Shown piece by piece: positions 1 to 64,000 of a DNA stretch of 64,000 nucleotides. A program made the position numbers and the translations under genes. The notes below the pieces were generated by a model. That model did no database searches. It was not told where the DNA came from and saw only the letters and a list, made by a program, of their open reading frames with translations. Origin of the DNA: a virus; IMG/VR virus record IMGVR_UViG_3300031339_000004, positions 13,437-77,436 of that record, one strand, 5' to 3'. The first letter of the stretch is position 1. Each line of letters starts with the position of its first letter.

Positions 1-1128
1 GTTAGTAAAGTATCTCAGATCGTCGATCTCACCTAAGTTAGTACCACCTGGCAGTGTCTCTACTTTAGAGCCGCGACCTTCAGCAGTTTGAGGGAAGAAG
101 TAATCTTCGTTGATTGACAGGGGATTGTAGCTTGAGTCTATGACGTTTTGGCCTCCACCTGTTGACGATGGGATCCTGCGTTGATGGATTTCCGTCTTTA
201 CACGCTCAACAAACTGCATAGCAAGGTGACTAGGCATGTTGCCCACATCAACGTAGAAGACTCTTCGCTCTGGTGCTCGCTGTACTCGATAGATAATGAT
301 AGCGTCTTCGAGTAACTCTTTTTGCTTGTAAACTTTAAAGATTGTTTCTAATAGACTGTTACCAAACGGAAAATTATTATCTAATCCTTCTGACAAGCTG
401 ATGTGAACCATGTGTTCTGCGTTAACCGCATACTCATTTTGTTCTGTCATGAAACGTGATGCCGATGTGCCACCTTGCGACTGACCTGACATGCTGTTAG
501 AATTACCAGACTGCTGGTAAGTAGTGTTACCTCCACCGTAAGTACTGCTGTTAGATTCATATGGAGTTGTAGCAATACCTTCAACAAAGTTAAAGTTTAC
601 GTTCTTAATCACATACTGCTCTGGCGTTTTGCCTTCGCTTTCGTTAACAATTATCTTAGTAACGTTTGCTGGATCTACGTTAAACCATTTCTTAGTCTCT
701 GGGTCTCTAAGGAAAAACTGATCACCAAACTTAAACACGTTTCTAAGAATTCTAAAGATTTTAGTTTCAAAGTCTTGCAGTTTAGCCCACTGTTGTAGGT
801 ACTGCTGGATAATCTTAACTTCAGAATTAGTAGCTTCAGATTTGTATTCTGTAGTAAACGGTGTGTTGTTTTGCTTGTTCTTTTGTGTACAAAACTCTGC
901 GAGAATATCAAGAGCAGCGTTTACTTCGCTGTCTTGGTCCATAGTATTGTACTGTCCGTACCGCTCAACTCTATTGGGAGTTCCTACATAAATATCTGGT
1001 AGATAAGACGAATAGTTTGCCTTAGCAGGACCTGCTTGTGCTCCGTTTCTGGCATTAGAGAAAGGACTGTAACTTCCTTCAGAATTGTTATCTGCTGATA
1101 CCGGAGTAAAGTGTTTACGCCATGACAT
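1..1128 (-). CDS. gp20: T4 gp20-like portal protein, 5' part (runs off the left edge; not in the ORF track)
   Basis: Hand translation from ATG at 1128: MSWRKHFTPV...EVNAALDILAEF...LLEDAIIIYRVQRAPERRVFYVDVGNMP...EDYFFPQTAEGRGSKVETLPGG. RAPERRxFY(I/V)DVGN and ETLPGG are hallmark gp20 motifs. GGAG upstream of the start. Confidence 0.93.
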   Translation of the reverse strand, partial: MSWRKHFTPVSADNNSEGSYSPFSNARNGAQAGPAKANYSSYLPDIYVGTPNRVERYGQYNTMDQDSEVNAALDILAEFCTQKNKQNNTPFTTEYKSEATNSEVKIIQQYLQQWAKLQDFETKIFRILRNVFKFGDQFFLRDPETKKWFNVDPANVTKIIVNESEGKTPEQYVIKNVNFNFVEGIATTPYESNSSTYGGGNTTYQQSGNSNSMSGQSQGGTSASRFMTEQNEYAVNAEHMVHISLSEGLDNNFPFGNSLLETIFKVYKQKELLEDAIIIYRVQRAPERRVFYVDVGNMPSHLAMQFVERVKTEIHQRRIPSSTGGGQNVIDSSYNPLSINEDYFFPQTAEGRGSKVETLPGGTNLGEIDDLRYFTN

Positions 1129-1187
1129 TACACAATCTCCATAGCATACGTTGTAATTTTACTTTTAATATTCATATAAGATTCCTG

Positions 1188-3779
1188 TTAACGGATAGAA
1201 CTTACGTATCCGTTCGCAATATTTCCGCCGCCTAGATTTTTTGTATTTCTTTCTGTCTTGTTCGTGTCAACTTGCATTCTTTGTAACGTCATTAACACTT
1301 GTTGCATCAAGTTATTTAACTCTTTGATGCCTTCGGTGCTACCAGACGTGGCAGTGTTAGCTTTATTTAATACGTCGCCTGCATTTGTTCCTTTGCCAAA
1401 TCCAATTTTATTGTCCTTGGATAATTCTTCGTTCATTTCACTCAGTGCTTCTACAAGACGTTCCATTGCGTCAGCGTAGTTTTTTATAGAGTCTGTGTCA
1501 AGACCTCGATTAAGAACCTCTAAGTTAGATTTTAATCCTTTAACGTCTGCTATTGCTTGCATACCTTTAGCAGTTTCTTTCATGTTCTCAAGAGCCGAAC
1601 CGCCAAATAATTCGCCAACAAAGCCAGCAATATTACCAACACCTGCTACAATTGATGCTCCGCCAAACGCTGCTAGTCCTCCAGCTACTGATAACATGCC
1701 TGCACCTGCTGTTTTCAGCTTTTCACCATTTACTTCTTCGAAGGATTTCATTCCTTCGGCAAATGTAGGTAATGCCTTGCCGGTTAGCCAGGCTGCACCT
1801 GCTATTGCTGCACCAATAGCAACAATCACTCCGCTAATCACGACTGCTCCGGCTGCAACTGCTGGATTAGCAAATGCTGCAATGCCTGTTGCTAGTCCTT
1901 TAAGAATTCCTCCAAGGCCTTTGCCTATGCCTTTGCCTATGCCAGCTAGTCCTTTTCCTGCTCCGACTCCTGCACTAGCTAAGCCTCTGCCTACTCCTCC
2001 TCCTCTTCTGCCGCCTCGACGATCACCGCGGTCTGGTCCGTCATCGTCGTCTCCACCCCCACCACCACCAAACAAGTTGCCCAACAATCCTGTAAACGCG
2101 CCGCCGATCTTTTTAGCTAGATATACACCACCAAACAATGCGACTAGACCAACTCCTATCATAGGCAAGGTTTCTTTTAATGCTGATTTTATAACGTCAC
2201 TGATCATTGAACCTAGCCCAGCAAACGGCCCGTCTTCTTTAAACAAATTCTTAAATGCTTCTTTAATTCCAGCACCCTGTATGTCAGCTAAGAATTCTTT
2301 TATTTTAGAAGATATATTTTTTAGACTTGCTGCAAACTCATCAGACGCAAGTGTTTTTTCTAATAAGTCTGCTACAGAAGCAACACCACCGGCCATCTTT
2401 TCAAATATTCCACTTTTAATAAACGCCTTTGCAATAGTTGCTCTAAATGTCCGTAATGTATCGTCAAATTCAGTTAGCGTAGCAGTAGTTTCTGCTCGCT
2501 TAGCTTGTTCAGCACGAGCCGCACTCATTTCTTTAGTACCAAAGTTTTTCATTTTTGTAGCAGCATCTAATACTGCTGCTATTTCAGGTTGAGTTTGCCT
2601 AAGTTGAGATATAATAGCAGCTTGCTCCTTTGCAGAGCCGCCTATAAAATTTTCAATATCGTGGCCGGCTGCGCCAATTGCTTCAATTAATACTTGTGGG
2701 TCTGCGCCTTTAGCAATTTCTGTCATTGCTGATTGTATTTCTGGCCCAATAGTAGTTAATAGCGCAATACCTTCTGCTGTTTGAGGAATACCGTCTGCTA
2801 GGTCTCTTAGGCCAGCCGCAACACTTTCGGGTAATGTATCTATTAACGCCATGCTAGATCTAAAGTTTATAAGAGCTTCGCCTGACAAATTATTTTGTAA
2901 TGCTCGGAAAGCAGCGTCTTCGCTTTGTTGCAACATCGACGCTGCTAGTTCTTTTCTACTCTGTCCCGTGACCTTTGCTAGTCTGTCCAATTGCTCAAGA
3001 TATCTAGCGCTGCCGTTAGCAATCTGTCGACTGTCCATGCGTTGTAAACGACCTAGCCTAGCTTGCAGGGCAGTATAGTCGGCCATGCCTTCGTTTATTT
3101 CTTCAACGGTAAACCCTAGATTCTTTAGAGCAGCAAAGTCTCCGGTATCTTTTATTGTCTTGTTGATAGCCTTGAATCTATTAACGCCGTCTGTTACTGT
3201 TCCACTTAACAGACGTAATGCTTCAGAATTAGATGACACAAAACTAGCCATCTCGTCTAACCCTAGTTCCAGTTGGGTTGCTGACAATCTCATATCTTCG
3301 ATGCTATTGCCAAAAGCAGCACCTACTGACGATAGTTGTCTAAACGTAGCAATGCTGTCATCGAGTATTCCAACAAGTGAACCTAGAATCCCGCCAATAA
3401 ACGGAATCTGCTCAGCAAAGTCCGACAACTGTGTTGTAGAGGATAGTAACACGCCGCCTAATCCAACGATACTAGACGAAAGTACACCTATAAGGTTTCC
3501 AGTAACGTTTACTATCGCTCTAGTAAATCTACCAGTGGCCTCGCCAGCACTTTCAATCGACTCAGTGTTTTCATCTAGTGCATCTGTATTATCTTCTGTA
3601 CTACCGGCAGCATCTCGCAGTGCTTCGCGCAACCGTCTAGCTGCCCTGGCTGCATCGCTTGAGTTAGAGCCAGCCGCTCCTGACATTCGTTCCATTGCAC
3701 GCAACAGAGATGCTAGTGTTGCTTCACTAGCAACACCATTCTCACCGCCTACATTACTAATCTCTACTTCATCTGCCAC
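1188..3779 (-). CDS. Probable tail tape measure protein (863 aa)
   Basis: Long, Ala/Gly-rich, helical-looking protein with hydrophobic stretches in the C-terminal third; adjacent to the hub/chaperone gene; TAAATA upstream. Confidence 0.65.
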   Translation of the reverse strand: MADEVEISNVGGENGVASEATLASLLRAMERMSGAAGSNSSDAARAARRLREALRDAAGSTEDNTDALDENTESIESAGEATGRFTRAIVNVTGNLIGVLSSSIVGLGGVLLSSTTQLSDFAEQIPFIGGILGSLVGILDDSIATFRQLSSVGAAFGNSIEDMRLSATQLELGLDEMASFVSSNSEALRLLSGTVTDGVNRFKAINKTIKDTGDFAALKNLGFTVEEINEGMADYTALQARLGRLQRMDSRQIANGSARYLEQLDRLAKVTGQSRKELAASMLQQSEDAAFRALQNNLSGEALINFRSSMALIDTLPESVAAGLRDLADGIPQTAEGIALLTTIGPEIQSAMTEIAKGADPQVLIEAIGAAGHDIENFIGGSAKEQAAIISQLRQTQPEIAAVLDAATKMKNFGTKEMSAARAEQAKRAETTATLTEFDDTLRTFRATIAKAFIKSGIFEKMAGGVASVADLLEKTLASDEFAASLKNISSKIKEFLADIQGAGIKEAFKNLFKEDGPFAGLGSMISDVIKSALKETLPMIGVGLVALFGGVYLAKKIGGAFTGLLGNLFGGGGGGDDDDGPDRGDRRGGRRGGGVGRGLASAGVGAGKGLAGIGKGIGKGLGGILKGLATGIAAFANPAVAAGAVVISGVIVAIGAAIAGAAWLTGKALPTFAEGMKSFEEVNGEKLKTAGAGMLSVAGGLAAFGGASIVAGVGNIAGFVGELFGGSALENMKETAKGMQAIADVKGLKSNLEVLNRGLDTDSIKNYADAMERLVEALSEMNEELSKDNKIGFGKGTNAGDVLNKANTATSGSTEGIKELNNLMQQVLMTLQRMQVDTNKTERNTKNLGGGNIANGYVSSIR

Positions 3780-3807
3780 AATTAAAAGTCCAAGTTATAT
3801 ACGCACA

Positions 3808-3841
3808 TAAATATATATGATACATATTAGTAATGTATTTA
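3808..3841. promoter_or_regulatory. Pair of opposed T4-type late promoter cores: TAAATA (+, 3808-3813) and TAAATA (-, 3836-3841)
   Basis: Both hexamers lie in the 75-bp gap between two divergent structural genes. TAAATA is the core of the T4 gp55 late promoter TATAAATA and recurs upstream of many structural genes here. Confidence 0.7.
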
Positions 3842-3854
3842 TGCGGAGGAATTC

Positions 3855-4724
3855 ATGGTAGACCCAAACACAATTAATCACAACGAAAACCCATTAAAGA
3901 AGTTCTTTAGACAACCTAAAGTGTACATAACTCTTCCTAGTCTAGGACATTTTTATGCTCCTGGTACTTTAGAGATTCCCGAAAGCGGTGAGTTTCCTGT
4001 TTTTGCAATGACAGCAAAAGACGAGCTTACAATGAAAACTCCAGACGCATTGCTAAATGGACAAGCAACAGTGAATCTAATTCAAAGTTGTATTCCTGCA
4101 ATTAAAAACGCATGGTCAATGCCCAGCATCGATCTAGACGCTGTCCTAATAGCGATTCGAATCGCTACCTACGGCGAGATGATGAGTCTCGACGTTAAAG
4201 TTCCAAAGACAGGAGAAGAAAGAACATTTTCAGTTGATTTACGGCAGTTACTTAATAAGCTAGTTACTGTAAGTTACGATACAGATCTTCAGATCAACAA
4301 CATGAAACTTAAAATGCGACCATTAACTTATAAAGAGTTTACTGAAGCAAGTCTGAAAACTTTTGAAGAACAAAGAATCTTTGCATTGGTTAACGATGAT
4401 AAGATCCCAGAAGAAGAAAAGCTAACCAAGTTTAATGAAAGTTTTGTAAAGCTAACTGATCTAACAGTAAAAACTATTAGCAAATGCATTTCATCTATAT
4501 CTATTGAAGACTCAGTAGTAGATAATCAAGAACACATCGATGAGTTTATTGCTAATGCCGACAAAGATTTTTACAATGACGTTACTGCACACCTAGATGC
4601 GCAAAAAGAAAAGTTTCAGATCGAGCCAATTAACGTAGAGTCGTCACCTGAAGATATTGAAAAGGGTGCCCCGGCAAAGTGGAAGGTTCCGATTACATTT
4701 GATCAATCAAATTTTTTCGGATAA
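3855..4724 (+). CDS. T4 gp26-like baseplate hub subunit / tail assembly chaperone
   Basis: NPL..FFRQPK.Y..LPS, MTAKDE, DLDAVLIAIRIATYG and a C-terminal ..NFF resemble gp26-family proteins; GGAGG RBS. Confidence 0.7.
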   Translation: MVDPNTINHNENPLKKFFRQPKVYITLPSLGHFYAPGTLEIPESGEFPVFAMTAKDELTMKTPDALLNGQATVNLIQSCIPAIKNAWSMPSIDLDAVLIAIRIATYGEMMSLDVKVPKTGEERTFSVDLRQLLNKLVTVSYDTDLQINNMKLKMRPLTYKEFTEASLKTFEEQRIFALVNDDKIPEEEKLTKFNESFVKLTDLTVKTISKCISSISIEDSVVDNQEHIDEFIANADKDFYNDVTAHLDAQKEKFQIEPINVESSPEDIEKGAPAKWKVPITFDQSNFFG

Positions 4725-4729
4725 GGATC

Positions 4730-4948
4730 TTGCCTATGAGCGTTGGTGAGATCCTTTTAGAAGTCACCAAGTACGATAACGAACAAAAAGAAATGAAATC
4801 TGAGCTTTTAAAGATATGCTGGTATATGAGAGGAGGAGTTACCTATGAGGAAGCTCATTATCTAACATACGAAGATAAGCTTCTCATAGGAGACATTGTT
4901 AAAGATAATTTGGAAACCACACGTAAAACGGGGCTTCCATTTTACTAA
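4730..4948 (+). CDS. Small gp51-like hub assembly protein, or the -1 frameshift extension of the upstream gene
   Basis: 72-aa ORF directly after the gp26-like gene, in the -1 frame. ATG at 4736 has a possible AAGGA RBS. Confidence 0.55.
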   Translation: MPMSVGEILLEVTKYDNEQKEMKSELLKICWYMRGGVTYEEAHYLTYEDKLLIGDIVKDNLETTRKTGLPFY

Positions 4949-5634
4949 ACTACGCTAACACCAATAAGTTTGTTGGTACTTTCAACAAGGTGGATCCTTA
5001 ATCCTAAGTCACTCCACCTTAAATTATTTTCACGTAGCATCCTGGACAATTCAAGATATGTACTTTGTGTTAAGAATCGTTCTCCTGCTTTAGCATTTGC
5101 TATCCAAGCCTGTTGCTGTCTAGTAACATCTACTCCTGCGCTAGCAAATCTTAAGATTTTCTCTGCTGCCCACACACCATGCTCTTTGCTGCCTTTAGAT
5201 AACTGTGTTAATGCGCGGTTAATTACAACAGCAGTGTTACGAGGCATAGGTTTTTGCCCACCCTGTACTTTTCTAATATCTGATTTTGCTTTTGCATAGG
5301 TATCAGACTGGGCAGCATTCCTGGGATTGTTAGGAGGAGTGCCAGCAGGCGTAGGTGCATTCCCTGCTGGAGGATTTCCTGCTGCTGGCGTAGGAGTAGG
5401 TGGGTTTTCAGCTGGTGGGGTTCCGGCTGGCGTAGGTCTTGTACGACGCTGAGGTGTCCTCTTCTTGTTAGACGATTTACCTTTACTTTTATTTCCAGTA
5501 TACCCGGCCTTAAATCCCTTACCAAAGTCAGCAATGCCCTTTCCAACAGACTTAGCTGCCTTTCCCAGAGTCTTACCTACGCTATCAGAGTCTAGCTCAT
5601 CAAGCTGTGTTTTATTAATTTCTTGTATTTTCAT
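4945..5634 (-). CDS. Hypothetical basic, Pro-rich late protein (possible internal head protein)
   Basis: 229-aa ORF with TAAATA at 5666-5671 (-); N-terminus MKIQEI...LDE; PAGTPP/PAGNPP-type repeats. Confidence 0.6.
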   Translation of the reverse strand: MKIQEINKTQLDELDSDSVGKTLGKAAKSVGKGIADFGKGFKAGYTGNKSKGKSSNKKRTPQRRTRPTPAGTPPAENPPTPTPAAGNPPAGNAPTPAGTPPNNPRNAAQSDTYAKAKSDIRKVQGGQKPMPRNTAVVINRALTQLSKGSKEHGVWAAEKILRFASAGVDVTRQQQAWIANAKAGERFLTQSTYLELSRMLRENNLRWSDLGLRIHLVESTNKLIGVSVV

Positions 5635-5769
5635 ATGAGAATAAATCCAAATAGTTATATAAATGTATTTATGTTAAGAAATGAGCTAAGCTCATTAGTT
5701 TTCGCTTTACGCTCAAACTATTAGTTTCTTAAATTAATAATAGTATTTTATAAGTGATTTGAATTATTG

Positions 5770-6160
5770 TTACTAGATATTCATGTAGATTGCTCTGGTC
5801 AGACGGAACCTGTTTAAAGGTTCCGTCTGTCTAATGAATTTACTTCATGTGAGTATTTCCAGCCAAGACATATTGGAAGCAGGTATTTGTTCACTCCACG
5901 GGCTCTGACCTTTCCCAACCTACGTCGATATAGCATTATAAAATGCCGCCTGTACTTTCGTTCCTAGATGTACAGTTTTTAGGAGTGTGCGATTTACTTG
6001 AACGCCAACAAACGTTCTATGCCAATACTTAACTCGCTTGCCTTTTCAGCTACGACGATGTCTCTCGAAGGGGAGTGTCTCAGCATGTCTCGTGTCCGGG
6101 TACCAGCCGGCTGTTTCACAGCAGTATTATAGTCCGGCCTGCTAGCCTTGTGTGTTGTTT
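5770..6160 (-). ncRNA. Candidate structured non-coding RNA (family unassigned; strand inferred from flanking genes; could instead be a cis element or origin)
   Basis: No ORF >=60 aa in 5635-6282. The core is visibly GC-richer than its AT-rich flanks and has many inverted repeats, including a perfect 12-bp stem at 5800-5811/5818-5829. Confidence 0.45.
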
Positions 6161-6282
6161 TGATGCCTAAGTGTGTATTACTTCTTGCGCTGTTCGCAAC
6201 AACTAAGAAATAATCTTTGCCTGAAGATGCCTATGTTTGTGATTTGTTATTTTAGAAATAAGATGAAGATGTAAATGCTTGC

Positions 6283-6717
6283 CTATTTTAATTTTTTGTT
6301 TTCTATTAGCGACTGTCTTAATTTTTCTGATCCGCCTACTCGAACATTGATAATACCGTTGTAATATTCGTCAGTTTCGAGTACCTTGCGATCAAATTGC
6401 TCTTTTGCTTCAATGTAGGACATTTCTGATCTTGATTTACAAAAATAAAGTACTTCTCGAGTAAATTGTTCTTGTCCTAGTGCCTCTACGTCAGCGTTTA
6501 ATTTATCTGAAGAACCCCAATAGGTCCTCCAGTCGCTTTCTTTATAGCCTCTGCGTTTATTTTTTTTGCCTTTAAGTGGCGGCTTAGTAGTTTTAAACCT
6601 AGCCAACTTTTTGCCTATATATTTTTTGTTGGACTGAAGATTGGTAATGAGATACACAAATCCTTCATACTCGTCTGGTATCTCATCAATGTTTACGCCT
6701 TCATAGGTCCAATGCAT
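6283..6717 (-). CDS. GIY-YIG family endonuclease (Seg-like, catalytic domain only)
   Basis: GFVYLITN...KKYIGKK motif, conserved Glu in YIEAKEQF, terminal YYNGII. Confidence 0.8.
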   Translation of the reverse strand: MHWTYEGVNIDEIPDEYEGFVYLITNLQSNKKYIGKKLARFKTTKPPLKGKKNKRRGYKESDWRTYWGSSDKLNADVEALGQEQFTREVLYFCKSRSEMSYIEAKEQFDRKVLETDEYYNGIINVRVGGSEKLRQSLIENKKLK

Positions 6718-6742
6718 ACAGTTATATATCTATTACAGAGCA

Positions 6743-6994
6743 TCACTGCTGAGGTTTTGACTTAAAAACTTCTGGATGTACCTCTTGAAACTGCGCTCTT
6801 ACTTCTGTGTTTCGTTGATGTGTGATTTTTTTTATTTTACGAAGCCGCTGTTGGAGATCGTAGTACCTACGGTGGGTTCTCATTGCTTCCCACCGTTCCA
6901 TTGAAGCAAAATAGTCTAGATATGCCTGTACCAGTTGTTGATGCAGGCTATCGTCAGGGTCTAATTCTTTTTCAAACCTTTCGTCGTCGGTCAT
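6743..6994 (-). CDS. Hypothetical helical protein (83 aa)
   Basis: ATGA overlap with the gp46 stop, consistent with translational coupling. Confidence 0.65.
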   Translation of the reverse strand: MTDDERFEKELDPDDSLHQQLVQAYLDYFASMERWEAMRTHRRYYDLQQRLRKIKKITHQRNTEVRAQFQEVHPEVFKSKPQQ

Positions 6995-8988
6995 TGAGAT
7001 GACTCCACTACATCTAAATCGTTCGCGTAAGTAGTAAATCCGTTTTCTTTAATAACTTTAAGAACATGATTAACTCGACCGATTAGTTCGTCCTTGTGAC
7101 TGATCAAAAAGATATTTTTTTCTCGTTCTCTGGCCATCTTCTTGAGTACGCTTAACGAACTCTCAACTCCTGCTGTGTCCATGCCGCTGTCTATGAGCTC
7201 ATCAATGAACAGCAGGTTAACATTCTGATACAGACTCTCCCAAACGTCCCGGAAAGCAAAGCTAAGACCTAGTATAAGCCTGTTTCGTTCGCCTCGTGAC
7301 AAGTTGTCAAAGTCAAGGTCTTGGCCTAATTGGGAGATCTCAACCGATAAGTCGTTTTGAAACTCAACTTGGTGAGGTAAACCTAGTTTGTCCAAGTAAT
7401 GTGTAAGTCTGTTGTTCAAATACGCAAGGTTCTGGTCTATAATCTTTTTTCGTATGAAACTATCCTTGTTTGTAAGCAGCTTGAGAAGAAACTCTTGGTG
7501 CTCTCTGACGTTTGTTAGCTCGTTTACTGGCAGCCAGTTGATTTCTTGCAGTGCTGACGTCTGCAGGTCCGACACTTGCGCTTCGTAAGGATCTTCATCC
7601 TCTTGTCTTGCTGTCAGTGTGTTCTTTAGATTCTCAACGTTGCTTCTATGCTCGTATGCTTCCTTTGCACTGTCGTAGAATGTGTTGGGCTTACCGTTAA
7701 GCTCACCGATCTCTTCGATACCAGTCATTACCTTCTTTAGCTTATCTGCTACTTCTTTTTGGTAGCTAGTAGCATCAGCTAGTTCTTTTTCTTTAACCTT
7801 CTGGATCTCATCCTTCTTATCTGCGTGTAATTCTTGACCGCAAGTATAACAAGTGGCATCGTCTAGTTTAGAAATGTTCTTTTTTACTTTAGTTACAGCA
7901 GTATCTGCCCGTAATAGTGCAGTATCTAGTGTGCTCCTTTCCTTGTTGAGTGCAGTAACAGCAGTATTCATCTTTGACCAGTGTTGTAACTTCTCGTGGT
8001 CGTCGAGCTCTGACTCAATATTAAGCTTTTCTAATTGATCAATGCCTTCTTGAAGCCTTTTATTGTCTTGTTTCTTTTTTGACTGCCATGCACGTTGTCT
8101 GCTGACTAATGTGGCTATACTTTGCTCAATTTTGCCGTTTGCTGTCTTAATTGCGTCTATTTTTAGTGTTTCTTCAGTAATAGAGTCTTTGGTCATGCGC
8201 ACTTGTTCTTTTAACAACATGGCCTTTTCGGTGAGTATAGTAATACCCAACAACTGTTCAATGATAGCTCGTTGATCATTAGCTCTCATTGATAAGAACG
8301 GTTCGGTATAGGTGTTGAGAGCAACAATATGCTTGAACATGTCATGACTCATGCCTAGTAGGTCATTAATTGTCTCTTGCGTCTTGCGACTGTCACCTTG
8401 GGACTCATCTGTCATGTCTTGTTCTGCATCATCTACATAAAACTTAAGAATGTTGGGGCTTCTGCCTCTTTCTATTCTATAGTCTACGTTATTCTTCTTA
8501 AAATGCAGAGTGACCAACATGTTTTTACTGTTGGTCTTATTAATAAGGTTATTCTTCTTAATATTAGTTAACGCTTGGCCGTACAGCGCATAGCTGAGCG
8601 CGTTGATCACTGTGGTATTATGAGATAAGATATTGTTTGAGTAAAAACGATGATCAGGGTGATCAACTGTTAGATCAAACATATTTTCTTGCCGAGACTG
8701 TTCGATTACTGTTAATACTAATTCAGAACCGTGCTTAGATATTATCTTAGTCTGGTTAGGTATTATATCTTTGACAAAGATCTCGTTGTAGTTGTGATCA
8801 AACAAGATGTGAGTGTCGGCACAGTCAAGAGTCAACCCGCTTTGGGTTTCGATATGCCAAACGGTGTATGGAATAGTCTTGTGTATGTCAGTAACAGGCT
8901 GCCATCCAGAATCTGTTTCGATTTCAAGATCAACTAAGCTGACACTATTAACAAATTTTCTATTTACTGTTTGAGAAATTGTAGACAT
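6991..8988 (-). CDS. gp46: gp46/SbcC/Rad50-like recombination ATPase, C-terminal fragment: 124-aa split-intein C-part fused to a 541-aa C-extein
   Basis: Zinc hook CYTCGQ, signature LSRGE, Walker B LLFIDE, H-loop ISH. Residues 1-124 end in ...MFDLTV...FYSNNILSHN, followed by TTVINAL. Confidence 0.93.
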   Translation of the reverse strand: MSTISQTVNRKFVNSVSLVDLEIETDSGWQPVTDIHKTIPYTVWHIETQSGLTLDCADTHILFDHNYNEIFVKDIIPNQTKIISKHGSELVLTVIEQSRQENMFDLTVDHPDHRFYSNNILSHNTTVINALSYALYGQALTNIKKNNLINKTNSKNMLVTLHFKKNNVDYRIERGRSPNILKFYVDDAEQDMTDESQGDSRKTQETINDLLGMSHDMFKHIVALNTYTEPFLSMRANDQRAIIEQLLGITILTEKAMLLKEQVRMTKDSITEETLKIDAIKTANGKIEQSIATLVSRQRAWQSKKKQDNKRLQEGIDQLEKLNIESELDDHEKLQHWSKMNTAVTALNKERSTLDTALLRADTAVTKVKKNISKLDDATCYTCGQELHADKKDEIQKVKEKELADATSYQKEVADKLKKVMTGIEEIGELNGKPNTFYDSAKEAYEHRSNVENLKNTLTARQEDEDPYEAQVSDLQTSALQEINWLPVNELTNVREHQEFLLKLLTNKDSFIRKKIIDQNLAYLNNRLTHYLDKLGLPHQVEFQNDLSVEISQLGQDLDFDNLSRGERNRLILGLSFAFRDVWESLYQNVNLLFIDELIDSGMDTAGVESSLSVLKKMAREREKNIFLISHKDELIGRVNHVLKVIKENGFTTYANDLDVVESSQ
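8617..8988 (-). mobile_element. Split intein C-fragment (IntC, 124 aa)
   Basis: Block B-like LDCADTH, block F MFDLTV, block G SHN, then +1 Thr at 8614-8616. Confidence 0.92.
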
Positions 8989-10070
8989 TTCTTTAATACT
9001 TCCTCTTTGTTTTGTTTATACTCATTTTCCCATATAACTAGTACGTCGTACCCTTGGGCTTCTGCAAATTGAATTTTTTCTCGGTCCAGTTTCCATTTTT
9101 CTGATGCTCGCAGTTTAGTTCTTGGATTCACATACTCCGGAGAATAAATTTTAGGATTACAATGCCAAAAGTCTCCATTGTATTCAATTATTTTATTAGC
9201 AACTGCTATGTCATAGACGTATTGTTTTTTAGAATTGATTGCTAGAGTAAGCTGATCTATAATTAGCAAACTTTTATCAATTTTTCTGATTTCGTATATT
9301 ATTTCTCTTTCAGCGGCAGATACCGATACCCCTTTTGTAAGTTTAAGTCTATTCATTTCGGCTTTTTCTTCATCTGATTTAGCATTTAATGCGGCTTGCC
9401 ATTTATCTTGACGTAGTTGCCAAACTCTAATTCCTTCCTCTTTTCCGTATTTTTCAATACATATCTTCTTAGAAAAGTGTAGTTGTTCTTTAGATACTAA
9501 TTTAGTTGCTTCTTCTTTAGTATATCCTCTGGCAGTATAGTATTCTGTACACCGCTTTGATGACACTCGACGAACAGGAGTAGCAGCTGAACCTACTGAA
9601 CCTTTTTTATTGTTTGCTGTTTTGGTATCAGCTGCGAACTGGATTGCTTCTGTTTCACAATAGCCTTTCTTTATCCAATATTCTTTTCTAATGGGCCGTC
9701 GACTATTTCTTTCAAAGTCTGCTTCCTCTATAGTATAGTGTTTATTTGTAGCAGGATTACTTTTGTTTAACCAAAACTCTCGACTGTATACGCTTGTTGT
9801 GTTTTTTTGTGCGTGTTCCTTTGATTTTGTGTAAACCATGTTGGTATCCCACCCTCGACACTCCCAATAATTTCTAGAACGTTTTGTATAGCGCCCAGAA
9901 ATTTTCAAGGTACTTCTAATAAAAATCTCAATTTCTTTTTTGGTATTGTTAACATTATCCAACACCATGCTTTCTAGGAGAGACGATCGCATCGCCGGTT
10001 CTAGATTTTTGATAACTGTATCTATTACTTCGATACAGTTTTCTGTTAGTGTGTTATTCCATCGCGCCAT
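8964..10070 (-). mobile_element. Free-standing homing endonuclease (Vsr-like/DUF559-type C-terminal nuclease) between the split-intein halves
   Basis: YDI...IIEYNGDFWH...D..K...A...GY.VLVIWE motif; repeated (E)Y(W/Y)xxxG(Y/W) units upstream; overlaps both gp46 fragments (17 and 25 nt). Confidence 0.85.
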
Positions 10071-10308
10071 TGTATAATTCTCCTATTGTAGTTTCGTAAA
10101 TTACCCCAGTTTTGGTGTTTTTTACTTTTACAATAGTATTTATACAAAGGCACTTACCTGTGCCGTTGCGCGATCCGCTGTCATCACCACCTTGGTCTAG
10201 GTTTTCACCAAGAACCAGCGTTAGTTGCTCTCTACTGAAGTCTATGGCCTGTGAAACATTGCCTACACTCATGAAATTCTTAACTGTTAAATCCTGAACC
10301 TGTATCAT
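10054..10308 (-). CDS. gp46: gp46 N-terminal fragment: 52-aa N-extein ending in Walker A GTGK, plus 32-aa split-intein N-part
   Basis: VKNFMSVGN and G.N....NGTGK are typical of the SbcC/gp46 N-terminus; followed by CLCINTIVKV (intein block A); lies directly after gp47. Confidence 0.92.
   Translation of the reverse strand: MIQVQDLTVKNFMSVGNVSQAIDFSREQLTLVLGENLDQGGDDSGSRNGTGKCLCINTIVKVKNTKTGVIYETTIGELYNGAME
10057..10152 (-). mobile_element. Split intein N-fragment (IntN, 32 aa)
   Basis: CLCINTIVKVKNTKTGVIYETTIGELYNGAME: Cys1, block A and the I.ELY motif. Confidence 0.9.
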
Positions 10309-10309
10309 A

Positions 10310-11317
10310 TCATTCTAATCCGTTGTAAATATCTAATAACATCTTTTTATCGTAGTTGTTAGTGTCTAGTTCGGTAATTTCCTTAGCAACAATCTGATCT
10401 ACACTTTCAAATGCCCGGATGTCTAAGTCTGTGGACATTTCGTCTATTTGCTTTTGAGGAATCAATGTAATTTCTCTACATCCATATTGATTGATGAATG
10501 TTTCTTTGATAAAACTTGCTTCTTCATAGCTAATAGGTAGATCCAGTGTTACTCGAAGATACATTTTACTCTTAATTAAGGTATCTGCTTCATCAATTAG
10601 CTGTGAGAGCTTAACTGTTCGATATTTTGGACATTCTGGCCAATTGATAAATTCTGGCTCTCCGTTTTTCTCTAATATCATCATACCACGAGCATCGTCC
10701 CATGCATCAGCATAGTTATGTGGGAATGCATTGCCGATATAGTGTATCTTTCCTTGTGTTTGACGTTTATGAAAGTGACCTGAGAACACATAGTCCTGGT
10801 TCTTAAAGTTTTTAGCTTTAAGTTCACCGTGGTCTGGCATCTGTACCATAGCATTCATGTAAAAGTGTGGTAATTCAAAGTGTCCGAACATGTACTTGGC
10901 TTTGATCTTTTGAATTTTCTTCCACTCGTCACCTACTAGCCACGGAATAAGAGCTACGTCGTCTTTTTCAAGAATTGAGTCAACAAAGGTAATGCCGGGA
11001 ATGTGCCGACCAAAGCTCATTGAGCTAACGTCTCTCTTATCTTTGTAATATAGATCATGATTACCTACAAACAGATAAAAGTTGTCAAATGCTGCCCCTA
11101 GCTTCTCCAAACTACGTATAGTTGCGTCCATTGTAGTGAGGTTTAACGAATTTCGGTTGTGATGCCAGTCTCCACAAAAGATTCCAGTTTCACAACCGTT
11201 GGCTTTTGCAGTTTCGATGAACCAGTCAACGAAATTCTCACAATCTTGGTTGTGTACTCGACTATTACCCTTGAGCCCAAAGTGAATATCTGTAAAAACT
11301 GCTGCTTTATTGAACAA
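10310..11317 (-). CDS. gp47: gp47/SbcD/Mre11-like recombination nuclease
   Basis: Metallophosphoesterase motifs DIHFG, GD, GNHD, GHF, SGHFH; position between gp55 and gp46 as in T4. Confidence 0.93.
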   Translation of the reverse strand: MFNKAAVFTDIHFGLKGNSRVHNQDCENFVDWFIETAKANGCETGIFCGDWHHNRNSLNLTTMDATIRSLEKLGAAFDNFYLFVGNHDLYYKDKRDVSSMSFGRHIPGITFVDSILEKDDVALIPWLVGDEWKKIQKIKAKYMFGHFELPHFYMNAMVQMPDHGELKAKNFKNQDYVFSGHFHKRQTQGKIHYIGNAFPHNYADAWDDARGMMILEKNGEPEFINWPECPKYRTVKLSQLIDEADTLIKSKMYLRVTLDLPISYEEASFIKETFINQYGCREITLIPQKQIDEMSTDLDIRAFESVDQIVAKEITELDTNNYDKKMLLDIYNGLE

Positions 11318-11344
11318 ATTAAATTTCTCCGTCTTATATAAAAA

Positions 11345-11373
11345 ATACTACATGCAAATCAACAACTTGTCAA
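11345..11373 (-). promoter_or_regulatory. Sigma70-type promoter for gp47-gp46
   Basis: TTGACA (11373-11368), 17 nt, TAGTAT (11350-11345). Confidence 0.6.
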
Positions 11374-11376
11374 CGA

Positions 11377-12264
11377 TTATTTTTTATACTCAAACTTATT
11401 TTCTGGATCACCGTAGCGTTTTACGCTAGCGTCCCATTCGCCGTTGTTTGTTCGTGTATACGAAGGATTTAAGTCGTTCATTTCAAGAATATCATCACGG
11501 ATGTTTTGATTACGCTTTTCTATGTTAATTACACGTACAAAACTGTTGGTTACTGCGGCTGTGTAGTAAGCAAACGGGTTGTCTGACTTAGACTCGTCAA
11601 ATTGTAATCCTATTTGTGCTAATTGTAGTATTGCCTGCCCTTTCATTTCGTCGTTGTAGGTGTAGCCACGGACATTTCCTCGCGTTGCATATCTATCAAC
11701 TAATTTAAGCCACATCAGCGCTAGGTTATTTGTGGCCTTGCCGTGTTCTCTGTCAAAATGCCCAGATTCCAAATCACCTTTCCAGTGACTTTTTCCAACA
11801 CACACTATTTCTGCGCCTTCAAACTTATAATGTTTGAACGGAGGGAAGTTTAGTTTGATCTTAGTATCTGCTATTGTTTTTGGATTCTTTTTTCTACCCG
11901 GTTGTTCGGGAATATGATCAAAATCCATAACTCTGAAGATAAGCTCCTCTTTGGTAATCTCGCTGGGCGTAACTTCACATTCTGCCTGTTTAACTTTCTC
12001 ACCAGCAATGCGTCTTCTCTCATATTCAGCAGTTGACAGTCTTTTTGCTTTGTTAGCTTTGGCTTGGGGCACAGATCCGAGCACAGTTACAGTTTCACCG
12101 TCGTCGTTAACTTTAAACGAGTCTGGCAGGTTAATATCAGCTAAGTTTTTGAGTATGATATCGTACTGGTTGTAGCTAGGGTCAGCGTAACTATTGAAAG
12201 TATTTTTAGATTTGTGAATTTCTTTGAGGATATCTCTGTTATTTAAGTAATTGCGTTTTCTCAA
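11377..12264 (-). CDS. gp55: T4 gp55-like late transcription sigma factor
   Basis: NYLNN at the N-terminus, GYTYNDEM, FDESKSDNPFAYYT; T4-like synteny with gp47/gp46. Confidence 0.85.
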   Translation of the reverse strand: MRKRNYLNNRDILKEIHKSKNTFNSYADPSYNQYDIILKNLADINLPDSFKVNDDGETVTVLGSVPQAKANKAKRLSTAEYERRRIAGEKVKQAECEVTPSEITKEELIFRVMDFDHIPEQPGRKKNPKTIADTKIKLNFPPFKHYKFEGAEIVCVGKSHWKGDLESGHFDREHGKATNNLALMWLKLVDRYATRGNVRGYTYNDEMKGQAILQLAQIGLQFDESKSDNPFAYYTAAVTNSFVRVINIEKRNQNIRDDILEMNDLNPSYTRTNNGEWDASVKRYGDPENKFEYKK

Positions 12265-12287
12265 TTTTTGCTCCTTATTATATACTT

Positions 12288-12316
12288 ATTATAAACTACA
12301 TACTTAATTTTGTCAA
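12288..12316 (-). promoter_or_regulatory. Consensus sigma70 (early) promoter for gp55
   Basis: TTGACA (12316-12311), 17 nt, TATAAT (12293-12288). Confidence 0.8.
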
Positions 12317-12317
12317 C

Positions 12318-12323
12318 TAAATA
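12318..12323 (+). promoter_or_regulatory. Late promoter core TAAATA heading the baseplate module
   Basis: TAAATA followed by GGAG and ATG 12344. Confidence 0.65.
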
Positions 12324-12343
12324 CTGTTGGAGATCAACAACTT

Positions 12344-13270
12344 ATGTCAATTCTTAGCGCTTTTAACAGTAATTCCGGCAATGACGCCGGAGCAAGCAAA
12401 TCCGGCGGACTAGCAAACCAGGATTCGTTCTTTAGGAGAACAAAAGGATCGGATGATCCTGATGGTCCTGCTGGTCGAGCAGAAACCGGAGAGGTAGTAA
12501 AAAACTCCATCGGCGTAGTAGACAACCTTATTGCTAGGCAAGGAGGAGGTAATTCTGATGTTGGTAAAGCCATTAGAATGGTAGGAAATGCGGCCCAGCT
12601 AATCTTCCCAGGCGCAGCTCCTGTACCAAAAAGTCTGCCAAGAGTACTATTAAATGATATGCTAACTGGCGAAGATACAGTTGACTGGCGAGTTAGCCTT
12701 AGTGTACCAAACGTTGTAATGCAAGGACCTATTATTGCAGAATTATCTAAGACTAAAAATAGAATGATCTTTCCTTTTACTCCTACAATATTACTGGGTC
12801 ATACTGCAAATTATTCTAACGTGCAGCCTGTACATTCAAATTACCCATATCATGCGTACGAAAATAGCCAAGTTGATAACATAACTATAACAGGCGAGTT
12901 TTATAATGAAAATCAAGAAGACGCAAAGTATTGGATAGCATGCTTGCACTATTTACGAGCAATGACCAAGATGTTTTCTGGAACTAGTACAGAATCACTA
13001 GGAAATCCGCCTCCTATAGCAAGACTAAACGGTTACGGTAAGCATGTGCTAAACAATATACCAGTAGTGATAACAAACTTTACAACTGACATGCCAGCCG
13101 ACGTTGACTATATTGAATGTGAAGTAGCAGGCGAGATTGACTATGTACCTACTCAAAGTGTATTCACTGTTACAGTGGCTCCGAACTATGCAAGACGCAG
13201 TCAAGCAAGATTTAGTTTCCAAGACTTTATTAATGGTAACCACACATCCGGCCCAGAAGGATTTGTATAA
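12344..13270 (+). CDS. Baseplate / tail-tube initiator-like structural protein
   Basis: FPFTP...Y......HSNY and GNPPPIARLNGYG...NNIPVVITNF resemble contractile-tail tube initiator proteins; first gene of the baseplate module. Confidence 0.55.
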   Translation: MSILSAFNSNSGNDAGASKSGGLANQDSFFRRTKGSDDPDGPAGRAETGEVVKNSIGVVDNLIARQGGGNSDVGKAIRMVGNAAQLIFPGAAPVPKSLPRVLLNDMLTGEDTVDWRVSLSVPNVVMQGPIIAELSKTKNRMIFPFTPTILLGHTANYSNVQPVHSNYPYHAYENSQVDNITITGEFYNENQEDAKYWIACLHYLRAMTKMFSGTSTESLGNPPPIARLNGYGKHVLNNIPVVITNFTTDMPADVDYIECEVAGEIDYVPTQSVFTVTVAPNYARRSQARFSFQDFINGNHTSGPEGFV

Positions 13271-13566
13271 TGTCTAAAAACTTTGGACCCTATAGCAACA
13301 CAAAGATTAATTCAGCAGGATATTTAGATATCTTTACACCTAGGCCGGTACCAGTAGCAGGCGACGATGTGCTTTACGCAATTACTCCAGCATATACTTA
13401 CCGACCAGACCTACTGGCATACGATCTCTATGGCAAGAAAGAGTTGTGGTGGGTGTTTGCTCAGCGCAATCCGGATATCATAAAAGACCCTGTGTACGAC
13501 TTTGTTGCTGGTACTAAAATATTGCTACCCCAGGGTGCCAATCTAAGAAAGGAGCTGGGTTTATAA
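13270..13566 (+). CDS. gp53-like / LysM-like baseplate wedge protein
   Basis: RPDLLAYDLYG...LWWVF...N motif. Confidence 0.75.
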   Translation: MSKNFGPYSNTKINSAGYLDIFTPRPVPVAGDDVLYAITPAYTYRPDLLAYDLYGKKELWWVFAQRNPDIIKDPVYDFVAGTKILLPQGANLRKELGL

Positions 13567-13567
13567 T

Positions 13568-16500
13568 ATGGCTGATAGAACTGCGTTTTCTAGAAAGAAC
13601 GCAAACACTATTCTAGAAACACGAGCAAATGAACCAACTCCTGTAACTGCTGAACCAGAAGTAGAATACGAAACAATAACATCTAGTTTTGGCGGCGGCA
13701 TAGACAGCGACGGTACTAGGGCCGCAATGCAACGACGAAAAGATGTCAGCGCAGTAAAACAAGCTGCTGCTTCGGTTCCTTCAACACAAAATGTAGGTGG
13801 CAGAACTGCGTTTTCTAGAAAGAACGCAAACACTATTCTAGAAACACGAGCAAATAACCCAGAAGTAGAATACGAAACAATAACATCTAGTTTTGGTGGC
13901 GGAATTAGTGGAACTCCTTCACCTGCAATGCAACGTCGACTAGACGCCAGAGCAGCAGAGCAAGCTGCTGCTAACGGTGATGTTACACAAAGTAAAACAC
14001 CTAGTAAGTTTACAACTGAATCTAGCACCTTTTCTGCAGCATCAGTAGGGTCCGGCGCAACTAGTGATTATACTCCTATTAGACAGTATATATCCGGCGC
14101 ATCTAGTCAAGACAGTTTGCGAAATCTAGTACCTAACGAGTGGAAAAGTGATACTCCAGGTAGAGATCCAATGATGCAGTCTAGCACAATACAAGCAAGT
14201 AATATTTCTAGCGGCAGGATACCTAATCCTCTTAGAAATCACAACACCTATAACTATATTATTACTCTAGGAGTATTAAATCCTCGAGAATACAACGACC
14301 CTAGCACTTATCGAAACAGAGGAGACTTTGCCTCTTATATAATTAAATCGTCAGGGGGCAACTATGCTAATCGCTATAAGGTACAGGACGAAGTAAATTC
14401 TGCAAGCGGCGGCGATGCTGAGTATTACATAGACGACCTAGAAATGGACGCAGTAATAGCACCTAATCAAAACACTGGAGTGGCGCTAGGCACAACACTG
14501 TCGTTTAAAGTAATAGAACCTTTTTCAATGGGGAACTTTATTCAAGCACTTATAGGTTCAGCAAAGAGTGAAGGATATGTAAACTATATTGATGCACCGT
14601 TTTGCATAAGAATTGACTTTGTAGGATGGGACGAATACGGTGAACAGTCGACAAAATATATCGGAAAGCCTATCTACGTGCCAATAAAGATAACCAAAGT
14701 AGAACTTAGTGTGACCGGTGCAGGTAGTGAATATATTGTAGTAGCAGTGCCGTTTAGCGAAACTGCACTAGATGATAGTGTTAACGAAACTAAGACTACT
14801 ATCAACGCAGTGGGAACGACTGTTTGGGAAGTGTTGAATGGCAACGACACTAGTGTAGCTGAGACAATGAATCAACGCTTAGCAAACCTCGAAGACAAAA
14901 ACGTTACAACAAAAAATGACAGGTTTATAATTGCATTTCCTAGTGATATTGACGGCTTCAACAACACTGTTTCTAGAGAAGTTGTAGACGAGATCGACGG
15001 TCTTTCAAAGAACATAGAGATTAGACAAGAACAAGGCGTAACTCCTGTGCTAGGAAACTCAACTGCAAATACTAATAAAATATCAGTTGTTCCTAATTCA
15101 CAGTTACATGAAAGACTACAACAATATGCTCGTGACACATCTCAAATGAATAGTATTGGTCTAAGTTCAATTATAGACGATATTAGTGAAGGCGGCGACA
15201 AAGCTCAGGCCACACCCGAGCAAGCGTACAACGCCGAAACTGAGACGTTTGAGAACACAGGTCGGCCTGGAAACAATCCAACGCCAAAAGCAAGAGAACA
15301 TAAGTTTAGCCAAGGCGAAACAATAATCAGTATGATAGAAAAGGTTGTGTTGAGAAGTCAGTATGCTGCTGTAGAATCAACTGCTGATAGCGCTGCCAAC
15401 GGCACACGAAAATGGTTTAAAATAGATACTCAGGTGTTTATTGATCCTGACCCATCAGCAGAATTGCAGCGCGGAGCACTTGCTAAGATATATTTGTTCA
15501 ACGTTATTCCGTATTATCCCGACGAAGCAAAGACGCTGTCTACAAATCAGAAACCAAAAAATACAGAACAACTAAAAGCCCAGGCTGCAAAAGAATACAA
15601 TTATATCTATACTGGACGCAACGAAGAAATATTAGACTTTGATTTATTGTTTAACAATGCGTTCATGCTAACAGCATTTAGCAACTACGGACAAAACTCC
15701 GGTGGTGTAGGAAATGCTGACGGTGCAGTTAAAAACGGCGCACTAGCAGCACCGGCTGGGTCGTCGGTTGTAAAACAAGATTCTAGTGATACTAGCTCAG
15801 AACCAGGCGCTAGAGTAGGCGAAATGACATATAAACAAGCCCAACTCCTTTCGGATAACGGATCAAGATCGTCGGACATACGGCTTAGAATAGCCCAGCA
15901 ATTCCATAACGCTATAATAAATCAAACGCTTGACATGATTACTGCTGAAATGAAAATAATGGGTGATCCGTTCTTCATTCCTCAACAAACTGGAAACTTT
16001 AAAGGAAACCCTATTAAAAATTCAAATGTGCTAGAAGAGGGCACATTTAATTACATGATGGATGAGGTGTTCATTGTAGTAAATTTTAAAACTCCGTTCG
16101 ACTATCAAGTTGACGGAGCTACAATGGAGTTTCCTAGAGTAGTAAAACAGTTTAGTGGGCTGTTCAGTGTTTGGGCTGTTACAAATACGTTTTCTGGCGG
16201 CAAGTTTGAACAGAATATTAAGCTAATCAGAAGAAGAGGCCAAGACGATCCTTCAACTCCTAATAATGCTGGTTCAGTTGTATTAGACGATAACGCTAAA
16301 CTTAGTGATGCTGTAGTGCTCAGTGATACGCCGGGAGCACCAAAAAAAGCCCGTCCTGGACAGACTCCTGTCACTATACCGTCTTATGCAAGAGCTGACG
16401 AGAATCTAGTAAACGCAGTGCCAGCAGACGCTGTTTCTCCTGCCAGTAATAACATAACTGCCCAAAATAATTCAGTATTTCCAGCACCACCGGACAGAGA

Positions 16501-16594
16501 AAACACACTAGATGACCAACAAGAACTCTCGTCTGCTATTAGAAGAGTTAACATTAATCAAGGAGGAGCAGGACGCTCATTCGGCGGCCGATAG
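13568..16594 (+). CDS. Baseplate hub protein (gp27 / late control D-like) with low-complexity extensions
   Basis: 1008 aa between gp53-like and gp5-like genes; C-terminal I.GDPF...FSGLF.V..V.N.F..G.F.Q pattern. Confidence 0.55.
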   Translation: MADRTAFSRKNANTILETRANEPTPVTAEPEVEYETITSSFGGGIDSDGTRAAMQRRKDVSAVKQAAASVPSTQNVGGRTAFSRKNANTILETRANNPEVEYETITSSFGGGISGTPSPAMQRRLDARAAEQAAANGDVTQSKTPSKFTTESSTFSAASVGSGATSDYTPIRQYISGASSQDSLRNLVPNEWKSDTPGRDPMMQSSTIQASNISSGRIPNPLRNHNTYNYIITLGVLNPREYNDPSTYRNRGDFASYIIKSSGGNYANRYKVQDEVNSASGGDAEYYIDDLEMDAVIAPNQNTGVALGTTLSFKVIEPFSMGNFIQALIGSAKSEGYVNYIDAPFCIRIDFVGWDEYGEQSTKYIGKPIYVPIKITKVELSVTGAGSEYIVVAVPFSETALDDSVNETKTTINAVGTTVWEVLNGNDTSVAETMNQRLANLEDKNVTTKNDRFIIAFPSDIDGFNNTVSREVVDEIDGLSKNIEIRQEQGVTPVLGNSTANTNKISVVPNSQLHERLQQYARDTSQMNSIGLSSIIDDISEGGDKAQATPEQAYNAETETFENTGRPGNNPTPKAREHKFSQGETIISMIEKVVLRSQYAAVESTADSAANGTRKWFKIDTQVFIDPDPSAELQRGALAKIYLFNVIPYYPDEAKTLSTNQKPKNTEQLKAQAAKEYNYIYTGRNEEILDFDLLFNNAFMLTAFSNYGQNSGGVGNADGAVKNGALAAPAGSSVVKQDSSDTSSEPGARVGEMTYKQAQLLSDNGSRSSDIRLRIAQQFHNAIINQTLDMITAEMKIMGDPFFIPQQTGNFKGNPIKNSNVLEEGTFNYMMDEVFIVVNFKTPFDYQVDGATMEFPRVVKQFSGLFSVWAVTNTFSGGKFEQNIKLIRRRGQDDPSTPNNAGSVVLDDNAKLSDAVVLSDTPGAPKKARPGQTPVTIPSYARADENLVNAVPADAVSPASNNITAQNNSVFPAPPDRENTLDDQQELSSAIRRVNINQGGAGRSFGGR
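13577..13896 (+). repeat. Intragenic direct duplication
   Basis: 54 nt identical at 13577-13630 and 13802-13855; 38 nt identical at 13655-13692 and 13859-13896. Confidence 0.9.
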
Positions 16595-16660
16595 TAGATG
16601 TTTCGCAATTATAATTTAGTACTAGTACGTGACATAAGTAAAGCGCATAGGAAAGTATAA

Positions 16661-17740
16661 ATGTCAGAAATAACAATTACAGCACAACAAATTGCGTTAT
16701 TAGCTCTCATTAGCAAAGGAGAGTCGCTGAAAGGTTCAAGTCCGTATACTACGTTGTGGCCTAGTACATCAGAGCCTAGTCTAATACAAATGACGTTAGC
16801 TGAGGTACTGCGGTTTCAAGAAGTAAGGACCAAAGAAGGATTTGGCTCTAATGCAGTGGGAAGGTATCAGTTGTTAAGAACTGATCTAGAGCAGAGTATA
16901 AATTTGCTAGAATTAGATGCTGGAAAAATTAGGTTTACGGCTGGCATACAGGATGCTTTAATGATCAGCCGATTGAAAAACGTTAGGCTGCTAGACGAAT
17001 GGTTAGCTGGTACGTTAACATCAGATAAGTTTATGATTCGATTAGCACAAGAGTTTGCTAGTATTCCTGTACCATATCCGCTAAATGGCGCTAACAGACG
17101 CGTGAGCAAAGGCGAAAGCTATTATTCTACAGAAGACTTTAACGCAACAAAACACAATGCAGACACGTTTTTTCAGGAACTAGAAGATATCTTGGAAATA
17201 ACTGACGGAGAAGCCCGTATTGTATCAACACTAACAAACGGACCAAACGGCGTAATACCAGCAACAGGGTCTACGCCAAAATCACAAACAGCGGCTATTG
17301 CAGCAGGATTAGGAGTAGGCGCATACACGGGTGGCAACGCAGGCGCTCGCCCTCTGCCAGCAAAAGAGTTACCTGTTAGTAAAAACGTTTATGATTACCG
17401 ACCATTAGATCCTCTTGATGATCGTTACGATTTTAGAACTGGCGAAACGGTTAAAGACGTACTAATCTACGGGACTAGTGCCGCAGCAGCTAACCCTATT
17501 ATTAACGGCAACATAGGACCGGCCAAAGGAAAGACTACTAACTCGGGTGCTGTAGCTCCGCCGGGGTTTGCTGGTCCAGCGCCAGGCGGAGCAGGTGCAG
17601 TTTATGATAACGCATCTGTAGGAAAAGCACCAGAAGAAGAAATCGAAGAGAAAGATGCAAGGCAAGGCCCGCCTATTCCTTTGACTAGGATACAAATTAA
17701 TCAAGGCTTACCTAGTGGACCTTTAACAGGTGCCAGGTAA
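16661..17740 (+). CDS. Lysozyme-fold (lambda-lysozyme-like) tail-associated muralytic protein
   Basis: LISKGES (candidate catalytic Glu), AVGRYQL, LAQEFAS; low-complexity C-terminus. Confidence 0.7.
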   Translation: MSEITITAQQIALLALISKGESLKGSSPYTTLWPSTSEPSLIQMTLAEVLRFQEVRTKEGFGSNAVGRYQLLRTDLEQSINLLELDAGKIRFTAGIQDALMISRLKNVRLLDEWLAGTLTSDKFMIRLAQEFASIPVPYPLNGANRRVSKGESYYSTEDFNATKHNADTFFQELEDILEITDGEARIVSTLTNGPNGVIPATGSTPKSQTAAIAAGLGVGAYTGGNAGARPLPAKELPVSKNVYDYRPLDPLDDRYDFRTGETVKDVLIYGTSAAAANPIINGNIGPAKGKTTNSGAVAPPGFAGPAPGGAGAVYDNASVGKAPEEEIEEKDARQGPPIPLTRIQINQGLPSGPLTGAR

Positions 17741-17757
17741 CAGCCCAGGAGTTTTAA

Positions 17758-20355
17758 ATGTCTCAAGATTCGTATAATCGCTCGGCGGTTAAAAGCACAA
17801 TAGTAAAGGATGCAGGACCGTACGAGGCGATTGTAGTAAACAACCTTGACACTCGTTATATGGGGTCACTTGAGGTTGAAATATTAAAGTACACAGGCGG
17901 AGCAAACACTCCAGAAAAAAGCGGCGAGATATTTAACGTAAGGTACCTTAGTCCTTTTTACGGTGTAACACCAAGCAAGGGAGCAACTCCTCAAGACGGT
18001 TATGCCAACTCTCAAAAGAGCTATGGTTTTTGGGCTGTTCCGCCTGATGTAGGCACAAAGGTGCTTGTTACGTTTGCTGAAGGTAATTCTAACTACGGAT
18101 ATTGGATCGGCTGTATTCAAGACGATTACATGAACTTCATGGTTCCAGACGGAAGAGCCAGCACAACACTTACGGCTTCAGACACTCCACCAGAATTAAA
18201 CGATGCAAAGTTGCCAGTAGGCGAGTACAATAAACTTATAGAAACAGGCGAAGCCTTGGATCCTACTTTGTTTAAAAAGCCGTATAACAAGGACTTTACA
18301 CGAATTCTTGAAATACAGGGTTTGCTAACTGATGAAGTAAGAGGTACTACAACTACATCAGCTCGTCGCGAAATTCCGTCAATGGTTTTTGGTATATCAA
18401 CGCCAGGCCCAAGAGACAAAAGAACAGGTGCACCTAGAGCATCCTTCGGACCAGACAAAAAAAGTGCTAGTGTTCCTTACAACAGACTAGGCGGCTCAAG
18501 TTTTGTAATGGACGACGGCGATGATAAACTAGTTCGTAAAACTCACGCAGAAGACGGACCTCCAATCTATGTGAACAAACAAGCAGGAGAAACCGGAGGT
18601 GACGCCACTATACCACAGAATGAGCTGATGCGTTTTCGTACTAGAACAGGTCATCAGATTGTACTACATAATTCAGAAGACTTAATTTATATTGGAAATA
18701 GCCGAGGCACAGCTTGGATAGAAATTACATCAGATGGCAAGATAGATATACATGCTCAGGATAGCATTTCGGTAATGTCAGATGCTGATATTAACTTTAC
18801 TGCTGAACGAGACTTTAACATTGACGCTGGCCGAAACATTAATATGAAAGCAAGTGCACGGTATTCCGATAGTGCACAATTTTTAGACAACAAAGAAAGT
18901 GGCAGAATACAAATAGAAAGTGCGTGGGATACTAACGTATTAGTAGGTAATAATTTTAAACATACCATAGAAGGAAACAGCGATATAGTAGTTGGATTGG
19001 ATTCGAATCAACTAGTAGATCAGACTTATAATCTTCATGCAAAACAAAACATAAATTTTCTGTCAAATAAGGCTATTCATGAAAAAGCAACCAGCAGTAT
19101 ATATAGAACTGCTGGTAAGACACTGCATGACAGCGCCGGACTTTCTTACTTATTAAGTGCAAAATCTAGTGATATTGCTATAAAAGCAAACAGCAGTTTA
19201 TCAGTTGTTGGAATTTTAAGTCAGAATGTAGGTGCAGCGTATAAAGTCACTGCTGGTACTGCTATAATAGAGTCAAAAGGTCCATTGGCGCTCAACGCAA
19301 TGGGAGGAATTAACCTCAATGGTGCTGCTGGGTCAGTAGGAGCAGCAAGCCCAGCTGTAAAAATTGCGTTAATTGCAGCAGACGCAGTAGATGCTGGACG
19401 TGCAGAAGAATTATCTACTGTCACATTGCCTTATATGTTCCCTGGCTCTGTAAAACCAGTACCTTACGAAAGTATATTAACAAGAGCACCTCAGCATGAA
19501 CCGTGGTCACATCACGAAAACATGAATCCACAAGCTTACAAGAAGGAACAGTCTGATAGAGAAGACCCAGGCGGGTTAGCAGTAAACGATAGAATATTGA
19601 CACCTGATACATTTACTAGAGGGTTTGGTCCTCAATCTAGTCAGACTGTGTTTAACAGCGGCGGCGGCGAAAACTTTGACGGCGGGACCGGTGACTCGAC
19701 TATTACTAATAACTCAGTAGAATCAAAGAATTCTATTACTTCGTATGTTAACGGTGCTAGAATAGACCCAGATAGAGGAACACCGTCAAATATCTCCCAG
19801 CGTTTCTTTATAGGCGACGGCGCGTTGGGTACAATTACAACCAGGACTGGCCTAACAGCTCAAGTAGCAGAGGTGTTTGTTACTAATTTCCAGGGATTCA
19901 TTGATGACCTAGAGTCTACTGGCTACCAGATAAAAACATTACTAGGATATGCTAAACGACAGACAGTTAGTGGATCAGGTTGGTCGATTCACGCTAGTGG
20001 CGGGGCCATAGATATCAATCCGCCTAACCCAGTGTTTAACAACGGGCCAAATGGATTCTTTTCACCCCGGCCACCAAATGCTCCTATTACTGATATGCCA
20101 AAATCAACGCTTTCGTTAGCAAATAAACACGGCCTAGGATGGGGCGGAGCATGGCAGTCAATTGACGATGCTATGCACTTTAGCACGTATAAAGGAGAAG
20201 GCGGAGCATTTAAGTTCCGCAGAGGCTTTATTCCTAAAGGTCCGTCAGATAACAGGGACGACGGAGTGCCGTCAGTGGGCGGAGAAGCAGCTAGTACCAG
20301 CGAGCCGAGTGGAGTAGATGACTCTATTCTGCCAGGCCCGCAGAGCACTAGTTGA
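17758..20355 (+). CDS. gp5: gp5/VgrG-like baseplate spike with C-terminal peptidase M15 domain
   Basis: N-terminal OB-fold pattern (D....G.L.V; PPDVGTKVLVTF...YWIG), RTRTGHQI and beta-helix-like repeats; C-terminal SIHASGGAIDIN...GLGWGG.W...DAMHF. Confidence 0.8.
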   Translation: MSQDSYNRSAVKSTIVKDAGPYEAIVVNNLDTRYMGSLEVEILKYTGGANTPEKSGEIFNVRYLSPFYGVTPSKGATPQDGYANSQKSYGFWAVPPDVGTKVLVTFAEGNSNYGYWIGCIQDDYMNFMVPDGRASTTLTASDTPPELNDAKLPVGEYNKLIETGEALDPTLFKKPYNKDFTRILEIQGLLTDEVRGTTTTSARREIPSMVFGISTPGPRDKRTGAPRASFGPDKKSASVPYNRLGGSSFVMDDGDDKLVRKTHAEDGPPIYVNKQAGETGGDATIPQNELMRFRTRTGHQIVLHNSEDLIYIGNSRGTAWIEITSDGKIDIHAQDSISVMSDADINFTAERDFNIDAGRNINMKASARYSDSAQFLDNKESGRIQIESAWDTNVLVGNNFKHTIEGNSDIVVGLDSNQLVDQTYNLHAKQNINFLSNKAIHEKATSSIYRTAGKTLHDSAGLSYLLSAKSSDIAIKANSSLSVVGILSQNVGAAYKVTAGTAIIESKGPLALNAMGGINLNGAAGSVGAASPAVKIALIAADAVDAGRAEELSTVTLPYMFPGSVKPVPYESILTRAPQHEPWSHHENMNPQAYKKEQSDREDPGGLAVNDRILTPDTFTRGFGPQSSQTVFNSGGGENFDGGTGDSTITNNSVESKNSITSYVNGARIDPDRGTPSNISQRFFIGDGALGTITTRTGLTAQVAEVFVTNFQGFIDDLESTGYQIKTLLGYAKRQTVSGSGWSIHASGGAIDINPPNPVFNNGPNGFFSPRPPNAPITDMPKSTLSLANKHGLGWGGAWQSIDDAMHFSTYKGEGGAFKFRRGFIPKGPSDNRDDGVPSVGGEAASTSEPSGVDDSILPGPQSTS

Positions 20356-20361
20356 GTGAGA

Positions 20362-20367
20362 TAAATA
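20362..20367 (+). promoter_or_regulatory. Late promoter core TAAATA, 4 nt before the gp25 ATG
   Basis: gaTAAATAcaatATG. Confidence 0.6.
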
Positions 20368-20371
20368 CAAT

Positions 20372-20809
20372 ATGAGCAGCCTAGAGAAGAATTTATATCA
20401 ACGAGTAAAAGTGACCCCTACAAAAACCTCCGCTTCAACAGGCAGAGCATATAGGGGGTTTAGTACTGTGGCCCGGACTAACCAAGGGTATTCGTTGTAT
20501 GACTTCGAATTGATTAAACAGGATTTGATTAATCACTTCCATATACGACAAGGCGAAAAGTTATCAAACCCTGGCTTTGGTTGTATCATCTGGGACTTGC
20601 TATTTGAGCCTTTTACTCCAGCTGTGCAAGAAGCAATCATTCAAAACGTAACGACTATTATTAATTTTGATCCTAGGCTAACAGCCAAGGACGTTATAGT
20701 TGACACATACGAACAGGGTATTTCTATTGATTGTGAACTCACGTACCTGCCTTACGATATCTCCGAATCAATTACATTTACCTTTGACCAGAAAAACGGC
20801 TTAAATTAA
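20372..20809 (+). CDS. gp25: gp25-like baseplate wedge subunit
   Basis: LIKQDLINHFHIRQGEKLSNPGFGCIIWDLLFEP...DPR. Confidence 0.88.
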   Translation: MSSLEKNLYQRVKVTPTKTSASTGRAYRGFSTVARTNQGYSLYDFELIKQDLINHFHIRQGEKLSNPGFGCIIWDLLFEPFTPAVQEAIIQNVTTIINFDPRLTAKDVIVDTYEQGISIDCELTYLPYDISESITFTFDQKNGLN

Positions 20810-20834
20810 TTAAGTACGCAGTTTTTTATTATGA

Positions 20835-20840
20835 TAAATA
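20835..20840 (+). promoter_or_regulatory. Late promoter core TAAATA upstream of gp6
   Basis: TAAATA followed by GAGG and ATG 20866. Confidence 0.6.
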
Positions 20841-20865
20841 TCATAGTTAATGAGGAATCTAATTT

Positions 20866-23800
20866 ATGTCTGCAACAGATAGACAAACACGACTTTTGGT
20901 AGCAGAAGACTGGAAGAGAATTTATCAGAGTTTTAGAAACGCTGACTTCCAAAGCTACGATTTTGACAACCTGCGCAGAACCATGATTAATTATCTGCGA
21001 CAAAACTATCCTGAAGATTTTAACGATTATATCGAGTCAAGCGAATACCTTGCTCTAATCGACATGATCGCATTCCTTGGTCAAAACCTGTCTTTTAGAA
21101 TAGACCTAAACGCCAGAGAAAACTTCCTCGAGACAGCTGAACGTAGGGAAAGCGTACTGCGTCTTGCACGGATGTTAGCCTACAACCCTCGACGAAACCA
21201 AGCAGCTAATGGTTTGCTTAAAATTTCTACAGTAACGACCACTGAGCAAATAGTTGATAGTACCGGAGTAAATATTGCAGGTTCTACTATACGTTGGAAC
21301 GATCAAAGCAACCCTAACTTTTTTGAACAGTTTATTAAAATAATAAACGCAGCTCTACCTGTTACTAATTCAGTAGGTAGTCCTTTAAAGACTGAGAATA
21401 TCGACGGTGTGCAAACACAGAAGTATCGTCTAAACGCAACCAACACAGGTGTACCAGCATTCCCGTTTACAAAATCCATTGAAGGTGTTAGCACTAGATA
21501 CGAAGTTGTATCAACTGATTTCGATAACAGCGTAATAAAAGAAGAGCCGCCGATGCCCGGCACAAGTCCCGCGTTTTTGTTTAGAGATGACGGTCAGGGT
21601 GCAGGATCCAATAACACAGGATTCTTTATGCACTTTCGGCAAGGCAGGCTTGACGAAGGTACATTTTCGGTATCCAATCCGATCCCCAACCAGATCGTGG
21701 GCATTGACGCAGAGAACATCAACAACGACGATGTATGGCTTTACAGCATAGATACAAACGGTTTTGAGACAACTTCGTGGACTAAGCTGGAAGCAGTAGA
21801 AGGCAACAACATTATCTACAACAGTCTTTTTAAAGGCATTAGTAATGTGTTTGCTGTGTCTACTCGTATTAGCGATAGAATCAATCTAGTGTTTAGTGAC
21901 GGTATTTTTGGAAACCTTCCCGCAGGAAACTTTAAAGTATACTATAGAACAAGTTCAAACAGATCCAGTGTAATTTCACCTGGTGAAGTGGGCAACGTTA
22001 CTATTGAAATTCCTTACCAAAGCCGTAGCGGTTCACTTGAAACACTAACGTTTGGGCTCAGATTAAATTATACTGTATCTAATGGTACTCCTACAGAATC
22101 TAACGATAGTATCAAGCAAAACGCGCCTGCGACTTATTACACACAGAATCGATTAATCACAGGCGAAGATTACAACATAGGTCCTCTTGCGGTCAGCCAA
22201 GACATTATAAAAACTAAGAGTGTTAACAGAGTTAGTAGTGGCATAAGTAGATATTTTGATTTAAAAGATGCAAGTGGAAAGTATTCTAATACTAGTTTGT
22301 TTGCTGACGACGGCATTATATATAAAGAATTATACGAGGTAAAAACACAATTTGCATTTTCTTCACAAAGTGATATTGAAGGCATATTGGTTAATACTGT
22401 TGAAGATATTATGAATACTACTAATCTCAAAAACTTTTACTACTCGGAATTTCCAAGAACAATTACTTCGGATCTAAGTGCAAGTTGGGAAAATACAACA
22501 AAATTTACTAACCAGTACACTGGGTTCCTTAATGACACACAGGGCGAAGCCTACGCTATTGGAGCGTTTACTGCTAATAATTTACGATACGTAGAGTCCG
22601 GAACTCTTCTTAAGTTCGTGGCACCTATTGTTGATGGAGTGCAGCAGTATTTCTTAAAAGACGGTACTTACACAGCTAACCCAAATCTAGATGGCACAAC
22701 CATATACCTATGGACCAAGGTCGCTGACACGATATCAGACGGAACAACTTTGACCATAGACGACAGGGGTCCTATTACACTAGTTGATCTTATTCCTAAT
22801 GGTTCGCTGCTTAGTCAAGTTATTCCAAAGATCTCCAGGACATTATTAACTGATCTAAAAACTCAAATAATTGATCAAACATTTGCTTACAAAGATTATG
22901 CACTTAGATATAATACAAACACTCTCGAGTGGCAGTTAGTACTTGCGTCGAATATTGATACACTGTCTGAATTTAGCACAGGTAAAGCAGGAGATCTTAG
23001 CGGACAAAATCTTGATGCAAGTTGGTTGTTGAATTTTAAAACCAACGGCGATACTTATACTATTACTCATCGCAATCTAAGATACGTATTCGAAAGTAAA
23101 GACGAAGTTCGGTTTACATTTGACGGTTCAGACAAAGTCTTTAATCCAAAAACAGGAAAAATTGCACGTGACGGAATCCGAGTATTAGGAGTTAATAAGC
23201 AGCCAGACAGTGCTAGTAGTTTCACAAGAGATTTTAACTGGGGAATTTCTGATGCTTATAGAGACAAAGAAGGTTATGTAGATACCACAAAGATTGAAAT
23301 ACAGTTTGTTGATTTAGACAACGATGGTGTTATTGACGATCCGGACCTATTTAATAGAATTGTCGAACCAGAAGTATTACCGTCTCAGAAAATCATCTTT
23401 CAACAGCGGTTTACAACGTCTGACGGAGTAGAAGACTTTAGATTTTTCGATAACTTGAGTGGTTCTATTAAGGTAGTTAGTAACGAGTCGAACATAATTT
23501 ATAGCGCAGAACAGGAAGGACAAATATTTTACTTGTTTGAAGAAGAAGTTTTTAAGACTCTAAATAAATCGTTAAATAACACAACGATTAATATAAATTA
23601 CAGAGCGTATTTTGGAAGAGCAGGACTGAAATTTCATTACGTACATGTAGCTGACAGCAATTATAGAATTGACCCCAGTGCAAGTAATATTATTGATACT
23701 TTCTTGCTAACAAAGAATTATGATACAGAAGTTAGAAAATATGTTGCAGGAATAATTCCAGTAACACCAAAACCTGAAAGTAGTGATAGCCTGTTCAGAT

Positions 23801-24288
23801 CTTACGGCACATCAATTAATGCAATAAAGTCAATTAGTGACGAGATAGTTTATCATCCGGTTAAGTATAAGATACTGTTTGGTGAGAAAGCAATGAATGA
23901 TTTGCAAGTTAAGTTTAAAGTGGTTCGAAATAAATCAATAGTAGTTAACGAGAATGAGTTAAAAGCAGAGATAATTGAATCAATGAATCGGTTTTTTGCT
24001 ATTGAGAATTGGGACTTTGGAGAGACTTTTTACTTTCAAGAACTTAGTGCATTTATTATGAATACTATGACACCCAAATTAGTAAGTGTAGTAATTGTGC
24101 CAAGACAAGGTTCACAATCGTTCGGTAGTTTATTTGAAATAAAATCCGAACTTGATGAAATTTTTATTAGTGCTGCTAGTGTACGTGATGTAGAAATTAT
24201 TGACGAACTAACAGCAACTGAATTGCAAGCAAGCGGTAACGTAATAACTAGCGTTATGACAGCTACTTCAGGCATTATATCTAGATAA
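20866..24288 (+). CDS. gp6: gp6-like baseplate wedge subunit (1140 aa)
   Basis: DFD.LR..MI.YL, FLETAERRESVLRLARMLAYNP, F.DG.FG..P, QNRLITGEDY; follows gp25. Confidence 0.85.
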   Translation: MSATDRQTRLLVAEDWKRIYQSFRNADFQSYDFDNLRRTMINYLRQNYPEDFNDYIESSEYLALIDMIAFLGQNLSFRIDLNARENFLETAERRESVLRLARMLAYNPRRNQAANGLLKISTVTTTEQIVDSTGVNIAGSTIRWNDQSNPNFFEQFIKIINAALPVTNSVGSPLKTENIDGVQTQKYRLNATNTGVPAFPFTKSIEGVSTRYEVVSTDFDNSVIKEEPPMPGTSPAFLFRDDGQGAGSNNTGFFMHFRQGRLDEGTFSVSNPIPNQIVGIDAENINNDDVWLYSIDTNGFETTSWTKLEAVEGNNIIYNSLFKGISNVFAVSTRISDRINLVFSDGIFGNLPAGNFKVYYRTSSNRSSVISPGEVGNVTIEIPYQSRSGSLETLTFGLRLNYTVSNGTPTESNDSIKQNAPATYYTQNRLITGEDYNIGPLAVSQDIIKTKSVNRVSSGISRYFDLKDASGKYSNTSLFADDGIIYKELYEVKTQFAFSSQSDIEGILVNTVEDIMNTTNLKNFYYSEFPRTITSDLSASWENTTKFTNQYTGFLNDTQGEAYAIGAFTANNLRYVESGTLLKFVAPIVDGVQQYFLKDGTYTANPNLDGTTIYLWTKVADTISDGTTLTIDDRGPITLVDLIPNGSLLSQVIPKISRTLLTDLKTQIIDQTFAYKDYALRYNTNTLEWQLVLASNIDTLSEFSTGKAGDLSGQNLDASWLLNFKTNGDTYTITHRNLRYVFESKDEVRFTFDGSDKVFNPKTGKIARDGIRVLGVNKQPDSASSFTRDFNWGISDAYRDKEGYVDTTKIEIQFVDLDNDGVIDDPDLFNRIVEPEVLPSQKIIFQQRFTTSDGVEDFRFFDNLSGSIKVVSNESNIIYSAEQEGQIFYLFEEEVFKTLNKSLNNTTININYRAYFGRAGLKFHYVHVADSNYRIDPSASNIIDTFLLTKNYDTEVRKYVAGIIPVTPKPESSDSLFRSYGTSINAIKSISDEIVYHPVKYKILFGEKAMNDLQVKFKVVRNKSIVVNENELKAEIIESMNRFFAIENWDFGETFYFQELSAFIMNTMTPKLVSVVIVPRQGSQSFGSLFEIKSELDEIFISAASVRDVEIIDELTATELQASGNVITSVMTATSGIISR

Positions 24289-24302
24289 GGACATAATTAA
24301 TA

Positions 24303-27300
24303 ATGGCTTCTAACGATAGTCAAAACGAAAGCCCACTTCCGACGCCGGGTAATAACAAGCGTACAGCAGCAGATCTTCTACCTAGATTCTTTAGGACAGA
24401 AGCTAACAAAAAATTTCTGCAAGGCACAATTGATCAGCTAATTCAGCCTGGAGTAGCTGAAAAGCTTAACGGGTTTCTTGGCCGTAAGACTGCCAAGGCC
24501 TATAAGAGTACTGACAATTACATCAGTGATGTAAGTGTTGATAGAGGTAATTATCAACTAGAACCAGTAGCTGTTATTAAGGATAATCTAGATAACGTCA
24601 CTTTTTATAAAGATTATAACGATTACCTTGGCTCGCTAAGATATTTTGGGGCAAACACAGATAACGCAAGTCGTTTAAATTCACAAGACACTTACGCTTG
24701 GGCTCCTCATATTGATTACGATAAGTTTGTTAACTTTCGTGAGTACTATTGGCTACCTAATGGACCTTTATCTATTCAAGTATCAGGCGAGCAGCGCGAC
24801 GTTGTAAGCACCTACTCAGTTACAACTGTAAACGACGGTGACAATGTTGCCTATGTGTTTAATGACACTGCAACAAGAAATCCAACTCTAAAACTTTATA
24901 GAGGTCAGACCTACAGATTTGAAATTGATACTCCTGGATATCCACTAGCATTTTCTGTTAACAGAATATTTGATGATTCGGTAAATGTATCTACTTTCTT
25001 TCCAGACGGCGTGCGTAAATTAGACGACAGCGGACAAGAAGTATCTACTGCGTATATCGAGAAAGGTACAATTGAATTTACAGTACCATATAATGCAGCA
25101 GAACGAGTCTTCTATCTAAGTAAAAATAGTATCGACACTAGCGGACTTTTCCGAATTTACGACATAGAAAGCAATACCTTTCTTGATGTTGCTGACGATA
25201 TACTAGGCAAGAAAACGTATCAAACAGCAACCGGGCTAGCCCTAAGTAACGGTATGAAGCTAACTTTTGTTGGAAACATAACTCCGGCAAACTACGCTGA
25301 CTCAGCATGGTACGTTGAGGGAGTGGGCACCAATATAAAATTAATTAACGAAGCTGACTTAGTTATACCTGCGGCCTACTCTACTAACAAGTTAATTCCC
25401 TACGACTCTGATCAGTTTGACAGGTTTCCGTTCGCTAATGCTAGTTCGTATGCTAAATCAAAAGACTACATATTAAGCAACAGAGCAAGTAAAGACCGTA
25501 ATGCGTGGTCACGATATAACAGATGGTTCCATAAAGCTGTTATTACTGCCGGCTTTGAGCAAGCCGACCTTCCCGTAAATATCGATGAAGAAACTAGAGC
25601 AAAACGTCCTATTATTGAATTTGAAGCAGGACTAAAGCTGTATTCTTTTGGAACAGAAGCTAAAGCTGACGTTACGCTGATTGACGATTTCACAAAAGAT
25701 GTGTTTTCTACTATTGAAGGCCAGCTGGGATACAACGTAGATAATGTTGATCTAACAGAGGGCATGCGAGTATTATTTACAGCAGATACTGACATTCTTG
25801 TAAATGGTAAGATTTATGAAGTTAATTTTATTAATGTTAGTAACCAACGACAAATTAGTTTAGTCGAGGTAGAGGACAGTGAACCTAAGGAAAATGAAAC
25901 TGTACTAGTAACACAAGGCAAAGTAAATGCCGGCGTAAGTTTTTATTACGACAACACGTGGAAGCAAGGCCAACTAAAAGAAACGTTAAACCAAGCGCCA
26001 CTTTTTGATTTGTGTGATTGTCAGTTTGGCAATAATTTAGAAAGTCAAGAGTTTTATGACAGTTCTACATTTAACGGAACTAAACTTTTTAGTTATAGGC
26101 AAGGATTGGGATCTAATGATTTAGAGCTAGGCTTTCCTTTAACATACAGAAATATTGAAAACTCAGGTGACATACTATTTGACTTTAATCTTCTTAGTGA
26201 TAAATTTACATATCAGATAGATGAAGAAGTAACTGAAGTAACTACTGACAGTGCTCTGCTAAGAAAGTATTCAGCAAGAACCAGCTTCGAATGGCTTAAC
26301 GGATGGTCCAAGACTCCGGTTAAATCCAAGCAGTATGTGATTAGACAATATGAAGTTACTAATATCGAAAACAACAACTTTCGTATTGATGTATACAAGG
26401 ATTCTGGATTACTGAATGATTTAACAACCATTGTGTACGTAAACAACAAATTACAGCTTATTAACGTTGACTACGAAATTAACAGAATTAATAAAGTAGC
26501 AATAGTGCAATTTGATAAGAACCTACTAAACGGTGATATTGTACAAATAAAAACAGACTCAAAAACTGTTAAGAATAATAATGGCTATTATGAGTTTCCA
26601 CATAACCTAGAAAGAAATCCGTTAAACCAGGATATCAAAGACTTCACGCTAGGTGAAGTTATAGCTCATGTTGATTCGTTGATTGAAGAAGTTCCTAGTT
26701 TTGCAGGTGCGTTTCCTGGTCCTGGAAACCTAAGAGACTTAGGAGACGTTGCTAGATTTGGAAAGAAATTTGTAAAGCATTCAGGATCGATTAACTTTCC
26801 ATTATATCACACGACTAGCAAGGAATACAACATTGTTAAGGCGTTGCGATACAGTCGCGACGAGTATGCAAAGTTCAAAAGAATATTCTTAGAAACAGCA
26901 ACTACTCTAGGGTTCGACGGCAACACTCTAATGCACGTTGACAAGATACTAGAGCGTGTCAACAAAGATAAGATCAAGACTCAGCCGTTTTACTTCTCGG
27001 ATATGATAGCTTACGGCCCTAACAATGTTATAGAATATCAAGTGTTAGATTCAAGAACAGAACTATACGCATTAAATAATGCATTTAATCTTTCAACTCT
27101 TTCTGCAAGAAGTGTGCTGGTTTACTTAAACGGCAAGCAATTAATTGTAGGATCGCATTATACATTTAATCCTCAAGGATTTGTTGTTGTTACTGCTGGG
27201 CAGCAGGAAGGAGATATTCTTGAGCTGATCGAATATGAAGTTACAGACGGATCATTTATTGCACCAACACCCAGCAAGCTAGGACTTTACCCTAAGTTTT

Positions 27301-30300
27301 CACCAGAGCTAACAATCGATGACACATATCAAACATCAGCGCCGGTTAATCCTGGCCCGTATAAGGTCTACGGCGAGCAAGATATTGTCAGTACAAATGA
27401 CGTTCGCGGCTGGTTTTACCCTGTGTATACTACTAAGAGCGCAGCAAAGGCAGCAGATCAAGTCGCAGGGGGTTCGGGTCAAATATCAACAGTTAGATTT
27501 AAAGGTCTGACCGAATCACTTTACATAGCAAACAGTGCGACTAATATTTTAGGAGGACAAGACAACGTTGAGATAGACACATACCCAGTGGGCATTCCTT
27601 TTATTAGAGGACACGACGGAAGCTATGTTCGAGCCTACTTAGATTTTAGAGACGAGTTGTTGCTTGACCTCGAAAAACGCATTTTTAATAATATTAAAGT
27701 ACAGTGGACTGAAGACGTAATTGATATAGACGGATTCTTCGGTGGCGATTTTAGACCGTCGGAGTTTAGCTCAGCAGAAATTAATAAAAGTTTGTCACCT
27801 GAGTTTACTCATTGGCTTAAATTAGTAGACAACGACTACACTGATAATTTCTTCTATGATAGAACTAATGAGTTTACCTACAACTATTCTAATGCAAATA
27901 ATCTAGCAGATGAAGACCTACCAGGATTTTGGCGAGCTGTTTATAAGCAGGCATTTGACACCGACAGACCGCATAGTCATCCTTGGGAAATGTTAGGATT
28001 TAGAATTAAGCCGTTGTGGTGGAACGAATCTTACGGTTCAGCACCTTACACAGGTGATAACCTCAACATGTGGCGCGACCTTGAACAGGGTATTGTACGC
28101 GAACCTGGCAAGGAAATTATATTTCTTACCAAATATGCAAGACCTGGTTTGGTAAATTTTATTCCGTCAGACCAAAAAGGAAAGTTAAAATCACCACTAG
28201 CGTCTAGCTATGTTAAGAACTTTATTTTAAGATTAAGCACGCAGAGTTTTAAGTTTGGCGACCAATCTCCTGTCGAAACCGCGTGGAGAAGAAGTCCACA
28301 ATATCCATTCTCTGTAGTAACTGCCATGCTGTTAAACCAACCTTCTAAAGTATTTGGGGCCGGGTACGATGTTAGCAGAATTAAAACTAACCTGGTAGGA
28401 CAGCGTGTTTATACAGAAACCAACAAGTTTATGTCTAACACGGGTGTAGTATTCCCAAATACTTCTCAGGATAGTAGCAGAGTATTAACTAGCGGCTTTG
28501 TAAATTACATTTATAATTTAGTAGCAGGTGATATACTTTCTGTATATTCCGATTATCAATTACAGTTTTTAGAATTAAGAAATCAGCTAGGATTTAAACT
28601 AGCAGGCTTTAGTGATAAGTCTAAAATTAACCTAGTGTTGGAAAGTACAACTCCGCGAATAGACGCACAAGCTGGAGTATTTGTTCCTCAGGAGAACTAC
28701 GAAGTAGTCTTCAATACCAGCTCACCTGTTGATTTTGTAGTATATAGTGGCGTTGCTATTGAAAAAACAGCAGGCGGATTCTTGCTACGAGGGTACAATA
28801 ACGATGTACCTTTCTTAGACTACTATCCTCCTAAGTTAGGCACTTCGGGCGTAGACATTACTATAGGTGGAATATCAGAAATTCCGTCTAATTGGGTAGC
28901 TGACACTCAATTTTACGAAGGCCAAGTAATAGAGCACAACAACGCTTATTATAGAGCTACTGTAAGATTTCGGTCACAAGAAGTGTTTTCTACAGATAAT
29001 TTAGCCAAGTTACCTAAGCTTCCTGTGACCGGCGGTAAGTCAGCAAACTTCAAAAAGAACTTCGACGACAGAACTGTTTTATCTCTACAATACGGCGAAA
29101 GATTAGACTCGTCACAAGAAGTAATAGATTTCTTGCTAGGATACGGAAAAAGACTAGAAGATCTAGGATTTGATTTCAACTATACCGAAGCCGAGATTGT
29201 TAATAACTGGAGCCAAGCAGCAAAAGAATTCTTGTTTTGGTCTACACAGGGTTGGGCAGCAGGAACAGCTATTACAATTTCACCGGCTGCTAACAAGGTA
29301 GAGTTCAAAAGAGAATTCGCAGTAGTAGACAATATTTTTGATAACTTTTACTCATACAGCTTATTAAAAGCAGATGGTCTTGCTTTATTAAGCGAATATA
29401 GCAGCTTGTTACGAGACCAAAGTAGTTTCGGAATACAAACAGTAAACACTGATGACGGTTTGTATTCAGTAGCACTTGCGTTAGTACAAAAAGAACACGT
29501 AGTAGTAATAGACAATCGAACAATATTTAATGATATAATCTATGAACCGGCTACTGGTTATAGAAGAGATCGTATTAAGATAGTAGGCTACCGTTCAGAT
29601 GATTGGAACGGTGGGCTAAACATTCCTGGTTTTGTTTACGATGGCGCAGTTATGTTAGAATGGGCTAGTTGGAAAGATTTTCAAATTGGTAGCTTGGTTA
29701 AGTACAAGCAATTCTATTACGTAGCTATTGAAAACGTACCGGGTTCAAAAGAATTTAATACTAGCCTTTGGTATAGATTAAGTAAGAAGCCAGAAGCAGA
29801 ACTAATCACTAACTTTGATTATAGAATTAATCAGTTTACTGACTTTTATGATCTTGATACAGACGGATTTGATGCCGAGCTACAAAGAATGGCACAACAT
29901 CTAACTGGCTATCAAAAGAGACAGTACCTAGCAAACATCATTACTGATGACGTTTCTCAGTACAAGTTTTATCAAGGCATGATTCAGGACAAAGGTACTA
30001 AAAATGCATTGTCTAAAATGTTCGAAAAACTAGGTGCAGCAGGCAAAGAAAGCTTAGAGTTCTTTGAAGAATGGGCCATACAAGTTGGTAGATATGGTGC
30101 GATTGATAACACAAGTCAAATTGAGATCAATTTGAAACAAGACCAAATACGGATTTCTCCGCAGCCTATTGAATTAACAGATGACATTCCTCTAAGTAAT
30201 TTGGAAAAAGTCTACAGAATAAAATCTTTTGAGCTGTATGATAAGCCTGCTAACTATACTGGAGCACCGTTCTTTACCAAGCCGTTAGTTAACGAGTATG

Positions 30301-33300
30301 TGAGAACTGCTGGCTACGTAGACGAAAACGACGTAACCTTTATTGCTGGCTCTACAGAAGATCTTAGAAATGGCAATGTAGATGACGTTGCACTAGGTGA
30401 ATACATCTGGATTACCGAAATACTTGACCGACCATGGGATGTTTATCAGCACGTAACAACTGGGATAAAGGTTAGTAAATTACTTGATAATAAGGAAACT
30501 AACAAGTTTGGTGACTCCTTACGAGAGTTGACGTTGGATCGATACACAACTAATCGCATTTTAGTTGGCGATATTATAGGAGTAAGAGACACTCGAACAT
30601 TAGGAGTTAATGGATTCTACGAAGTTGATAGTATTGACCTGATTAAGTTAAACGTTATTAACATTCGTGTACCGACCGATGCAGCATTTGAAACATTTGC
30701 TGATGAAAATTTTCAGTTAACCTTGCTGCGTTCAGTTAGACTAAACAATCTTTTAGAACTACAGGATGTTGTACAAGATACACTATACCAAGACCAAACA
30801 GCATGGATTGATAATTACAATGGCGATTGGGCTGTTCTAAATAACTCCAGCGTATATACTAACGAGCAGGCACTTACTAATCCTGTTCAAGAAGAAGGTA
30901 TTGAACACAAATACGGTAACGAGGTATTGGTTACTGCTGATAACAACAACGTGTTTGTAACGGCTCCAGAAGTAGAAAACGGAAAAGTATACTACTATAG
31001 ACGGTCGTCAGAAAGTTTTAATGTGCAACTAGATCAGGAAATAAGCTTTGCCCAGCAAGGACTAATGACCTCCTTTGCTAACGGGTTTGCGTCTTCAGTA
31101 AGTGTGTCGCCAGACGGTGAATATTTAATCGCCGGATTACCTCAGGCATCTGGCGTTAAAACTAGGTTTCAAGGGCTGTTTGACCCAGACGCTACTTACA
31201 CAAAAAATCAAATTGTTAAGTTTAGAGAAAGCTTGTGGAGAGCCAACAGAACAATTTTTCCTCAAATTTCCACTCAGCCGTTCTCGACCTTTAGCTCGTA
31301 CAACAACATTATAGGCTCGTTTGATGATAATGACCAACTTGCTGCACTGATAATAGCAGGCGATTCGCAACTGGCAAATAATGTTACTAATCACATATTA
31401 GTACGTGCGCCTAAAGAAATGTACCAAGGAACAACAGTTGGCGATAAAGTTAACTTGTTCTGGAATGCTCGCAGTTACTCTTATCCTACACTGGATTTTT
31501 ACGAGCCATTTGACGGACTTATACCGGAAATCTCTTCTAGCTTTTTGAACCAAGAGCATATTATTAAGGAAAAGATAGACCATGTCTTTTATGTTGAGTT
31601 ATATACTGCACTGCCGTCAGTAAACGACAGAGTAACTACTGACACCGGCCAAGCAACTGTTTATTATGTTAGCACCAGTAGAGACGGAGTCATCATTTAC
31701 CTAAAAGAATCAAACGGTACATTTGAAACATCTGGCCAGCTGTTTATAGACAATCAGGATTTAATTGGCGTTTACACTGAAGAAGATACAGTTAGTACTA
31801 ATGATGCAGTAACAGGATTTTGGTATATTGAAACCCCTACTGATTATTCTAATAATGGTGTTTATTATGATGCAGGTAAGGGATTAGTTTATGCCGATGT
31901 CAGGATAGAGAACGAGACGCGTGAGGTCAACGATTACTACAATATACAGCTAACAGCAGGCGTTATAGGCAATGATTTTGATGATCGAAATCAAGCTAGT
32001 TTTGTTGCTCAACTATCCTTTACTGGTGATTTAACTTCGGCTGATGGGCAGGTTGGCCCCGAAGTCAGTGTACCCAGCAGTCAATGGTTAGTTAGGACAG
32101 GTAAAGTATTCAGTGATACGCTAGTATCCGGTGATCAACTTCAACTTAGCCTATTCGAATCTAACGAGCGAATTATTAACTTTGCTCCTAGCGGGCTAAC
32201 TGGAGGCTATTCAACATTCAACAAATTACAAACAATAGTAGACATGTGGGATGGTTATATTGACTTTAATTTTACTAGGTTTGACGCACAGGGATTTGTG
32301 TTTCAACCTCAAATAGGCGATGTTTTAGAAGATTTACAGATGCCGCGTAATGGCCAAGGTGGACTTGCAATTACCGGAATAACCACTAGCAGTGCCGAAG
32401 TTACATGGGTACAACGAAACTTTAACCAAGTCAGAGTCTATGTAAAAAACATAACCGGAACATGGGACCAGCTAAACAACATAGGCCGTTACAATGTTAA
32501 AAGAAACCGCAACACTGCTATAAGAGGTCAAGCAGATGTTGATCGAATTATTGGTGTCGTTGAAGATTCCGATAATGATATCTGTGTAGGTAATGACCTA
32601 ATAGGTAAGTTAATAGTATTTGAAGCAGACGAAATTTTTGCAGATAGCAGAAAGTGGAATGAAATTATTCCAATAACTGGCGAAGAATATTGGTTCTATA
32701 CAGAAAATATAGCACAGGGAGCGGGCCGAGTACCTAATCCGCCCTTCAGTCTAAACAAGGATTACGTTCAAATATACCATATAGAAGCAGACAACTTCGG
32801 AACAGCTGGACCAGTAAACGAAGGTGCTGTAGCAATATACCGAAGACTAACTGGCGGCACCTACAGCTATCAGCGTACTATTGTGTCAGAATACGGAATG
32901 GAAGATAGGCAGTTTGGCAGAGATGTAGAAATTAGGCAAGTAGGCAACTATTATACTTTGTTTGTATCTAGTATAGGCAATGGTGCCCAACAAGAGTTAG
33001 TAGGCGGCATTGAAATCTTTAGGCATGGCGCACTGGCGGGCGAAAACTTCAAGGGAAATTATGCACCGGGCACTTACATAAAAGGAGATATAGTTACCTT
33101 CGAAGACGATTACTATGTTGCTAATAAAGATCAAACCGAAGTAGAAAGTAGGATTAAAGATTCAATATTTTGGGCTAACATCAGTTGGAAGCAAGGAAAA
33201 GATTCAAACTACAGAGGAGAATGGAATAACAGCTATGGTTATGCAGAGGGTTCTATTGTTTTTTATAATGATAAATTCTATAGCGCTGTTACTAACATAT

Positions 33301-36300
33301 CAACCGGTGCTGGTTTTGTCACAACAGACTGGAAGCAACTATCCAACCTAATAGACTATGTGGGATTTTTGCCAAACGTTACCGGATTTACAGCATACAA
33401 CGAGGAAGTGTTTGAATCCAGTAATACTCCGAATGTGTTAGTAGACTTCAGTAAGGCATATGATATTAGTTCAAACGGCCAGGTAATTGTAACTACCGCT
33501 ACTATTACAGGTTCTGATAGCACGGTTAACGACACTCGAGTATTAATTTATAGAGAAACAGACAATAAATTTTTGTTATCTCAAATAATAAATGCTCCGG
33601 AATTGCAAAACTCAACTAACTGGGCATACAAAATTAGCATGCGACCAGACGGTATGTCTTTTGCTATCAGTGCTTCTCTTGATGATTCTGCAAAAGTAAA
33701 TCAAGGGCAAGTATACATCTATATGCAAGTTGACAGTGAGTTTGTATTGACCCAAACACTGCTTCCGCCTAATAACGAAGAAGGCGAGCAGTTTGGGTAC
33801 GATATGAGTTACGGTCAAGATAATTTGGTAATATCGAGTCTGAACGGGGATCAAAAGATTCCGACAACGTTCGACTTAGTGACCAACAATGAGACTATAA
33901 TTGACAATAGATTCACTAGGTTTAACGAAACTATACTGGATTCAGGTGTTGTATACATATTTGAAACACTAAACGATCAACTTGTCTTTAGCGAAAGATT
34001 TAGGTATGACAGTGCAACTAGCCAATTTGGTGAAACTTTATTATCAAACGGTAATCACGTCTACGTAGGAATTCCTTCGCTGGTTACAACTACGGGCCAA
34101 GGTGTAGTTGTTGATTACAGAAAGCCGAAAGGCAAGTTTGCATGGAACGTATTAAGAGAAAGTATTGTTCCAGTAGATATTTCGAAGATTCAGGGTGTGT
34201 TTGTCTATAACAAACGTACTAACGAAATTATCACTTACTTGGATTATATTGATCCAGTTCAGGGCAAGATTGCAGGTATTGCCGAGCAGGACATTACCTA
34301 CAAGATAGGTACAGACCCAGCAGCGTATAACGTAGGAATCCTAAGTGACAACACAGTTGACGTTGACATATTCTGGGCGGAAAAGCAAGTAGGACAAGTT
34401 TGGTGGAATATTAACACTGCTAGATTTGAATGGCCTTACCAAGGAAGCATATCGTACCAAAAGGAGGTATGGAACGTTCTTGCTCAAGGGGCCTCTATAG
34501 ATGTTTATGAATGGGTTGAAACGCAGTATACTCCGTTGCGGTGGGATGCATTATCAGCAACAGATGCGGGCTCCTCGTTAGGTATTACTGGGACTTCGTT
34601 ATACGGCGATGAAAAATATAGCGCTAGGTTGACTTATGATGATATTAGTCAAACGTTTAGTACTGTCTATTACTTCTGGGTGCAGAACAAGCGTGACGTA
34701 CCTGTTAACCGCACACTAAGTGTATTTGATATTACTAATTTAATTAGATCACCTAGAGAGCAGGGTTATAGATTTGTTAGCTTCTTAAGTGATTCAAGAA
34801 TGGTGTTGAACAACTTTGAAAATATTGTTACATCAGATGACGTGGTACTTAACATTAGATATGATACGCGAGAAACTAAGATACAGAATACACATTTACA
34901 ATACCTGTTGATGTCGGACGGATCAGGAGTAAGTAAGCCTACTGCAGATATCGAACGCAAGTGGTTCGATAGCTTAATTGGGTTTGATGAAAACAACAGA
35001 CCAGTGCCAAACCCTGCTATTCCGATAGCAAAACGCACAGGTATTCAAAATCGACCACGACAGGGAATGTTTGTAAATAGGACTGAAGCATTAAAGCAGT
35101 TTATTGAGCGTGTAAACCTAGTACTATCCAAGAATCTTGTAGTAGATCAATATCAAACTTCGCGCTTGTTTAGTAAGGACGATGCACCTTCGATTGCTAC
35201 TCGTAAATACGATATTGTTGTTGACACGACATTTGACCTAGACTTTTTAAGTATAAACAAAATTACACCAGCACGACTAGAACCGGTGATCGTTAATGGT
35301 AAGATAATTCAAGTTAACATACTGTCTTCGGGAAGAGGGTATAAGATCGAACCTACAGTCGAAGTAGCAGGCGCCGGTAAGAACTTTGAAGTTAAGTTGT
35401 CTATAAACAATTTAGGTCAAGTTACAACTGCAATTGTTACAAATGAAGGCAGTGGCTACGGTGATGCAACAGTGCTGCTGCCAAGACGCTACAGTGTGTT
35501 AGTAAATAATGACGATAATCTAAATGGCAAATGGGCAATATATTCGTGGAACGAAATTGAGAGAAACTGGTTTAGAACGCAGATTCAAGCGTTTGACGTG
35601 TCCAGGTTCTGGGACTACAGAGATTGGTATGCAGAAGGGTTTAATCAGTTTACTGACATTGATTTTGAGATCGAGGGCACTTACTTGCTAGGAGGCCTAC
35701 GTGACACTATTGGCAATGTAGTAAAAGCTAAAAGTATAAGCAGCGGTGGCTGGTTACTGCTTAAAAAGATTGCCAACGAAGAAACTGAAGATTTTACGAT
35801 TAATTACGATACTATCGGACGTCAAGCAGGAACTATAAGCTTTAATGAAAGCTTATATAATGTTGAGAAAAATGCAGTTGGCTTTGACAGCAGAAGTTAC
35901 GACAGTTTCTTTTACGATAGTGTTATTGCAAAAGAACTAAGAATAATTTTTGAAGTTATACGTGACGACCTATTCATTGCAGAGTTAGCAGTTGAATACA
36001 ATCAGTTGTTCTTTGCTAGCCTTAGATACGTGCTATCTGAGCAGCCGGCAGTTGACTGGATGTTTAAGTCAGCGTTTATCAACGTTAAGCATAATGTAGG
36101 TAACCTTGATCAAAAAGTAAACTTTGAAAACGATAAGCTAGCTAGTTATCAAGCCTATGTAAACGAAGTAAAACCTTATTCTTCTAAAGTACGAGAGTTT
36201 ATAAGTTCCTACACTAGTATCGACGATACTCAAAGTGCTGTTACTGACTTTGATTTAGCGCCACAATACGACATCCTGACTAAACGAATTGTTACAAGCA

Positions 36301-38402
36301 AAGCGTTTATCAGTAACGGTGAACTAATTGATGCAGGGGCTAATACAGACTCTTACCCAAGGAAATACTGGAAGGACAACATTGGATACACAGTTACTGA
36401 GGTTAGGATACAAAACCCAGGTAGTGGTTATACCATTGCTCCTGAGATTAAACTTGAAGGAGCATCTGCAAAGCAGGCCACTGCTAAGGCATTTATCGGC
36501 TATGGCAAAATTACTGCTATCAAAGTTACGTCGCCTGGCGTTGGGTATATCAATATGCCAACTGTAATAATTGATGTTCCACAGAGTGACGTTGGAATTA
36601 GGGCATCTGCAACAGCTATACTAGGCGACGGTGTTGTACGTACACCTACTGTTAAGATTAAGTTTGATAGAACTTCTGGACAATACACTATAGAAGAACT
36701 GGCAGAAGTTGCTAATTTTGTAGGGTCAAATGTAGATATTAACTACAACTTGAAATGGCCAATGGATCTTGATAACAGAAAAGTTAAAGTATATGTTAAT
36801 GAAGTGCAGCAGTTGAGAAGCCAGTATTCATACACTAATATAACCTACTCTCCGACTATTGATACATTAGCTGAAGATTTTAACTACGGTAATGGTAATG
36901 TAGCAGCAGGGCCAGGCACTCAACAGATATCCAATGGCTACACTTACCAGCAAGGAAGAATAATATTTACTAAGCCTCCTGCTAACCAGTCTGATGTACG
37001 AATAGAGTATTACAGACCAATAAGTATGTTGTCAGCAGCAGACAGAATTAAGTTTGCATATAACCCATTAAGTGGAATGTTAGGTAGTGAACTAGCACAG
37101 GTAATGACAGGGATTGATTATGGCGGAGTAGAAGTTAGCGGGCTGGGCTTTGAAATAGAAACAGGGTGGGATACCGAAGGATGGTATACTGATACATGGG
37201 ACACTGATGATACTAACTTTGAAGATGAAGTATTTGTAGCAGATGGGTCAACAACTGCTGTTGAATTAAGAGAGGCTCTTGAAGATGGCGTTATTTATAA
37301 CATCTACAAGAACGGTATTCGTTTAGACGATCCAGAATACGGAACCGCAGAACAGGTTAACCAAAATGCAGTAACATCAAGTATCTTCGGTGACGGTTCG
37401 ACTTCTGTAGTTGAGCTAGCTGATCTAGGAATTACGTTGGTCAACGAGGATGTGTTGATAATTAGAAAATCCACTAGCGACGGTAGTGTAGCGCCTGATG
37501 ATGAAAGTTATGACCAAGCATTGATAGGTGGCAATCTTGCGTACTCGTCTGCGCGAGGAGTTAACCCAGAGGAAATTATTGTCGACGGTGACAGCTTCAT
37601 AACTCCAACAACCAGCGGAGGACCAGAGGAGCTAGTATCTGGACAGGTAATGGACGCGCTAGATTTGAGAGTTTATAATAGAGATGTCTCTGCGGCAACA
37701 AATGTGTCAACGTTTGCATATCGCCAGTTTAAAGACATACTCAACAGAACACACTTTAAGCGTCTAAACAGTGCAGTAACAACCCTTGCTCAACCTTTAA
37801 ATAGTTATGATCTTAGGATCGAAGTTCAAGACGGGGCGAACCTAGCAGTGCCGGATAAAGGGAGAAATCTCCCTGGAATTATCTTTATTGACAAAGAAAG
37901 AATTGAATATTTTGTTAAAGACGGTAACACACTCCGACAATTGCGTCGTGGTACGCTGGGCACAGGCACTGCCCAACAGCATGCTGTAGGAACAAAAGTG
38001 TACGATCAAAACAGTGACAAAACAATTCCGTATAAAGACAGAACTATTGTACAGAATTTTACGACAGATGGCGTTACTGGATCGTTTGCAATTGGCTTTA
38101 CTATATCGTCAGTTAACGAAATTGAAGTATTTGTAGCTGGCACTAGATTGCGCAAGCAAGCAACGCAGGTTTTTGATGCAACAGTTGCATTAAATAGTCC
38201 GGACGGCGATATTAGTATACCTGCAGACTTTGAAATTGTGGACGGAGAAATTGTGCTAACTACAGTACCGGCTGAAAATGTAAGAGTTACAGTAGTTAAA
38301 AAAGTTGGAAATACGTGGGCTAAACCCGGCGAATCTCTTGCAACAACTAACACACCAATAGCAAACTTCTTACGTGCAGGAACTTCGGCGCAGCCAGAAT
38401 AA
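24303..38402 (+). CDS. Giant virion structural protein (4699 aa; gp7-like position)
   Basis: Uninterrupted 14.1-kb ORF after gp6; GxGY repeats, propeller-like FG repeats, five W/Y-rich carbohydrate-binding-like repeats. Confidence 0.8.
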   Translation: MASNDSQNESPLPTPGNNKRTAADLLPRFFRTEANKKFLQGTIDQLIQPGVAEKLNGFLGRKTAKAYKSTDNYISDVSVDRGNYQLEPVAVIKDNLDNVTFYKDYNDYLGSLRYFGANTDNASRLNSQDTYAWAPHIDYDKFVNFREYYWLPNGPLSIQVSGEQRDVVSTYSVTTVNDGDNVAYVFNDTATRNPTLKLYRGQTYRFEIDTPGYPLAFSVNRIFDDSVNVSTFFPDGVRKLDDSGQEVSTAYIEKGTIEFTVPYNAAERVFYLSKNSIDTSGLFRIYDIESNTFLDVADDILGKKTYQTATGLALSNGMKLTFVGNITPANYADSAWYVEGVGTNIKLINEADLVIPAAYSTNKLIPYDSDQFDRFPFANASSYAKSKDYILSNRASKDRNAWSRYNRWFHKAVITAGFEQADLPVNIDEETRAKRPIIEFEAGLKLYSFGTEAKADVTLIDDFTKDVFSTIEGQLGYNVDNVDLTEGMRVLFTADTDILVNGKIYEVNFINVSNQRQISLVEVEDSEPKENETVLVTQGKVNAGVSFYYDNTWKQGQLKETLNQAPLFDLCDCQFGNNLESQEFYDSSTFNGTKLFSYRQGLGSNDLELGFPLTYRNIENSGDILFDFNLLSDKFTYQIDEEVTEVTTDSALLRKYSARTSFEWLNGWSKTPVKSKQYVIRQYEVTNIENNNFRIDVYKDSGLLNDLTTIVYVNNKLQLINVDYEINRINKVAIVQFDKNLLNGDIVQIKTDSKTVKNNNGYYEFPHNLERNPLNQDIKDFTLGEVIAHVDSLIEEVPSFAGAFPGPGNLRDLGDVARFGKKFVKHSGSINFPLYHTTSKEYNIVKALRYSRDEYAKFKRIFLETATTLGFDGNTLMHVDKILERVNKDKIKTQPFYFSDMIAYGPNNVIEYQVLDSRTELYALNNAFNLSTLSARSVLVYLNGKQLIVGSHYTFNPQGFVVVTAGQQEGDILELIEYEVTDGSFIAPTPSKLGLYPKFSPELTIDDTYQTSAPVNPGPYKVYGEQDIVSTNDVRGWFYPVYTTKSAAKAADQVAGGSGQISTVRFKGLTESLYIANSATNILGGQDNVEIDTYPVGIPFIRGHDGSYVRAYLDFRDELLLDLEKRIFNNIKVQWTEDVIDIDGFFGGDFRPSEFSSAEINKSLSPEFTHWLKLVDNDYTDNFFYDRTNEFTYNYSNANNLADEDLPGFWRAVYKQAFDTDRPHSHPWEMLGFRIKPLWWNESYGSAPYTGDNLNMWRDLEQGIVREPGKEIIFLTKYARPGLVNFIPSDQKGKLKSPLASSYVKNFILRLSTQSFKFGDQSPVETAWRRSPQYPFSVVTAMLLNQPSKVFGAGYDVSRIKTNLVGQRVYTETNKFMSNTGVVFPNTSQDSSRVLTSGFVNYIYNLVAGDILSVYSDYQLQFLELRNQLGFKLAGFSDKSKINLVLESTTPRIDAQAGVFVPQENYEVVFNTSSPVDFVVYSGVAIEKTAGGFLLRGYNNDVPFLDYYPPKLGTSGVDITIGGISEIPSNWVADTQFYEGQVIEHNNAYYRATVRFRSQEVFSTDNLAKLPKLPVTGGKSANFKKNFDDRTVLSLQYGERLDSSQEVIDFLLGYGKRLEDLGFDFNYTEAEIVNNWSQAAKEFLFWSTQGWAAGTAITISPAANKVEFKREFAVVDNIFDNFYSYSLLKADGLALLSEYSSLLRDQSSFGIQTVNTDDGLYSVALALVQKEHVVVIDNRTIFNDIIYEPATGYRRDRIKIVGYRSDDWNGGLNIPGFVYDGAVMLEWASWKDFQIGSLVKYKQFYYVAIENVPGSKEFNTSLWYRLSKKPEAELITNFDYRINQFTDFYDLDTDGFDAELQRMAQHLTGYQKRQYLANIITDDVSQYKFYQGMIQDKGTKNALSKMFEKLGAAGKESLEFFEEWAIQVGRYGAIDNTSQIEINLKQDQIRISPQPIELTDDIPLSNLEKVYRIKSFELYDKPANYTGAPFFTKPLVNEYVRTAGYVDENDVTFIAGSTEDLRNGNVDDVALGEYIWITEILDRPWDVYQHVTTGIKVSKLLDNKETNKFGDSLRELTLDRYTTNRILVGDIIGVRDTRTLGVNGFYEVDSIDLIKLNVINIRVPTDAAFETFADENFQLTLLRSVRLNNLLELQDVVQDTLYQDQTAWIDNYNGDWAVLNNSSVYTNEQALTNPVQEEGIEHKYGNEVLVTADNNNVFVTAPEVENGKVYYYRRSSESFNVQLDQEISFAQQGLMTSFANGFASSVSVSPDGEYLIAGLPQASGVKTRFQGLFDPDATYTKNQIVKFRESLWRANRTIFPQISTQPFSTFSSYNNIIGSFDDNDQLAALIIAGDSQLANNVTNHILVRAPKEMYQGTTVGDKVNLFWNARSYSYPTLDFYEPFDGLIPEISSSFLNQEHIIKEKIDHVFYVELYTALPSVNDRVTTDTGQATVYYVSTSRDGVIIYLKESNGTFETSGQLFIDNQDLIGVYTEEDTVSTNDAVTGFWYIETPTDYSNNGVYYDAGKGLVYADVRIENETREVNDYYNIQLTAGVIGNDFDDRNQASFVAQLSFTGDLTSADGQVGPEVSVPSSQWLVRTGKVFSDTLVSGDQLQLSLFESNERIINFAPSGLTGGYSTFNKLQTIVDMWDGYIDFNFTRFDAQGFVFQPQIGDVLEDLQMPRNGQGGLAITGITTSSAEVTWVQRNFNQVRVYVKNITGTWDQLNNIGRYNVKRNRNTAIRGQADVDRIIGVVEDSDNDICVGNDLIGKLIVFEADEIFADSRKWNEIIPITGEEYWFYTENIAQGAGRVPNPPFSLNKDYVQIYHIEADNFGTAGPVNEGAVAIYRRLTGGTYSYQRTIVSEYGMEDRQFGRDVEIRQVGNYYTLFVSSIGNGAQQELVGGIEIFRHGALAGENFKGNYAPGTYIKGDIVTFEDDYYVANKDQTEVESRIKDSIFWANISWKQGKDSNYRGEWNNSYGYAEGSIVFYNDKFYSAVTNISTGAGFVTTDWKQLSNLIDYVGFLPNVTGFTAYNEEVFESSNTPNVLVDFSKAYDISSNGQVIVTTATITGSDSTVNDTRVLIYRETDNKFLLSQIINAPELQNSTNWAYKISMRPDGMSFAISASLDDSAKVNQGQVYIYMQVDSEFVLTQTLLPPNNEEGEQFGYDMSYGQDNLVISSLNGDQKIPTTFDLVTNNETIIDNRFTRFNETILDSGVVYIFETLNDQLVFSERFRYDSATSQFGETLLSNGNHVYVGIPSLVTTTGQGVVVDYRKPKGKFAWNVLRESIVPVDISKIQGVFVYNKRTNEIITYLDYIDPVQGKIAGIAEQDITYKIGTDPAAYNVGILSDNTVDVDIFWAEKQVGQVWWNINTARFEWPYQGSISYQKEVWNVLAQGASIDVYEWVETQYTPLRWDALSATDAGSSLGITGTSLYGDEKYSARLTYDDISQTFSTVYYFWVQNKRDVPVNRTLSVFDITNLIRSPREQGYRFVSFLSDSRMVLNNFENIVTSDDVVLNIRYDTRETKIQNTHLQYLLMSDGSGVSKPTADIERKWFDSLIGFDENNRPVPNPAIPIAKRTGIQNRPRQGMFVNRTEALKQFIERVNLVLSKNLVVDQYQTSRLFSKDDAPSIATRKYDIVVDTTFDLDFLSINKITPARLEPVIVNGKIIQVNILSSGRGYKIEPTVEVAGAGKNFEVKLSINNLGQVTTAIVTNEGSGYGDATVLLPRRYSVLVNNDDNLNGKWAIYSWNEIERNWFRTQIQAFDVSRFWDYRDWYAEGFNQFTDIDFEIEGTYLLGGLRDTIGNVVKAKSISSGGWLLLKKIANEETEDFTINYDTIGRQAGTISFNESLYNVEKNAVGFDSRSYDSFFYDSVIAKELRIIFEVIRDDLFIAELAVEYNQLFFASLRYVLSEQPAVDWMFKSAFINVKHNVGNLDQKVNFENDKLASYQAYVNEVKPYSSKVREFISSYTSIDDTQSAVTDFDLAPQYDILTKRIVTSKAFISNGELIDAGANTDSYPRKYWKDNIGYTVTEVRIQNPGSGYTIAPEIKLEGASAKQATAKAFIGYGKITAIKVTSPGVGYINMPTVIIDVPQSDVGIRASATAILGDGVVRTPTVKIKFDRTSGQYTIEELAEVANFVGSNVDINYNLKWPMDLDNRKVKVYVNEVQQLRSQYSYTNITYSPTIDTLAEDFNYGNGNVAAGPGTQQISNGYTYQQGRIIFTKPPANQSDVRIEYYRPISMLSAADRIKFAYNPLSGMLGSELAQVMTGIDYGGVEVSGLGFEIETGWDTEGWYTDTWDTDDTNFEDEVFVADGSTTAVELREALEDGVIYNIYKNGIRLDDPEYGTAEQVNQNAVTSSIFGDGSTSVVELADLGITLVNEDVLIIRKSTSDGSVAPDDESYDQALIGGNLAYSSARGVNPEEIIVDGDSFITPTTSGGPEELVSGQVMDALDLRVYNRDVSAATNVSTFAYRQFKDILNRTHFKRLNSAVTTLAQPLNSYDLRIEVQDGANLAVPDKGRNLPGIIFIDKERIEYFVKDGNTLRQLRRGTLGTGTAQQHAVGTKVYDQNSDKTIPYKDRTIVQNFTTDGVTGSFAIGFTISSVNEIEVFVAGTRLRKQATQVFDATVALNSPDGDISIPADFEIVDGEIVLTTVPAENVRVTVVKKVGNTWAKPGESLATTNTPIANFLRAGTSAQPE

Positions 38403-38421
38403 ATACAGTATAGGAAAAACA

Positions 38422-39024
38422 ATGAGCGGAACTATGCAAGACAATAACGGTATACGAGTAACAGGACATATTAGAGCCTTTGACCCTGAAACTAATTACG
38501 AGTACGTAAACAAACGGAATGCTATACATTACGAAAATATGAGTATCTCGCTAGCAGAGAGTGTGTCTAATGCTGGCCGTGGTTTTGTTTACGAGATGAA
38601 TTTTGGCAACGGTGGAACTACTGTTGATCAAACAGGTATTATTACATATCTTACTCCTAACTCAAATGGCACCAACGCAAGCTTGTATAATCAGACTTAT
38701 ACTAAGGTTGTTGACGACAGAAGCGTAAATAATACAGACCCAGCCAGAAATAGAATAGAAACAAGACATCTTAGTGGTACTAATTACACTGACTTGATTA
38801 TTAGTTGTTTATTAGACTATGGTGAGCCAGACGGTCAGCAAGCGTTTGACACTGCTACTAACACAGATGATTTATTTGTATTTGATGAGTTAGGCCTGAG
38901 AGCTTTTTCGCCCGGGCAAGCTGGTCGTCTAATGACTCATGTTATATTTCACCCAATACAAAAATCATTAAACCGACTGATACAAATTGACTATACAGTG
39001 CGTATTCAAAGTCTAGCAGGTTAA
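38422..39024 (+). CDS. Virion structural protein (baseplate-associated)
   Basis: Start moved to ATG 38422 (AGGA RBS; TAAATA at 38400-38405 overlaps the upstream stop); FDELGL...HVIFHPIQKS motif. Confidence 0.65.
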   Translation: MSGTMQDNNGIRVTGHIRAFDPETNYEYVNKRNAIHYENMSISLAESVSNAGRGFVYEMNFGNGGTTVDQTGIITYLTPNSNGTNASLYNQTYTKVVDDRSVNNTDPARNRIETRHLSGTNYTDLIISCLLDYGEPDGQQAFDTATNTDDLFVFDELGLRAFSPGQAGRLMTHVIFHPIQKSLNRLIQIDYTVRIQSLAG

Positions 39025-39034
39025 GGAGCAAAGA

Positions 39035-41068
39035 ATGGCATACGAAATTAAATACACCGACAATGTTAATAAGGGTATTATTATTGTTGAGGAAGGCGAT
39101 ATAGACACTACTTCAACTTCTTTGGCTTTTCCTGGAAGAGACTCCCGGCAGTATGGAGGAGTAATTGCTGAGAACTTCCTGCATTTGTTAGAAAACTTTG
39201 CTAGTGACACAGCCCCCCAAACTCCTGTAGAAGGTCAATTATGGTACGACACTAGAGCCGGCATTGATCAGTTAAAAGTGTATGACGGCACTAATTGGAC
39301 TGCAAGTGGCGGACTAAAAAAAGCAACTTCTGTACCGGCAGTATCAAATTCTGTCTCAGGAGAACTTTGGGTTAATACCGAAAGTCAGCAACTATATTTG
39401 TTTACTGGCACTAGCTGGGTGCTAGTCGGTCCTAATTTTAGTGACGGGTTGTTAACAGGAACAGAATCGCAGGAAATAGTAGGAACAGATAATATAACCT
39501 ATACCGTACTTGCTATTAAAGTAAAAAATGTTCCAACTATCATTGTCAGTCCTAGTCAGTTCGTACCTAAAGCAGCAATATCGGGATTTAGAGCTGGAAT
39601 AAATCCAGGACTTAATCTAAGTACGTTGATTATTGCAGGCGCAGGTGTGTCAAAATATTGGGGCACGTCAGAGAAAGCCGAAAACTTAGTTATTGCAGAG
39701 CAAGCAATACCAGCAAGCTCTTTTCTAAGAGGAGACTCAGTTTCCACTACTAACTTTGAATTTAAAGTTAAAAACAACAACGGTATCACAATAGGAGTAG
39801 GTGGGCAGCTATCTCTAGCTGTTGACAACGAAGCCGGAGTTATTCAGCACAATACAGCTGGCTCAAACATTGACTTTCGGTTGAGGAACGGAAACAGAAC
39901 ACCAACTGTTCTTCGAATTGACTCTGAAGGACTAGTAGGAATCAATAATGCTGCTCCGGAAGAAGCGCTTGACGTTATAGGAAATGTTGTTACTTCAGGC
40001 TCGCTAGTTGTTGGCAGCACTGAAAATAGCACAAACTTTAGTTCTGGTTCTTTTGTAACCAAAGGAAGTGCCGGTGTTGCTGGAAACTTAAATGTCGGTG
40101 CCGATGCAAAAATAAACGGTGACGTAATTGCTGGAAATATTATTCCTGACGGTGCTACTGAGCGAAACGTAGGCACTTCAGCGTTGCGCTATGATCAAAT
40201 GCATGCCCAAACGTTTTTTGGTAACCTGCAGGGTAACGTAAGCGGAACTGTGTCAGGCAGAGCAGGCAGTGCAAGCAGACTAGCAAGTACTACTACCTTT
40301 GGAGTTACTGGGGACGTAGAAGATACAAGTTTTGCTTTTGATGGTCAGGTTGGCGGTACTAACAAGACGTTTGACATTCGAATTGCGAATAGCTTTATAG
40401 CAAATAAAGACCCGGTTTTGGACGTAGACTCCGCAGACGAAATAATAATAAATAGAATAGTAGGTGACACTGGGGTATTTAGAGTTACTAAACGAAACTT
40501 TTTAAAGTCAATCCCACTTATGCCAGTAGGAGCATATATGCCGTTTGCTGGTGAAGAAGCTCCTGCAGGTTGGCTACTGTGTGACGGAAGTGAAGTTGAT
40601 AAGTCTCGGTATACAGAGTTGTTTACCGTAATACGTTATAACTTTCGAGATGCTTCGTTATTAAGCGACCAAGGTGTTAGCACATTTGCTCTACCTGATA
40701 TGAGAGGAAGATTTCCTCTAGGTTTAGATAATATGGGAGGACCTAGTGCTAACACAGTGACTAACCCCGCAGCAGATATAATTGGGGGCGTCAACGGTTC
40801 CGAAACAGTGCAAGTTAACACAGAGAACTTACCAGAACACGAGCACGATATGGAAGGGGAATCAGGAACTCAGTATTATGGGTTTAGGGTAGGCTCTGGT
40901 GCACCAATCGACGATGATGCAATTACCCTTTCAACCGAAGCTGGCGCCGGCGGCACGCAGGGACTAGCGTCATCTGGCGGCGTAAAAACAAATGATCAAC
41001 TAGGCCAACCGTTATCAGTAATGAACCCATTTTTAGGGTCGAACTACATAATCTATACTGGAAATTAA
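39035..41068 (+). CDS. Tail fibre protein with C-terminal tail collar domain
   Basis: PVGAYMPFAG..AP.GWLLCDG...FALPDMRGRFP and NLPEHEH; N-terminal ENF..LLENF domain shared with the next two genes. Confidence 0.85.
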   Translation: MAYEIKYTDNVNKGIIIVEEGDIDTTSTSLAFPGRDSRQYGGVIAENFLHLLENFASDTAPQTPVEGQLWYDTRAGIDQLKVYDGTNWTASGGLKKATSVPAVSNSVSGELWVNTESQQLYLFTGTSWVLVGPNFSDGLLTGTESQEIVGTDNITYTVLAIKVKNVPTIIVSPSQFVPKAAISGFRAGINPGLNLSTLIIAGAGVSKYWGTSEKAENLVIAEQAIPASSFLRGDSVSTTNFEFKVKNNNGITIGVGGQLSLAVDNEAGVIQHNTAGSNIDFRLRNGNRTPTVLRIDSEGLVGINNAAPEEALDVIGNVVTSGSLVVGSTENSTNFSSGSFVTKGSAGVAGNLNVGADAKINGDVIAGNIIPDGATERNVGTSALRYDQMHAQTFFGNLQGNVSGTVSGRAGSASRLASTTTFGVTGDVEDTSFAFDGQVGGTNKTFDIRIANSFIANKDPVLDVDSADEIIINRIVGDTGVFRVTKRNFLKSIPLMPVGAYMPFAGEEAPAGWLLCDGSEVDKSRYTELFTVIRYNFRDASLLSDQGVSTFALPDMRGRFPLGLDNMGGPSANTVTNPAADIIGGVNGSETVQVNTENLPEHEHDMEGESGTQYYGFRVGSGAPIDDDAITLSTEAGAGGTQGLASSGGVKTNDQLGQPLSVMNPFLGSNYIIYTGN

Positions 41069-41070
41069 GA

Positions 41071-42966
41071 ATGAGTTATCAAATAAACAAAACTGACGGA
41101 TCGCTATTAGTTGACTTAGTTGACGGACAAATTGATTCTAATAGTACTAACCTTGTGTTAGTAGGGAGAAACTACACCGGCTATGGTGAAATTTTTAATG
41201 AAAACTTTGTTAGACTATTAGAAAATTTTTCAAATAGTGCAGCGCCGAGTAATCCGTTAAAAGGACAAACTTGGTGGGACACTGCTAATCAAAGACTAAA
41301 AGTTTATAATGGATTAGTGTGGATAGCCAGCGGCAGTCCGTTTGTGCAGCCTACTATTCCTCTAATGGTAACTGGCGATTTATGGATAGACAACCTAAAT
41401 AATCAGTTATATGCGTTTGACGGTGTTGACGTTATATTAATTGGTCCACAGTATACTAAATCACAAGGTGAGAGCGGCTTTAGAACCGGAACACTGTTAG
41501 ATGAAAGTAGCCGTTCTCGCACAGTGTCTTATTTGTACATCGGCGGCACCCTAGTTGGTCTACTTAGCAGCTTAGATTTTACTCCAGTAACTGGACAGAA
41601 AATAGCTGGTTTGATTACTCAGGAAAATCCGACAGGTCGAATATACGAAGGCTTTAATGTTATTAATCAAGCTACATTTAAGTTTAGAGGCATAGCAGAA
41701 GCAGCAGAGTCATTAGTATCGTCTGACGGTAGAATTAGACCGGTTGACTCGTTCCTACCGTCAGACACAGACGGAATAACCTCAGGCACGATTACTATTC
41801 AAAACGCAGGTGGATTAACAATTGGCCTGATACGAAACACTACACAAAAAATAGTAGGTGGAAAGTTTTATATAGAAAACCAAATTTTTGATCAGGATAT
41901 GAGCTTACGAGTTGCATCATCGTTAACATCATCAACAATAGATGCAGTGTATATAGATGCAAGTACAGCAAGGGTAGGTATTTTTAATAATAACCCACAG
42001 TATGCTTTAGATGTTACCGGTGATTTACGAATTTCCGGTAATCTATTATTTTCAGGGACAGCAAATAGTCTAGATATTAACATATTGAGAGTTGAGGATA
42101 AGGTTATACAACTAGCTAGGACGGTACCTGGATCCGAACTTAGTGCTGCTGATGCAAATGATACTGGTATAATATTTGATATCGCCGGCTCGTTAACAAA
42201 GAAATGGACGTGGGAAAGTGTAACCAATGCATGGACTTCTAACGTAGGAATCAACATATCTGATAGTTCTACCGGTTATCATATAGGAGGCGAGCTCAAA
42301 CTAACAAATACTAGTTTAGTTAATATTCAAAAAGCGCTCGACCTAAATGAAATCGGTACTTTAATATCACTCAGCGTTGACAATACATCAATCGACGGAA
42401 CGACCATAAAGGCAGGTGCTGCAATCGCAGCAAGTGACCCTACTGATAACTTACTTCCTCTAAATATTATAGGCACCGCTGGAATTAACATATCTTCATT
42501 AAACGGTAACATCTCTTTATCGACTCCAGCAAGGATTACTGGTGTATTAGATCCGACACAGCCGCAGGATGTTGCTACTAAACTTTATACAGACACCGCT
42601 GCTAGAAGAGAACCAGTAGGATTTTCGTTAGACGTAACCGGTCTAGGAACAGGAACTACATTGTCAGATGCAGTGGCTGTAATTCTATCAGATTTATACC
42701 AACCTTATGACGGTAAAGTAGCTATGATTCATACCGTGTCGTATTCTAACTCAGTCGTTAGTGGTGTAGATATTGCCGGTGCTACAACAATTACTTTAGT
42801 AGATGTTGACAAGAACGGAACTGAAAATCAGTCAGTTGTACAAGAAGTTGAGTTTGACCCAGCCGGCGCTTCTGGCACAGTGTCATTAACTCCAAGTAGA
42901 GCACTAATGGAATACGCTGCGGACGGAACGAATTGGAACTTGATAGTAGTAACAAATCCATATTAA
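41071..42966 (+). CDS. Tail fibre / baseplate protein, paralogue 2
   Basis: Shared N-terminus (ENFVRLLENF...GQ.WWD); RVGIFNNNPQYALDV and PTQPQDVATKLY fibre motifs. Confidence 0.75.
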   Translation: MSYQINKTDGSLLVDLVDGQIDSNSTNLVLVGRNYTGYGEIFNENFVRLLENFSNSAAPSNPLKGQTWWDTANQRLKVYNGLVWIASGSPFVQPTIPLMVTGDLWIDNLNNQLYAFDGVDVILIGPQYTKSQGESGFRTGTLLDESSRSRTVSYLYIGGTLVGLLSSLDFTPVTGQKIAGLITQENPTGRIYEGFNVINQATFKFRGIAEAAESLVSSDGRIRPVDSFLPSDTDGITSGTITIQNAGGLTIGLIRNTTQKIVGGKFYIENQIFDQDMSLRVASSLTSSTIDAVYIDASTARVGIFNNNPQYALDVTGDLRISGNLLFSGTANSLDINILRVEDKVIQLARTVPGSELSAADANDTGIIFDIAGSLTKKWTWESVTNAWTSNVGINISDSSTGYHIGGELKLTNTSLVNIQKALDLNEIGTLISLSVDNTSIDGTTIKAGAAIAASDPTDNLLPLNIIGTAGINISSLNGNISLSTPARITGVLDPTQPQDVATKLYTDTAARREPVGFSLDVTGLGTGTTLSDAVAVILSDLYQPYDGKVAMIHTVSYSNSVVSGVDIAGATTITLVDVDKNGTENQSVVQEVEFDPAGASGTVSLTPSRALMEYAADGTNWNLIVVTNPY

Positions 42967-43005
42967 TATATGATAAATAATACAAACGCTAAGGATTATA
43001 CTTAA

Positions 43006-44496
43006 ATGGCTTATCAAATTGATAGATACAATAATACTTTATTAACAGTAGTTGATGATGGTACTATTGACCAAACAACTGATTTAAAATTTATCGGCAA
43101 GAACTATTCGGGCTACGGTGAATTACATAACGAGAACTTTTTGTTCTTATTAGAAAACTTTTCAGGAATTAACGAACCGGCTAGGCCACTGAGTGGACAG
43201 GTGTGGTTTGACTTAGGAAGTAGCAAGTTAAAATTTTATGATGGAGCCCAGTGGCGTAGTACTGGCGGATCAGAGACTTCTGGGACTCAGCCAACTGGAC
43301 TGTCAGTTGGGGACTTTTGGTGGAATTCATCAAGTGATCAATTATATGTATACAACGGAATTAACTTTGTTCTAGTAGGTCCGCAAAACGTGGGCAACGG
43401 CGTTACTCAGTTGCAGAGTATTGAAGTAGTTGATGCTACTGGCGCAGTCCGCAATTTGATATCAGCTACTGTTAACGACGAAGTTATTTTTGTTATTAAT
43501 GCTGCAAATAATTTTACTCTAGGAGTGTCTACTCCTATTCTTGGGTTCGATGGAATCAAAAGAGGCGTAACGCTAAAGTGGACTAGACTAGCAGACGATG
43601 GAGTAACCAACAGCCAACAAGTTGCAGGTAACGATTTCCGTTACTGGGGAACTGCTAGTAACGCTGAGAAGCTTGGTGGTATATCAGCAGAAAACTTTGC
43701 AACACGGGATCTAGCTAGTTTTGACAGCTTAGTAGAATTTCCAGACGCTGGCATTGCAATCGGCGATTCTAACGATTTGCAATTAAACATAGAAAACGGT
43801 AACCAGGGAGTTATACAAAACGTCACGGGCCAAAATAGTATTATCAAAATAAAAGTTACTAACGGTGCTGGTGCAGTTACTCCTACGTTTACGTTTGGTC
43901 CTACTGGTATGTTACCTGCGACAGACAACGTGTTTAATCTTGGGTCACTAACCAATAGAATACAGGACGTGTATGCAGCTAACTTTAGGGGTGAAGCTGT
44001 TAATGCAACTAACCTAAGAGTAGGATCTAATTTTAGAACTGCTTCAGTCACAGCTATTCCAAACACTATTGCAGTAAGAGACCCATCTGGCAACTTATCA
44101 GCTACCTTATTCCAGGGTACTGCAACTCAAGCCCGTTATGCGGACCTAGCAGAAATTTATTCAACTAACAAAACATACCCGGTTGGAACTGTGGTATCCG
44201 TCTGTGCGCACAACGATCACGATGTCGGCGCTGCAAACGCGGGTGAAATTGCAATTGGCGTAATTTCAGAAAACCCTGCATATTTAATGAATAGCGATGC
44301 ACCCGGCCAAGCAGTTGGATTAAAAGGTCGAGTGCCGGTGAGAGTTGTTGGTATGGTAAAAAAAGGTCAAGCAGTTTACGTACATGGAAAAGGCACAGCA
44401 TGTACATCACATACTGGAGCAAGTATGGTAGGTATCGCACTAGAGTCTAGCAATGATGAAAATGAAAAGCTAGTAGAATGTGTACTAAAGGTTTAA
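43006..44496 (+). CDS. Tail fibre protein, paralogue 3, with probable C-terminal autocleaved chaperone domain
   Basis: Shared N-terminus (ENFLFLLENF); YADLAE...GVIS..PA..MN...GRVPV.V; TAAATA at 42974-42979. Confidence 0.75.
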   Translation: MAYQIDRYNNTLLTVVDDGTIDQTTDLKFIGKNYSGYGELHNENFLFLLENFSGINEPARPLSGQVWFDLGSSKLKFYDGAQWRSTGGSETSGTQPTGLSVGDFWWNSSSDQLYVYNGINFVLVGPQNVGNGVTQLQSIEVVDATGAVRNLISATVNDEVIFVINAANNFTLGVSTPILGFDGIKRGVTLKWTRLADDGVTNSQQVAGNDFRYWGTASNAEKLGGISAENFATRDLASFDSLVEFPDAGIAIGDSNDLQLNIENGNQGVIQNVTGQNSIIKIKVTNGAGAVTPTFTFGPTGMLPATDNVFNLGSLTNRIQDVYAANFRGEAVNATNLRVGSNFRTASVTAIPNTIAVRDPSGNLSATLFQGTATQARYADLAEIYSTNKTYPVGTVVSVCAHNDHDVGAANAGEIAIGVISENPAYLMNSDAPGQAVGLKGRVPVRVVGMVKKGQAVYVHGKGTACTSHTGASMVGIALESSNDENEKLVECVLKV

Positions 44497-44505
44497 GGAT
44501 CCAGC

Positions 44506-45432
44506 ATGGCAAACGTTACAGCAGCAAGAGTAACAAACTTACACGAACGCATTAAACTAGTATTAGGAGAAGGCGCAGGACAGTTTGGTTACGGGCAACC
44601 GGTCGAAAGTGCTCCGGTAAGCAACCAGAACAACTTTATACTTGCTGAAGATATCAACAGTATATATAGAGATATGATTAATGCAAGAGCACATCAAGTA
44701 GGAATTACTAGCACGATGATTGCTTTGCTAATAAAAGACAGAAATATTGTAGCTGAAGATGCTAGCTTTTTTGTTGATGACGACGGAGTAACAACGTCTG
44801 ATGTAAATGGCTCGTTAAAAGGTATGGTTGACTACGAAAACCTAATGTCCGTAATTGAAACAGAAAAAGCTTTAATAGATGTACCGACTCAGGCTGAGCT
44901 AGAAACAGGTATTTCTGATCGACGAGAATCTCCGTGGAACGGGACAATAACACACGAAGTACAAGTAACATTTGCCGATGCTAATGAACGACGTTATTTT
45001 TTTAATACAGGCGGCGAAATTCGGTTTAGTGCCAATCTTACTAGTTCGTCGGGCAGCAAAGGAGCTGACTGGGTAAATTTATTATCGAATATGGGTACTG
45101 TAAAATTTAAAAGTAATAGCACAGTGACTACTGGTTCGGGCGCCGCGGCTGCCATTGGTAATTATCAATTAACAGACAATTATCAAGGAATATACAGCAA
45201 GACTGGGTCAGGTATTTACTCTTCGAACATCTACACAATTCAAGCAACGCAACCTGAGGCAAATCCTAACGTTATTCTATTCAAAATACAGTTTAACGAC
45301 GCAGCTTTCGTAGGAAACATAGACGATAATGTCGACGGTAAATTAGAAAGCAGTGTTAATCAACTACGAGCAAATAGCATTAATGTATCAGTTGCAGGTC
45401 CTAGTTTTTCCAATCAATCAACTCTTGCATAA
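44506..45432 (+). CDS. Virion structural protein
   Basis: Paralogous to the next gene (VTAAR, G(Y/F)G, RRYFFNTGGEIR). Confidence 0.65.
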   Translation: MANVTAARVTNLHERIKLVLGEGAGQFGYGQPVESAPVSNQNNFILAEDINSIYRDMINARAHQVGITSTMIALLIKDRNIVAEDASFFVDDDGVTTSDVNGSLKGMVDYENLMSVIETEKALIDVPTQAELETGISDRRESPWNGTITHEVQVTFADANERRYFFNTGGEIRFSANLTSSSGSKGADWVNLLSNMGTVKFKSNSTVTTGSGAAAAIGNYQLTDNYQGIYSKTGSGIYSSNIYTIQATQPEANPNVILFKIQFNDAAFVGNIDDNVDGKLESSVNQLRANSINVSVAGPSFSNQSTLA

Positions 45433-45477
45433 ATTTGTTTCTGATAGTATAATTATAACAATACAAGAGACAATATT

Positions 45478-46494
45478 ATGGCAACCACGACACCAGTAAC
45501 AGCAGCAAGATATAATGCCCTTAGAGATACAGTAAACCTAGTACTAGGAGTATCTTCTCCTTTAACTCCTACGTACGGTTATGGCGACTTTATTTCTACT
45601 AGTGATGTAGTCGGCAACTTCGAAGACAATAACACAGACACCAATAAGATATCTGTACAAGAATACGAAGAGATATACTTTGACTTGATACGATCTCGTA
45701 TTCATCAATTAGGTTCCGGCAACGTTACAATTTTACCTTATCCCGAAGGAGATATTAACAACAATCCAGGCGCTGATATTATCGACGAGTCCTACATACA
45801 ATTATTAGAAACTCTAGCAAGCAACGTTGAGACTGACAGGTTCAGTATTGATGCCGCATCACAAGCCAGTACTTCGTTAGTGTTCGATCAGTTTAGTAAT
45901 TCGATTTCATCTGTTTACGATCAGTCTGTTAGAGGAACATGGGACGGACAGCTAATTCACATATTTGATGTATCTTTTGAGAATGCTGCTGATAGAAGAC
46001 ACTTTTTTAACGCAGGAGGCGAAATTCGAGTAGATGCTGATGTGAACTATTCAGGTAGTCAAGCTAAATCAGTTGATTGGGCCAACAGGATGAACGACTT
46101 AGATGCTTATAGTATAGCAGGCAATCGCAGTTTTATTGGTAATACTACAGCATTCTATACCAATAAAAACACCAGTGTTGGCAATTACTCCCTTACTGGA
46201 TCCTATCAGCAATTGTACTTTTATGCATTTTCTAATGCTTACGTTAATAATTACTATACAATACAAGCCCTGTCACTTAATGACACTACTGTAAGAGTTC
46301 GAGTGTTATTTGTTGACGGGGAAGCAGTGTCATCTCCTCCACCAGATACTCCTATTGACGAAGCAGTGTTTGGGGACTTTTCGAGCAACGTGTCAGTTCT
46401 AATTCCAGACGGTAGTGCTACTATCAATGGAGTAGTTACGGATACTGTGAGCTATGACGGTGCTATAGTAGGAACTCTAATCTCTGGATTATAA
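45478..46494 (+). CDS. Virion structural protein (paralogue of 44506-45432)
   Basis: VTAAR, RRHFFNAGGEIR, DW.N...; possible TTGCAT-17-TATAAT at 45425-45453. Confidence 0.65.
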   Translation: MATTTPVTAARYNALRDTVNLVLGVSSPLTPTYGYGDFISTSDVVGNFEDNNTDTNKISVQEYEEIYFDLIRSRIHQLGSGNVTILPYPEGDINNNPGADIIDESYIQLLETLASNVETDRFSIDAASQASTSLVFDQFSNSISSVYDQSVRGTWDGQLIHIFDVSFENAADRRHFFNAGGEIRVDADVNYSGSQAKSVDWANRMNDLDAYSIAGNRSFIGNTTAFYTNKNTSVGNYSLTGSYQQLYFYAFSNAYVNNYYTIQALSLNDTTVRVRVLFVDGEAVSSPPPDTPIDEAVFGDFSSNVSVLIPDGSATINGVVTDTVSYDGAIVGTLISGL

Positions 46495-46506
46495 CCAAAA
46501 CTCTCC

Positions 46507-46535
46507 TTGACAAGAATGTTAAACTACTATATAAT
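46507..46535 (+). promoter_or_regulatory. Consensus sigma70 promoter heading the glycosyltransferase operon
   Basis: TTGACA (46507-46512), 17 nt, TATAAT (46530-46535). Confidence 0.8.
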
Positions 46536-46555
46536 TGTGTAACATATAGGAGATT

Positions 46556-46918
46556 TTGATGGACGAGCGACTAGAAAAAGCACTAGACTTTTCTAATTAC
46601 ATGGTTACGTTAAACAACCAGAAAAGACTACTTAAAGAAAACTATCATGAGGAATTGATGTACTTTTATAAAGGAAGTCAGTTTACTGTTTCGCGAGAGT
46701 TGATGACTTTTGTTAACATGTTAGTAGACAGAGAATACAACAAGGATGTCATTCTTGTTGACGACAACGACACTCCTGCATTAATAGACGATCTTACTGA
46801 TTTCTACGACAGTATTCTCGATGTATACTTTAGTGCATCAAACAGTTATCACACACAATACGAGCAACTAAAGAAAAACCGAAGTCCAGCAAAGTTGGTC
46901 AATTATGACAAAGACTAG
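46556..46918 (+). CDS. Hypothetical protein (ATG 46559 is the likely start)
   Basis: AGGAG RBS; overlaps the next gene. Confidence 0.7.
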   Translation: MMDERLEKALDFSNYMVTLNNQKRLLKENYHEELMYFYKGSQFTVSRELMTFVNMLVDREYNKDVILVDDNDTPALIDDLTDFYDSILDVYFSASNSYHTQYEQLKKNRSPAKLVNYDKD

Positions 46919-47756
46919 AGGTGTCCTGGTCTTTGCTAGAAACAACGGTCACATTGACTATGTCAAGCAGGCTGCTTTCTTAGCAGACAGAGTAAAATAT
47001 TATTTAGATCTTCCTACAAGTATTGTAACAGACAGCCCCCGCTATCTCAACGATAACTTTCCTGATACCTTTGATCACGTAATTTCACTAGAAAAATATA
47101 GTGATGAAAATAGTAGACTTTACTTTGACGGAGCAATGTCTCATGCTTCTGCTAGCTTCAACAATAGACGGCGGGCAGATGCCTATGTCCTAAGTCCTTA
47201 CTTAGAAACTTTGTTGTTAGACACTGATATTGTTATTTGTAATGACATATACAAAAATTGTTTTACGTCGTCTTGTGACTTTTTAATATATAAAGAATCA
47301 CACGACCTAGGAAACGTCCGAGATGTGTCGGAATTTGAATATATAAGCGATTGCGGCGTAGAGTTTTACTGGGCTACATGTATTTTCTTTAGAAAAAATG
47401 AGATCAACAGTACTTTCTTTGATCTAGTAAAGCATGTTCAAGATAATTGGACACACTATGTTAAAGTTTACCAACTCTCAACTACTATGTTCAGAAATGA
47501 CTTTGCTTTTAGTATCGCTATACACATTATGAACGGCTTTCAGAAGGGTAATTTTACTGCGAGTATGCCGGGAAAAATACTTTATGTCACAGATAAAGAC
47601 ATTCTTTGGCGACTACAAGACGACGAGATGATGTTTCTTGTTGAAAAGAAACATCGACTTGGAGAATATACCCCAATAAAAACACAAGGACAAACTGTCC
47701 ATGTAATGAACAAGCTCAGTTTGAATAGAGCAATAGACAAGGTAACAAATGGATAA
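46905..47756 (+). CDS. GT-A fold glycosyltransferase-like protein (GT8-like)
   Basis: AY.LSPY..TLLLDTD (DxD); paralogous to the next gene. Confidence 0.65.
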   Translation: MTKTRGVLVFARNNGHIDYVKQAAFLADRVKYYLDLPTSIVTDSPRYLNDNFPDTFDHVISLEKYSDENSRLYFDGAMSHASASFNNRRRADAYVLSPYLETLLLDTDIVICNDIYKNCFTSSCDFLIYKESHDLGNVRDVSEFEYISDCGVEFYWATCIFFRKNEINSTFFDLVKHVQDNWTHYVKVYQLSTTMFRNDFAFSIAIHIMNGFQKGNFTASMPGKILYVTDKDILWRLQDDEMMFLVEKKHRLGEYTPIKTQGQTVHVMNKLSLNRAIDKVTNG

Positions 47757-48600
47757 TACCGGAATAGTAGTACTTGCTCAAAATAACGCCAATGACGATT
47801 ACGTACAGCAAGCTTGTCTTTTGGCAATGAGCGTTAGCGTGACAAATCCTTCTCTCCCTGTAAGCTTGGTTACTAACGACACAGTGCCGCAGGAGTATCA
47901 ACCACTGTTTGATAAAATAATACCTATTCCGTTTGGCGACCATGCTGCTAATAAAGAATGGAAGGTAGAAAACCGCTGGAAGATATATCACTCTACACCT
48001 TACGAAAGAACTATTGTAATGGATACAGATATGTTGGTACTACAGGATATATCTAACTGGGTAACTTTTCTTAACAACTACGATCTGTACTTTACTAGTG
48101 CGGTTCATACGTACAGAAACGAATTAGTAACCAGCAGTGTTTATAGAAAAACTTTTGTAATTAACGATTTGCCAAATATATATAGTGGGTTTCATTATTT
48201 TAAGAAATGTGACTTTGCTCATGAGTTTTATAGATGGTTGGAATTTGTAACATACAATTGGGAGAAGTTTTATGAATTATATGCAAACAAGGACAGTAGT
48301 AGTCCACAGCATTACAGCGTAGACGTATGTGCAGCAATTGTTACAAAGATACTTGCCTGCGAAAGTAATATTACTAATAAGGTTGCTAAGTTCCCATGTT
48401 TCACTCACATGAAACCCCACGCACAGGACTGGAAAAGTGTACAGACAAGCTGGCAGGAATCTGTAGGAACTTATATTAACGATAACTGTGAGCTAAAGAT
48501 AGGAAACTACTTGCAGACAGGCATATTTCACTATACTGAAAACAGCTTTGTGAAAGAAAACTCAGTACTTGACACGTATAGGAGATACCTAAATGTCTAA
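47749..48600 (+). CDS. GT-A fold glycosyltransferase-like protein (GT8-like)
   Basis: DYVQQA.LLA.S, TPYERTIVMDTD (DxD), HMK, FHY. Confidence 0.65.
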   Translation: MDNTGIVVLAQNNANDDYVQQACLLAMSVSVTNPSLPVSLVTNDTVPQEYQPLFDKIIPIPFGDHAANKEWKVENRWKIYHSTPYERTIVMDTDMLVLQDISNWVTFLNNYDLYFTSAVHTYRNELVTSSVYRKTFVINDLPNIYSGFHYFKKCDFAHEFYRWLEFVTYNWEKFYELYANKDSSSPQHYSVDVCAAIVTKILACESNITNKVAKFPCFTHMKPHAQDWKSVQTSWQESVGTYINDNCELKIGNYLQTGIFHYTENSFVKENSVLDTYRRYLNV

Positions 48601-49207
48601 TTTTACAGACCTAGTTAATCAAATGACAGTAGAAACTTCAAATAATATAAAAGGTTACGTTCACTATGTACAAGAGACAGGGGAAATTGTTAAGATTGCT
48701 AATAGGCAATCTAAAGTAGAAGACTACGAGGTACTGGAAGTCGATTACAGCGAAGTAAAAGAGCTAAAGCTAGGAAAAAGACAATTTAGTGAGTTTTTTG
48801 TAGCATTCAACGCCACGTTAAAACGAATAGCTCTTAACGAAGTAGTACGTAAACATCAATCAGCAGACATCAGACAGCAATTGTATCAAATTCCAATTAC
48901 TAACAAACCTGCTGATATAAAATTCGTTAAGGACATGCCCAACAACATTCTAAGATTATCAGCTAGCGAGAGTCTACGATTAGATAAAGTCTTACTGCAT
49001 CAATGTGCCAAACTGAGTTTGAACTTTAGTATAACTGCAACCAACGACCCTAATATTTTGCATGAAAACTTTTCGGTTAACCTACAAGACCTTTTGACCA
49101 ACGACTACCTAGACCTAACTGCGCTATTTCGTTATAATACCAAGTTAAAAAACATCAGCATATATACAACTAAGTTTTTTGAAACATATTCAATAGAGGA
49201 AATTTAA
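48593..49207 (+). CDS. Hypothetical protein
   Basis: 204-aa ORF overlapping both neighbours in the operon. Confidence 0.6.
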   Translation: MSNFTDLVNQMTVETSNNIKGYVHYVQETGEIVKIANRQSKVEDYEVLEVDYSEVKELKLGKRQFSEFFVAFNATLKRIALNEVVRKHQSADIRQQLYQIPITNKPADIKFVKDMPNNILRLSASESLRLDKVLLHQCAKLSLNFSITATNDPNILHENFSVNLQDLLTNDYLDLTALFRYNTKLKNISIYTTKFFETYSIEEI

Positions 49208-50109
49208 TGTCAAGCGTGATTAACGTAGTAGAGTGTGATATAATCTTCCTCTCTTACGACGAGCCAAACGCAGAGAAGAATTACGCAGACCTGTGTTCTA
49301 AGGTACCGTGGTCCAAGCGCGTACACGGTGTTAAAGGCAGTGACGCAGCCCATAAAGCGTGTGCAGCACTGTCAGAGACTGAGTATTTTGTTACTGTAGA
49401 CGCTGACAACATTGTTGACCCAGCGTTCCTTCAAGTGCAAATAGATTTAGACAAGTTAGAACTGACCCAAGATCACGTGTTTAGTTGGTGCGGCAAGATT
49501 TCAGTCAATGGATTAATGTACGGCAACGGCGGTCTCAAATTGTGGACCAAGAAGTTTGTTGAAAACATGAGGACGCACGAAGCAGCAGAAGTAGATGACG
49601 CCGACGGCGCAGTTGATTTTTGTTTTGATCATAGATATTACCAGTTTAATGAAAACTACAGTACTAGCTTCATTTGTTCTAGTCCTTTCCAGGCCTGGCG
49701 CGCTGGATTTCGTGAAGGTGTAAAAATGAGTCTTGATCAAGGAGTAAAGGCTAATAACATTAAAGACGTGTGGTGGCAGAACTATCAACGATTATTAATT
49801 TGGTGTAATGTGGGAGCAGATGTAAAAAACGGGCTCTGGAGTATGTTAGGGGCCCGCGAGGGATGTTACCTAACAGCTTGCACTGACTGGGATCACAATC
49901 AGGTGAGAGATTTTGAGTACCTGACAAGTTTATGGAACGAAAAGTACAAAGGCATGACCGAGACCTGCGTTGATGAAAAAATGCAAGAACTTGGCACGGT
50001 ATTACGTGTCAACGCAGGTCTCGAAATTGCAGCCCTTGACTCAATGGGTTCGGCATTCTTTAAGCAAGTTTACGAGAACACTCCGCGAATTATTAGAAGG
50101 AGCGTATGA
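49207..50109 (+). CDS. GT-A (GT2-like) glycosyltransferase
   Basis: DIIFLSYDEPNA, RVHGVKG...AH, VTVDAD (DxD), NGLMYGNGG, AWRAGFRE. Confidence 0.7.
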   Translation: MSSVINVVECDIIFLSYDEPNAEKNYADLCSKVPWSKRVHGVKGSDAAHKACAALSETEYFVTVDADNIVDPAFLQVQIDLDKLELTQDHVFSWCGKISVNGLMYGNGGLKLWTKKFVENMRTHEAAEVDDADGAVDFCFDHRYYQFNENYSTSFICSSPFQAWRAGFREGVKMSLDQGVKANNIKDVWWQNYQRLLIWCNVGADVKNGLWSMLGAREGCYLTACTDWDHNQVRDFEYLTSLWNEKYKGMTETCVDEKMQELGTVLRVNAGLEIAALDSMGSAFFKQVYENTPRIIRRSV

Positions 50110-51389
50110 ATAAAAGAATTAATATACTAGTAACAAAGCACAAACACAAGTTACTGGCAGGATTGCCTCACAAGCATTCCAACTGGTCGCACAGTTTTGA
50201 TATGAACAGATGGAATGCTCTTTATGATAAATTTGGCCTGTGCGATCACAAGACCCTAGATGAAATTGTACCTGGAGAAAAATACATAATTTATATAAGT
50301 GTGTACAGAGATATACTTGATAAGGCTTACAACCCAATGTTTGCATTTCACAGAGATAGTCATCTAAAACTATCTAGATATCCAATGCCACTGCGTGTTA
50401 AGAAAGATAATAGAAAAGGACGAGTGCATTGGATAATTGACTTTTCTACCGAATGTGAGCAACTTAATGAACAATGGGGGACTGATACAGCAAAGTTATT
50501 GCAAACTCTTAATACAACCCCAGATAATGTCACTTTACTTACAGGGTCATCGTCGTTTGGAAGTACAGGAAGATTGTTATCAGACGATGCATTAACAAAT
50601 AAAAGATACAATGTTGTTACTGGGTATGATCTTTTTGACTTTGTTAACTTAGACAATCATAACGAATACATTCAAGAAAAGTTGTCGTTGATATTACGTA
50701 AGTCGATAATGCCATATAAATCTTTATGCTATAACAGACTACCTCGTCAACATCGTACTGTGATAGTAGCGCACATAATGAACAAGAAGTACGAAGACCA
50801 GACGTTGTTTAGCTTAGGGACGTTTTCTAAAATTCCAAAAGAGTCTCGGTGGTTTAATTGGAGAAGCTATTTTCCTGAGTACGAAAATCAGTTTAAGATA
50901 CTAGAAACAGCAGGAGATATATACCCTAGTATCAAAGAAAAAGAAGCTGATCTTCAAGTAAATCTAGCTCCTACTACTGGATGGATACACGGACTTAATT
51001 CTAGCTTCCAGTTAGTAACAGAAACACACTCACCTAATGCACCGTATCCGTTCTTAACAGAAAAGACATTAAAATCGTGTGCTATGCTACAGCCTTTTAT
51101 TCAGTGCGGTCCCATGAATAATATTAAATTTCTAAAAGAGTTTGGCTACAATACTTTTGACACTTACATTGATCACAGCTATGATAGTGAGCCAGATGAT
51201 GTTAAACGCCTAAGGATGGTGTTAGCAGAATTTGATAGGCTTCAAGCAATACCGGCAGAGCAATGGGCTAATATGCTGTATGATATGACAGAAGATCTAT
51301 TACACAATGCGTATTTGGTTAAAAACTCTCCCGCAAGGTGTACCGAATCACAGCTAGTGCCGATATTAATGAAACATTGCAACGGGTAG
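50106..51389 (+). CDS. Hypothetical protein, possibly a GT-B-type glycosyltransferase
   Basis: NRLPRQHR and LVTET...FLTEKT.K....QPFI motifs; glycosylation-gene context. Confidence 0.45.
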   Translation: MNKRINILVTKHKHKLLAGLPHKHSNWSHSFDMNRWNALYDKFGLCDHKTLDEIVPGEKYIIYISVYRDILDKAYNPMFAFHRDSHLKLSRYPMPLRVKKDNRKGRVHWIIDFSTECEQLNEQWGTDTAKLLQTLNTTPDNVTLLTGSSSFGSTGRLLSDDALTNKRYNVVTGYDLFDFVNLDNHNEYIQEKLSLILRKSIMPYKSLCYNRLPRQHRTVIVAHIMNKKYEDQTLFSLGTFSKIPKESRWFNWRSYFPEYENQFKILETAGDIYPSIKEKEADLQVNLAPTTGWIHGLNSSFQLVTETHSPNAPYPFLTEKTLKSCAMLQPFIQCGPMNNIKFLKEFGYNTFDTYIDHSYDSEPDDVKRLRMVLAEFDRLQAIPAEQWANMLYDMTEDLLHNAYLVKNSPARCTESQLVPILMKHCNG

Positions 51390-51418
51390 AGTAAATAAAT
51401 TAACTAACAGGAGCTACG

Positions 51419-52636
51419 ATGAACATAGGATTTATAGGTACAGGTAAATTAGGCATGCCCTGCGCTGAAGTAATGTCAAGCAACGGACACTGTGTTAAAG
51501 GATATGACGTTGCGCATTGCGCAAGCGACACAGTTTATATAGTAGACTCGATTAAAGAATGTGTAGAGGACACAGATATTGTATTTGTGGCAGTGCCGAC
51601 ACCACACGACCCAGACTACGACGGCAGTATTCCGACTGCGCATTTAACGCCAAAAGACTTTTCTTATGATATAGTCAAAGTTGTGTTAGCAGAAGCAAAC
51701 CAGTATATGAATGAGAACCAATTACTAGTTCTCGTATCAACTGTTCTTCCGGGCACTACAAGAAGAGAGTTTGTTGAGTTAGTAGACAACACTAGATTTG
51801 TTTACAACCCGTATCTTATTGCTATGGGCAGCGTTAAGTGGGATATGGTAAATCCAGAGATGGTAATGATAGGTACTTGTGACGGCAACGAGACAGGTGA
51901 TGCTAACGAACTAATAGAGTTCTATAAAACTATCATGAAGAACGATCCTCGTTATGTTGTCGGTACTTGGGACGAGTGCGAGTGCATCAAAGTGTTTTAC
52001 AATACCTTTATATCAACTAAGATTGGGTTAGTGAATATGATACAAGACGTTGCGCAAAAGCAAGGCAATATTGACGTTGATGTTGTGACTAAAGCATTAG
52101 CTGAGTCTGATATGCGCATTATGGGCAAACAGTACATGACAGCAGGAATGGGCGACGGTGGTGGTTGTCACCCAAGAGATAACATTGCTCTACGCTATTT
52201 GGCAGAAAAGCTAGATCTAGGGTACGATCTGTTTGGTGCCGTTATGCAGTCAAGGGAGACCCAGGCAGAGAATCTAGCAAAAGTATTAGTTGAGCAAGCT
52301 AAACAACACAATATGCCCATATACATCCATGGAAAAGCGTATAAGCCAAGGGTTCCGTACGTTGACGGAAGTTACAGTTTACTGGTTGGATATTATTGTG
52401 AAAAAGCAGGATTTCTGCCCACGTATATAGATCCGTACACTGGTGATGATTATCAACCTACAGAACCAGGCGTATTCTTAATGGCACACTCTGCTTCGGT
52501 TACTTACGAGTATACAGGTAAACAGTCAGTAGATGAACTGTACTGTTCAATACCTCCTTTTAGTATTATAGTCGATCCTTGGCGTAAAATAACATCCAGT
52601 GTAAGCACAGTTATTCATTATGGTAATACTAAGTAA
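51419..52636 (+). CDS. ugd: UDP-glucose/GDP-mannose dehydrogenase family protein
   Basis: GxGxxG (IGTGKLG), FVAVPTP, STVLPGT, K..YN, GGGCHPRD (catalytic Cys region), AYKP; TAAATA at 51392-51397. Confidence 0.88.
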   Translation: MNIGFIGTGKLGMPCAEVMSSNGHCVKGYDVAHCASDTVYIVDSIKECVEDTDIVFVAVPTPHDPDYDGSIPTAHLTPKDFSYDIVKVVLAEANQYMNENQLLVLVSTVLPGTTRREFVELVDNTRFVYNPYLIAMGSVKWDMVNPEMVMIGTCDGNETGDANELIEFYKTIMKNDPRYVVGTWDECECIKVFYNTFISTKIGLVNMIQDVAQKQGNIDVDVVTKALAESDMRIMGKQYMTAGMGDGGGCHPRDNIALRYLAEKLDLGYDLFGAVMQSRETQAENLAKVLVEQAKQHNMPIYIHGKAYKPRVPYVDGSYSLLVGYYCEKAGFLPTYIDPYTGDDYQPTEPGVFLMAHSASVTYEYTGKQSVDELYCSIPPFSIIVDPWRKITSSVSTVIHYGNTK

Positions 52637-52665
52637 TTGACATATTTAATAAAAAGTAGTACAAT
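52637..52665 (+). promoter_or_regulatory. Sigma70-type promoter, probably giving a leaderless mRNA
   Basis: TTGACA (52637-52642), 17 nt, TACAAT (52660-52665); ATG at 52671 with no SD. Confidence 0.65.
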
Positions 52666-52670
52666 ATATT

Positions 52671-53360
52671 ATGTATGATATAATTTTTATAAGCTACAAT
52701 GAAATTAACGCAGAAGAAAACTGGGAATCTCTTAAACGCAGATTCCCGGCAGCTAAACGGGTAGACGGAGTTAAAGGAATTCACCAAGCTCACATCAAAG
52801 CAGCTAAACAGTGCTTTACTAAGATGTTTTGGGTAGTCGATGCTGACGCGCAGCTAGCTGACGATTTTTCTTTTGAATATAAAGTAGATGAGTATTCCCT
52901 AGACACAGTGCATGTTTGGCGCAGCATTAATCCTATTAACGGATTAGAATACGGCTACGGAGGCGTAAAGTTACTGCCGCGCAGGCTCACTTTAAATATG
53001 GATTTTGACAGCCATGACGTGACTACCAGTATTTCAACCAATTTTAAAGCAATGCCAGATATATCAAATATAACCAGTTTTAATACAGATGCGTTTGCAA
53101 CATGGAGAAGCGCATTTAGAGAGTGTGCTAAACTAGCAAGCAACACCATAAGAGGACAAATAGACGAAGAAACTAAACAACGCCTTGATGTTTGGTGCAC
53201 AAGTGGTAGAGGAGCAATGTTTGGAGACTATGCTCTTAGAGGAGCCGCCGCTGGCCGCAAATATGGCACTGTTTATCAGTTTAATAATGAGCTAGGAAAG
53301 ATAAACGATTATGACTGGCTGTACCAACAATTCTTAGAGGAGAACAAACTCAACGTATGA
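52671..53360 (+). CDS. GT-A (GT2-like) glycosyltransferase, paralogue of 49207-50109
   Basis: DIIFISYNE.NA, RVDGVKG...AH, WVVDAD, NGLEYGYGG, TWRSAFRE. Confidence 0.7.
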   Translation: MYDIIFISYNEINAEENWESLKRRFPAAKRVDGVKGIHQAHIKAAKQCFTKMFWVVDADAQLADDFSFEYKVDEYSLDTVHVWRSINPINGLEYGYGGVKLLPRRLTLNMDFDSHDVTTSISTNFKAMPDISNITSFNTDAFATWRSAFRECAKLASNTIRGQIDEETKQRLDVWCTSGRGAMFGDYALRGAAAGRKYGTVYQFNNELGKINDYDWLYQQFLEENKLNV

Positions 53361-53476
53361 GCTATCAAGATATTCCGTTCGAAGACATAACTAGTTTCGG
53401 ACAGCAAACAATGTTAGATAACAAACTGTTTGCTGTATCTTGGATATTGGCTAGATTTTGTAACTATAACTGCTAA
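53357..53476 (+). pseudogene. Truncated 5' end (39 codons) of the radical SAM gene; not in the ORF track
   Basis: Translates MSYQDIPFEDITSFGQQTMLDNKLFAVSWILARFCNYNC*; 32 of 34 aligned residues are identical to the N-terminus of 54427-55428; ATGA-coupled to the upstream gene. Confidence 0.9.
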
Positions 53477-53506
53477 ATAACATACATAACTACAAAAGGA
53501 TAAATT

Positions 53507-54427
53507 ATGTTATTAACTAACGATTACGTGTTACAAGTTACATCAGGCAGTCTATCTCGAAAGATAAAGCGTGATTTCCCTAAGGAACATGTAGTAATTT
53601 CTAATATATCCGAAGTAGAAGATTTTAAGGAAAAAGTGTTTTTATATCTCAATCCTAATACTGTGTATGTCTGTAAGCGATGTACGCAGAAGACAAAAAT
53701 GCGACGTTACTCACAAGGATTTTCTGATTTCTGCTCTGTAAAATGTAGGGGACAAGCTGCAAGGACTGTTACAAAAAAGCTGCCGGTAATAACAGAACAC
53801 AATGTAACATATTGGCCGTTATACCACGTTGTTGTAGACATAGCTAAAAATCCTAATTATTCAAAAGCACAAGTAAAACGAGAATTTTTTGAGTTTTATT
53901 GCTTTGTTCAGCACAGTTTTGAGTACACTAACTTTAATGAAAAACTATTTGCATACTTAAATAATAGTAGTATTTCTTCTTCTTCCTGTAAGACGTGCAA
54001 CGGAGTTACTCAGTTTAGCCCAAAAGATTTTAGATACAAAAATTTTTGTTCGAGACAGTGTGCAAACATTTATAATAAACCTTACTTAACAGGCGGTTAT
54101 AACGCAAAGTATTTTCAACAGTATCCTAAAGAAAAAAGCAAACCTGCTCAGTTTTATTTTATAGAATTAGCAAATAACAAAGAACGGTTTTTAAAAATAG
54201 GAATTACCTGCCGAGATTTTAAAATCAGAAAAAACGAGATATGCGGATCAAAGTATATTGTTACTATCTTGTATACAAAGGAAACAACACTTTACGAATG
54301 TCATTTACTAGAGAATAGACTTTTAAGTGACAATACTATTCGTAAATATGTTCCGTCAAATCATATTTCAGGAAAAACAGAGTGTTTTGACATTACCGAG
54401 AAGAACTCAATACGGAAACTTATTTAA
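53507..54427 (+). mobile_element. Free-standing homing endonuclease-like gene (Zn-finger repeats plus GIY-YIG/T5orf172-like domain)
   Basis: Two CxxC...FCSxxC units; FYFIEL....FLKIGIT....R...E...GKTECF; AT-richer than neighbours; own TAAATA (53474-53479) and AAGGA RBS. Confidence 0.8.
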
Positions 54428-55428
54428 TGCATGATTCATCTACAGACTACAGTAAAATACCCTTTAATGACATTACGAGTTTCGGTCAACAAACGATGTT
54501 AGATAACAAGTTATTTTCAGTGTCTTGGATATTGGCTAGATTTTGCAACTATAATTGTTCTTACTGTTGGAGTTATGCTCGAACGAGTGTTCCGGACCAC
54601 CGTCAGCTAGAACTATACAAAAACACAATAACAGAGATCAAACGTCAAGCTAGAGCCAACGGATTTACAGAGTTTCATTTCTCGTTTAGTGGTGGTGAGC
54701 CAACAGCGTACAAGAAATTTGGCCAGTTAATAGAGCACTATGTAAACGACGACTTTGCCCAGTATCAAAGTCTGCATATGACTACGAATCTAAGCCCAGG
54801 TAGTAAATGGTGGAACAAATGGCTAGAAGTAACTGCACCTCTTGCTCGTCGCAGTATTACAGCTAGCTTTCATGCAGAGTTTGCTCGTGAACAAGAGTTT
54901 GGAGACAAGTGTTTGCAACTACTTGACAACAACACTTATCTCACTATTAACCAAGTAATGGTTCCTGAACTGTTTGACGAGTATTATGAGAGATGTGCAA
55001 GGTTTGCGGAACGTGGTATAAACGTCACACTAAAGCCACAGAGCAACGATACGGCTACTGAAGTGGTAGAGGGCTATACTGACGCACAAAAACAACTTCT
55101 TCAAATTGGATTCCCTCAAGAGTACCACGGAGAGGTCGCTCCGCAAGTTCGATTGGAAGATAGACAAGGCAATACTTATTATATAGATCAAGCAGAACGA
55201 TTTAATGCATTTGGTTTTAATAAGTTTCAAGGATGGAATTGTAACGCAGGTTTTCAAAGTTGCATCATACGCGAGCCCGGTGGCGAAGTTAAACGAGCTT
55301 ATAGTTGCCACGACGTTCCACTAGGAACTATTCAAGACGGATTTAGCTTATTTACAAGTCCGGCTACCTGTATTACTCCGACTTGCGTAAGTTCTGCAGA
55401 TTCAAAAATACCCAAGGTAAAACAATGA
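54427..55428 (+). CDS. Radical SAM enzyme with C-terminal Twitch/SPASM-like Cys motif
   Basis: CNYNCSYC, SGGEPT, TTN, F.GW.C.AG...C...C....C. Confidence 0.9.
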   Translation: MHDSSTDYSKIPFNDITSFGQQTMLDNKLFSVSWILARFCNYNCSYCWSYARTSVPDHRQLELYKNTITEIKRQARANGFTEFHFSFSGGEPTAYKKFGQLIEHYVNDDFAQYQSLHMTTNLSPGSKWWNKWLEVTAPLARRSITASFHAEFAREQEFGDKCLQLLDNNTYLTINQVMVPELFDEYYERCARFAERGINVTLKPQSNDTATEVVEGYTDAQKQLLQIGFPQEYHGEVAPQVRLEDRQGNTYYIDQAERFNAFGFNKFQGWNCNAGFQSCIIREPGGEVKRAYSCHDVPLGTIQDGFSLFTSPATCITPTCVSSADSKIPKVKQ

Positions 55429-56027
55429 AAGTAGAAATCGAAGACGTATTATTTTGGATGGATGCGGTGCGCAACTCGAGTAGTAGATACAGAACTCTTG
55501 AGAGCTTTTGGAAGGGACAAGTACGATCAAAAGTATGGTTAGTAGAAGCACTTACTAGGTATGCCCCTGCAAGTGCATCGAAATATGTCATTCACGGTGG
55601 CTGGAACGGCGTGCTTGCTAGTATTTTATTTAATAGCAATCTGCAAATTAGAGAAATACATTCTTACGATATCGATCCTGACTGTGAGGAAACAGCCTGC
55701 ACGGTAAATAAAAGACAAGAGATGCAGGGAAGGTTCCGAGCAATTACTGGCGATTTAACTCGGCAGATATATAGAGGTGACGTAGTAATTAACACCATTT
55801 GTGAGCACTTAACACAAGTACAATATAATCAGTGGTTAAGCTTAGTTCCGACGAATGCGCTTGTTGTTCTGCAGAGTAACAACTATTTTGATTGTGCAGA
55901 GCACGTTCGGTGTCACTCAACACTACAAGAATTTGAAGAACATTCGGAAATAGAAGTTATACACCGCGACGAACTAGAAACACCACTGTACACAAGATTT
56001 ATGTTGATAGGGAGGAAAATTGTTTAA
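55425..56027 (+). CDS. Class I SAM-dependent methyltransferase-like protein
   Basis: Start moved to ATG 55425 (ATGA overlap); VIHGGWNG, SYDID, VINTICEH. Confidence 0.7.
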   Translation: MKVEIEDVLFWMDAVRNSSSRYRTLESFWKGQVRSKVWLVEALTRYAPASASKYVIHGGWNGVLASILFNSNLQIREIHSYDIDPDCEETACTVNKRQEMQGRFRAITGDLTRQIYRGDVVINTICEHLTQVQYNQWLSLVPTNALVVLQSNNYFDCAEHVRCHSTLQEFEEHSEIEVIHRDELETPLYTRFMLIGRKIV

Positions 56028-57099
56028 ATTTACAGAGCTCGAAGATATCCACTTTGAGATAACCAACAAGTGTCAAGCAGCTTGTCCGATGTGCTCAAGA
56101 AACCATCATGGCGGCCAAGATAATCCGTTAATAAAAAATCAGGAATGGTCAATTGACGATTTTAAGAAGATAGCCACGCCCGAAGTTCTGGACCAAATTG
56201 AAGGTTTCTATATGTGCGGCAACTTTGGTGATCCTATTATTAACAAGGATCTTATTGATATGATTGATTACGCCGCTCAAACAAACCCTAATCTTAATAT
56301 TCGGATACACACAAACGGAAGTGCCAGAACTACAGATTGGTGGAAACAGTTAGCGAAAGTCTTACCCAAGACGCATAAAGTAATATTTGCATTAGATGGA
56401 TTAGAAGATACACATCATCTTTATCGTGTTGGTACCGATTTTAATCGTATTATTAAAAATGCTATTGCATTTATTAGCGCAGGCGGTAACGCCGAATGGT
56501 GTTTTATAAAATTTAAACATAACGAGCATCAAGTAGAAGAAGCCAGAAGCCGGGCCAAAGAGACCGGATTTGCGCTGTTTACTGAGAAGAACAGTTCTAG
56601 ATTTGTAGGAAGTCCTAAATTTCCGGTATACGACAATAAAGGAGAAACGCAGTACTTCATTAAGCCGCCTTCTTCCTCGGAGCTTCCTTTTATTTCAGAA
56701 GATACTGTTAAGAATTATAGAAAAGTATTAGGCGACTCTGAAATTAATTGTTACGTTCAGCACACTAAAGAGATATACATTGATGCGTATAGAAATGTTT
56801 TTCCGTGCTGTTTTCTTGCAAGCGCACCTTACAACTACGCACCTGCAAATGACATCACTAGAGAGATAAGAACTCACATGCTACAGCAGTATCGAGAGTT
56901 AAAACAAACACTGGGAGATACTAACGCCCTGAATCGATCAGTTAACGACATTGTTAGCTCTGATAGTTGGCAGACTGCTTGGGAATACTATTGGACGCAA
57001 AACAAGTTAGTAACATGTGCGAGAACCTGCGGAAGCGTAGCAGAGCTTCCTAAGCCAAAAGATCAATTTATTAAGGTAACTATATTAAACAATGACTAA
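56020..57099 (+). CDS. Radical SAM enzyme
   Basis: CQAACPMC, GNFGDP, HTNGS, PCC and CARTC auxiliary Cys. Confidence 0.9.
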   Translation: MFKFTELEDIHFEITNKCQAACPMCSRNHHGGQDNPLIKNQEWSIDDFKKIATPEVLDQIEGFYMCGNFGDPIINKDLIDMIDYAAQTNPNLNIRIHTNGSARTTDWWKQLAKVLPKTHKVIFALDGLEDTHHLYRVGTDFNRIIKNAIAFISAGGNAEWCFIKFKHNEHQVEEARSRAKETGFALFTEKNSSRFVGSPKFPVYDNKGETQYFIKPPSSSELPFISEDTVKNYRKVLGDSEINCYVQHTKEIYIDAYRNVFPCCFLASAPYNYAPANDITREIRTHMLQQYRELKQTLGDTNALNRSVNDIVSSDSWQTAWEYYWTQNKLVTCARTCGSVAELPKPKDQFIKVTILNND

Positions 57100-58501
57100 C
57101 AAATGGTACAATGACAAAGACAGCCAACTAGGCAAATATCAACGAGAAATAGAAACAGTTTCAGGTTCGCAAAGTTACTGCGTACTGCCGTGGATTCACT
57201 TCGCTACCCGTCCTAACGGAGATATGCGATTGTGTTGCAGTGCAAACGCCAGCGGCGCAGGCAATGACCACGAAGTGGGCTTGGTTAAAATGGAAGACGG
57301 CAAACCTGCAAACTTTGGCAAGGACACTCCAATAGCCGCATGGAATAACGATTACATGAAAAGTGTGCGTACAACTATGCTCAAAGGCGAAGTTCCTGCA
57401 AGTTGTACTAAGTGCTTTAAAGAAGAAAGTCAAGGAGTTGTGTCTAAACGAATATGGGAGACAATGACTTGGCACCGCGATGACGTTGACATCCCCTACC
57501 TAATAGAGCAAACTAAACAAGACGGAACAGTGCCAGAAGAACTGCAATACCTTGACCTAAGACTTGGGCATACTTGTAACATCAAATGTGTAATGTGTAG
57601 TCCTCATGATTCTAGCAAATGGGTCAAGGACTGGCAAAAGTTATTACCTCAAATTGAAGACCAAGATGTCAAACAACAACTTCAATTCGACAAAGATAAT
57701 TTTGACAATAAGTGGCATCAAAAAGATACTTTCTGGAAAGAGATGTACAAGCAGGTACCAAACCTTAAACAGGTGTACTTTGCTGGCGGCGAACCCCTTA
57801 TGATTAAAGAACACAAGATGTTTATTCAAGAAATCATAAGACAAGGTTACCAAGATAAAATATTACTGCGTTATAACTCAAACGGACTGCTAGTTGACAA
57901 CGAATTGTTAGAGTTATGGAAGAAGTTTAAAAAGGTTAAGTTTGCTATCAGCATGGATGCCTGTGGTCCACGCGACGAATACATTCGCTTTCCTACAGAC
58001 TTTGCACAAGTTGAGAAGACGCTTCATATGTTAGACGATTCACCTGATAATATTCAGACTAGTCTAGCAACAGCAATACAGATTTTTAACATCAAACATT
58101 TGCCAGAGTTCATGAAATGGAAGATTCGTTCTAACTTTAAGAAGCTAAACGAAGGCACAGTACCGGGTGGAGTACAGATGGGAGGCGGTCTTGTGAACAT
58201 GCACCTACTGTATATTCCTACGTTTCTTAGCATACAGATACTTCCGCTAGAAGACAAACTAGAAGTGCATCGAATTTTTGCAGAGTTTAAAGTGTGGCTT
58301 TGGGAAAACTATCGTCAGGACGACGACTTTTGGAAAACTAACCCTTATGGATGGAAGCGATGGGAAGCGGTATTAAAACATATGGACGCTCAAGACAACA
58401 GTCATCTGTTGCCTGGCTTTAAAGAATACGTGACTAAACTAGATGCAATACGAGGCAACTCAGCTAAGATAGTATTTCCGGAGTTGGCACACTTGCTTTA
58501 A
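57092..58501 (+). CDS. Radical SAM enzyme with N-terminal SPASM/Twitch-like domain
   Basis: CVLPW...RLCC...CTKC before CNIKCVMC; AGGEP; NSNG. Confidence 0.9.
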   Translation: MTNKWYNDKDSQLGKYQREIETVSGSQSYCVLPWIHFATRPNGDMRLCCSANASGAGNDHEVGLVKMEDGKPANFGKDTPIAAWNNDYMKSVRTTMLKGEVPASCTKCFKEESQGVVSKRIWETMTWHRDDVDIPYLIEQTKQDGTVPEELQYLDLRLGHTCNIKCVMCSPHDSSKWVKDWQKLLPQIEDQDVKQQLQFDKDNFDNKWHQKDTFWKEMYKQVPNLKQVYFAGGEPLMIKEHKMFIQEIIRQGYQDKILLRYNSNGLLVDNELLELWKKFKKVKFAISMDACGPRDEYIRFPTDFAQVEKTLHMLDDSPDNIQTSLATAIQIFNIKHLPEFMKWKIRSNFKKLNEGTVPGGVQMGGGLVNMHLLYIPTFLSIQILPLEDKLEVHRIFAEFKVWLWENYRQDDDFWKTNPYGWKRWEAVLKHMDAQDNSHLLPGFKEYVTKLDAIRGNSAKIVFPELAHLL

Positions 58502-59556
58502 AGCAAGTTGAACACTTCTATATGTTTAGCTTTAGGAATGCAAGTTCCGCACCCGCAACGATTGTTTGGGCATACTATAGGACTACCGTTTACTGCATTT
58601 TTGGCGTAGTCCAGTATAGCAGCAGTATCGTTCAAACTGCCCAGCGGTCCTCTTTTGCCACCGTGTAGTGCTTGACAAGTTTGATGATGATAGACTAATT
58701 TATCATGTTGGTCAATGTGCATAAAAAATTTATTAACAGAGCAGAACCATCCTTTAAAATTATTGTCAACGTGAGTTACCGGAACCCACTCACCGCCAAC
58801 TTTTCCTGTCATGCACCTTCCGCCACAACAGCCTCTACCCATTGCTGATCCTTCTTTTTTCTGCTTTGCAGGATTAGTTTGCCCGATATAGTCAAAGTAC
58901 CACTCTTGTTGTGCCTCGCTGTAACTATGACTAGTTCTGCGCATAGACCCATCGGTGTCTACAAACCAACCGCTTCGTTCTGACGTTCCGTCTCCGATCG
59001 GCCTTGGAGAATGCGTTATGCCTAGGTCTTTTAGTAAATAGCAGACTTGTTTAACTTCTTCAAAGTGATCAACGTGCATCATTACATTTATCTTCAACCA
59101 GATTCCTGATTTATAAAGTCGTTTAATATTTTCTATAACGTGAGCTTTGGCCTTTGCTCCGCCTTCGGGATGGTAACTAACAGTTAATCCGTGGAACAAA
59201 TCTACTATCTCCTCGGTTCGTCTAGGATGCCATACTCCGTTAGTTGTTAATCCGCAACTTAGTTGGGGTTCGTGATCTTTTATATGTCTAGCCAATTTCC
59301 AAAAGTCAGGATTAGCAGTAGGTTCCCCGCCAGTAAAGTCTACATTTACGCCTTGTTTTTCTGTGTCGTATATGCTAGTGTATTCTTTAACAAATTCTAG
59401 TGTAGTTAATAACTCGTCGTAGGAATGATAGGGGCTATACGTGTTGTGTCTAGTAGCTTCGCAGTAAGTGCAATTAAAATTACATCGTCTACCTGTGTCC
59501 CAGGTCACCATCATTTTTTCTGGGCCAGCTAATGTTATTGCTTCTGTTTTTATCAT
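58498..59556 (-). CDS. Radical SAM enzyme
   Basis: CNFNCTYC, TGGEPT, TTNG, Cys-rich C-terminus (CCGGRC, CPNNRCGCGTC). Confidence 0.9.
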   Translation of the reverse strand: MIKTEAITLAGPEKMMVTWDTGRRCNFNCTYCEATRHNTYSPYHSYDELLTTLEFVKEYTSIYDTEKQGVNVDFTGGEPTANPDFWKLARHIKDHEPQLSCGLTTNGVWHPRRTEEIVDLFHGLTVSYHPEGGAKAKAHVIENIKRLYKSGIWLKINVMMHVDHFEEVKQVCYLLKDLGITHSPRPIGDGTSERSGWFVDTDGSMRRTSHSYSEAQQEWYFDYIGQTNPAKQKKEGSAMGRGCCGGRCMTGKVGGEWVPVTHVDNNFKGWFCSVNKFFMHIDQHDKLVYHHQTCQALHGGKRGPLGSLNDTAAILDYAKNAVNGSPIVCPNNRCGCGTCIPKAKHIEVFNLL

Positions 59557-60437
59557 ATTTTAGTCTTTGTTAAAGGAATATCTGCGGCACAAGTACACCA
59601 CTGTCTAGTGCAAATTATAGCTTCATTTGGATGAGTAAAAGTTCCGTTGTATATATTGCCTAAGCTGCCTCCTACTCTACAGGTTGCCCGGTGTACTTCG
59701 CCGTCCCAATTTATCATTAAGCTCTCGACACCGGCGTTGCACTTCCATCCTTTAAACTGGTTTAAGTGCTGTTTAATAATGTCGTTAGAGTGCATATCGT
59801 TAGTGTGGTCAACAACTACGTTAGCCTTTGCTGTTGCATCGTTTTTCAGCAACCATTCTAGATCTTCTTGGTTGTATCGTAAGTCGTCAAACCAGTCGTG
59901 TTTTTCAGTCCATCGTATGCGTCGGACAGCGTAGTGTACGTCAAGCAAACTAAACAGTCTAACCGCAGTTCGGACTCTGTCCATGTGTTCGTGGTGGGCC
60001 ATGACATTTACATGGAACGGAATGCTTGAGGTTGTTTTAACTTGCATAATTTGCCTAATCATTCGATCTACAGTTTTATTATCAAAGTGAAGACTGAATA
60101 CGTAATGGTTTACTGGTTGTTTAATGTACCACTCTGCCTTCCTGGAAGCGTTAGTAGTAACATTAATCCAATCTACTCTCTCTTCTGTATAGCGTAGCAG
60201 TTCGTCTATTTTAGGATGCACGCAAGGCTCGCCGCCTGTGAAGCTTACACGCACCGGTTTGTCTAGTGCCGCAAGCTGATCAACAGTGCGTTTTAGTATC
60301 TCAATATTAGTGTGTGGACTAAAGTTATCGTGGATTTCAGCAGGGCAGTAGCCGCAATCTAGGTTACAGCGTTTTCCTAGATTCCATTCTACCTTAATAC
60401 TGTCTTGGTGAGGCCACTTGCTGGTTACGTGTTTCAT
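59553..60437 (-). CDS. Radical SAM enzyme
   Basis: CNLDCGYC, TGGEP, TTN, FKGWKCNAG...C...CTRQWCTC. Confidence 0.9.
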   Translation of the reverse strand: MKHVTSKWPHQDSIKVEWNLGKRCNLDCGYCPAEIHDNFSPHTNIEILKRTVDQLAALDKPVRVSFTGGEPCVHPKIDELLRYTEERVDWINVTTNASRKAEWYIKQPVNHYVFSLHFDNKTVDRMIRQIMQVKTTSSIPFHVNVMAHHEHMDRVRTAVRLFSLLDVHYAVRRIRWTEKHDWFDDLRYNQEDLEWLLKNDATAKANVVVDHTNDMHSNDIIKQHLNQFKGWKCNAGVESLMINWDGEVHRATCRVGGSLGNIYNGTFTHPNEAIICTRQWCTCAADIPLTKTKI

Positions 60438-61714
60438 ACGTATAGTCTAAACCTTGGGTTAGCTGCTAAAAAGTCTTGACCTCGAGTAGCGTCTAGGTTC
60501 TTGTTAAACGCAATGCAGTCTTGCCAGTGTGATTCGAACATACACTTTGCTTGTAAGAAGTTAATGTTGTCTTGAATCTGTTGCAGCGTTACTTTCTTTA
60601 GCAACTCACTTGATTGAATTTTAGGATAGGCCAACACTGCTGTTTTCATTATTTCTAGCTTGTTAACGACTTCCTGTTTTAATGCAGGCGGCAATACTTG
60701 CGCACTCAACGCCATTGGATAGGTTACCCGGTGGCTGTAAAAGATAATATCTAGTTCGTTTAAGAAATAGTCAATCACTTTGTCAATTTGCATGATGTTA
60801 TTTGCTTGTACAGTAAATGCCCCAACTATTCTACTCACTGTAGGGATAGATTGCATAATTCTGATATTGTCAACTACTTCGTTAAATTTGCCGTTGCCGC
60901 GTATGTATTCGTAAACATCATGTATACCGTCTATGCTCACGTTTACAGCTACACTTCTAAACTTAGGCCAGTACTCTTGTATAGTCCTGCCCTTGCCTAT
61001 GCCCAGCTTTGTGCCGTTTGTGGCGTACTTGATTTCAATGTTCTCACCGTATGGCGCTAGCATGTCAAGAATCTTGTAGTGATTAGGATCCATCAACGGT
61101 TCTCCACCAGCAAATTCTACTCGTCTGAAGAAAGGTAGCAGCTTTTCGAAGCTATCCCACCAGTTTGCTGTATTGTCAAACGGACCTATGTACTGGCCTG
61201 GCTTGTCTACTAGCTTTTCTACTGTGGGAATCAGATAGTTGTTTTCCTTTTTGTAAAACTCAGTGACCTGATCCCAGTCTTTCCAGCTAGTGCTGTCCAG
61301 TGGATTACACATTCTACACTTGAGATTGCATAAGTTGTTGATTTTTATTTCTATAGTAGGGAATTCAAAGGGCATAGTATAGTCGTCCTCCAAACTGTCC
61401 AGTGCGTTAGGGTATAAGTTGGCCCTTGCTTCGGGTATAACACCTGCTATGTGACGTTGTCGTAAGCTCTCGACGCCTTGATCTTCGAGATCAAAGCACG
61501 GCTTGCACACATCCGGTCGCTCGTTGTTTAATACTTGCTTACGAACCTCTCGCATCTTGTCGTTGTTCCACGCTTGCTCTAAGGTTTCTTCTTGTATCCA
61601 CCCAATAGGCTGAGAACGGCAGCACACTTTAATGGCGCCGTCTTCGCGGGTGGCTAATCCTGTAAAAGGATGCATGCAGAACGTACAGCTAGGGTGGGTA
61701 GATGGGTGCTTCAT
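60434..61714 (-). CDS. Radical SAM enzyme with N-terminal SPASM/Twitch-like domain
   Basis: CMHPF...KVCC...CKPC before CNLKCRMC; AGGEP; ATNG. Confidence 0.9.
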   Translation of the reverse strand: MKHPSTHPSCTFCMHPFTGLATREDGAIKVCCRSQPIGWIQEETLEQAWNNDKMREVRKQVLNNERPDVCKPCFDLEDQGVESLRQRHIAGVIPEARANLYPNALDSLEDDYTMPFEFPTIEIKINNLCNLKCRMCNPLDSTSWKDWDQVTEFYKKENNYLIPTVEKLVDKPGQYIGPFDNTANWWDSFEKLLPFFRRVEFAGGEPLMDPNHYKILDMLAPYGENIEIKYATNGTKLGIGKGRTIQEYWPKFRSVAVNVSIDGIHDVYEYIRGNGKFNEVVDNIRIMQSIPTVSRIVGAFTVQANNIMQIDKVIDYFLNELDIIFYSHRVTYPMALSAQVLPPALKQEVVNKLEIMKTAVLAYPKIQSSELLKKVTLQQIQDNINFLQAKCMFESHWQDCIAFNKNLDATRGQDFLAANPRFRLYV

Positions 61715-61719
61715 GGCAA

Positions 61720-61754
61720 TATTTACCTGATTAGCAAACTGCTAAATATATTTA
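61720..61754. promoter_or_regulatory. Divergent late promoter cores
   Basis: TAAATA (-, 61720-61725) is 5 nt from ATG 61714; TAAATA (+, 61743-61748) is 5 nt from ATG 61754; TAAATATATTTA palindrome at 61743-61754. Confidence 0.65.
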
Positions 61755-62428
61755 TGATAAAGAAAATAGGTACTGCTGTTTCGTTAGATACACTCAACCA
61801 GCTTGACGTATTTGACCAAATGCCAGGAAAAATAACAATTAATTGTCCTACTGGAGACTTCTTTTATGATCCTTGGGTTATAAAAACCGAGTATAAAGAC
61901 ACCGCGTTTGAAACTGCGCTACGTGCGCTGCCGGTTAACATTGGCGAAGCAAGGGTAATAGTTATGCAACGAGGAACATCGTATCAATGTCACGCTGATA
62001 TAGATGACAGGTATCACTTAACTGTAAAAAGTAGTTATTCTTACTTAGTGGATCTCGAGAATGATAAGATTTATCCAACAGTAGCAAACGGCGAATGGCA
62101 GTTAATGGATGCAGGCCGCGTCCATTCTGCTGTTGTGTTCGGAGAATTCAATAGAGTACAGTTAGTGGTTAGACAGCTCCTTGCCAAGTCTATCATTATA
62201 GATCCTGTGCAAATAGAAATAATTACACACGGGGATAAAGCGAGATATATATTCGACAATACAGTCAGTGGATGGCTAAATCAAGCAAACAAAACTAAGA
62301 TTATATCGAATTTTGAAGCTAGTAGTGACCGAGTGAAATTTATTGTTGAAAGTAAGTACGTTTGTGATTTGCGCAAGATTATTCCTTCGCAGTTTGAAAT
62401 TAAAATAGGAGATAAGATTGAGTATTGA
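61754..62428 (+). CDS. 2OG-Fe(II) oxygenase (Asp/Asn beta-hydroxylase-like)
   Basis: Start moved to ATG 61754; HAD...RYH...VHSA...R facial-triad pattern. Confidence 0.7.
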   Translation: MIKKIGTAVSLDTLNQLDVFDQMPGKITINCPTGDFFYDPWVIKTEYKDTAFETALRALPVNIGEARVIVMQRGTSYQCHADIDDRYHLTVKSSYSYLVDLENDKIYPTVANGEWQLMDAGRVHSAVVFGEFNRVQLVVRQLLAKSIIIDPVQIEIITHGDKARYIFDNTVSGWLNQANKTKIISNFEASSDRVKFIVESKYVCDLRKIIPSQFEIKIGDKIEY

Positions 62429-63134
62429 TGTGTCGTCGTGGAAGCCGGTTTATAAGTATAAGTCGTATAACATGGAACACACTGGAACTAACATGGTTTA
62501 TACTCCGCTAGTAAACAAAGAAAATAATGTTTTATGTATGTACTTTGATCACACCAATGCATACCAGACCACAGACTTAGTACAATGGTTACCTGAGCGA
62601 CCAGACTATACTAAAGAATTAGTCGATTACGTTTTTTATCGAGAAGTAAAATATCTAACACTATTTCAAGATAAGCCGTGGGCACCAAATATTGTTGAAA
62701 TAGATTATAACACTAAGCAGATATTTATTGAATGGGGCGGCGAGACACTTAACCACATCATTTACTCTGGAAGAAACATAGTTGATGTCCTACCAAACTG
62801 GGAAGAGCAGATGTTAGGAATTTTACAGGATATTATAGATTCAGGATATTATAAAGTTAGTTTATACCCGCATTGCTATTTTATAAGTAACGGTGTTCTT
62901 AAGACTTTTGACTTTTATGCAACTGCGGGCAAAGATTTTCCGTACATGTACCTTACCGATATTAAGGGGTTAATGGGTACAAACTCTGGACACCGGTTTG
63001 ACGAAGCAATTGTTGAAGACAAACTAGACTTAGAAAAGTTCTGTAAGCGTTCAATTTCTACACATATAGAATGGCCAAACAAAGTGCTGTCTAATATGTA
63101 TTATAAGATTTTTAAACCCACTTGGGATACTTAG
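62418..63134 (+). CDS. Protein kinase-like fold protein (divergent)
   Basis: REVKYL...WAP.I, LYPHCYFI..G.LKTFDF resemble degenerate kinase subdomains. Confidence 0.5.
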   Translation: MSIDVSSWKPVYKYKSYNMEHTGTNMVYTPLVNKENNVLCMYFDHTNAYQTTDLVQWLPERPDYTKELVDYVFYREVKYLTLFQDKPWAPNIVEIDYNTKQIFIEWGGETLNHIIYSGRNIVDVLPNWEEQMLGILQDIIDSGYYKVSLYPHCYFISNGVLKTFDFYATAGKDFPYMYLTDIKGLMGTNSGHRFDEAIVEDKLDLEKFCKRSISTHIEWPNKVLSNMYYKIFKPTWDT

Positions 63135-63669
63135 CTAGGTTCTCCTCAAACTCGTCTACATTAATTTGCCATACTGTTTGGTCAGTATGGCGATAGTGAA
63201 CGTTTTTTATCCTAGTTACTACTCCGATTTTTTCTAAAGTAGGAAAATAGATAGAATGTACTAGACGCTGACTCGCTGCGGCGTTGGCATTTGATGTTGC
63301 ATATAAGTTTTCTCGACCAGCCCATTCTATGCACTTAGGCAGAAGAAACTGGTCTGTGAGATTTTGATGCTCACCGCATAATCTCTTTGCGGTTGTTAGA
63401 CCTTTTGCTTTCCTTGCTTCGCCAAACGTGCATACTCTTGTTAATATACGATAACTGTCTTGTCCCATAACGTCGTCAAAGCTATGAGCAGCAACAGAAC
63501 CAATTGCTTTACTGTCTTTATACAAAATCCACGCATTCCACTTACGTTCGTTAGCAAAACAATCGATCATAACTTTTTGACTAGCGTTGTTTACAAATCC
63601 TCTAGCATTAGCTTCTTTATAAAACTTAGCCAGGTCGAGTTTAGAGGACCACTGAACTACTTCGTACAC
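63112..63669 (-). CDS. GNAT-like acetyltransferase (putative)
   Basis: WILYKDSKAIGSVAAH...YRILTR.C...LYATSN secondary-structure pattern. Confidence 0.4.
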   Translation of the reverse strand: MYEVVQWSSKLDLAKFYKEANARGFVNNASQKVMIDCFANERKWNAWILYKDSKAIGSVAAHSFDDVMGQDSYRILTRVCTFGEARKAKGLTTAKRLCGEHQNLTDQFLLPKCIEWAGRENLYATSNANAAASQRLVHSIYFPTLEKIGVVTRIKNVHYRHTDQTVWQINVDEFEENLAKYPKWV

Positions 63670-64000
63670 TGATATATCTCCTGGGCAGCATCAATAAATT
63701 CGTTGGAGTAGTTGCTACGAAAACTGTCAAACGCTAACTGCTGTATTTTAGTTAACGGTGTTTCTTCTTGCCAGTTTATGCCTAGTTTTTCTGAATATGC
63801 TATTAGGTCCTTTCTACGGTTGTGGCTAATGTGGCTAATGAAGTCTTTGATGCGTACAACCTTCTCAGACGCTGCGTACACAAAAAAATAGTTAATGCTT
63901 TTCAGTTGCCCGTCTACGATAAAATAACTGTTTGGATGCATCGAAAACTTGTAAAATCCTAGGTCCTTGTGTGCCTGTACAATCTCTAGCATTTGGGATT
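63657..64000 (-). CDS. Kinase-like protein, 3' part (paralogue of 62418-63134; starts beyond the right edge)
   Basis: QMLEI...GFYKFSMHPNSYFIVDGQLK aligns with QMLGI...GYYKVSLYPHCYFISNGVLK; frame is open to the window end. Confidence 0.6.
   Translation of the reverse strand, partial: SQMLEIVQAHKDLGFYKFSMHPNSYFIVDGQLKSINYFFVYAASEKVVRIKDFISHISHNRRKDLIAYSEKLGINWQEETPLTKIQQLAFDSFRSNYSNEFIDAAQEIYQCTK

What the first reader, a model, noticed from the sequence alone, without database searches (positions are those of the whole stretch)
5770..6160. Candidate large structured non-coding RNA directly downstream of a GIY-YIG nuclease
Seen: this is the only long non-coding stretch (5635-6282) in an otherwise packed 64 kb. 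Its core is GC-richer than the flanks and full of stems: CAGACGGAACCT/AGGTTCCGTCTG (5800-5829, 12 bp perfect, enclosed by ATTCAT/ATGAAT and TAGA/TCTA), TTCCA/TGGAA (5857-5878), GCATT/AATGC (5933-5946), CTGTAC/GTACAG (5950-5975), GAACG/CGTTC (6000-6017), GCTGT/ACAGC (6110-6122), GCCGG/CCGGC (6106-6138). I do not recognise tRNA, tmRNA, RNase P or group II domain V signatures. Inference: an unclassified phage RNA of roughly 400 nt, possibly working with the co-oriented nuclease, which has only a catalytic domain and no obvious DNA-binding extension. A replication origin is the main alternative.
Basis: partly seen in the sequence, partly recalled or inferred. Interest (0 to 1): 0.72.

Follow-up and report, generated by a model that had tools for sequence, protein, structure and literature searches.

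The report
Knotted twin-box RNA of marine phages
The gene-free stretch behind a small nuclease gene of this uncultured marine T4-like phage encodes a real, multiply knotted non-coding RNA of about 400-500 bases from an uncatalogued family; it carries one 7-letter word twice, the two copies always mutate together, and its job is unknown (possibly starting DNA copying).

Summary
Window 5635-6282 is the only long ORF-free gap. On the minus strand it encodes a conserved structured RNA: core 5780-6158, with 3' modules reaching about 5680.

- **Distribution:** 130 of 136 related IMG/VR loci carry it.
- **Structure:** on 82 distinct copies, 74 modelled pairs in 16 helices are 94.7% paired (35-45% when slid). 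38 pairs show two-sided changes. There are two covariation-supported pseudoknots.
- **Strand:** G-U cells outnumber A-C cells 533 to 68.
- **Known families:** no Rfam, tRNA or tmRNA match.
- **Nuclease link:** the RNA is not the GIY-YIG nuclease's obligate partner. 26 of 74 close orthologues lack any RNA, and five loci of unrelated phages carry the whole RNA without that gene.
- **Sister RNAs:** other RNAs at the same site share its 3' module, and one of them starts with the Rfam motif Polynucleobacter-1. This RNA does not.
- **Twin words:** ACAUGAA occurs at 5844-5850 and 5780-5786, flanking the 12-bp hairpin. The word changed at least 11 times in the family, with both copies identical in 80 of 82. 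No complementary partner was found in cis.

Best guess, inferred only: as in ColE1 RNA II, the upstream word pairs with template DNA under the downstream word and seeds an R-loop in the AT-rich tract that follows. This scan has found the same RNA superfamily before on other DNA.

The parts
6283..6717 (-). SegE-like GIY-YIG nuclease gene (144 aa, catalytic domain only). Fixed upstream neighbour in the T4-like clade; not shown to be a partner.
   Evidence: Pfam PF19835 1.1e-33, residues 3-123. Upstream and co-oriented in nearly all T4-like loci.
6159..6282 (-). Spacer between the nuclease stop codon and the RNA. It holds four AGGCA words (6280, 6228, 6218, 6164). Most of it is absent in relatives, where the RNA starts at or within about 100-300 nt of the stop.
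5998..6158 (-). 5' domain. P1 6153-6158::6005-6010 is a pseudoknot into the loop of P8 6013-6017::6000-6004. Other helices: P2 6139-6143::6120-6124, P3 6117-6119::6092-6094, P4, P5 6078-6086::6019-6027, P6 6071-6075::6062-6066, P7.
   Evidence: Covariation counts and coordinates. A covariance model of this domain also finds the outgroup copies.
5879..5990 (-). Core. P9 5982-5986::5893-5897 (6 of 6 pairs covary) crosses P12 5918-5923::5879-5884, forming the second pseudoknot. P10 5971-5975::5950-5954 has the conserved loop AGGAACGAA. P11 is a variable hairpin at 5930-5949. P13 5914-5917::5899-5902 closes the invariant 11-nt loop AAAGGUCAGAG (5903-5913).
   Evidence: The 17-mer GGGAAAGGTCAGARCCC recovered at least 120 IMG/VR contigs.
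5844..5850 (-). Twin word R1 (ACAUGAA), preceded by ACUC.
5802..5827 (-). The 3' strand GGUUCCGUCUGA is nearly invariant. The 5' strand follows it through G-U pairs.
5780..5786 (-). Twin word R2 (ACAUGAA), preceded by AAUCU, which is the 3' strand of P16.
5721..5779 (-). AT-rich tract directly behind R2. Family mean G+C is 19-30% over the first 60 nt or so, against 43% in the RNA body. In the window it also holds one sigma-70-like match (5773 to 5745).
5695..5720 (-). M3 hairpin. A covarying 6-bp stem closes GAGCG-NNA-GCGA (tandem G-A, 2 bp, GNNA loop). It is shared by all RNA types found at this site.
   Evidence: 89 distinct instances; 80 have at least 5 of 6 stem pairs; 33 stem types. Coordinates.
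5680..5696 (-). Palindromic hairpin with flanking T runs; probable two-way terminator and 3' end of the RNA unit.
5666..5673 (-). CATAAATA, one mismatch from the T4 late-promoter consensus TATAAATA, placed ahead of the 229-aa gene. This is an inference from established T4 knowledge.
   Evidence: Similar words follow the RNA in relatives.

Best explanation
Shown: window 5680-6158 (minus strand) is a gene for a large, multiply pseudoknotted non-coding RNA. It is read in the same direction as the GIY-YIG gene ahead of it, and in relatives there is little or no spacer for a promoter of its own. It is type I of a modular superfamily. Members have different ornate 5' parts joined to a shared 3' module: word, G+C-rich hairpin, same word again, AT-rich tract, M3 hairpin, terminator. 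The RNA is inherited as a unit and also occurs in unrelated phages without the nuclease, so it works on its own.

Inferred mechanism: the two identical 7-nt words evolve like the two strands of an ordinary helix, with two-site compensatory change and no third site. This is what is expected if the upstream RNA word R1 pairs with the complement of R2, that is, the template DNA strand under R2. That is how the upstream rG stretch of ColE1 RNA II pairs with the dC stretch of the template near the origin. The P15/P16 hairpin would bring R1 next to R2. The hybrid would anchor the transcript and let an R-loop persist in the AT-rich tract just downstream, which could prime leading-strand DNA synthesis as at T4 oriF and oriG. 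The conserved knotted body would hold the RNA in the shape needed for this, or bind a factor.

My odds: about 0.95 that this is a real RNA of a new family; about 0.5 for register-shifted self-pairing of the words; about 0.3 for replication priming as the purpose. The confidence value given for this explanation refers to the whole statement, mechanism included.
For: - **Conservation:** found in 130 loci.
- **Structure:** 74 pairs, 94.7% paired, 38 pairs with two-sided change, 0 of 500 shuffles reaching the observed value, and slid controls at 35-45%.
- **Strand:** 533 G-U cells against 68 A-C cells.
- **Twin words:** each variable R1 column has its highest mutual information with the same R2 column. 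On a tree built without the word columns, the word changed at least 11-13 times, yet the two copies are identical in 80 of 82 distinct RNAs.
- **No cis partner:** there is no 7-nt complement at any consistent place in the loci. An RNA's own word finds no better complement in it than words swapped in from other RNAs (6.25 against 6.17 of 7).
- **Twin words elsewhere:** they also flank a different hairpin in sister RNA types (AGAUGAU, AGAUAAU, GAAUAAU) and in the outgroup (ACAGAAA; AUCAUCAAGU).
- **AT-rich tract:** 19-30% G+C behind R2 in 84 copies.
- **Copy number:** single copy in the 77-kb contig.
- **Independence from neighbours:**
- **Precedent:** the rG/dC interaction of ColE1 RNA II and the T4 oriF/oriG R-loops, as summarised in PMC4412123. 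That the ColE1 rG stretch lies far upstream in a loop is from my own memory of Masukata and Tomizawa 1990.
Against: - No strand-skew switch at the element; the switch near 12 kb follows gene direction. This is weak evidence for T4-like phages.
- About a third of sister phages with the same nuclease gene have no RNA at this site and must start replication otherwise.
- A 30-nt invariant core, three or more tertiary pairings and the conserved M3 hairpin downstream of the supposed hybrid site look like more than an R-loop needs. They point to a protein or RNA partner, or to catalysis.
- Thermodynamic folding does not show the words to be specially unpaired (0.50 against 0.46 for the segment).
- 7 bp is a short hybrid.
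- No transcript ends, RNase H site or DNA start are known.
- T4's own R-loop origins need no structured RNA.
Confidence: 0.33

Rival explanations
1. A trans-acting ornate RNA, either an RNP scaffold or a decoy/sponge. The conserved knotted body binds a conserved protein or forms an assembly. The two words each bind one copy of an unknown complementary nucleic acid encoded elsewhere in the phage or the host.
For: Invariant single-stranded loops (AAAGGUCAGAG, AGGAACGAA, UAAAAAC) and three or more tertiary pairings suggest a precise 3D fold. A terminator-bounded unit and a conserved M3 hairpin suggest a discrete RNA product. The RNA travels between unrelated phages as a whole. GOLLD and ROOL are precedents for large phage RNAs of unknown function.
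Against: A third, unlinked partner would need three coordinated changes at each of at least 11 word switches. No partner was seen in up to 14 kb of any locus, nor above chance in the 64-kb window. A host partner should hold the word constant among phages of one host.
Confidence: 0.3
2. A self-processing RNA or ribozyme. The same active site, or a host enzyme guided by structure, cuts or joins at both words. This would release or circularise the hairpin unit of about 50-70 nt and restore one intact word in each product.
For: Identical words with sharp 7-nt limits flank a compact hairpin in every type. The pseudoknotted core with invariant loops is ribozyme-like in style.
Against: No match to any ribozyme family in Rfam, even at E = 10. 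No internal guide complementary to the word. Unit length is 49-68 nt with no conserved reading frame or length class. Recognition by a fixed active site would not make the words vary.
Confidence: 0.1
3. A cis-acting end-of-operon element. It would be a 3' UTR that stabilises or insulates the early transcript at the early/late module border, or that stops convergent late transcription.
For: It always lies at the end of the early gp46-GIY unit, before a late-promoter-like word, and often faces the convergent baseplate genes. The hairpin at 5680-5696 reads as a terminator on both strands.
Against: Some 400 nt of knotted, highly conserved RNA is far more than termination or protection needs. It does not explain the twin words. 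The RNA keeps its form behind unrelated genes in the outgroup.
Confidence: 0.12
4. A guide or cofactor RNA of the adjacent GIY-YIG nuclease. This would be an RNA-guided or RNA-regulated homing system.
For: Fixed adjacency and co-orientation in the T4-like clade. RNA type mostly follows the nuclease tree, with 12 changes against 37 when shuffled. Weinberg et al. 2010 noted the same gene family upstream of Polynucleobacter-1 RNAs. The nuclease lacks a DNA-binding domain.
Against: The two are separable both ways: 26 of 74 close orthologues have no RNA, isolates have the gene but no RNA, and the complete RNA occurs without the gene. The clustering on the tree is what plain synteny gives. The only variable segment is 7 nt, which is too short to guide.
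Confidence: 0.05
5. Not an RNA gene at all: a decayed protein gene, or a purely DNA-level element.
For: The single-sequence fold energy is unremarkable.
Against: No ORF in any relative. Conservation is not three-periodic, and indels are not in threes. There are 546 compensatory cells, and G-U pairs are tolerated on one strand only.
Confidence: 0.01

Closest known systems
Polynucleobacter-1 RNA motif (Rfam RF01718; Weinberg et al. 2010, PMC2864571)
   Same: Same genomic niche, directly behind the same small GIY-YIG gene family. The paper's Additional file describes this as 'downstream of GOS11034 genes, possible homology to PSSM2_218'. In locus L222 a strong RF01718 match (99.7 bits) is followed by more structure and by the same twin-word, M3 and terminator module as here.
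   Different: The window's RNA has no RF01718 match even at E = 10. A covariance model of its own 5' domain does not find RF01718-bearing loci. RF01718 describes only about 140 nt, the first third of a sister type. The core, the pseudoknots and the twin words are uncatalogued.
GOLLD (RF01998) and ROOL (RF03087), large ornate RNAs of phages and prophages
   Same: They are hundreds of nucleotides long, heavily structured, phage-borne and of unknown function.
   Different: No sequence or structure match. They have no twin words. This RNA is not near tRNAs.
ColE1 RNA II primer and the T4 oriF/oriG R-loop origins
   Same: In ColE1, a long folded transcript has an upstream segment that pairs with template DNA close to the start site, so the RNA carries the same word twice. 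An easily melted tract lies downstream, and there is one copy per replicon.
   Different: No sequence relation. The hybrid word is 7 nt of mixed sequence, not a G run. No origin activity, RNase H site or skew switch has been shown. T4 origins use an unstructured transcript.
OMEGA guide RNAs (omega RNA/HEARO of IscB and TnpB)
   Same: A large structured RNA lies next to a small nuclease gene on a mobile genome.
   Different: No Rfam HEARO hit. The nuclease is GIY-YIG and is separable from the RNA both ways. There is no long variable guide.
DRT2 reverse-transcriptase ncRNA (template bounded by short repeats for template jumping)
   Same: Short direct repeats bracket a structured unit, which would allow register-shifted re-pairing. 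I recalled this while reading 10.64898/2026.09.22.753630.
   Different: No reverse transcriptase in the contig. Unit length shows no multiple-of-three bias, and there is no conserved open circular frame.

Membership tests
Structured non-coding RNA (generic) | Base pairs kept through compensatory changes, on one strand | tested here: met
   74 pairs, 94.7% paired against 35-45% when slid; 38 pairs with two-sided change; 0 of 500 shuffles reach the observed value. G-U cells 533 against A-C cells 68.
Polynucleobacter-1 (RF01718) | Match to the Rfam covariance model at or near its gathering score | tested here: not met
   No hit in the window at gathering score, nor at E up to 10 in 5500-6900, nor in 11 other type-I loci at E up to 5. 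A positive control exists: L222 scores 99.7 bits.
Polynucleobacter-1 (RF01718) | 5' domain homologous to the motif (reciprocal search) | tested here: not met
   Model R1, built from the type-I 5' domain, finds outgroup type-I copies (46.8 and 25.8 bits). It finds nothing in RF01718-bearing or type II/III loci at E up to 1 with filters off.
Polynucleobacter-1 (RF01718) | Position downstream of the GOS11034 / PSSM2_218-like gene family | tested here: met
   The GIY-YIG gene lies directly upstream. Its relatives in cyanophages are annotated 'NAD synthetase'. I did not check directly that PSSM2_218 equals this family.
Twin-box RNA superfamily (working name of this scan, unpublished) | The same word of 7 nt or more twice, flanking a G+C-rich hairpin, followed by an AT-rich tract, the M3 hairpin and a terminator | tested here: met
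   Window R1 5844-5850 and R2 5780-5786, M3 5695-5720, terminator 5680-5696.
Group I intron | Match to the Rfam group I intron model, and a host gene split into two exons | tested here: not met
   No hit at E up to 10. The upstream ORF ends before the element, and the downstream genes differ between loci. The P9/P12 pseudoknot only recalls the P3/P7 arrangement of group I introns.
tmRNA (including the two-piece forms reported from related phages) | tRNA-like domain and tag reading frame | tested here: not met
   ARAGORN finds none in the 64 kb. No Rfam tmRNA hit. That Melnitz encodes a two-piece tmRNA is from my memory of its description, not checked here.
GOLLD / ROOL / HEARO / OLE / raiA large RNAs | Match to the family's covariance model | tested here: not met
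Guide RNA of an RNA-guided nuclease (OMEGA-like) | Obligate co-occurrence of the RNA with its nuclease gene | tested here: not met
   26 of 74 orthologues lack the RNA. The RNA occurs without the gene in L054, L063 and L180-L182.
RNA-primed (R-loop) replication origin, ColE1 RNA II type | An upstream RNA segment identical to the RNA encoded at the hybrid site, with the two coupled in evolution | tested here: met
   Twin words: at least 11 concerted changes, identical in 80 of 82, and no other partner. This is compatible with the model, not proof of it.
RNA-primed (R-loop) replication origin, ColE1 RNA II type | An easily melted tract just downstream of the hybrid site | tested here: met
   G+C is 19-30% for about 60 nt after R2, against 43% in the RNA body and 37.5% in the loci. 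Window 5600-5799 is 24%.
RNA-primed (R-loop) replication origin, ColE1 RNA II type | Strand-composition switch at the origin | tested here: not met
   Cumulative GC skew turns near 12 kb, where gene direction changes, and not at 5.7-6.2 kb. This criterion is weak for T4-like phages.
RNA-primed (R-loop) replication origin, ColE1 RNA II type | A persistent RNA-DNA hybrid, RNase H processing and a DNA start at the site | not testable with these tools
   Needs experiments.

The most novel reading that the evidence does not exclude
The RNA is a self-addressing origin module. A folded transcript uses a freely changeable 7-nt word, written twice in its own gene, to pair back onto its template DNA and found an R-loop that primes replication. 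Because address and target are both carried in one roughly 500-bp cassette, the module can move between unrelated phages and still work. This would make it a portable, RNA-defined replication origin, or a programmable R-loop maker used for another end such as recombination or packaging.
Probability: 0.25. Interest if true: 0.9.

Novelty: new variant of a known kind. Interest (0 to 1): 0.72.

Why it matters
Large, intricately folded RNAs with no known job are rare, and each has been a source of new biology. This one is abundant: well over a hundred marine viral contigs from a truncated scan. It is absent from Rfam and from 50,697 sequenced phage isolates. It has at least two covariation-supported pseudoknots.

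It also shows a kind of evolutionary coupling, between two identical direct words, that ordinary RNA structure does not explain. If the words pair with the RNA's own template DNA, this would be a ColE1-like RNA-primed origin in T4-like phages, carried as a portable cassette.

If the words instead bind a third molecule, they point to an unknown phage-host RNA interaction. Either way the twin words allow a clean compensatory-mutation experiment. The result also places the orphan Polynucleobacter-1 motif of 2010 as just the front end of one member of a much larger modular family.

Tried and rejected
- **Known RNA families:** Rfam at gathering and permissive thresholds on the window and on 19 related loci gave nothing for type I. 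No tRNA or tmRNA.
- **Sequenced phage isolates:** blastn of the gap against 50,697 records found no match.
- **Decayed gene:** no ORF in any relative.
- **Group I intron, RNase P, tmRNA, hairpin or hammerhead ribozyme, box C/D:** I considered these by eye from remembered consensus features. None fits, and none is supported by Rfam.
- **Cis partner for the words:** searches for exact and G-U-tolerant complements, mutual information, and an own-versus-swapped word test were all negative. In the 64-kb window the extended complement occurs 4 times against 3.2 expected.
- **Other readings of the words:** I checked them as tRNA anticodon-loop complements, start-site mimics, -10 promoter boxes, T4 primase primers (pppAC...) and gene-60-type take-off and landing sites. 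Each is contradicted by some word variants or by the lack of a conserved reading frame.
- **DRT2-like hidden circular ORF:** no multiple-of-three bias and no conserved open frame. No reverse transcriptase.
- **Bacterial genomes:** 38 exact 17-mer matches, about the chance number. Only 3 are real copies, all on MAG contigs that are probably viral.
- **Accessibility of the words:** thermodynamic folding was inconclusive.
- **Protein upstream of the RNA in the outgroup phages:** no Pfam, PHROG or protein-atlas match, no similarity to the GIY-YIG protein, and a confident AlphaFold model (pLDDT 87.7) with only generic helical-bundle matches at Z up to 6. I therefore cannot say whether it is another nuclease.
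- **Not used:** the metagenome-contig scan.

Full report
**What is there.** Window 5635-6282 lies between a 229-aa ORF (4945-5634, minus) and a 144-aa gene (6283-6717, minus). It holds no ORF longer than 44 aa. It is the only gap longer than about 300 nt in the ORF map of the 64 kb. The 144-aa protein is a SegE-type GIY-YIG catalytic domain (PF19835, 1.1e-33, residues 3-123). The window is part of a 77-kb IMG/VR contig of a T4-like phage: gp46/gp47 recombination nuclease genes lie upstream and a baseplate hub gene downstream. Rfam gives no match at gathering score over the whole window, and none of any sense at E up to 10 over 5500-6900. ARAGORN finds no tRNA or tmRNA. blastn against 50,697 phage records finds nothing.

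**Conservation.**
- Loci fetched through the 229-aa protein carry the gap sequence at 87-89% identity in close relatives and 61-70% over about 500 nt in distant ones. There too it has no ORF.
- A profile of the element matches 130 of the 136 loci (E from 1e-27 to 1e-146).
- In 596 Gb of prokaryote genomes the 17-mer occurs 38 times, about the chance number. Only three are real copies, all on MAG contigs.

**Structure and strand.** I aligned 82 distinct full-length copies (A2) and tested a model of 74 pairs in 16 helices.
- 94.7% of cells pair, against 35-45% when partners are slid by 1-3 columns.
- 38 pairs show changes on both sides.
- There are 546 compensatory cells, against 166 +/- 12 in shuffles, with 0 of 500 shuffles reaching the observed value.
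- Two pseudoknots are supported by covariation. P1 (window 6153-6158 with 6005-6010) reaches into the loop of hairpin P8. P9 (5982-5986 with 5893-5897; all six pairs covary) crosses P12 (5918-5923 with 5879-5884).
- P13 closes an invariant 11-nt loop, AAAGGUCAGAG. Five bases of this loop could pair with the invariant UGAC(U/C) behind P15. That third knot cannot be tested because nothing in it varies.
- G-U cells outnumber A-C cells 533 to 68, so the RNA is the minus strand of the window, co-oriented with the nuclease gene.
- The single-sequence fold energy is unremarkable (z = -1.1), so the case rests on comparison.

**Limits.** In many relatives the profile match begins at the nuclease stop codon, which leaves no room for a separate promoter. 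The window has an extra spacer of about 110 nt with four AGGCA words. Behind the second word come four features in order:
- an AT-rich tract;
- the M3 hairpin, whose 6-bp stem covaries (33 stem types; 80 of 89 instances have at least 5 of 6 pairs) around a GAGCG-NNA-GCGA loop;
- a palindromic terminator-like hairpin at 5680-5696;
- a late-promoter-like CATAAATA.

**The twin words.** ACAUGAA occurs at 5844-5850 (after ACUC) and again at 5780-5786 (after AAUCU), on either side of the P15/P16 hairpin.
- Across the family the word varies: ACAUGAU, ACAUAAU, GCAUAAA, ACAGGAA, ACGUGAA, GUAUGAA and others. Positions 1-7 of the two copies stay the same.
- On a tree built without those columns, the word changed at least 11-13 times, and the copies are identical in 80 of 82 distinct RNAs. 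The two exceptions differ only at position 7.
- Each variable column of R1 has its highest mutual information with the same column of R2.
- No complement sits at any consistent place in the loci.
- An RNA's own word finds no better complement in it than a foreign word does (6.25 against 6.17 of 7).
- In the window the extended complement is at chance level.
- The R1-to-R2 unit is 49-68 nt, with no multiple-of-three bias and no conserved open circular frame. The contig has no reverse transcriptase.

**Relation to the nuclease.** In the T4-like clade the order is fixed: gp46, small ORF, GIY-YIG, RNA. The two are nevertheless separable.
- Of the 80 best GIY-YIG orthologues (70-84% identical), 74 could be classified. 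28 are followed by this RNA (29 counting the window's own gene), 11 by a 'type II' RNA, 2 by an RNA that starts with Polynucleobacter-1, and 7 by other long gaps. 26 are followed by the next gene with no room for an RNA.
- RNA type clusters on the nuclease tree (12 changes against 37 when shuffled), as plain co-inheritance predicts.
- The isolates Melnitz (70% identical protein), P-HM1 and S-SRM01 have the gene without the RNA.
- Conversely, five loci from two distinct unrelated phages (L054; L063 and L180-L182) carry the complete RNA, twin words included. A covariance model of the 5' domain hits them at 46.8 and 25.8 bits. They have no GIY-YIG, gp46 or hub gene nearby.
- In those loci the RNA lies two ORFs ahead of a weak small-terminase-like protein (phrog_309, E 2e-4 and 1e-3).
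- The protein just upstream of the RNA there has a confident but unmatched fold.

**A modular superfamily.** The sister RNAs behind the same gene have different 5' and core parts. They share the 3' module: ACUC-word, G+C-rich hairpin, AUCU-word, AT-rich hairpin, M3 and terminator. Their own twin words are AGAUGAU, AGAUAAU and GAAUAAU.
- In L222 the first 140 nt are a strong Polynucleobacter-1 match (RF01718, 99.7 bits).
- Weinberg et al. 2010 already noted that this motif lies downstream of a gene family related to cyanophage locus PSSM2_218, and that it was found in no purified phage.
- The window's RNA lacks that motif in both directions of search.
- It is therefore a distinct, uncatalogued member of the wider family.

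**How it may work.** The word pair behaves like an ordinary helix: two sites, frequent compensated switches. Yet the two sites are identical, not complementary. The simplest reading is that R1 in the RNA pairs with the complement of R2, the template DNA strand (or an antisense transcript) at R2. ColE1 RNA II does this: an rG stretch in the RNA must pair with a dC stretch of the template for the persistent hybrid that primes replication. T4 oriF and oriG are R-loop origins (PMC4412123).
- Points that fit: the hairpin between the words would bring them together; G+C falls to 19-30% for about 60 nt right after R2, against 43% in the RNA body; and the cassette works in unrelated phages.
- Points against: there is no skew switch; a third of sister phages do without the RNA; the invariant knotted core and the M3 hairpin suggest another partner; and folding does not show the words to be specially exposed.
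- I give register-shifted self-pairing about 0.5 and replication priming about 0.3.
- The main rival (0.3) is a trans-acting ornate RNA whose words bind an unknown third molecule. Self-processing (0.1), an end-of-operon element (0.12) and a nuclease guide (0.05) follow.

**Earlier notes of this scan.** I had already found the family and the twin words. The scan's index then showed that the same superfamily has been reported many times on other DNA. Those notes gave me the Polynucleobacter-1 lead, which I tested, and the idea that the RNA 'pairs back onto its own DNA', for which I add the ColE1 precedent and the two-site argument. A note that small phages without replication genes carry the RNA was not tested here. 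A note that the RNA almost always sits beside a small nuclease or ligase could not be confirmed for the outgroup.

**Verdict.** The RNA is real and well supported. It is uncatalogued for this type, is not the nuclease's guide, and its function is unknown. One unusual, experimentally tractable feature stands out: the twin words.

Noticed in passing
window 6991-10308 (minus strand): The gp46 (Rad50-like) gene is split in three. ORF 10054-10308 encodes the N-terminal P-loop piece ending ...GTGK, followed by a short intein start (CLCINT...). ORF 8964-10070 is a free-standing protein with a Vsr/DUF559-like nuclease end. ORF 6991-8988 starts with about 124 residues of intein ending SHN, followed by the rest of gp46. 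From memory, this looks like the 'fractured gene' arrangement (split intein plus homing endonuclease) of Dassa et al. 2009. gp47 lies at 10310-11317.
   Followed up: partly
window 24303-38402 (plus strand): A single ORF of 4699 aa among the structural genes. I did not examine it.
   Followed up: no
window 4945-5634 (minus strand); L006 2120-4489, L013 2420-4558, L015 1807-3774: The 229-aa protein behind the RNA matches only the C-terminal third of 655-789-aa proteins in relatives. It has no Pfam or PHROG match, and its middle is a low-complexity Pro/Thr/Ala/Gly-rich stretch.
   Followed up: no
L204 1936-2500, L200, L238 (type II); L231, L258, L211 (type III); L222 and L210 (Polynucleobacter-1 type); L219: At least three further large structured RNAs occupy the same slot behind the GIY-YIG gene. 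Types II and III share a 5' motif, GUUUGGUCG...CGAC..CCUUGAGG. All but type III show the twin-word module. Only the first 140 nt of one type is in Rfam.
   Followed up: partly
window 5695-5720 and 88 other instances in the loci: The M3 hairpin is a small motif in its own right. A freely covarying 6-bp stem sits on a tandem G-A internal loop, two G-C pairs and a GNNA tetraloop. Inside the loop, C4 covaries with G9 (GAGCG..AGCGA against GAGUG..AACGA).
   Followed up: partly
window 6164-6284; the same place in relatives: The word AGGCA (often UAGGCA or CAGGCA) is repeated 2-4 times just ahead of the RNA in several RNA types. It could mark a processing or start site, or a protein-binding site.
   Followed up: no
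L231 about 1960-2030: Three tandem copies of a 23-nt unit (CACAGACACCAAGTCAATTCAAG) lie between the GIY-YIG gene and a type III RNA.
   Followed up: no
L063 2163-2660 (minus strand); L054 5882-6382; proteins P0001-P0033: The protein encoded just ahead of the RNA in the outgroup phages belongs to a family of at least 33 clusters from marine samples. It has no Pfam domain. Its AlphaFold model is confident (pLDDT 87.7, pTM 0.82) and has no convincing match in the PDB.
   Followed up: partly
L142 (MAG contig JBDNIA010000124, Crocinitomicaceae); L174 and L178 (PBPT01, Neomarinimicrobiota MAG RS350): Three contigs filed under bacterial MAGs carry true copies of the RNA. They are probably phage contigs binned with bacteria. 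Two of them are 153 and 335 kb long.
   Followed up: no

Follow-up and report, generated by a model that had tools for sequence, protein, structure and literature searches.

A probable mobile endonuclease cassette within the cysteine motif of a radical SAM gene in a T4-like lake phage

Homing endonucleases are thought to spare the host gene only by residing in an intron or intein or by lying between genes. The locus considered here raises the question of how a nuclease gene can be accommodated inside the CxxxCxxC motif of a radical SAM enzyme, among the most conserved motifs in enzymology, with no intron, intein or intergenic site and with the start of the gene replaced. It is found within the window, a stretch of 64,000 nucleotides from virus record IMGVR_UViG_3300031339_000004 (positions 13,437 to 77,436). 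The reading that we favor, with a probability of about 0.8, is that the locus harbors a currently mobile, free-standing homing-endonuclease cassette, located at the codon for the second cysteine (Cys2) of the motif in the radical SAM gene of a T4-like lake phage.

Organization of the locus and its nuclease

All of the features described here lie on the plus strand. The first, a gene for a 229-amino acid protein with no family match (52671-53360), has its own sigma70-like promoter, TTGACA-17-TACAAT, at 52637-52665. Its TGA overlaps the ATG of a short reading frame (53357) in the form ATGA, and in empty alleles the same overlap is made with the start of the intact radical SAM gene. This short frame, or stub (53357-53476), is the displaced native 5' end of that gene and comprises 39 codons and a TAA (53474-53476) placed after Cys2, such that the 39-residue product ends in WILARFCNYNC. 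The stub is a dead remnant that would act as the left homology arm, and its final part (53438-53473), marked by synonymous differences and by the left crossover seen in two metagenome runs, travels with the cassette. There follows a 33-nt cassette leader (53474-53506), in which the stub TAA forms the first letters of TAAATA (53474-53479), 28 nt 5' of the nuclease ATG, and which contains an AAGGA ribosome-binding site (53496-53500). The nuclease gene itself (53507-54427) is free-standing and encodes 306 amino acids; its TAA overlaps, as TAATG, the ATG (54427) of the intact radical SAM gene (54427-55428; 333 amino acids). The latter is made up of a cassette-borne replacement 5' end of 44 codons (54427-54558), which repeats the stub, and of a resident body. 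Comparison with naive alleles also reveals a cassette-linked patch (54567-54585) just 3' of CxxxCxxC.

The radical SAM protein matches Pfam PF04055 (E 6.8e-12), has a translation that includes ..SWILARFCNYNCSYCW, and shares 98% amino acid identity with its counterparts in the empty-allele relatives L002 and L003. Among phage records, a tblastn search with this protein returned only Campylobacter phage CP21 (23%), and a megablast search with 52671-55428 against 50,697 phage records returned zero matches. Over the aligned portions of the stub and the replacement start (53372-53473 versus 54457-54558), 83 of 102 nt are identical (81%); the 34 codons comprise 18 that are identical, 14 that differ synonymously and 2 that differ non-synonymously (E/N and A/S). 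The initial annotation had described the stub, its TAA within TAAATA, the reading frames, the TAATG overlap and the codon counts, and all of these hold on re-measurement. So does its view that the arrangement is free of splicing. It could be supposed that the stub and the downstream gene are two exons, linked across the nuclease gene through RNA splicing or ribosome bypass, and in a diverged relative, L082, the Cys2 codon is indeed split by an intron. For the window this is very improbable: no Rfam match at E values up to 1 is detected within 52500-56000, the downstream gene is a single uninterrupted 333-residue frame with its own ATG and all three cysteines, and the stub TAA lies 950 nt ahead of the equivalent point.

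The nuclease, a predicted endonuclease, is most probably a zinc-finger/T5orf172 (GIY-YIG-type) protein. Residues about 56-80 and 161-185 form two zinc-finger modules of the pattern CxxC..FCSxxC, and the C-terminal part (about 205-306) is a probable T5orf172/GIY-YIG-type domain. The protein is assigned to PHROG 681/3339, with homologs that are 52-60% identical and 1916 profile matches. The full-length sequence gave zero matches to Pfam at E values up to 0.1; the C-terminal 112 residues alone matched PF10544 (T5orf172) over 4-91 of the 101 profile positions with 17.1 bits (E 0.008), below the cut-off of 20. The same match is made by 20 of the 31 aligned homologs, with P0010 and P0013 above the cut-off. 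In the 31 sequences Y217, K230, G232, T234, E269, G289 and E292 are invariant and R241 is conserved at 90% or more. Retained in the family are the tyrosine of strand 1, the x-Ile-Gly of strand 2, and the arginine and glutamate characteristic of the T5orf172/GIY-YIG superfamily. The earlier description of the protein as Zn-finger/GIY-YIG-like is supported by these matches and residues and by the fold comparison below, the probable type being T5orf172. The model of the nuclease domain (pLDDT 94.7, pTM 0.85) has GIY-YIG nucleases as its top three VIA fold matches, namely Slx1 (6seh_C; Z 5.3, rmsd 3.3, 81 aligned), At-HIGLE (7wme_A; Z 5.1) and Slx1 (7cq2_A; Z 4.7), all with Z under 8, and the full-length model gave the same three. 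Foldseek searches of the PDB with both models returned nothing significant, and a PDB sequence search (query A3) nothing relevant. Among phage records, tblastn with the nuclease found only Vibrio phages D181 and D148 (31% over the C-terminal half). A single-protein scan of IMG/VR gave nothing, as did scans of metagenome contigs with profile A2 and with the exact stub-leader junction.

Between the window and L082, identity is 90% in the leader (28/31) and 63-65% in coding DNA. TAAATA resembles a late promoter core and may confer late timing. The late promoter core that was initially proposed stands as far as TAAATA is concerned, but the core in the window, GCTAAATA, is imperfect, whereas a perfect GATAAATA is found in L082. 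The promoter reading draws only on a looser [CG]ATAAATA pattern, which precedes other genes and from which the core of the window cassette departs; the canonical T4 late promoter, TATAAATA, is not enriched (2 sites versus 6.4 expected). A 9-bp stem (53476-53484 with 53505-53513; -4.7 kcal/mol, z -1.9) spans the nuclease start codon. This hairpin was considered as a conserved regulator and set aside, being weak and absent in L082.

Empty alleles and an apparent second carrier lineage

The radical SAM gene is uninterrupted in all 159 of the other phage loci sampled. One of these, L002, is 99.9% identical to the window over the 4.1 kb to the left of the insertion, and the stub up to 53460 is the same as the intact 5' end of the L002 gene at 105 of 105 nt, so that the resemblance between the stub and the downstream copy is not due to chance. 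The nearest empty allele leads from the stub sequence directly into TCT TAC TGC TGG; such an allele had been predicted, in the form TCT TAC TGT TGG. There is hence a presence/absence polymorphism at one site between the window and L002/L003, which have the 99.9% identical left flank, as well as L004.

The last 15 nt of the stub contain three synonymous differences from the empty allele of its own lineage, at 53461, 53470 and 53473. To the right of the motif there are five differences at 54567-54585 and then two mismatches in the next 600 nt; within and just beyond the replacement start, 54523-54566 is identical to the naive allele. Flanking markers have been co-converted, with foreign letters at 53461/53470/53473 and at 54567-54585 inside flanks that are otherwise L002-like. 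Because the near-identical empty allele L002 abuts both sides, the foreign tract is recent and bounded, at about 53461-54585, with the patch as its right-hand limit. A promoter, a nuclease and a replacement start had been put forward as the mobile unit, and leader, nuclease and start do move, but the stub end belongs to the unit as well, since its last 15 nt, which depart from the empty allele at three synonymous sites, accompany the cassette. No donor lineage for the diverged 5' copy closer than 82-88% was found among 160 loci. Elsewhere, further patches of divergence between the window and L002 are found at 56300-56500, 57500-57900 and 58600-59400.

A nearly unchanged cassette also appears to sit in a second, diverged lineage, that of L007, whose radical SAM gene is ~75% identical to that of the window at the nucleotide level. 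Contigs from two lake metagenome runs, X2 and X3, agree with 53438-54581 except for 54036 A>T, a change that yields the Y177F variant nuclease recorded as protein P0001 on 4 contigs of up to 18.9 kb. Their left crossover falls at 53438-53448, inside the stub, and their ends, including the loose ends ACTCTTCTC, TAACGACT and ..ATCGCCC, are assigned the letters of the L007 lineage. These are short Logan contigs (171-1213 nt), in which the counts of differing letters (6, 6 and 3) are the numbers predicted by L007-type flanks, the end letters being deduced from these counts rather than read individually. One crossover falls inside the stub and the other just 3' of the Cys motif, so that what moves is a single unit made up of the stub end, the leader, the nuclease and the replacement start. 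The same element is found at the same site in diverged genomes, apparently with one base different in the L007-lineage contigs and with 58% amino acid identity and the same junction in L082. The metagenome data suggest that the cassette is now moving between phage lineages.

The window is a metagenome-derived virus record, and it could be argued that the structure is an assembly chimera or a collapsed repeat in one contig. This is the least probable of the explanations considered. A 12.5-kb contig from run X1 spans 52700-55409 with zero differences, pieces of the cassette occur in the independent runs X2, X3 and X4, the variant protein P0001 is present on 4 further contigs, and L082 repeats the architecture. 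Because pieces are found in the contigs of four sequencing runs, and a diverged version in the unrelated contig L082, the structure is not an artefact of a single assembled record. No RNA run was among those listed as containing the stretch. Run X4 contains both nuclease pieces and the naive allele, and an X4 contig has the naive letters at the patch site.

The mobile unit is estimated at about 1.13 kb (at least 53449-54573) and would consist of the last 25-36 nt of the displaced start, the 33-nt leader, the nuclease gene, the 44 substitute codons and the patch. During mixed infection, the nuclease is predicted to cut the naive allele on the 3' side of the insertion point, no more than about 25 nt away, and the break would be repaired from the cassette-bearing genome with the stub as the left arm and the gene body as the right arm. 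If this is true, the unit is independent of gene order: the stub places both homology arms inside the target gene, and so the cassette could enter that gene whatever adjoins it upstream. The gene would be kept functional, without splicing, by a restart of translation at the cassette ATG, coupled to the nuclease stop, and a 39-codon dead stub would be left behind.

The patch, the intron and the presumed protection of the carrier

At the patch the cassette reads TGT TGG AGT TAT GCT CGA ACG, versus TGC TGG CCT TAT GCG CGA ACA in the naive allele. The altered bases at 54567 and 54571-54572 (TGC TGG CCN to TGT TGG AGT) include a Pro to Ser change at 54571-54573 and lie beyond the span compared in the initial annotation. 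Pro is found here in 158 of the 159 uninterrupted alleles and Ser only in L007. This nuclease-free genome differs from its twins L008 and L009 at 16 of 5566 nt, being otherwise 99.7% identical, and four of these 16 L007-specific differences turn TGC TGG CCC into TGT TGG AGT, which is the patch of the cassette. We read the patch-only allele as a likely footprint of cutting, a "hit without insertion". The idea that it arose when stub and copy simply recombined within an L007-type allele bearing the cassette was rejected, as neither repeat in such an allele has L007's own ATTAGCGCGATTCTGCAATTACGAG beside the site.

A carrier would be protected at the stub site by interruption and in the new copy probably by the patch, acting as an immunity change. 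Such immunity is not assured, since in the T4 MobA element polymorphisms of the site alone failed to block nicking (bioRxiv 10.1101/2022.08.31.505936). The synonymous recoding of the copy had been interpreted in the initial annotation as destroying the nuclease target, but the 36 nt of the copy that adjoin the insertion point have the letters of the naive allele, and recoding therefore cannot be target destruction. Nor does it seem to be purposeful, in that the synonymous differences are mostly best explained by the origin of the cassette in another lineage, as in fungal mORFs, rather than by design. They should still lower the frequency of deletion through stub/copy recombination, and this part of the original proposal survives as an expected side effect of foreign origin, though not as a purpose.

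In L082, protection would instead be provided by a group I intron that interrupts the Cys2 codon. This unrelated contig has a stub, a homologous leader, a 58%-identical nuclease and a second 5' copy, together with the intron (RF00028, 104.7 bits, E 1e-27, L082 5036-5242), whose position within that codon is 2 nt away from the point of the cassette junction. The splice sites are read at 5045/5046 and 5289/5290, and the P1 (CGGU/GCCG) and P10 (GUUC/GAAU) pairings restore CNYRCSYC. Exon 2 retains the naive TGC TGG CCC, and the nuclease gene is frameshifted. In IMG/VR the junction pattern occurs only in the L082 contig. The stub end shared with the window, TGTAACTATAA, was discarded as proof of common stub descent, being present in 23 of the 159 naive alleles.

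The position of this intron gives some substance to an ancestry by collaborative homing, in which the nuclease gene once lay just upstream of an intron-bearing radical SAM gene, as in L082, and the window is a derivative that has lost the intron and gained the patch. A precedent is found in ICP1, where a T5orf172 nuclease gene stands beside exon 1 of terL with an intron downstream (PMC10448857). We consider this history possible but on balance doubtful: the intron is absent from all 159 uninterrupted loci, whether or not a nuclease gene is present, exon 2 of L082 is still of the naive type, the window has no trace of an intron, and two copies cannot give the order of events. It concerns history rather than present mechanism and is compatible with the cassette explanation. 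Another rival is that the nuclease is inactive or cuts elsewhere, and that the insert has spread as a passenger of ordinary homologous recombination between co-infecting phages. The phage genomes considered here are mosaic in any case, as the other divergent patches between the window and L002 illustrate, and the L082 nuclease copy is frameshifted. This explanation is nevertheless unlikely, given the intact window reading frame with its conserved Tyr/Lys-Ile-Gly/Arg/Glu positions, converted tracts that end within tens of nucleotides of the same site in two lineages, a four-base patch exactly at that site in the otherwise 99.7% identical L007 genome, and the same insertion point in the diverged L082 copy (63%).

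With the mobile cassette as the preferred reading, one family in natural lake populations comprises naive, freshly invaded, apparent second-lineage, patch-only (L007) and intron-bearing (L082) alleles. It makes testable the basis of immunity (a 2-3 base change or an intron), the length of conversion tracts and the origin of nuclease-intron partnerships, which Barth et al. call unclear (PMC10448857). We suggest, with somewhat less than even confidence, that gene-start-replacing cassettes are a general third way, beside introns and inteins, into conserved coding motifs of phages, with intron and patch as interchangeable immunity devices. On this view the same vehicle could carry along a group I intron devoid of a nuclease, as in L082, and the family would capture steps of the disputed route that joins free-standing nucleases and introns. 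There is also a hazard for annotation: to a gene caller a stub of this kind will be a small hypothetical gene, and the new start a variant N-terminus.

Comparison with known systems

The initial annotation knew of no description of such an arrangement in phage radical SAM genes, but published analogues do exist in the mORFs of fungal mitochondria and the MobA element of T4. Gene hybrids of the mORF type are known for the Glomus mitochondrial genes atp6, atp9, cox2 and nad3 (PMC3630166) and for Allomyces macrogynus atp6 (Paquin et al. 1994, as cited in PMC3630166). As in mORFs, an endonuclease ORF is combined with a foreign, in-frame copy of an end of the target gene, and the native end, pushed aside, persists as a remnant. 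In a mORF hybrid the native piece is near-identical to close relatives and the inserted piece is 64-81% identical in DNA and almost identical in protein; in the window, the stub agrees with L002 at 105/105 nt and the copy has 14 synonymous and 2 non-synonymous differences in 34 codons. In mORFs it is the 3' end that is replaced, with the remnant downstream; in the window cassette it is the 5' end, with the stub upstream, and the new start depends on a separate initiation site that is coupled to the nuclease stop. The window cassette also differs in residing in a phage rather than in mitochondria, and in having a T5orf172-type nuclease where those of mORFs are mostly LAGLIDADG enzymes.

The MobA element of T4-like phages consists of mobA with an N-terminal extension, homR and the gene 60 bypass (bioRxiv 10.1101/2022.08.31.505936). 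With the window cassette it shares a free-standing homing endonuclease placed within conserved coding sequence of a phage. Its insert carries a diverged copy (67-81%) of the target segment that surrounds the enzyme's own site of cutting, and it has several independent clade insertions beside near-identical empty relatives as well as nuclease-less derivatives. The element is reportedly also treated by Bonocora and colleagues in PNAS in 2011. MobA is, however, an HNH enzyme, and its topoisomerase gene is split into two polypeptides, whereas the window has a T5orf172-type nuclease and a single 333-residue frame. The segment replaced by MobA is deleted and a 50-nt translational bypass provides immunity, whereas the window keeps the stub and has no bypass.

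The free-standing Seg and Mob endonucleases of T4 home without introns, and mobE splits nrdA of Aeh1; none of these elements is described as re-supplying a whole gene end (PMC2988022). The window cassette resembles them in the lack of intron or intein, in double-strand-break repair with co-conversion as the presumed route, and in its insertion in or beside conserved genes. Where Seg and Mob genes lie between genes, or split a gene into two working polypeptides, it re-supplies the whole gene end.

Collaborative homing is known for F-CphI with the cyanophage psbA intron, for T3/T7-like phages and for ICP1 (PMC10448857; PMC2988022). The window departs from these systems in having no group I intron, and in both it and L082 exon 1 is duplicated, as the stub, ahead of the nuclease gene, an arrangement for which we found no description at collaborative-homing loci. 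L082 resembles these systems in that a free-standing T5orf172-type nuclease gene lies directly 5' of exon 1 and a group I intron that lacks a nuclease occupies the presumed target site. The nuclease family of the window, which combines T5orf172 with CapR/DUF723-like zinc fingers, is the family described for ICP1 (PMC10448857).

The radical SAM gene and its uninterrupted relatives

The window derives from a 77-kb IMG/VR virus record that is estimated to be around 21% complete. Its gene products include SbcCD-like (gp46/47-type) nucleases, a gp5-like baseplate hub/lysozyme and tail fibres, a sugar/radical-SAM tailoring block is also present, and the runs containing the cassette stretch are salt-lake and lake-water metagenomes; on these grounds the source is taken to be a large T4-like myovirus infecting lake bacteria. 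A single 4699-aa ORF (24303-38402) is found among the tail and fibre genes.

All of the genes of the interrupted region lie on the plus strand. A 229-aa upstream gene (52671-53360) shares an ATGA overlap with the 39-codon ORF that follows (53357-53476), the stub. The stub encodes MSYQDIPFEDITSFGQQTMLDNKLFAVSWILARFCNYNC, its frame closing after the second Cys of the CxxxCxxC motif with a TAA that forms the start of a TAAATA. The 306-aa nuclease gene (53507-54427) is preceded by AAGGA. The gene after it, for a 333-aa radical SAM protein (PF04055, E 6.8e-12), overlaps the nuclease stop as TAATG; this protein repeats the stub sequence and then continues CNYNC-SYCW. Sequence reading confirmed this layout of ATGA-coupled stub, nuclease ORF, TAATG and re-supplied start as given by the initial annotation, and reproduced its count of 14 synonymous differences: among 34 aligned codons of stub and replacement copy, 18 are the same, 14 differ synonymously and 2 alter the residue (83/102 nt identical). 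The longest identical runs are 23 and 14 nt, so the divergence would plausibly slow deletion. An Rfam search of 52500-56000 (E up to 1) for an intron was without match.

The radical SAM gene is common, with more than 590 IMG/VR stretches matched for each of two queries, and all 159 other loci examined run unbroken from the N-terminal motif into SYCW. Two of the related loci, L002 and L003, show 98% aa identity and have the same upstream gene and ATGA overlap; their 5' end equals the stub for 105 nt and then reads TGC AAC TAT AAT TGT TCT TAC TGC TGG. Empty alleles in which the stub runs on directly had been predicted (into TCT TAC TGT TGG), and alleles of this kind exist, reading TCT TAC TGC TGG. 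Compared with L002, the window has 4 mismatches in 4.1 kb (49363-53460), followed by three synonymous mismatches in the last 15 nt of the stub (53461, 53470, 53473). On the 3' side of the cassette, mismatches occur at 54567, 54571, 54572, 54579 and 54585, and thereafter, up to 55200, only at 54693 and 55152. This distribution sets the foreign tract at about 53461-54585, with the stub end included. Further mismatches against L002 are clustered at 56300-56500, 57500-57900 and 58600-59400 in the radical SAM/tailoring block, with near-identity between, which indicates mosaic recombination unrelated to the cassette.

The nuclease and expression of the cassette

The full-length 306-aa protein is without a Pfam match, and its PHROGs label is endonuclease or homing endonuclease. 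A profile of its five relatives at 52-60% identity retrieves 1916 proteins, almost always by way of the C-terminal 110-150 residues. Pfam T5orf172 is matched by 20 of 31 short homologs, the window nuclease's own domain scoring 17.1 bits against a cut-off of 20. Other homologs harbor DUF723/CapR-type zinc fingers, an architecture described for T5orf172 homing endonucleases by Barth et al. (PMC10448857). The three best structural matches to the domain model, which is of high confidence (pLDDT 94.7), are the GIY-YIG nucleases Slx1 and HIGLE, at low Z (4.7-5.3), and the conserved residues are Y217, K230-I-G232, T234, R241, E269 and E292. With moderate-to-good confidence, the protein is assigned as a putative T5orf172-type GIY-YIG nuclease. 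In a protein of 5388 aa, P0009, 22 separate stretches match profile positions 194-243, which connect the second zinc finger to the nuclease core.

A sigma70-like promoter is found at 52637-52665 with no terminator found after it, and the stub, nuclease and radical SAM genes should thus all be transcribed early; TAAATA could add late transcripts. The form [CG]ATAAATA (at 3808, 5671(-), 20362, 20835, 42974 and 61754(-)) occurs 10-47 nt before six other gene starts and may be this phage's version of a late promoter; TATAAATA itself is not enriched in the window, being under-represented (2 found versus 6.4 expected). No obvious ribosome-binding site precedes the radical SAM start, so that initiation there probably relies on coupling to the stop of the nuclease gene. 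A weak 9-bp stem (53476-53513; AAUAACAUA with UAUGUUAUU; -4.7 kcal/mol, z -1.9), absent in the diverged cassette copy L082, would mask the start codon of the nuclease gene in read-through transcripts but not in those starting after TAAATA, reminiscent of T4 I-TevI control.

The patch and probable movement between lineages

The cassette carries a patch, TGT TGG AGT, just 3' of CxxxCxxC (changes at 54567 and 54571-54572). The nuclease-free locus L007 shares 99.7% identity with L008/L009 across 5566 nt, and 4 of the 16 differences turn TGC TGG CCC into this patch. The patch position is Pro in 158/159 uninterrupted alleles and Ser only in L007; TGT for the third Cys is common among such alleles, which leaves CC to AG as the diagnostic change. 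In the simplest account, a naive L007-type genome would have been broken and repaired from the cassette's downstream copy without gaining the nuclease gene; a crossover in the 11-nt identity TGTTCTTACTG would be an equivalent route. On either account the cut would fall within the CxxxCxxC codons or immediately 3' of them, and the patch would be the probable immunity change. A further cluster of differences from L008, 8 within 19 nt, is found at L007 122-140.

Recoding had been proposed to destroy the nuclease target. However, the 44 nt that surround the insertion point in the copy (54523-54566) match the naive allele exactly, so that recoding cannot protect this site, whereas the patch could. 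The synonymous divergence fits a copy imported from another lineage better than purposeful recoding; fungal mORFs are reported to show such a pattern too (PMC3630166). That the stub has stayed unchanged is put down to a recent insertion.

Contigs from four sequencing runs were aligned to 52700-55500. Run X1 spans the whole structure with zero differences and is probably the source sample. X2 and X3 yielded three contigs (811, 411 and 1185 nt) that extend from 53417/53427 to 54597/54599 and differ internally only by 54036 A>T (Y177F), exactly the change in the variant protein P0001, recorded on four other contigs. Their unaligned ends (ACTCTTCTC, TAACGACT and ..ATCGCCC) and a neighbouring contig (ATGGTGGTAAGAAATGACAAACTATAACAG) all have L007-L009 lineage letters. 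L007-type flanks predict 6, 6 and 3 differing letters, identical to the reported counts, from which, rather than by direct reading, the letters near the contig ends were deduced. On this reading, the same cassette would sit in an L007-type lineage, whose radical SAM gene has around 75% DNA identity to the window's, with crossovers at 53438-53448, inside the stub, and at 54574-54581. Run X4 contains nuclease gene pieces together with a naive allele (stub-type letters at 54510-54522, TGC TGG CCC).

A group I intron at the same codon and known systems

On L082, a contig of 7.6 kb, td- and frd-like genes lie upstream. Its stub has 40 codons, ending ..RFCNYK and a stop, and its leader (3967-4000; window 53474-53506), with a perfect GATAAATA, is 90% identical (28/31 nt) to the window's; the figure for nuclease and radical SAM coding DNA is 63-65%, which suggests that the non-coding leader is a constrained promoter or translation signal. 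The nuclease gene (4001-4919), 58% identical to the window's, is split into 244- and 64-aa ORFs by a one-base frameshift, a base missing from a Cys codon near 4733, through either recent decay or assembly error. The second 5' copy ends ..RFCNYR and a stop, and a group I intron without an ORF follows (5046-5289, 244 nt; RF00028, 104.7 bits, E 1e-27). The Rfam match covers 5036-5242; the 3' end to G5289 is our own reading of P1 (CGGU with GCCG, U.G at the splice site) and P10 (GUUC with GAAU), which place splice sites after T5045 and G5289, with the predicted ligated product CNYRCSYCWPYA. The intron is thereby predicted to split the second Cys codon of CxxxCxxC after its first base, 2 nt away from the cassette's left-junction position.

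A literature search of incomplete coverage revealed no paper on 5'-end replacement with a stub in phages, nor on any homing element in a radical SAM motif. The initial view that the arrangement is undescribed for phage radical SAM genes holds to that extent, but analogues are published. The present case is of particular value for its population evidence that the cassette is still moving and for its connection with a group I intron in the same codon. The fungal mitochondrial mORFs are a mirror image, replacing the 3' end where the window cassette replaces the 5' end; the T4 MobA element also has an insert-encoded homologous segment, but with a split gene and bypass. Collaborative homing and intronless homing are further analogues. 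L082 has the collaborative-homing arrangement (PMC10448857, PMC2988022) with the stub as an extra, and the window carries the intron-less form of its cassette.
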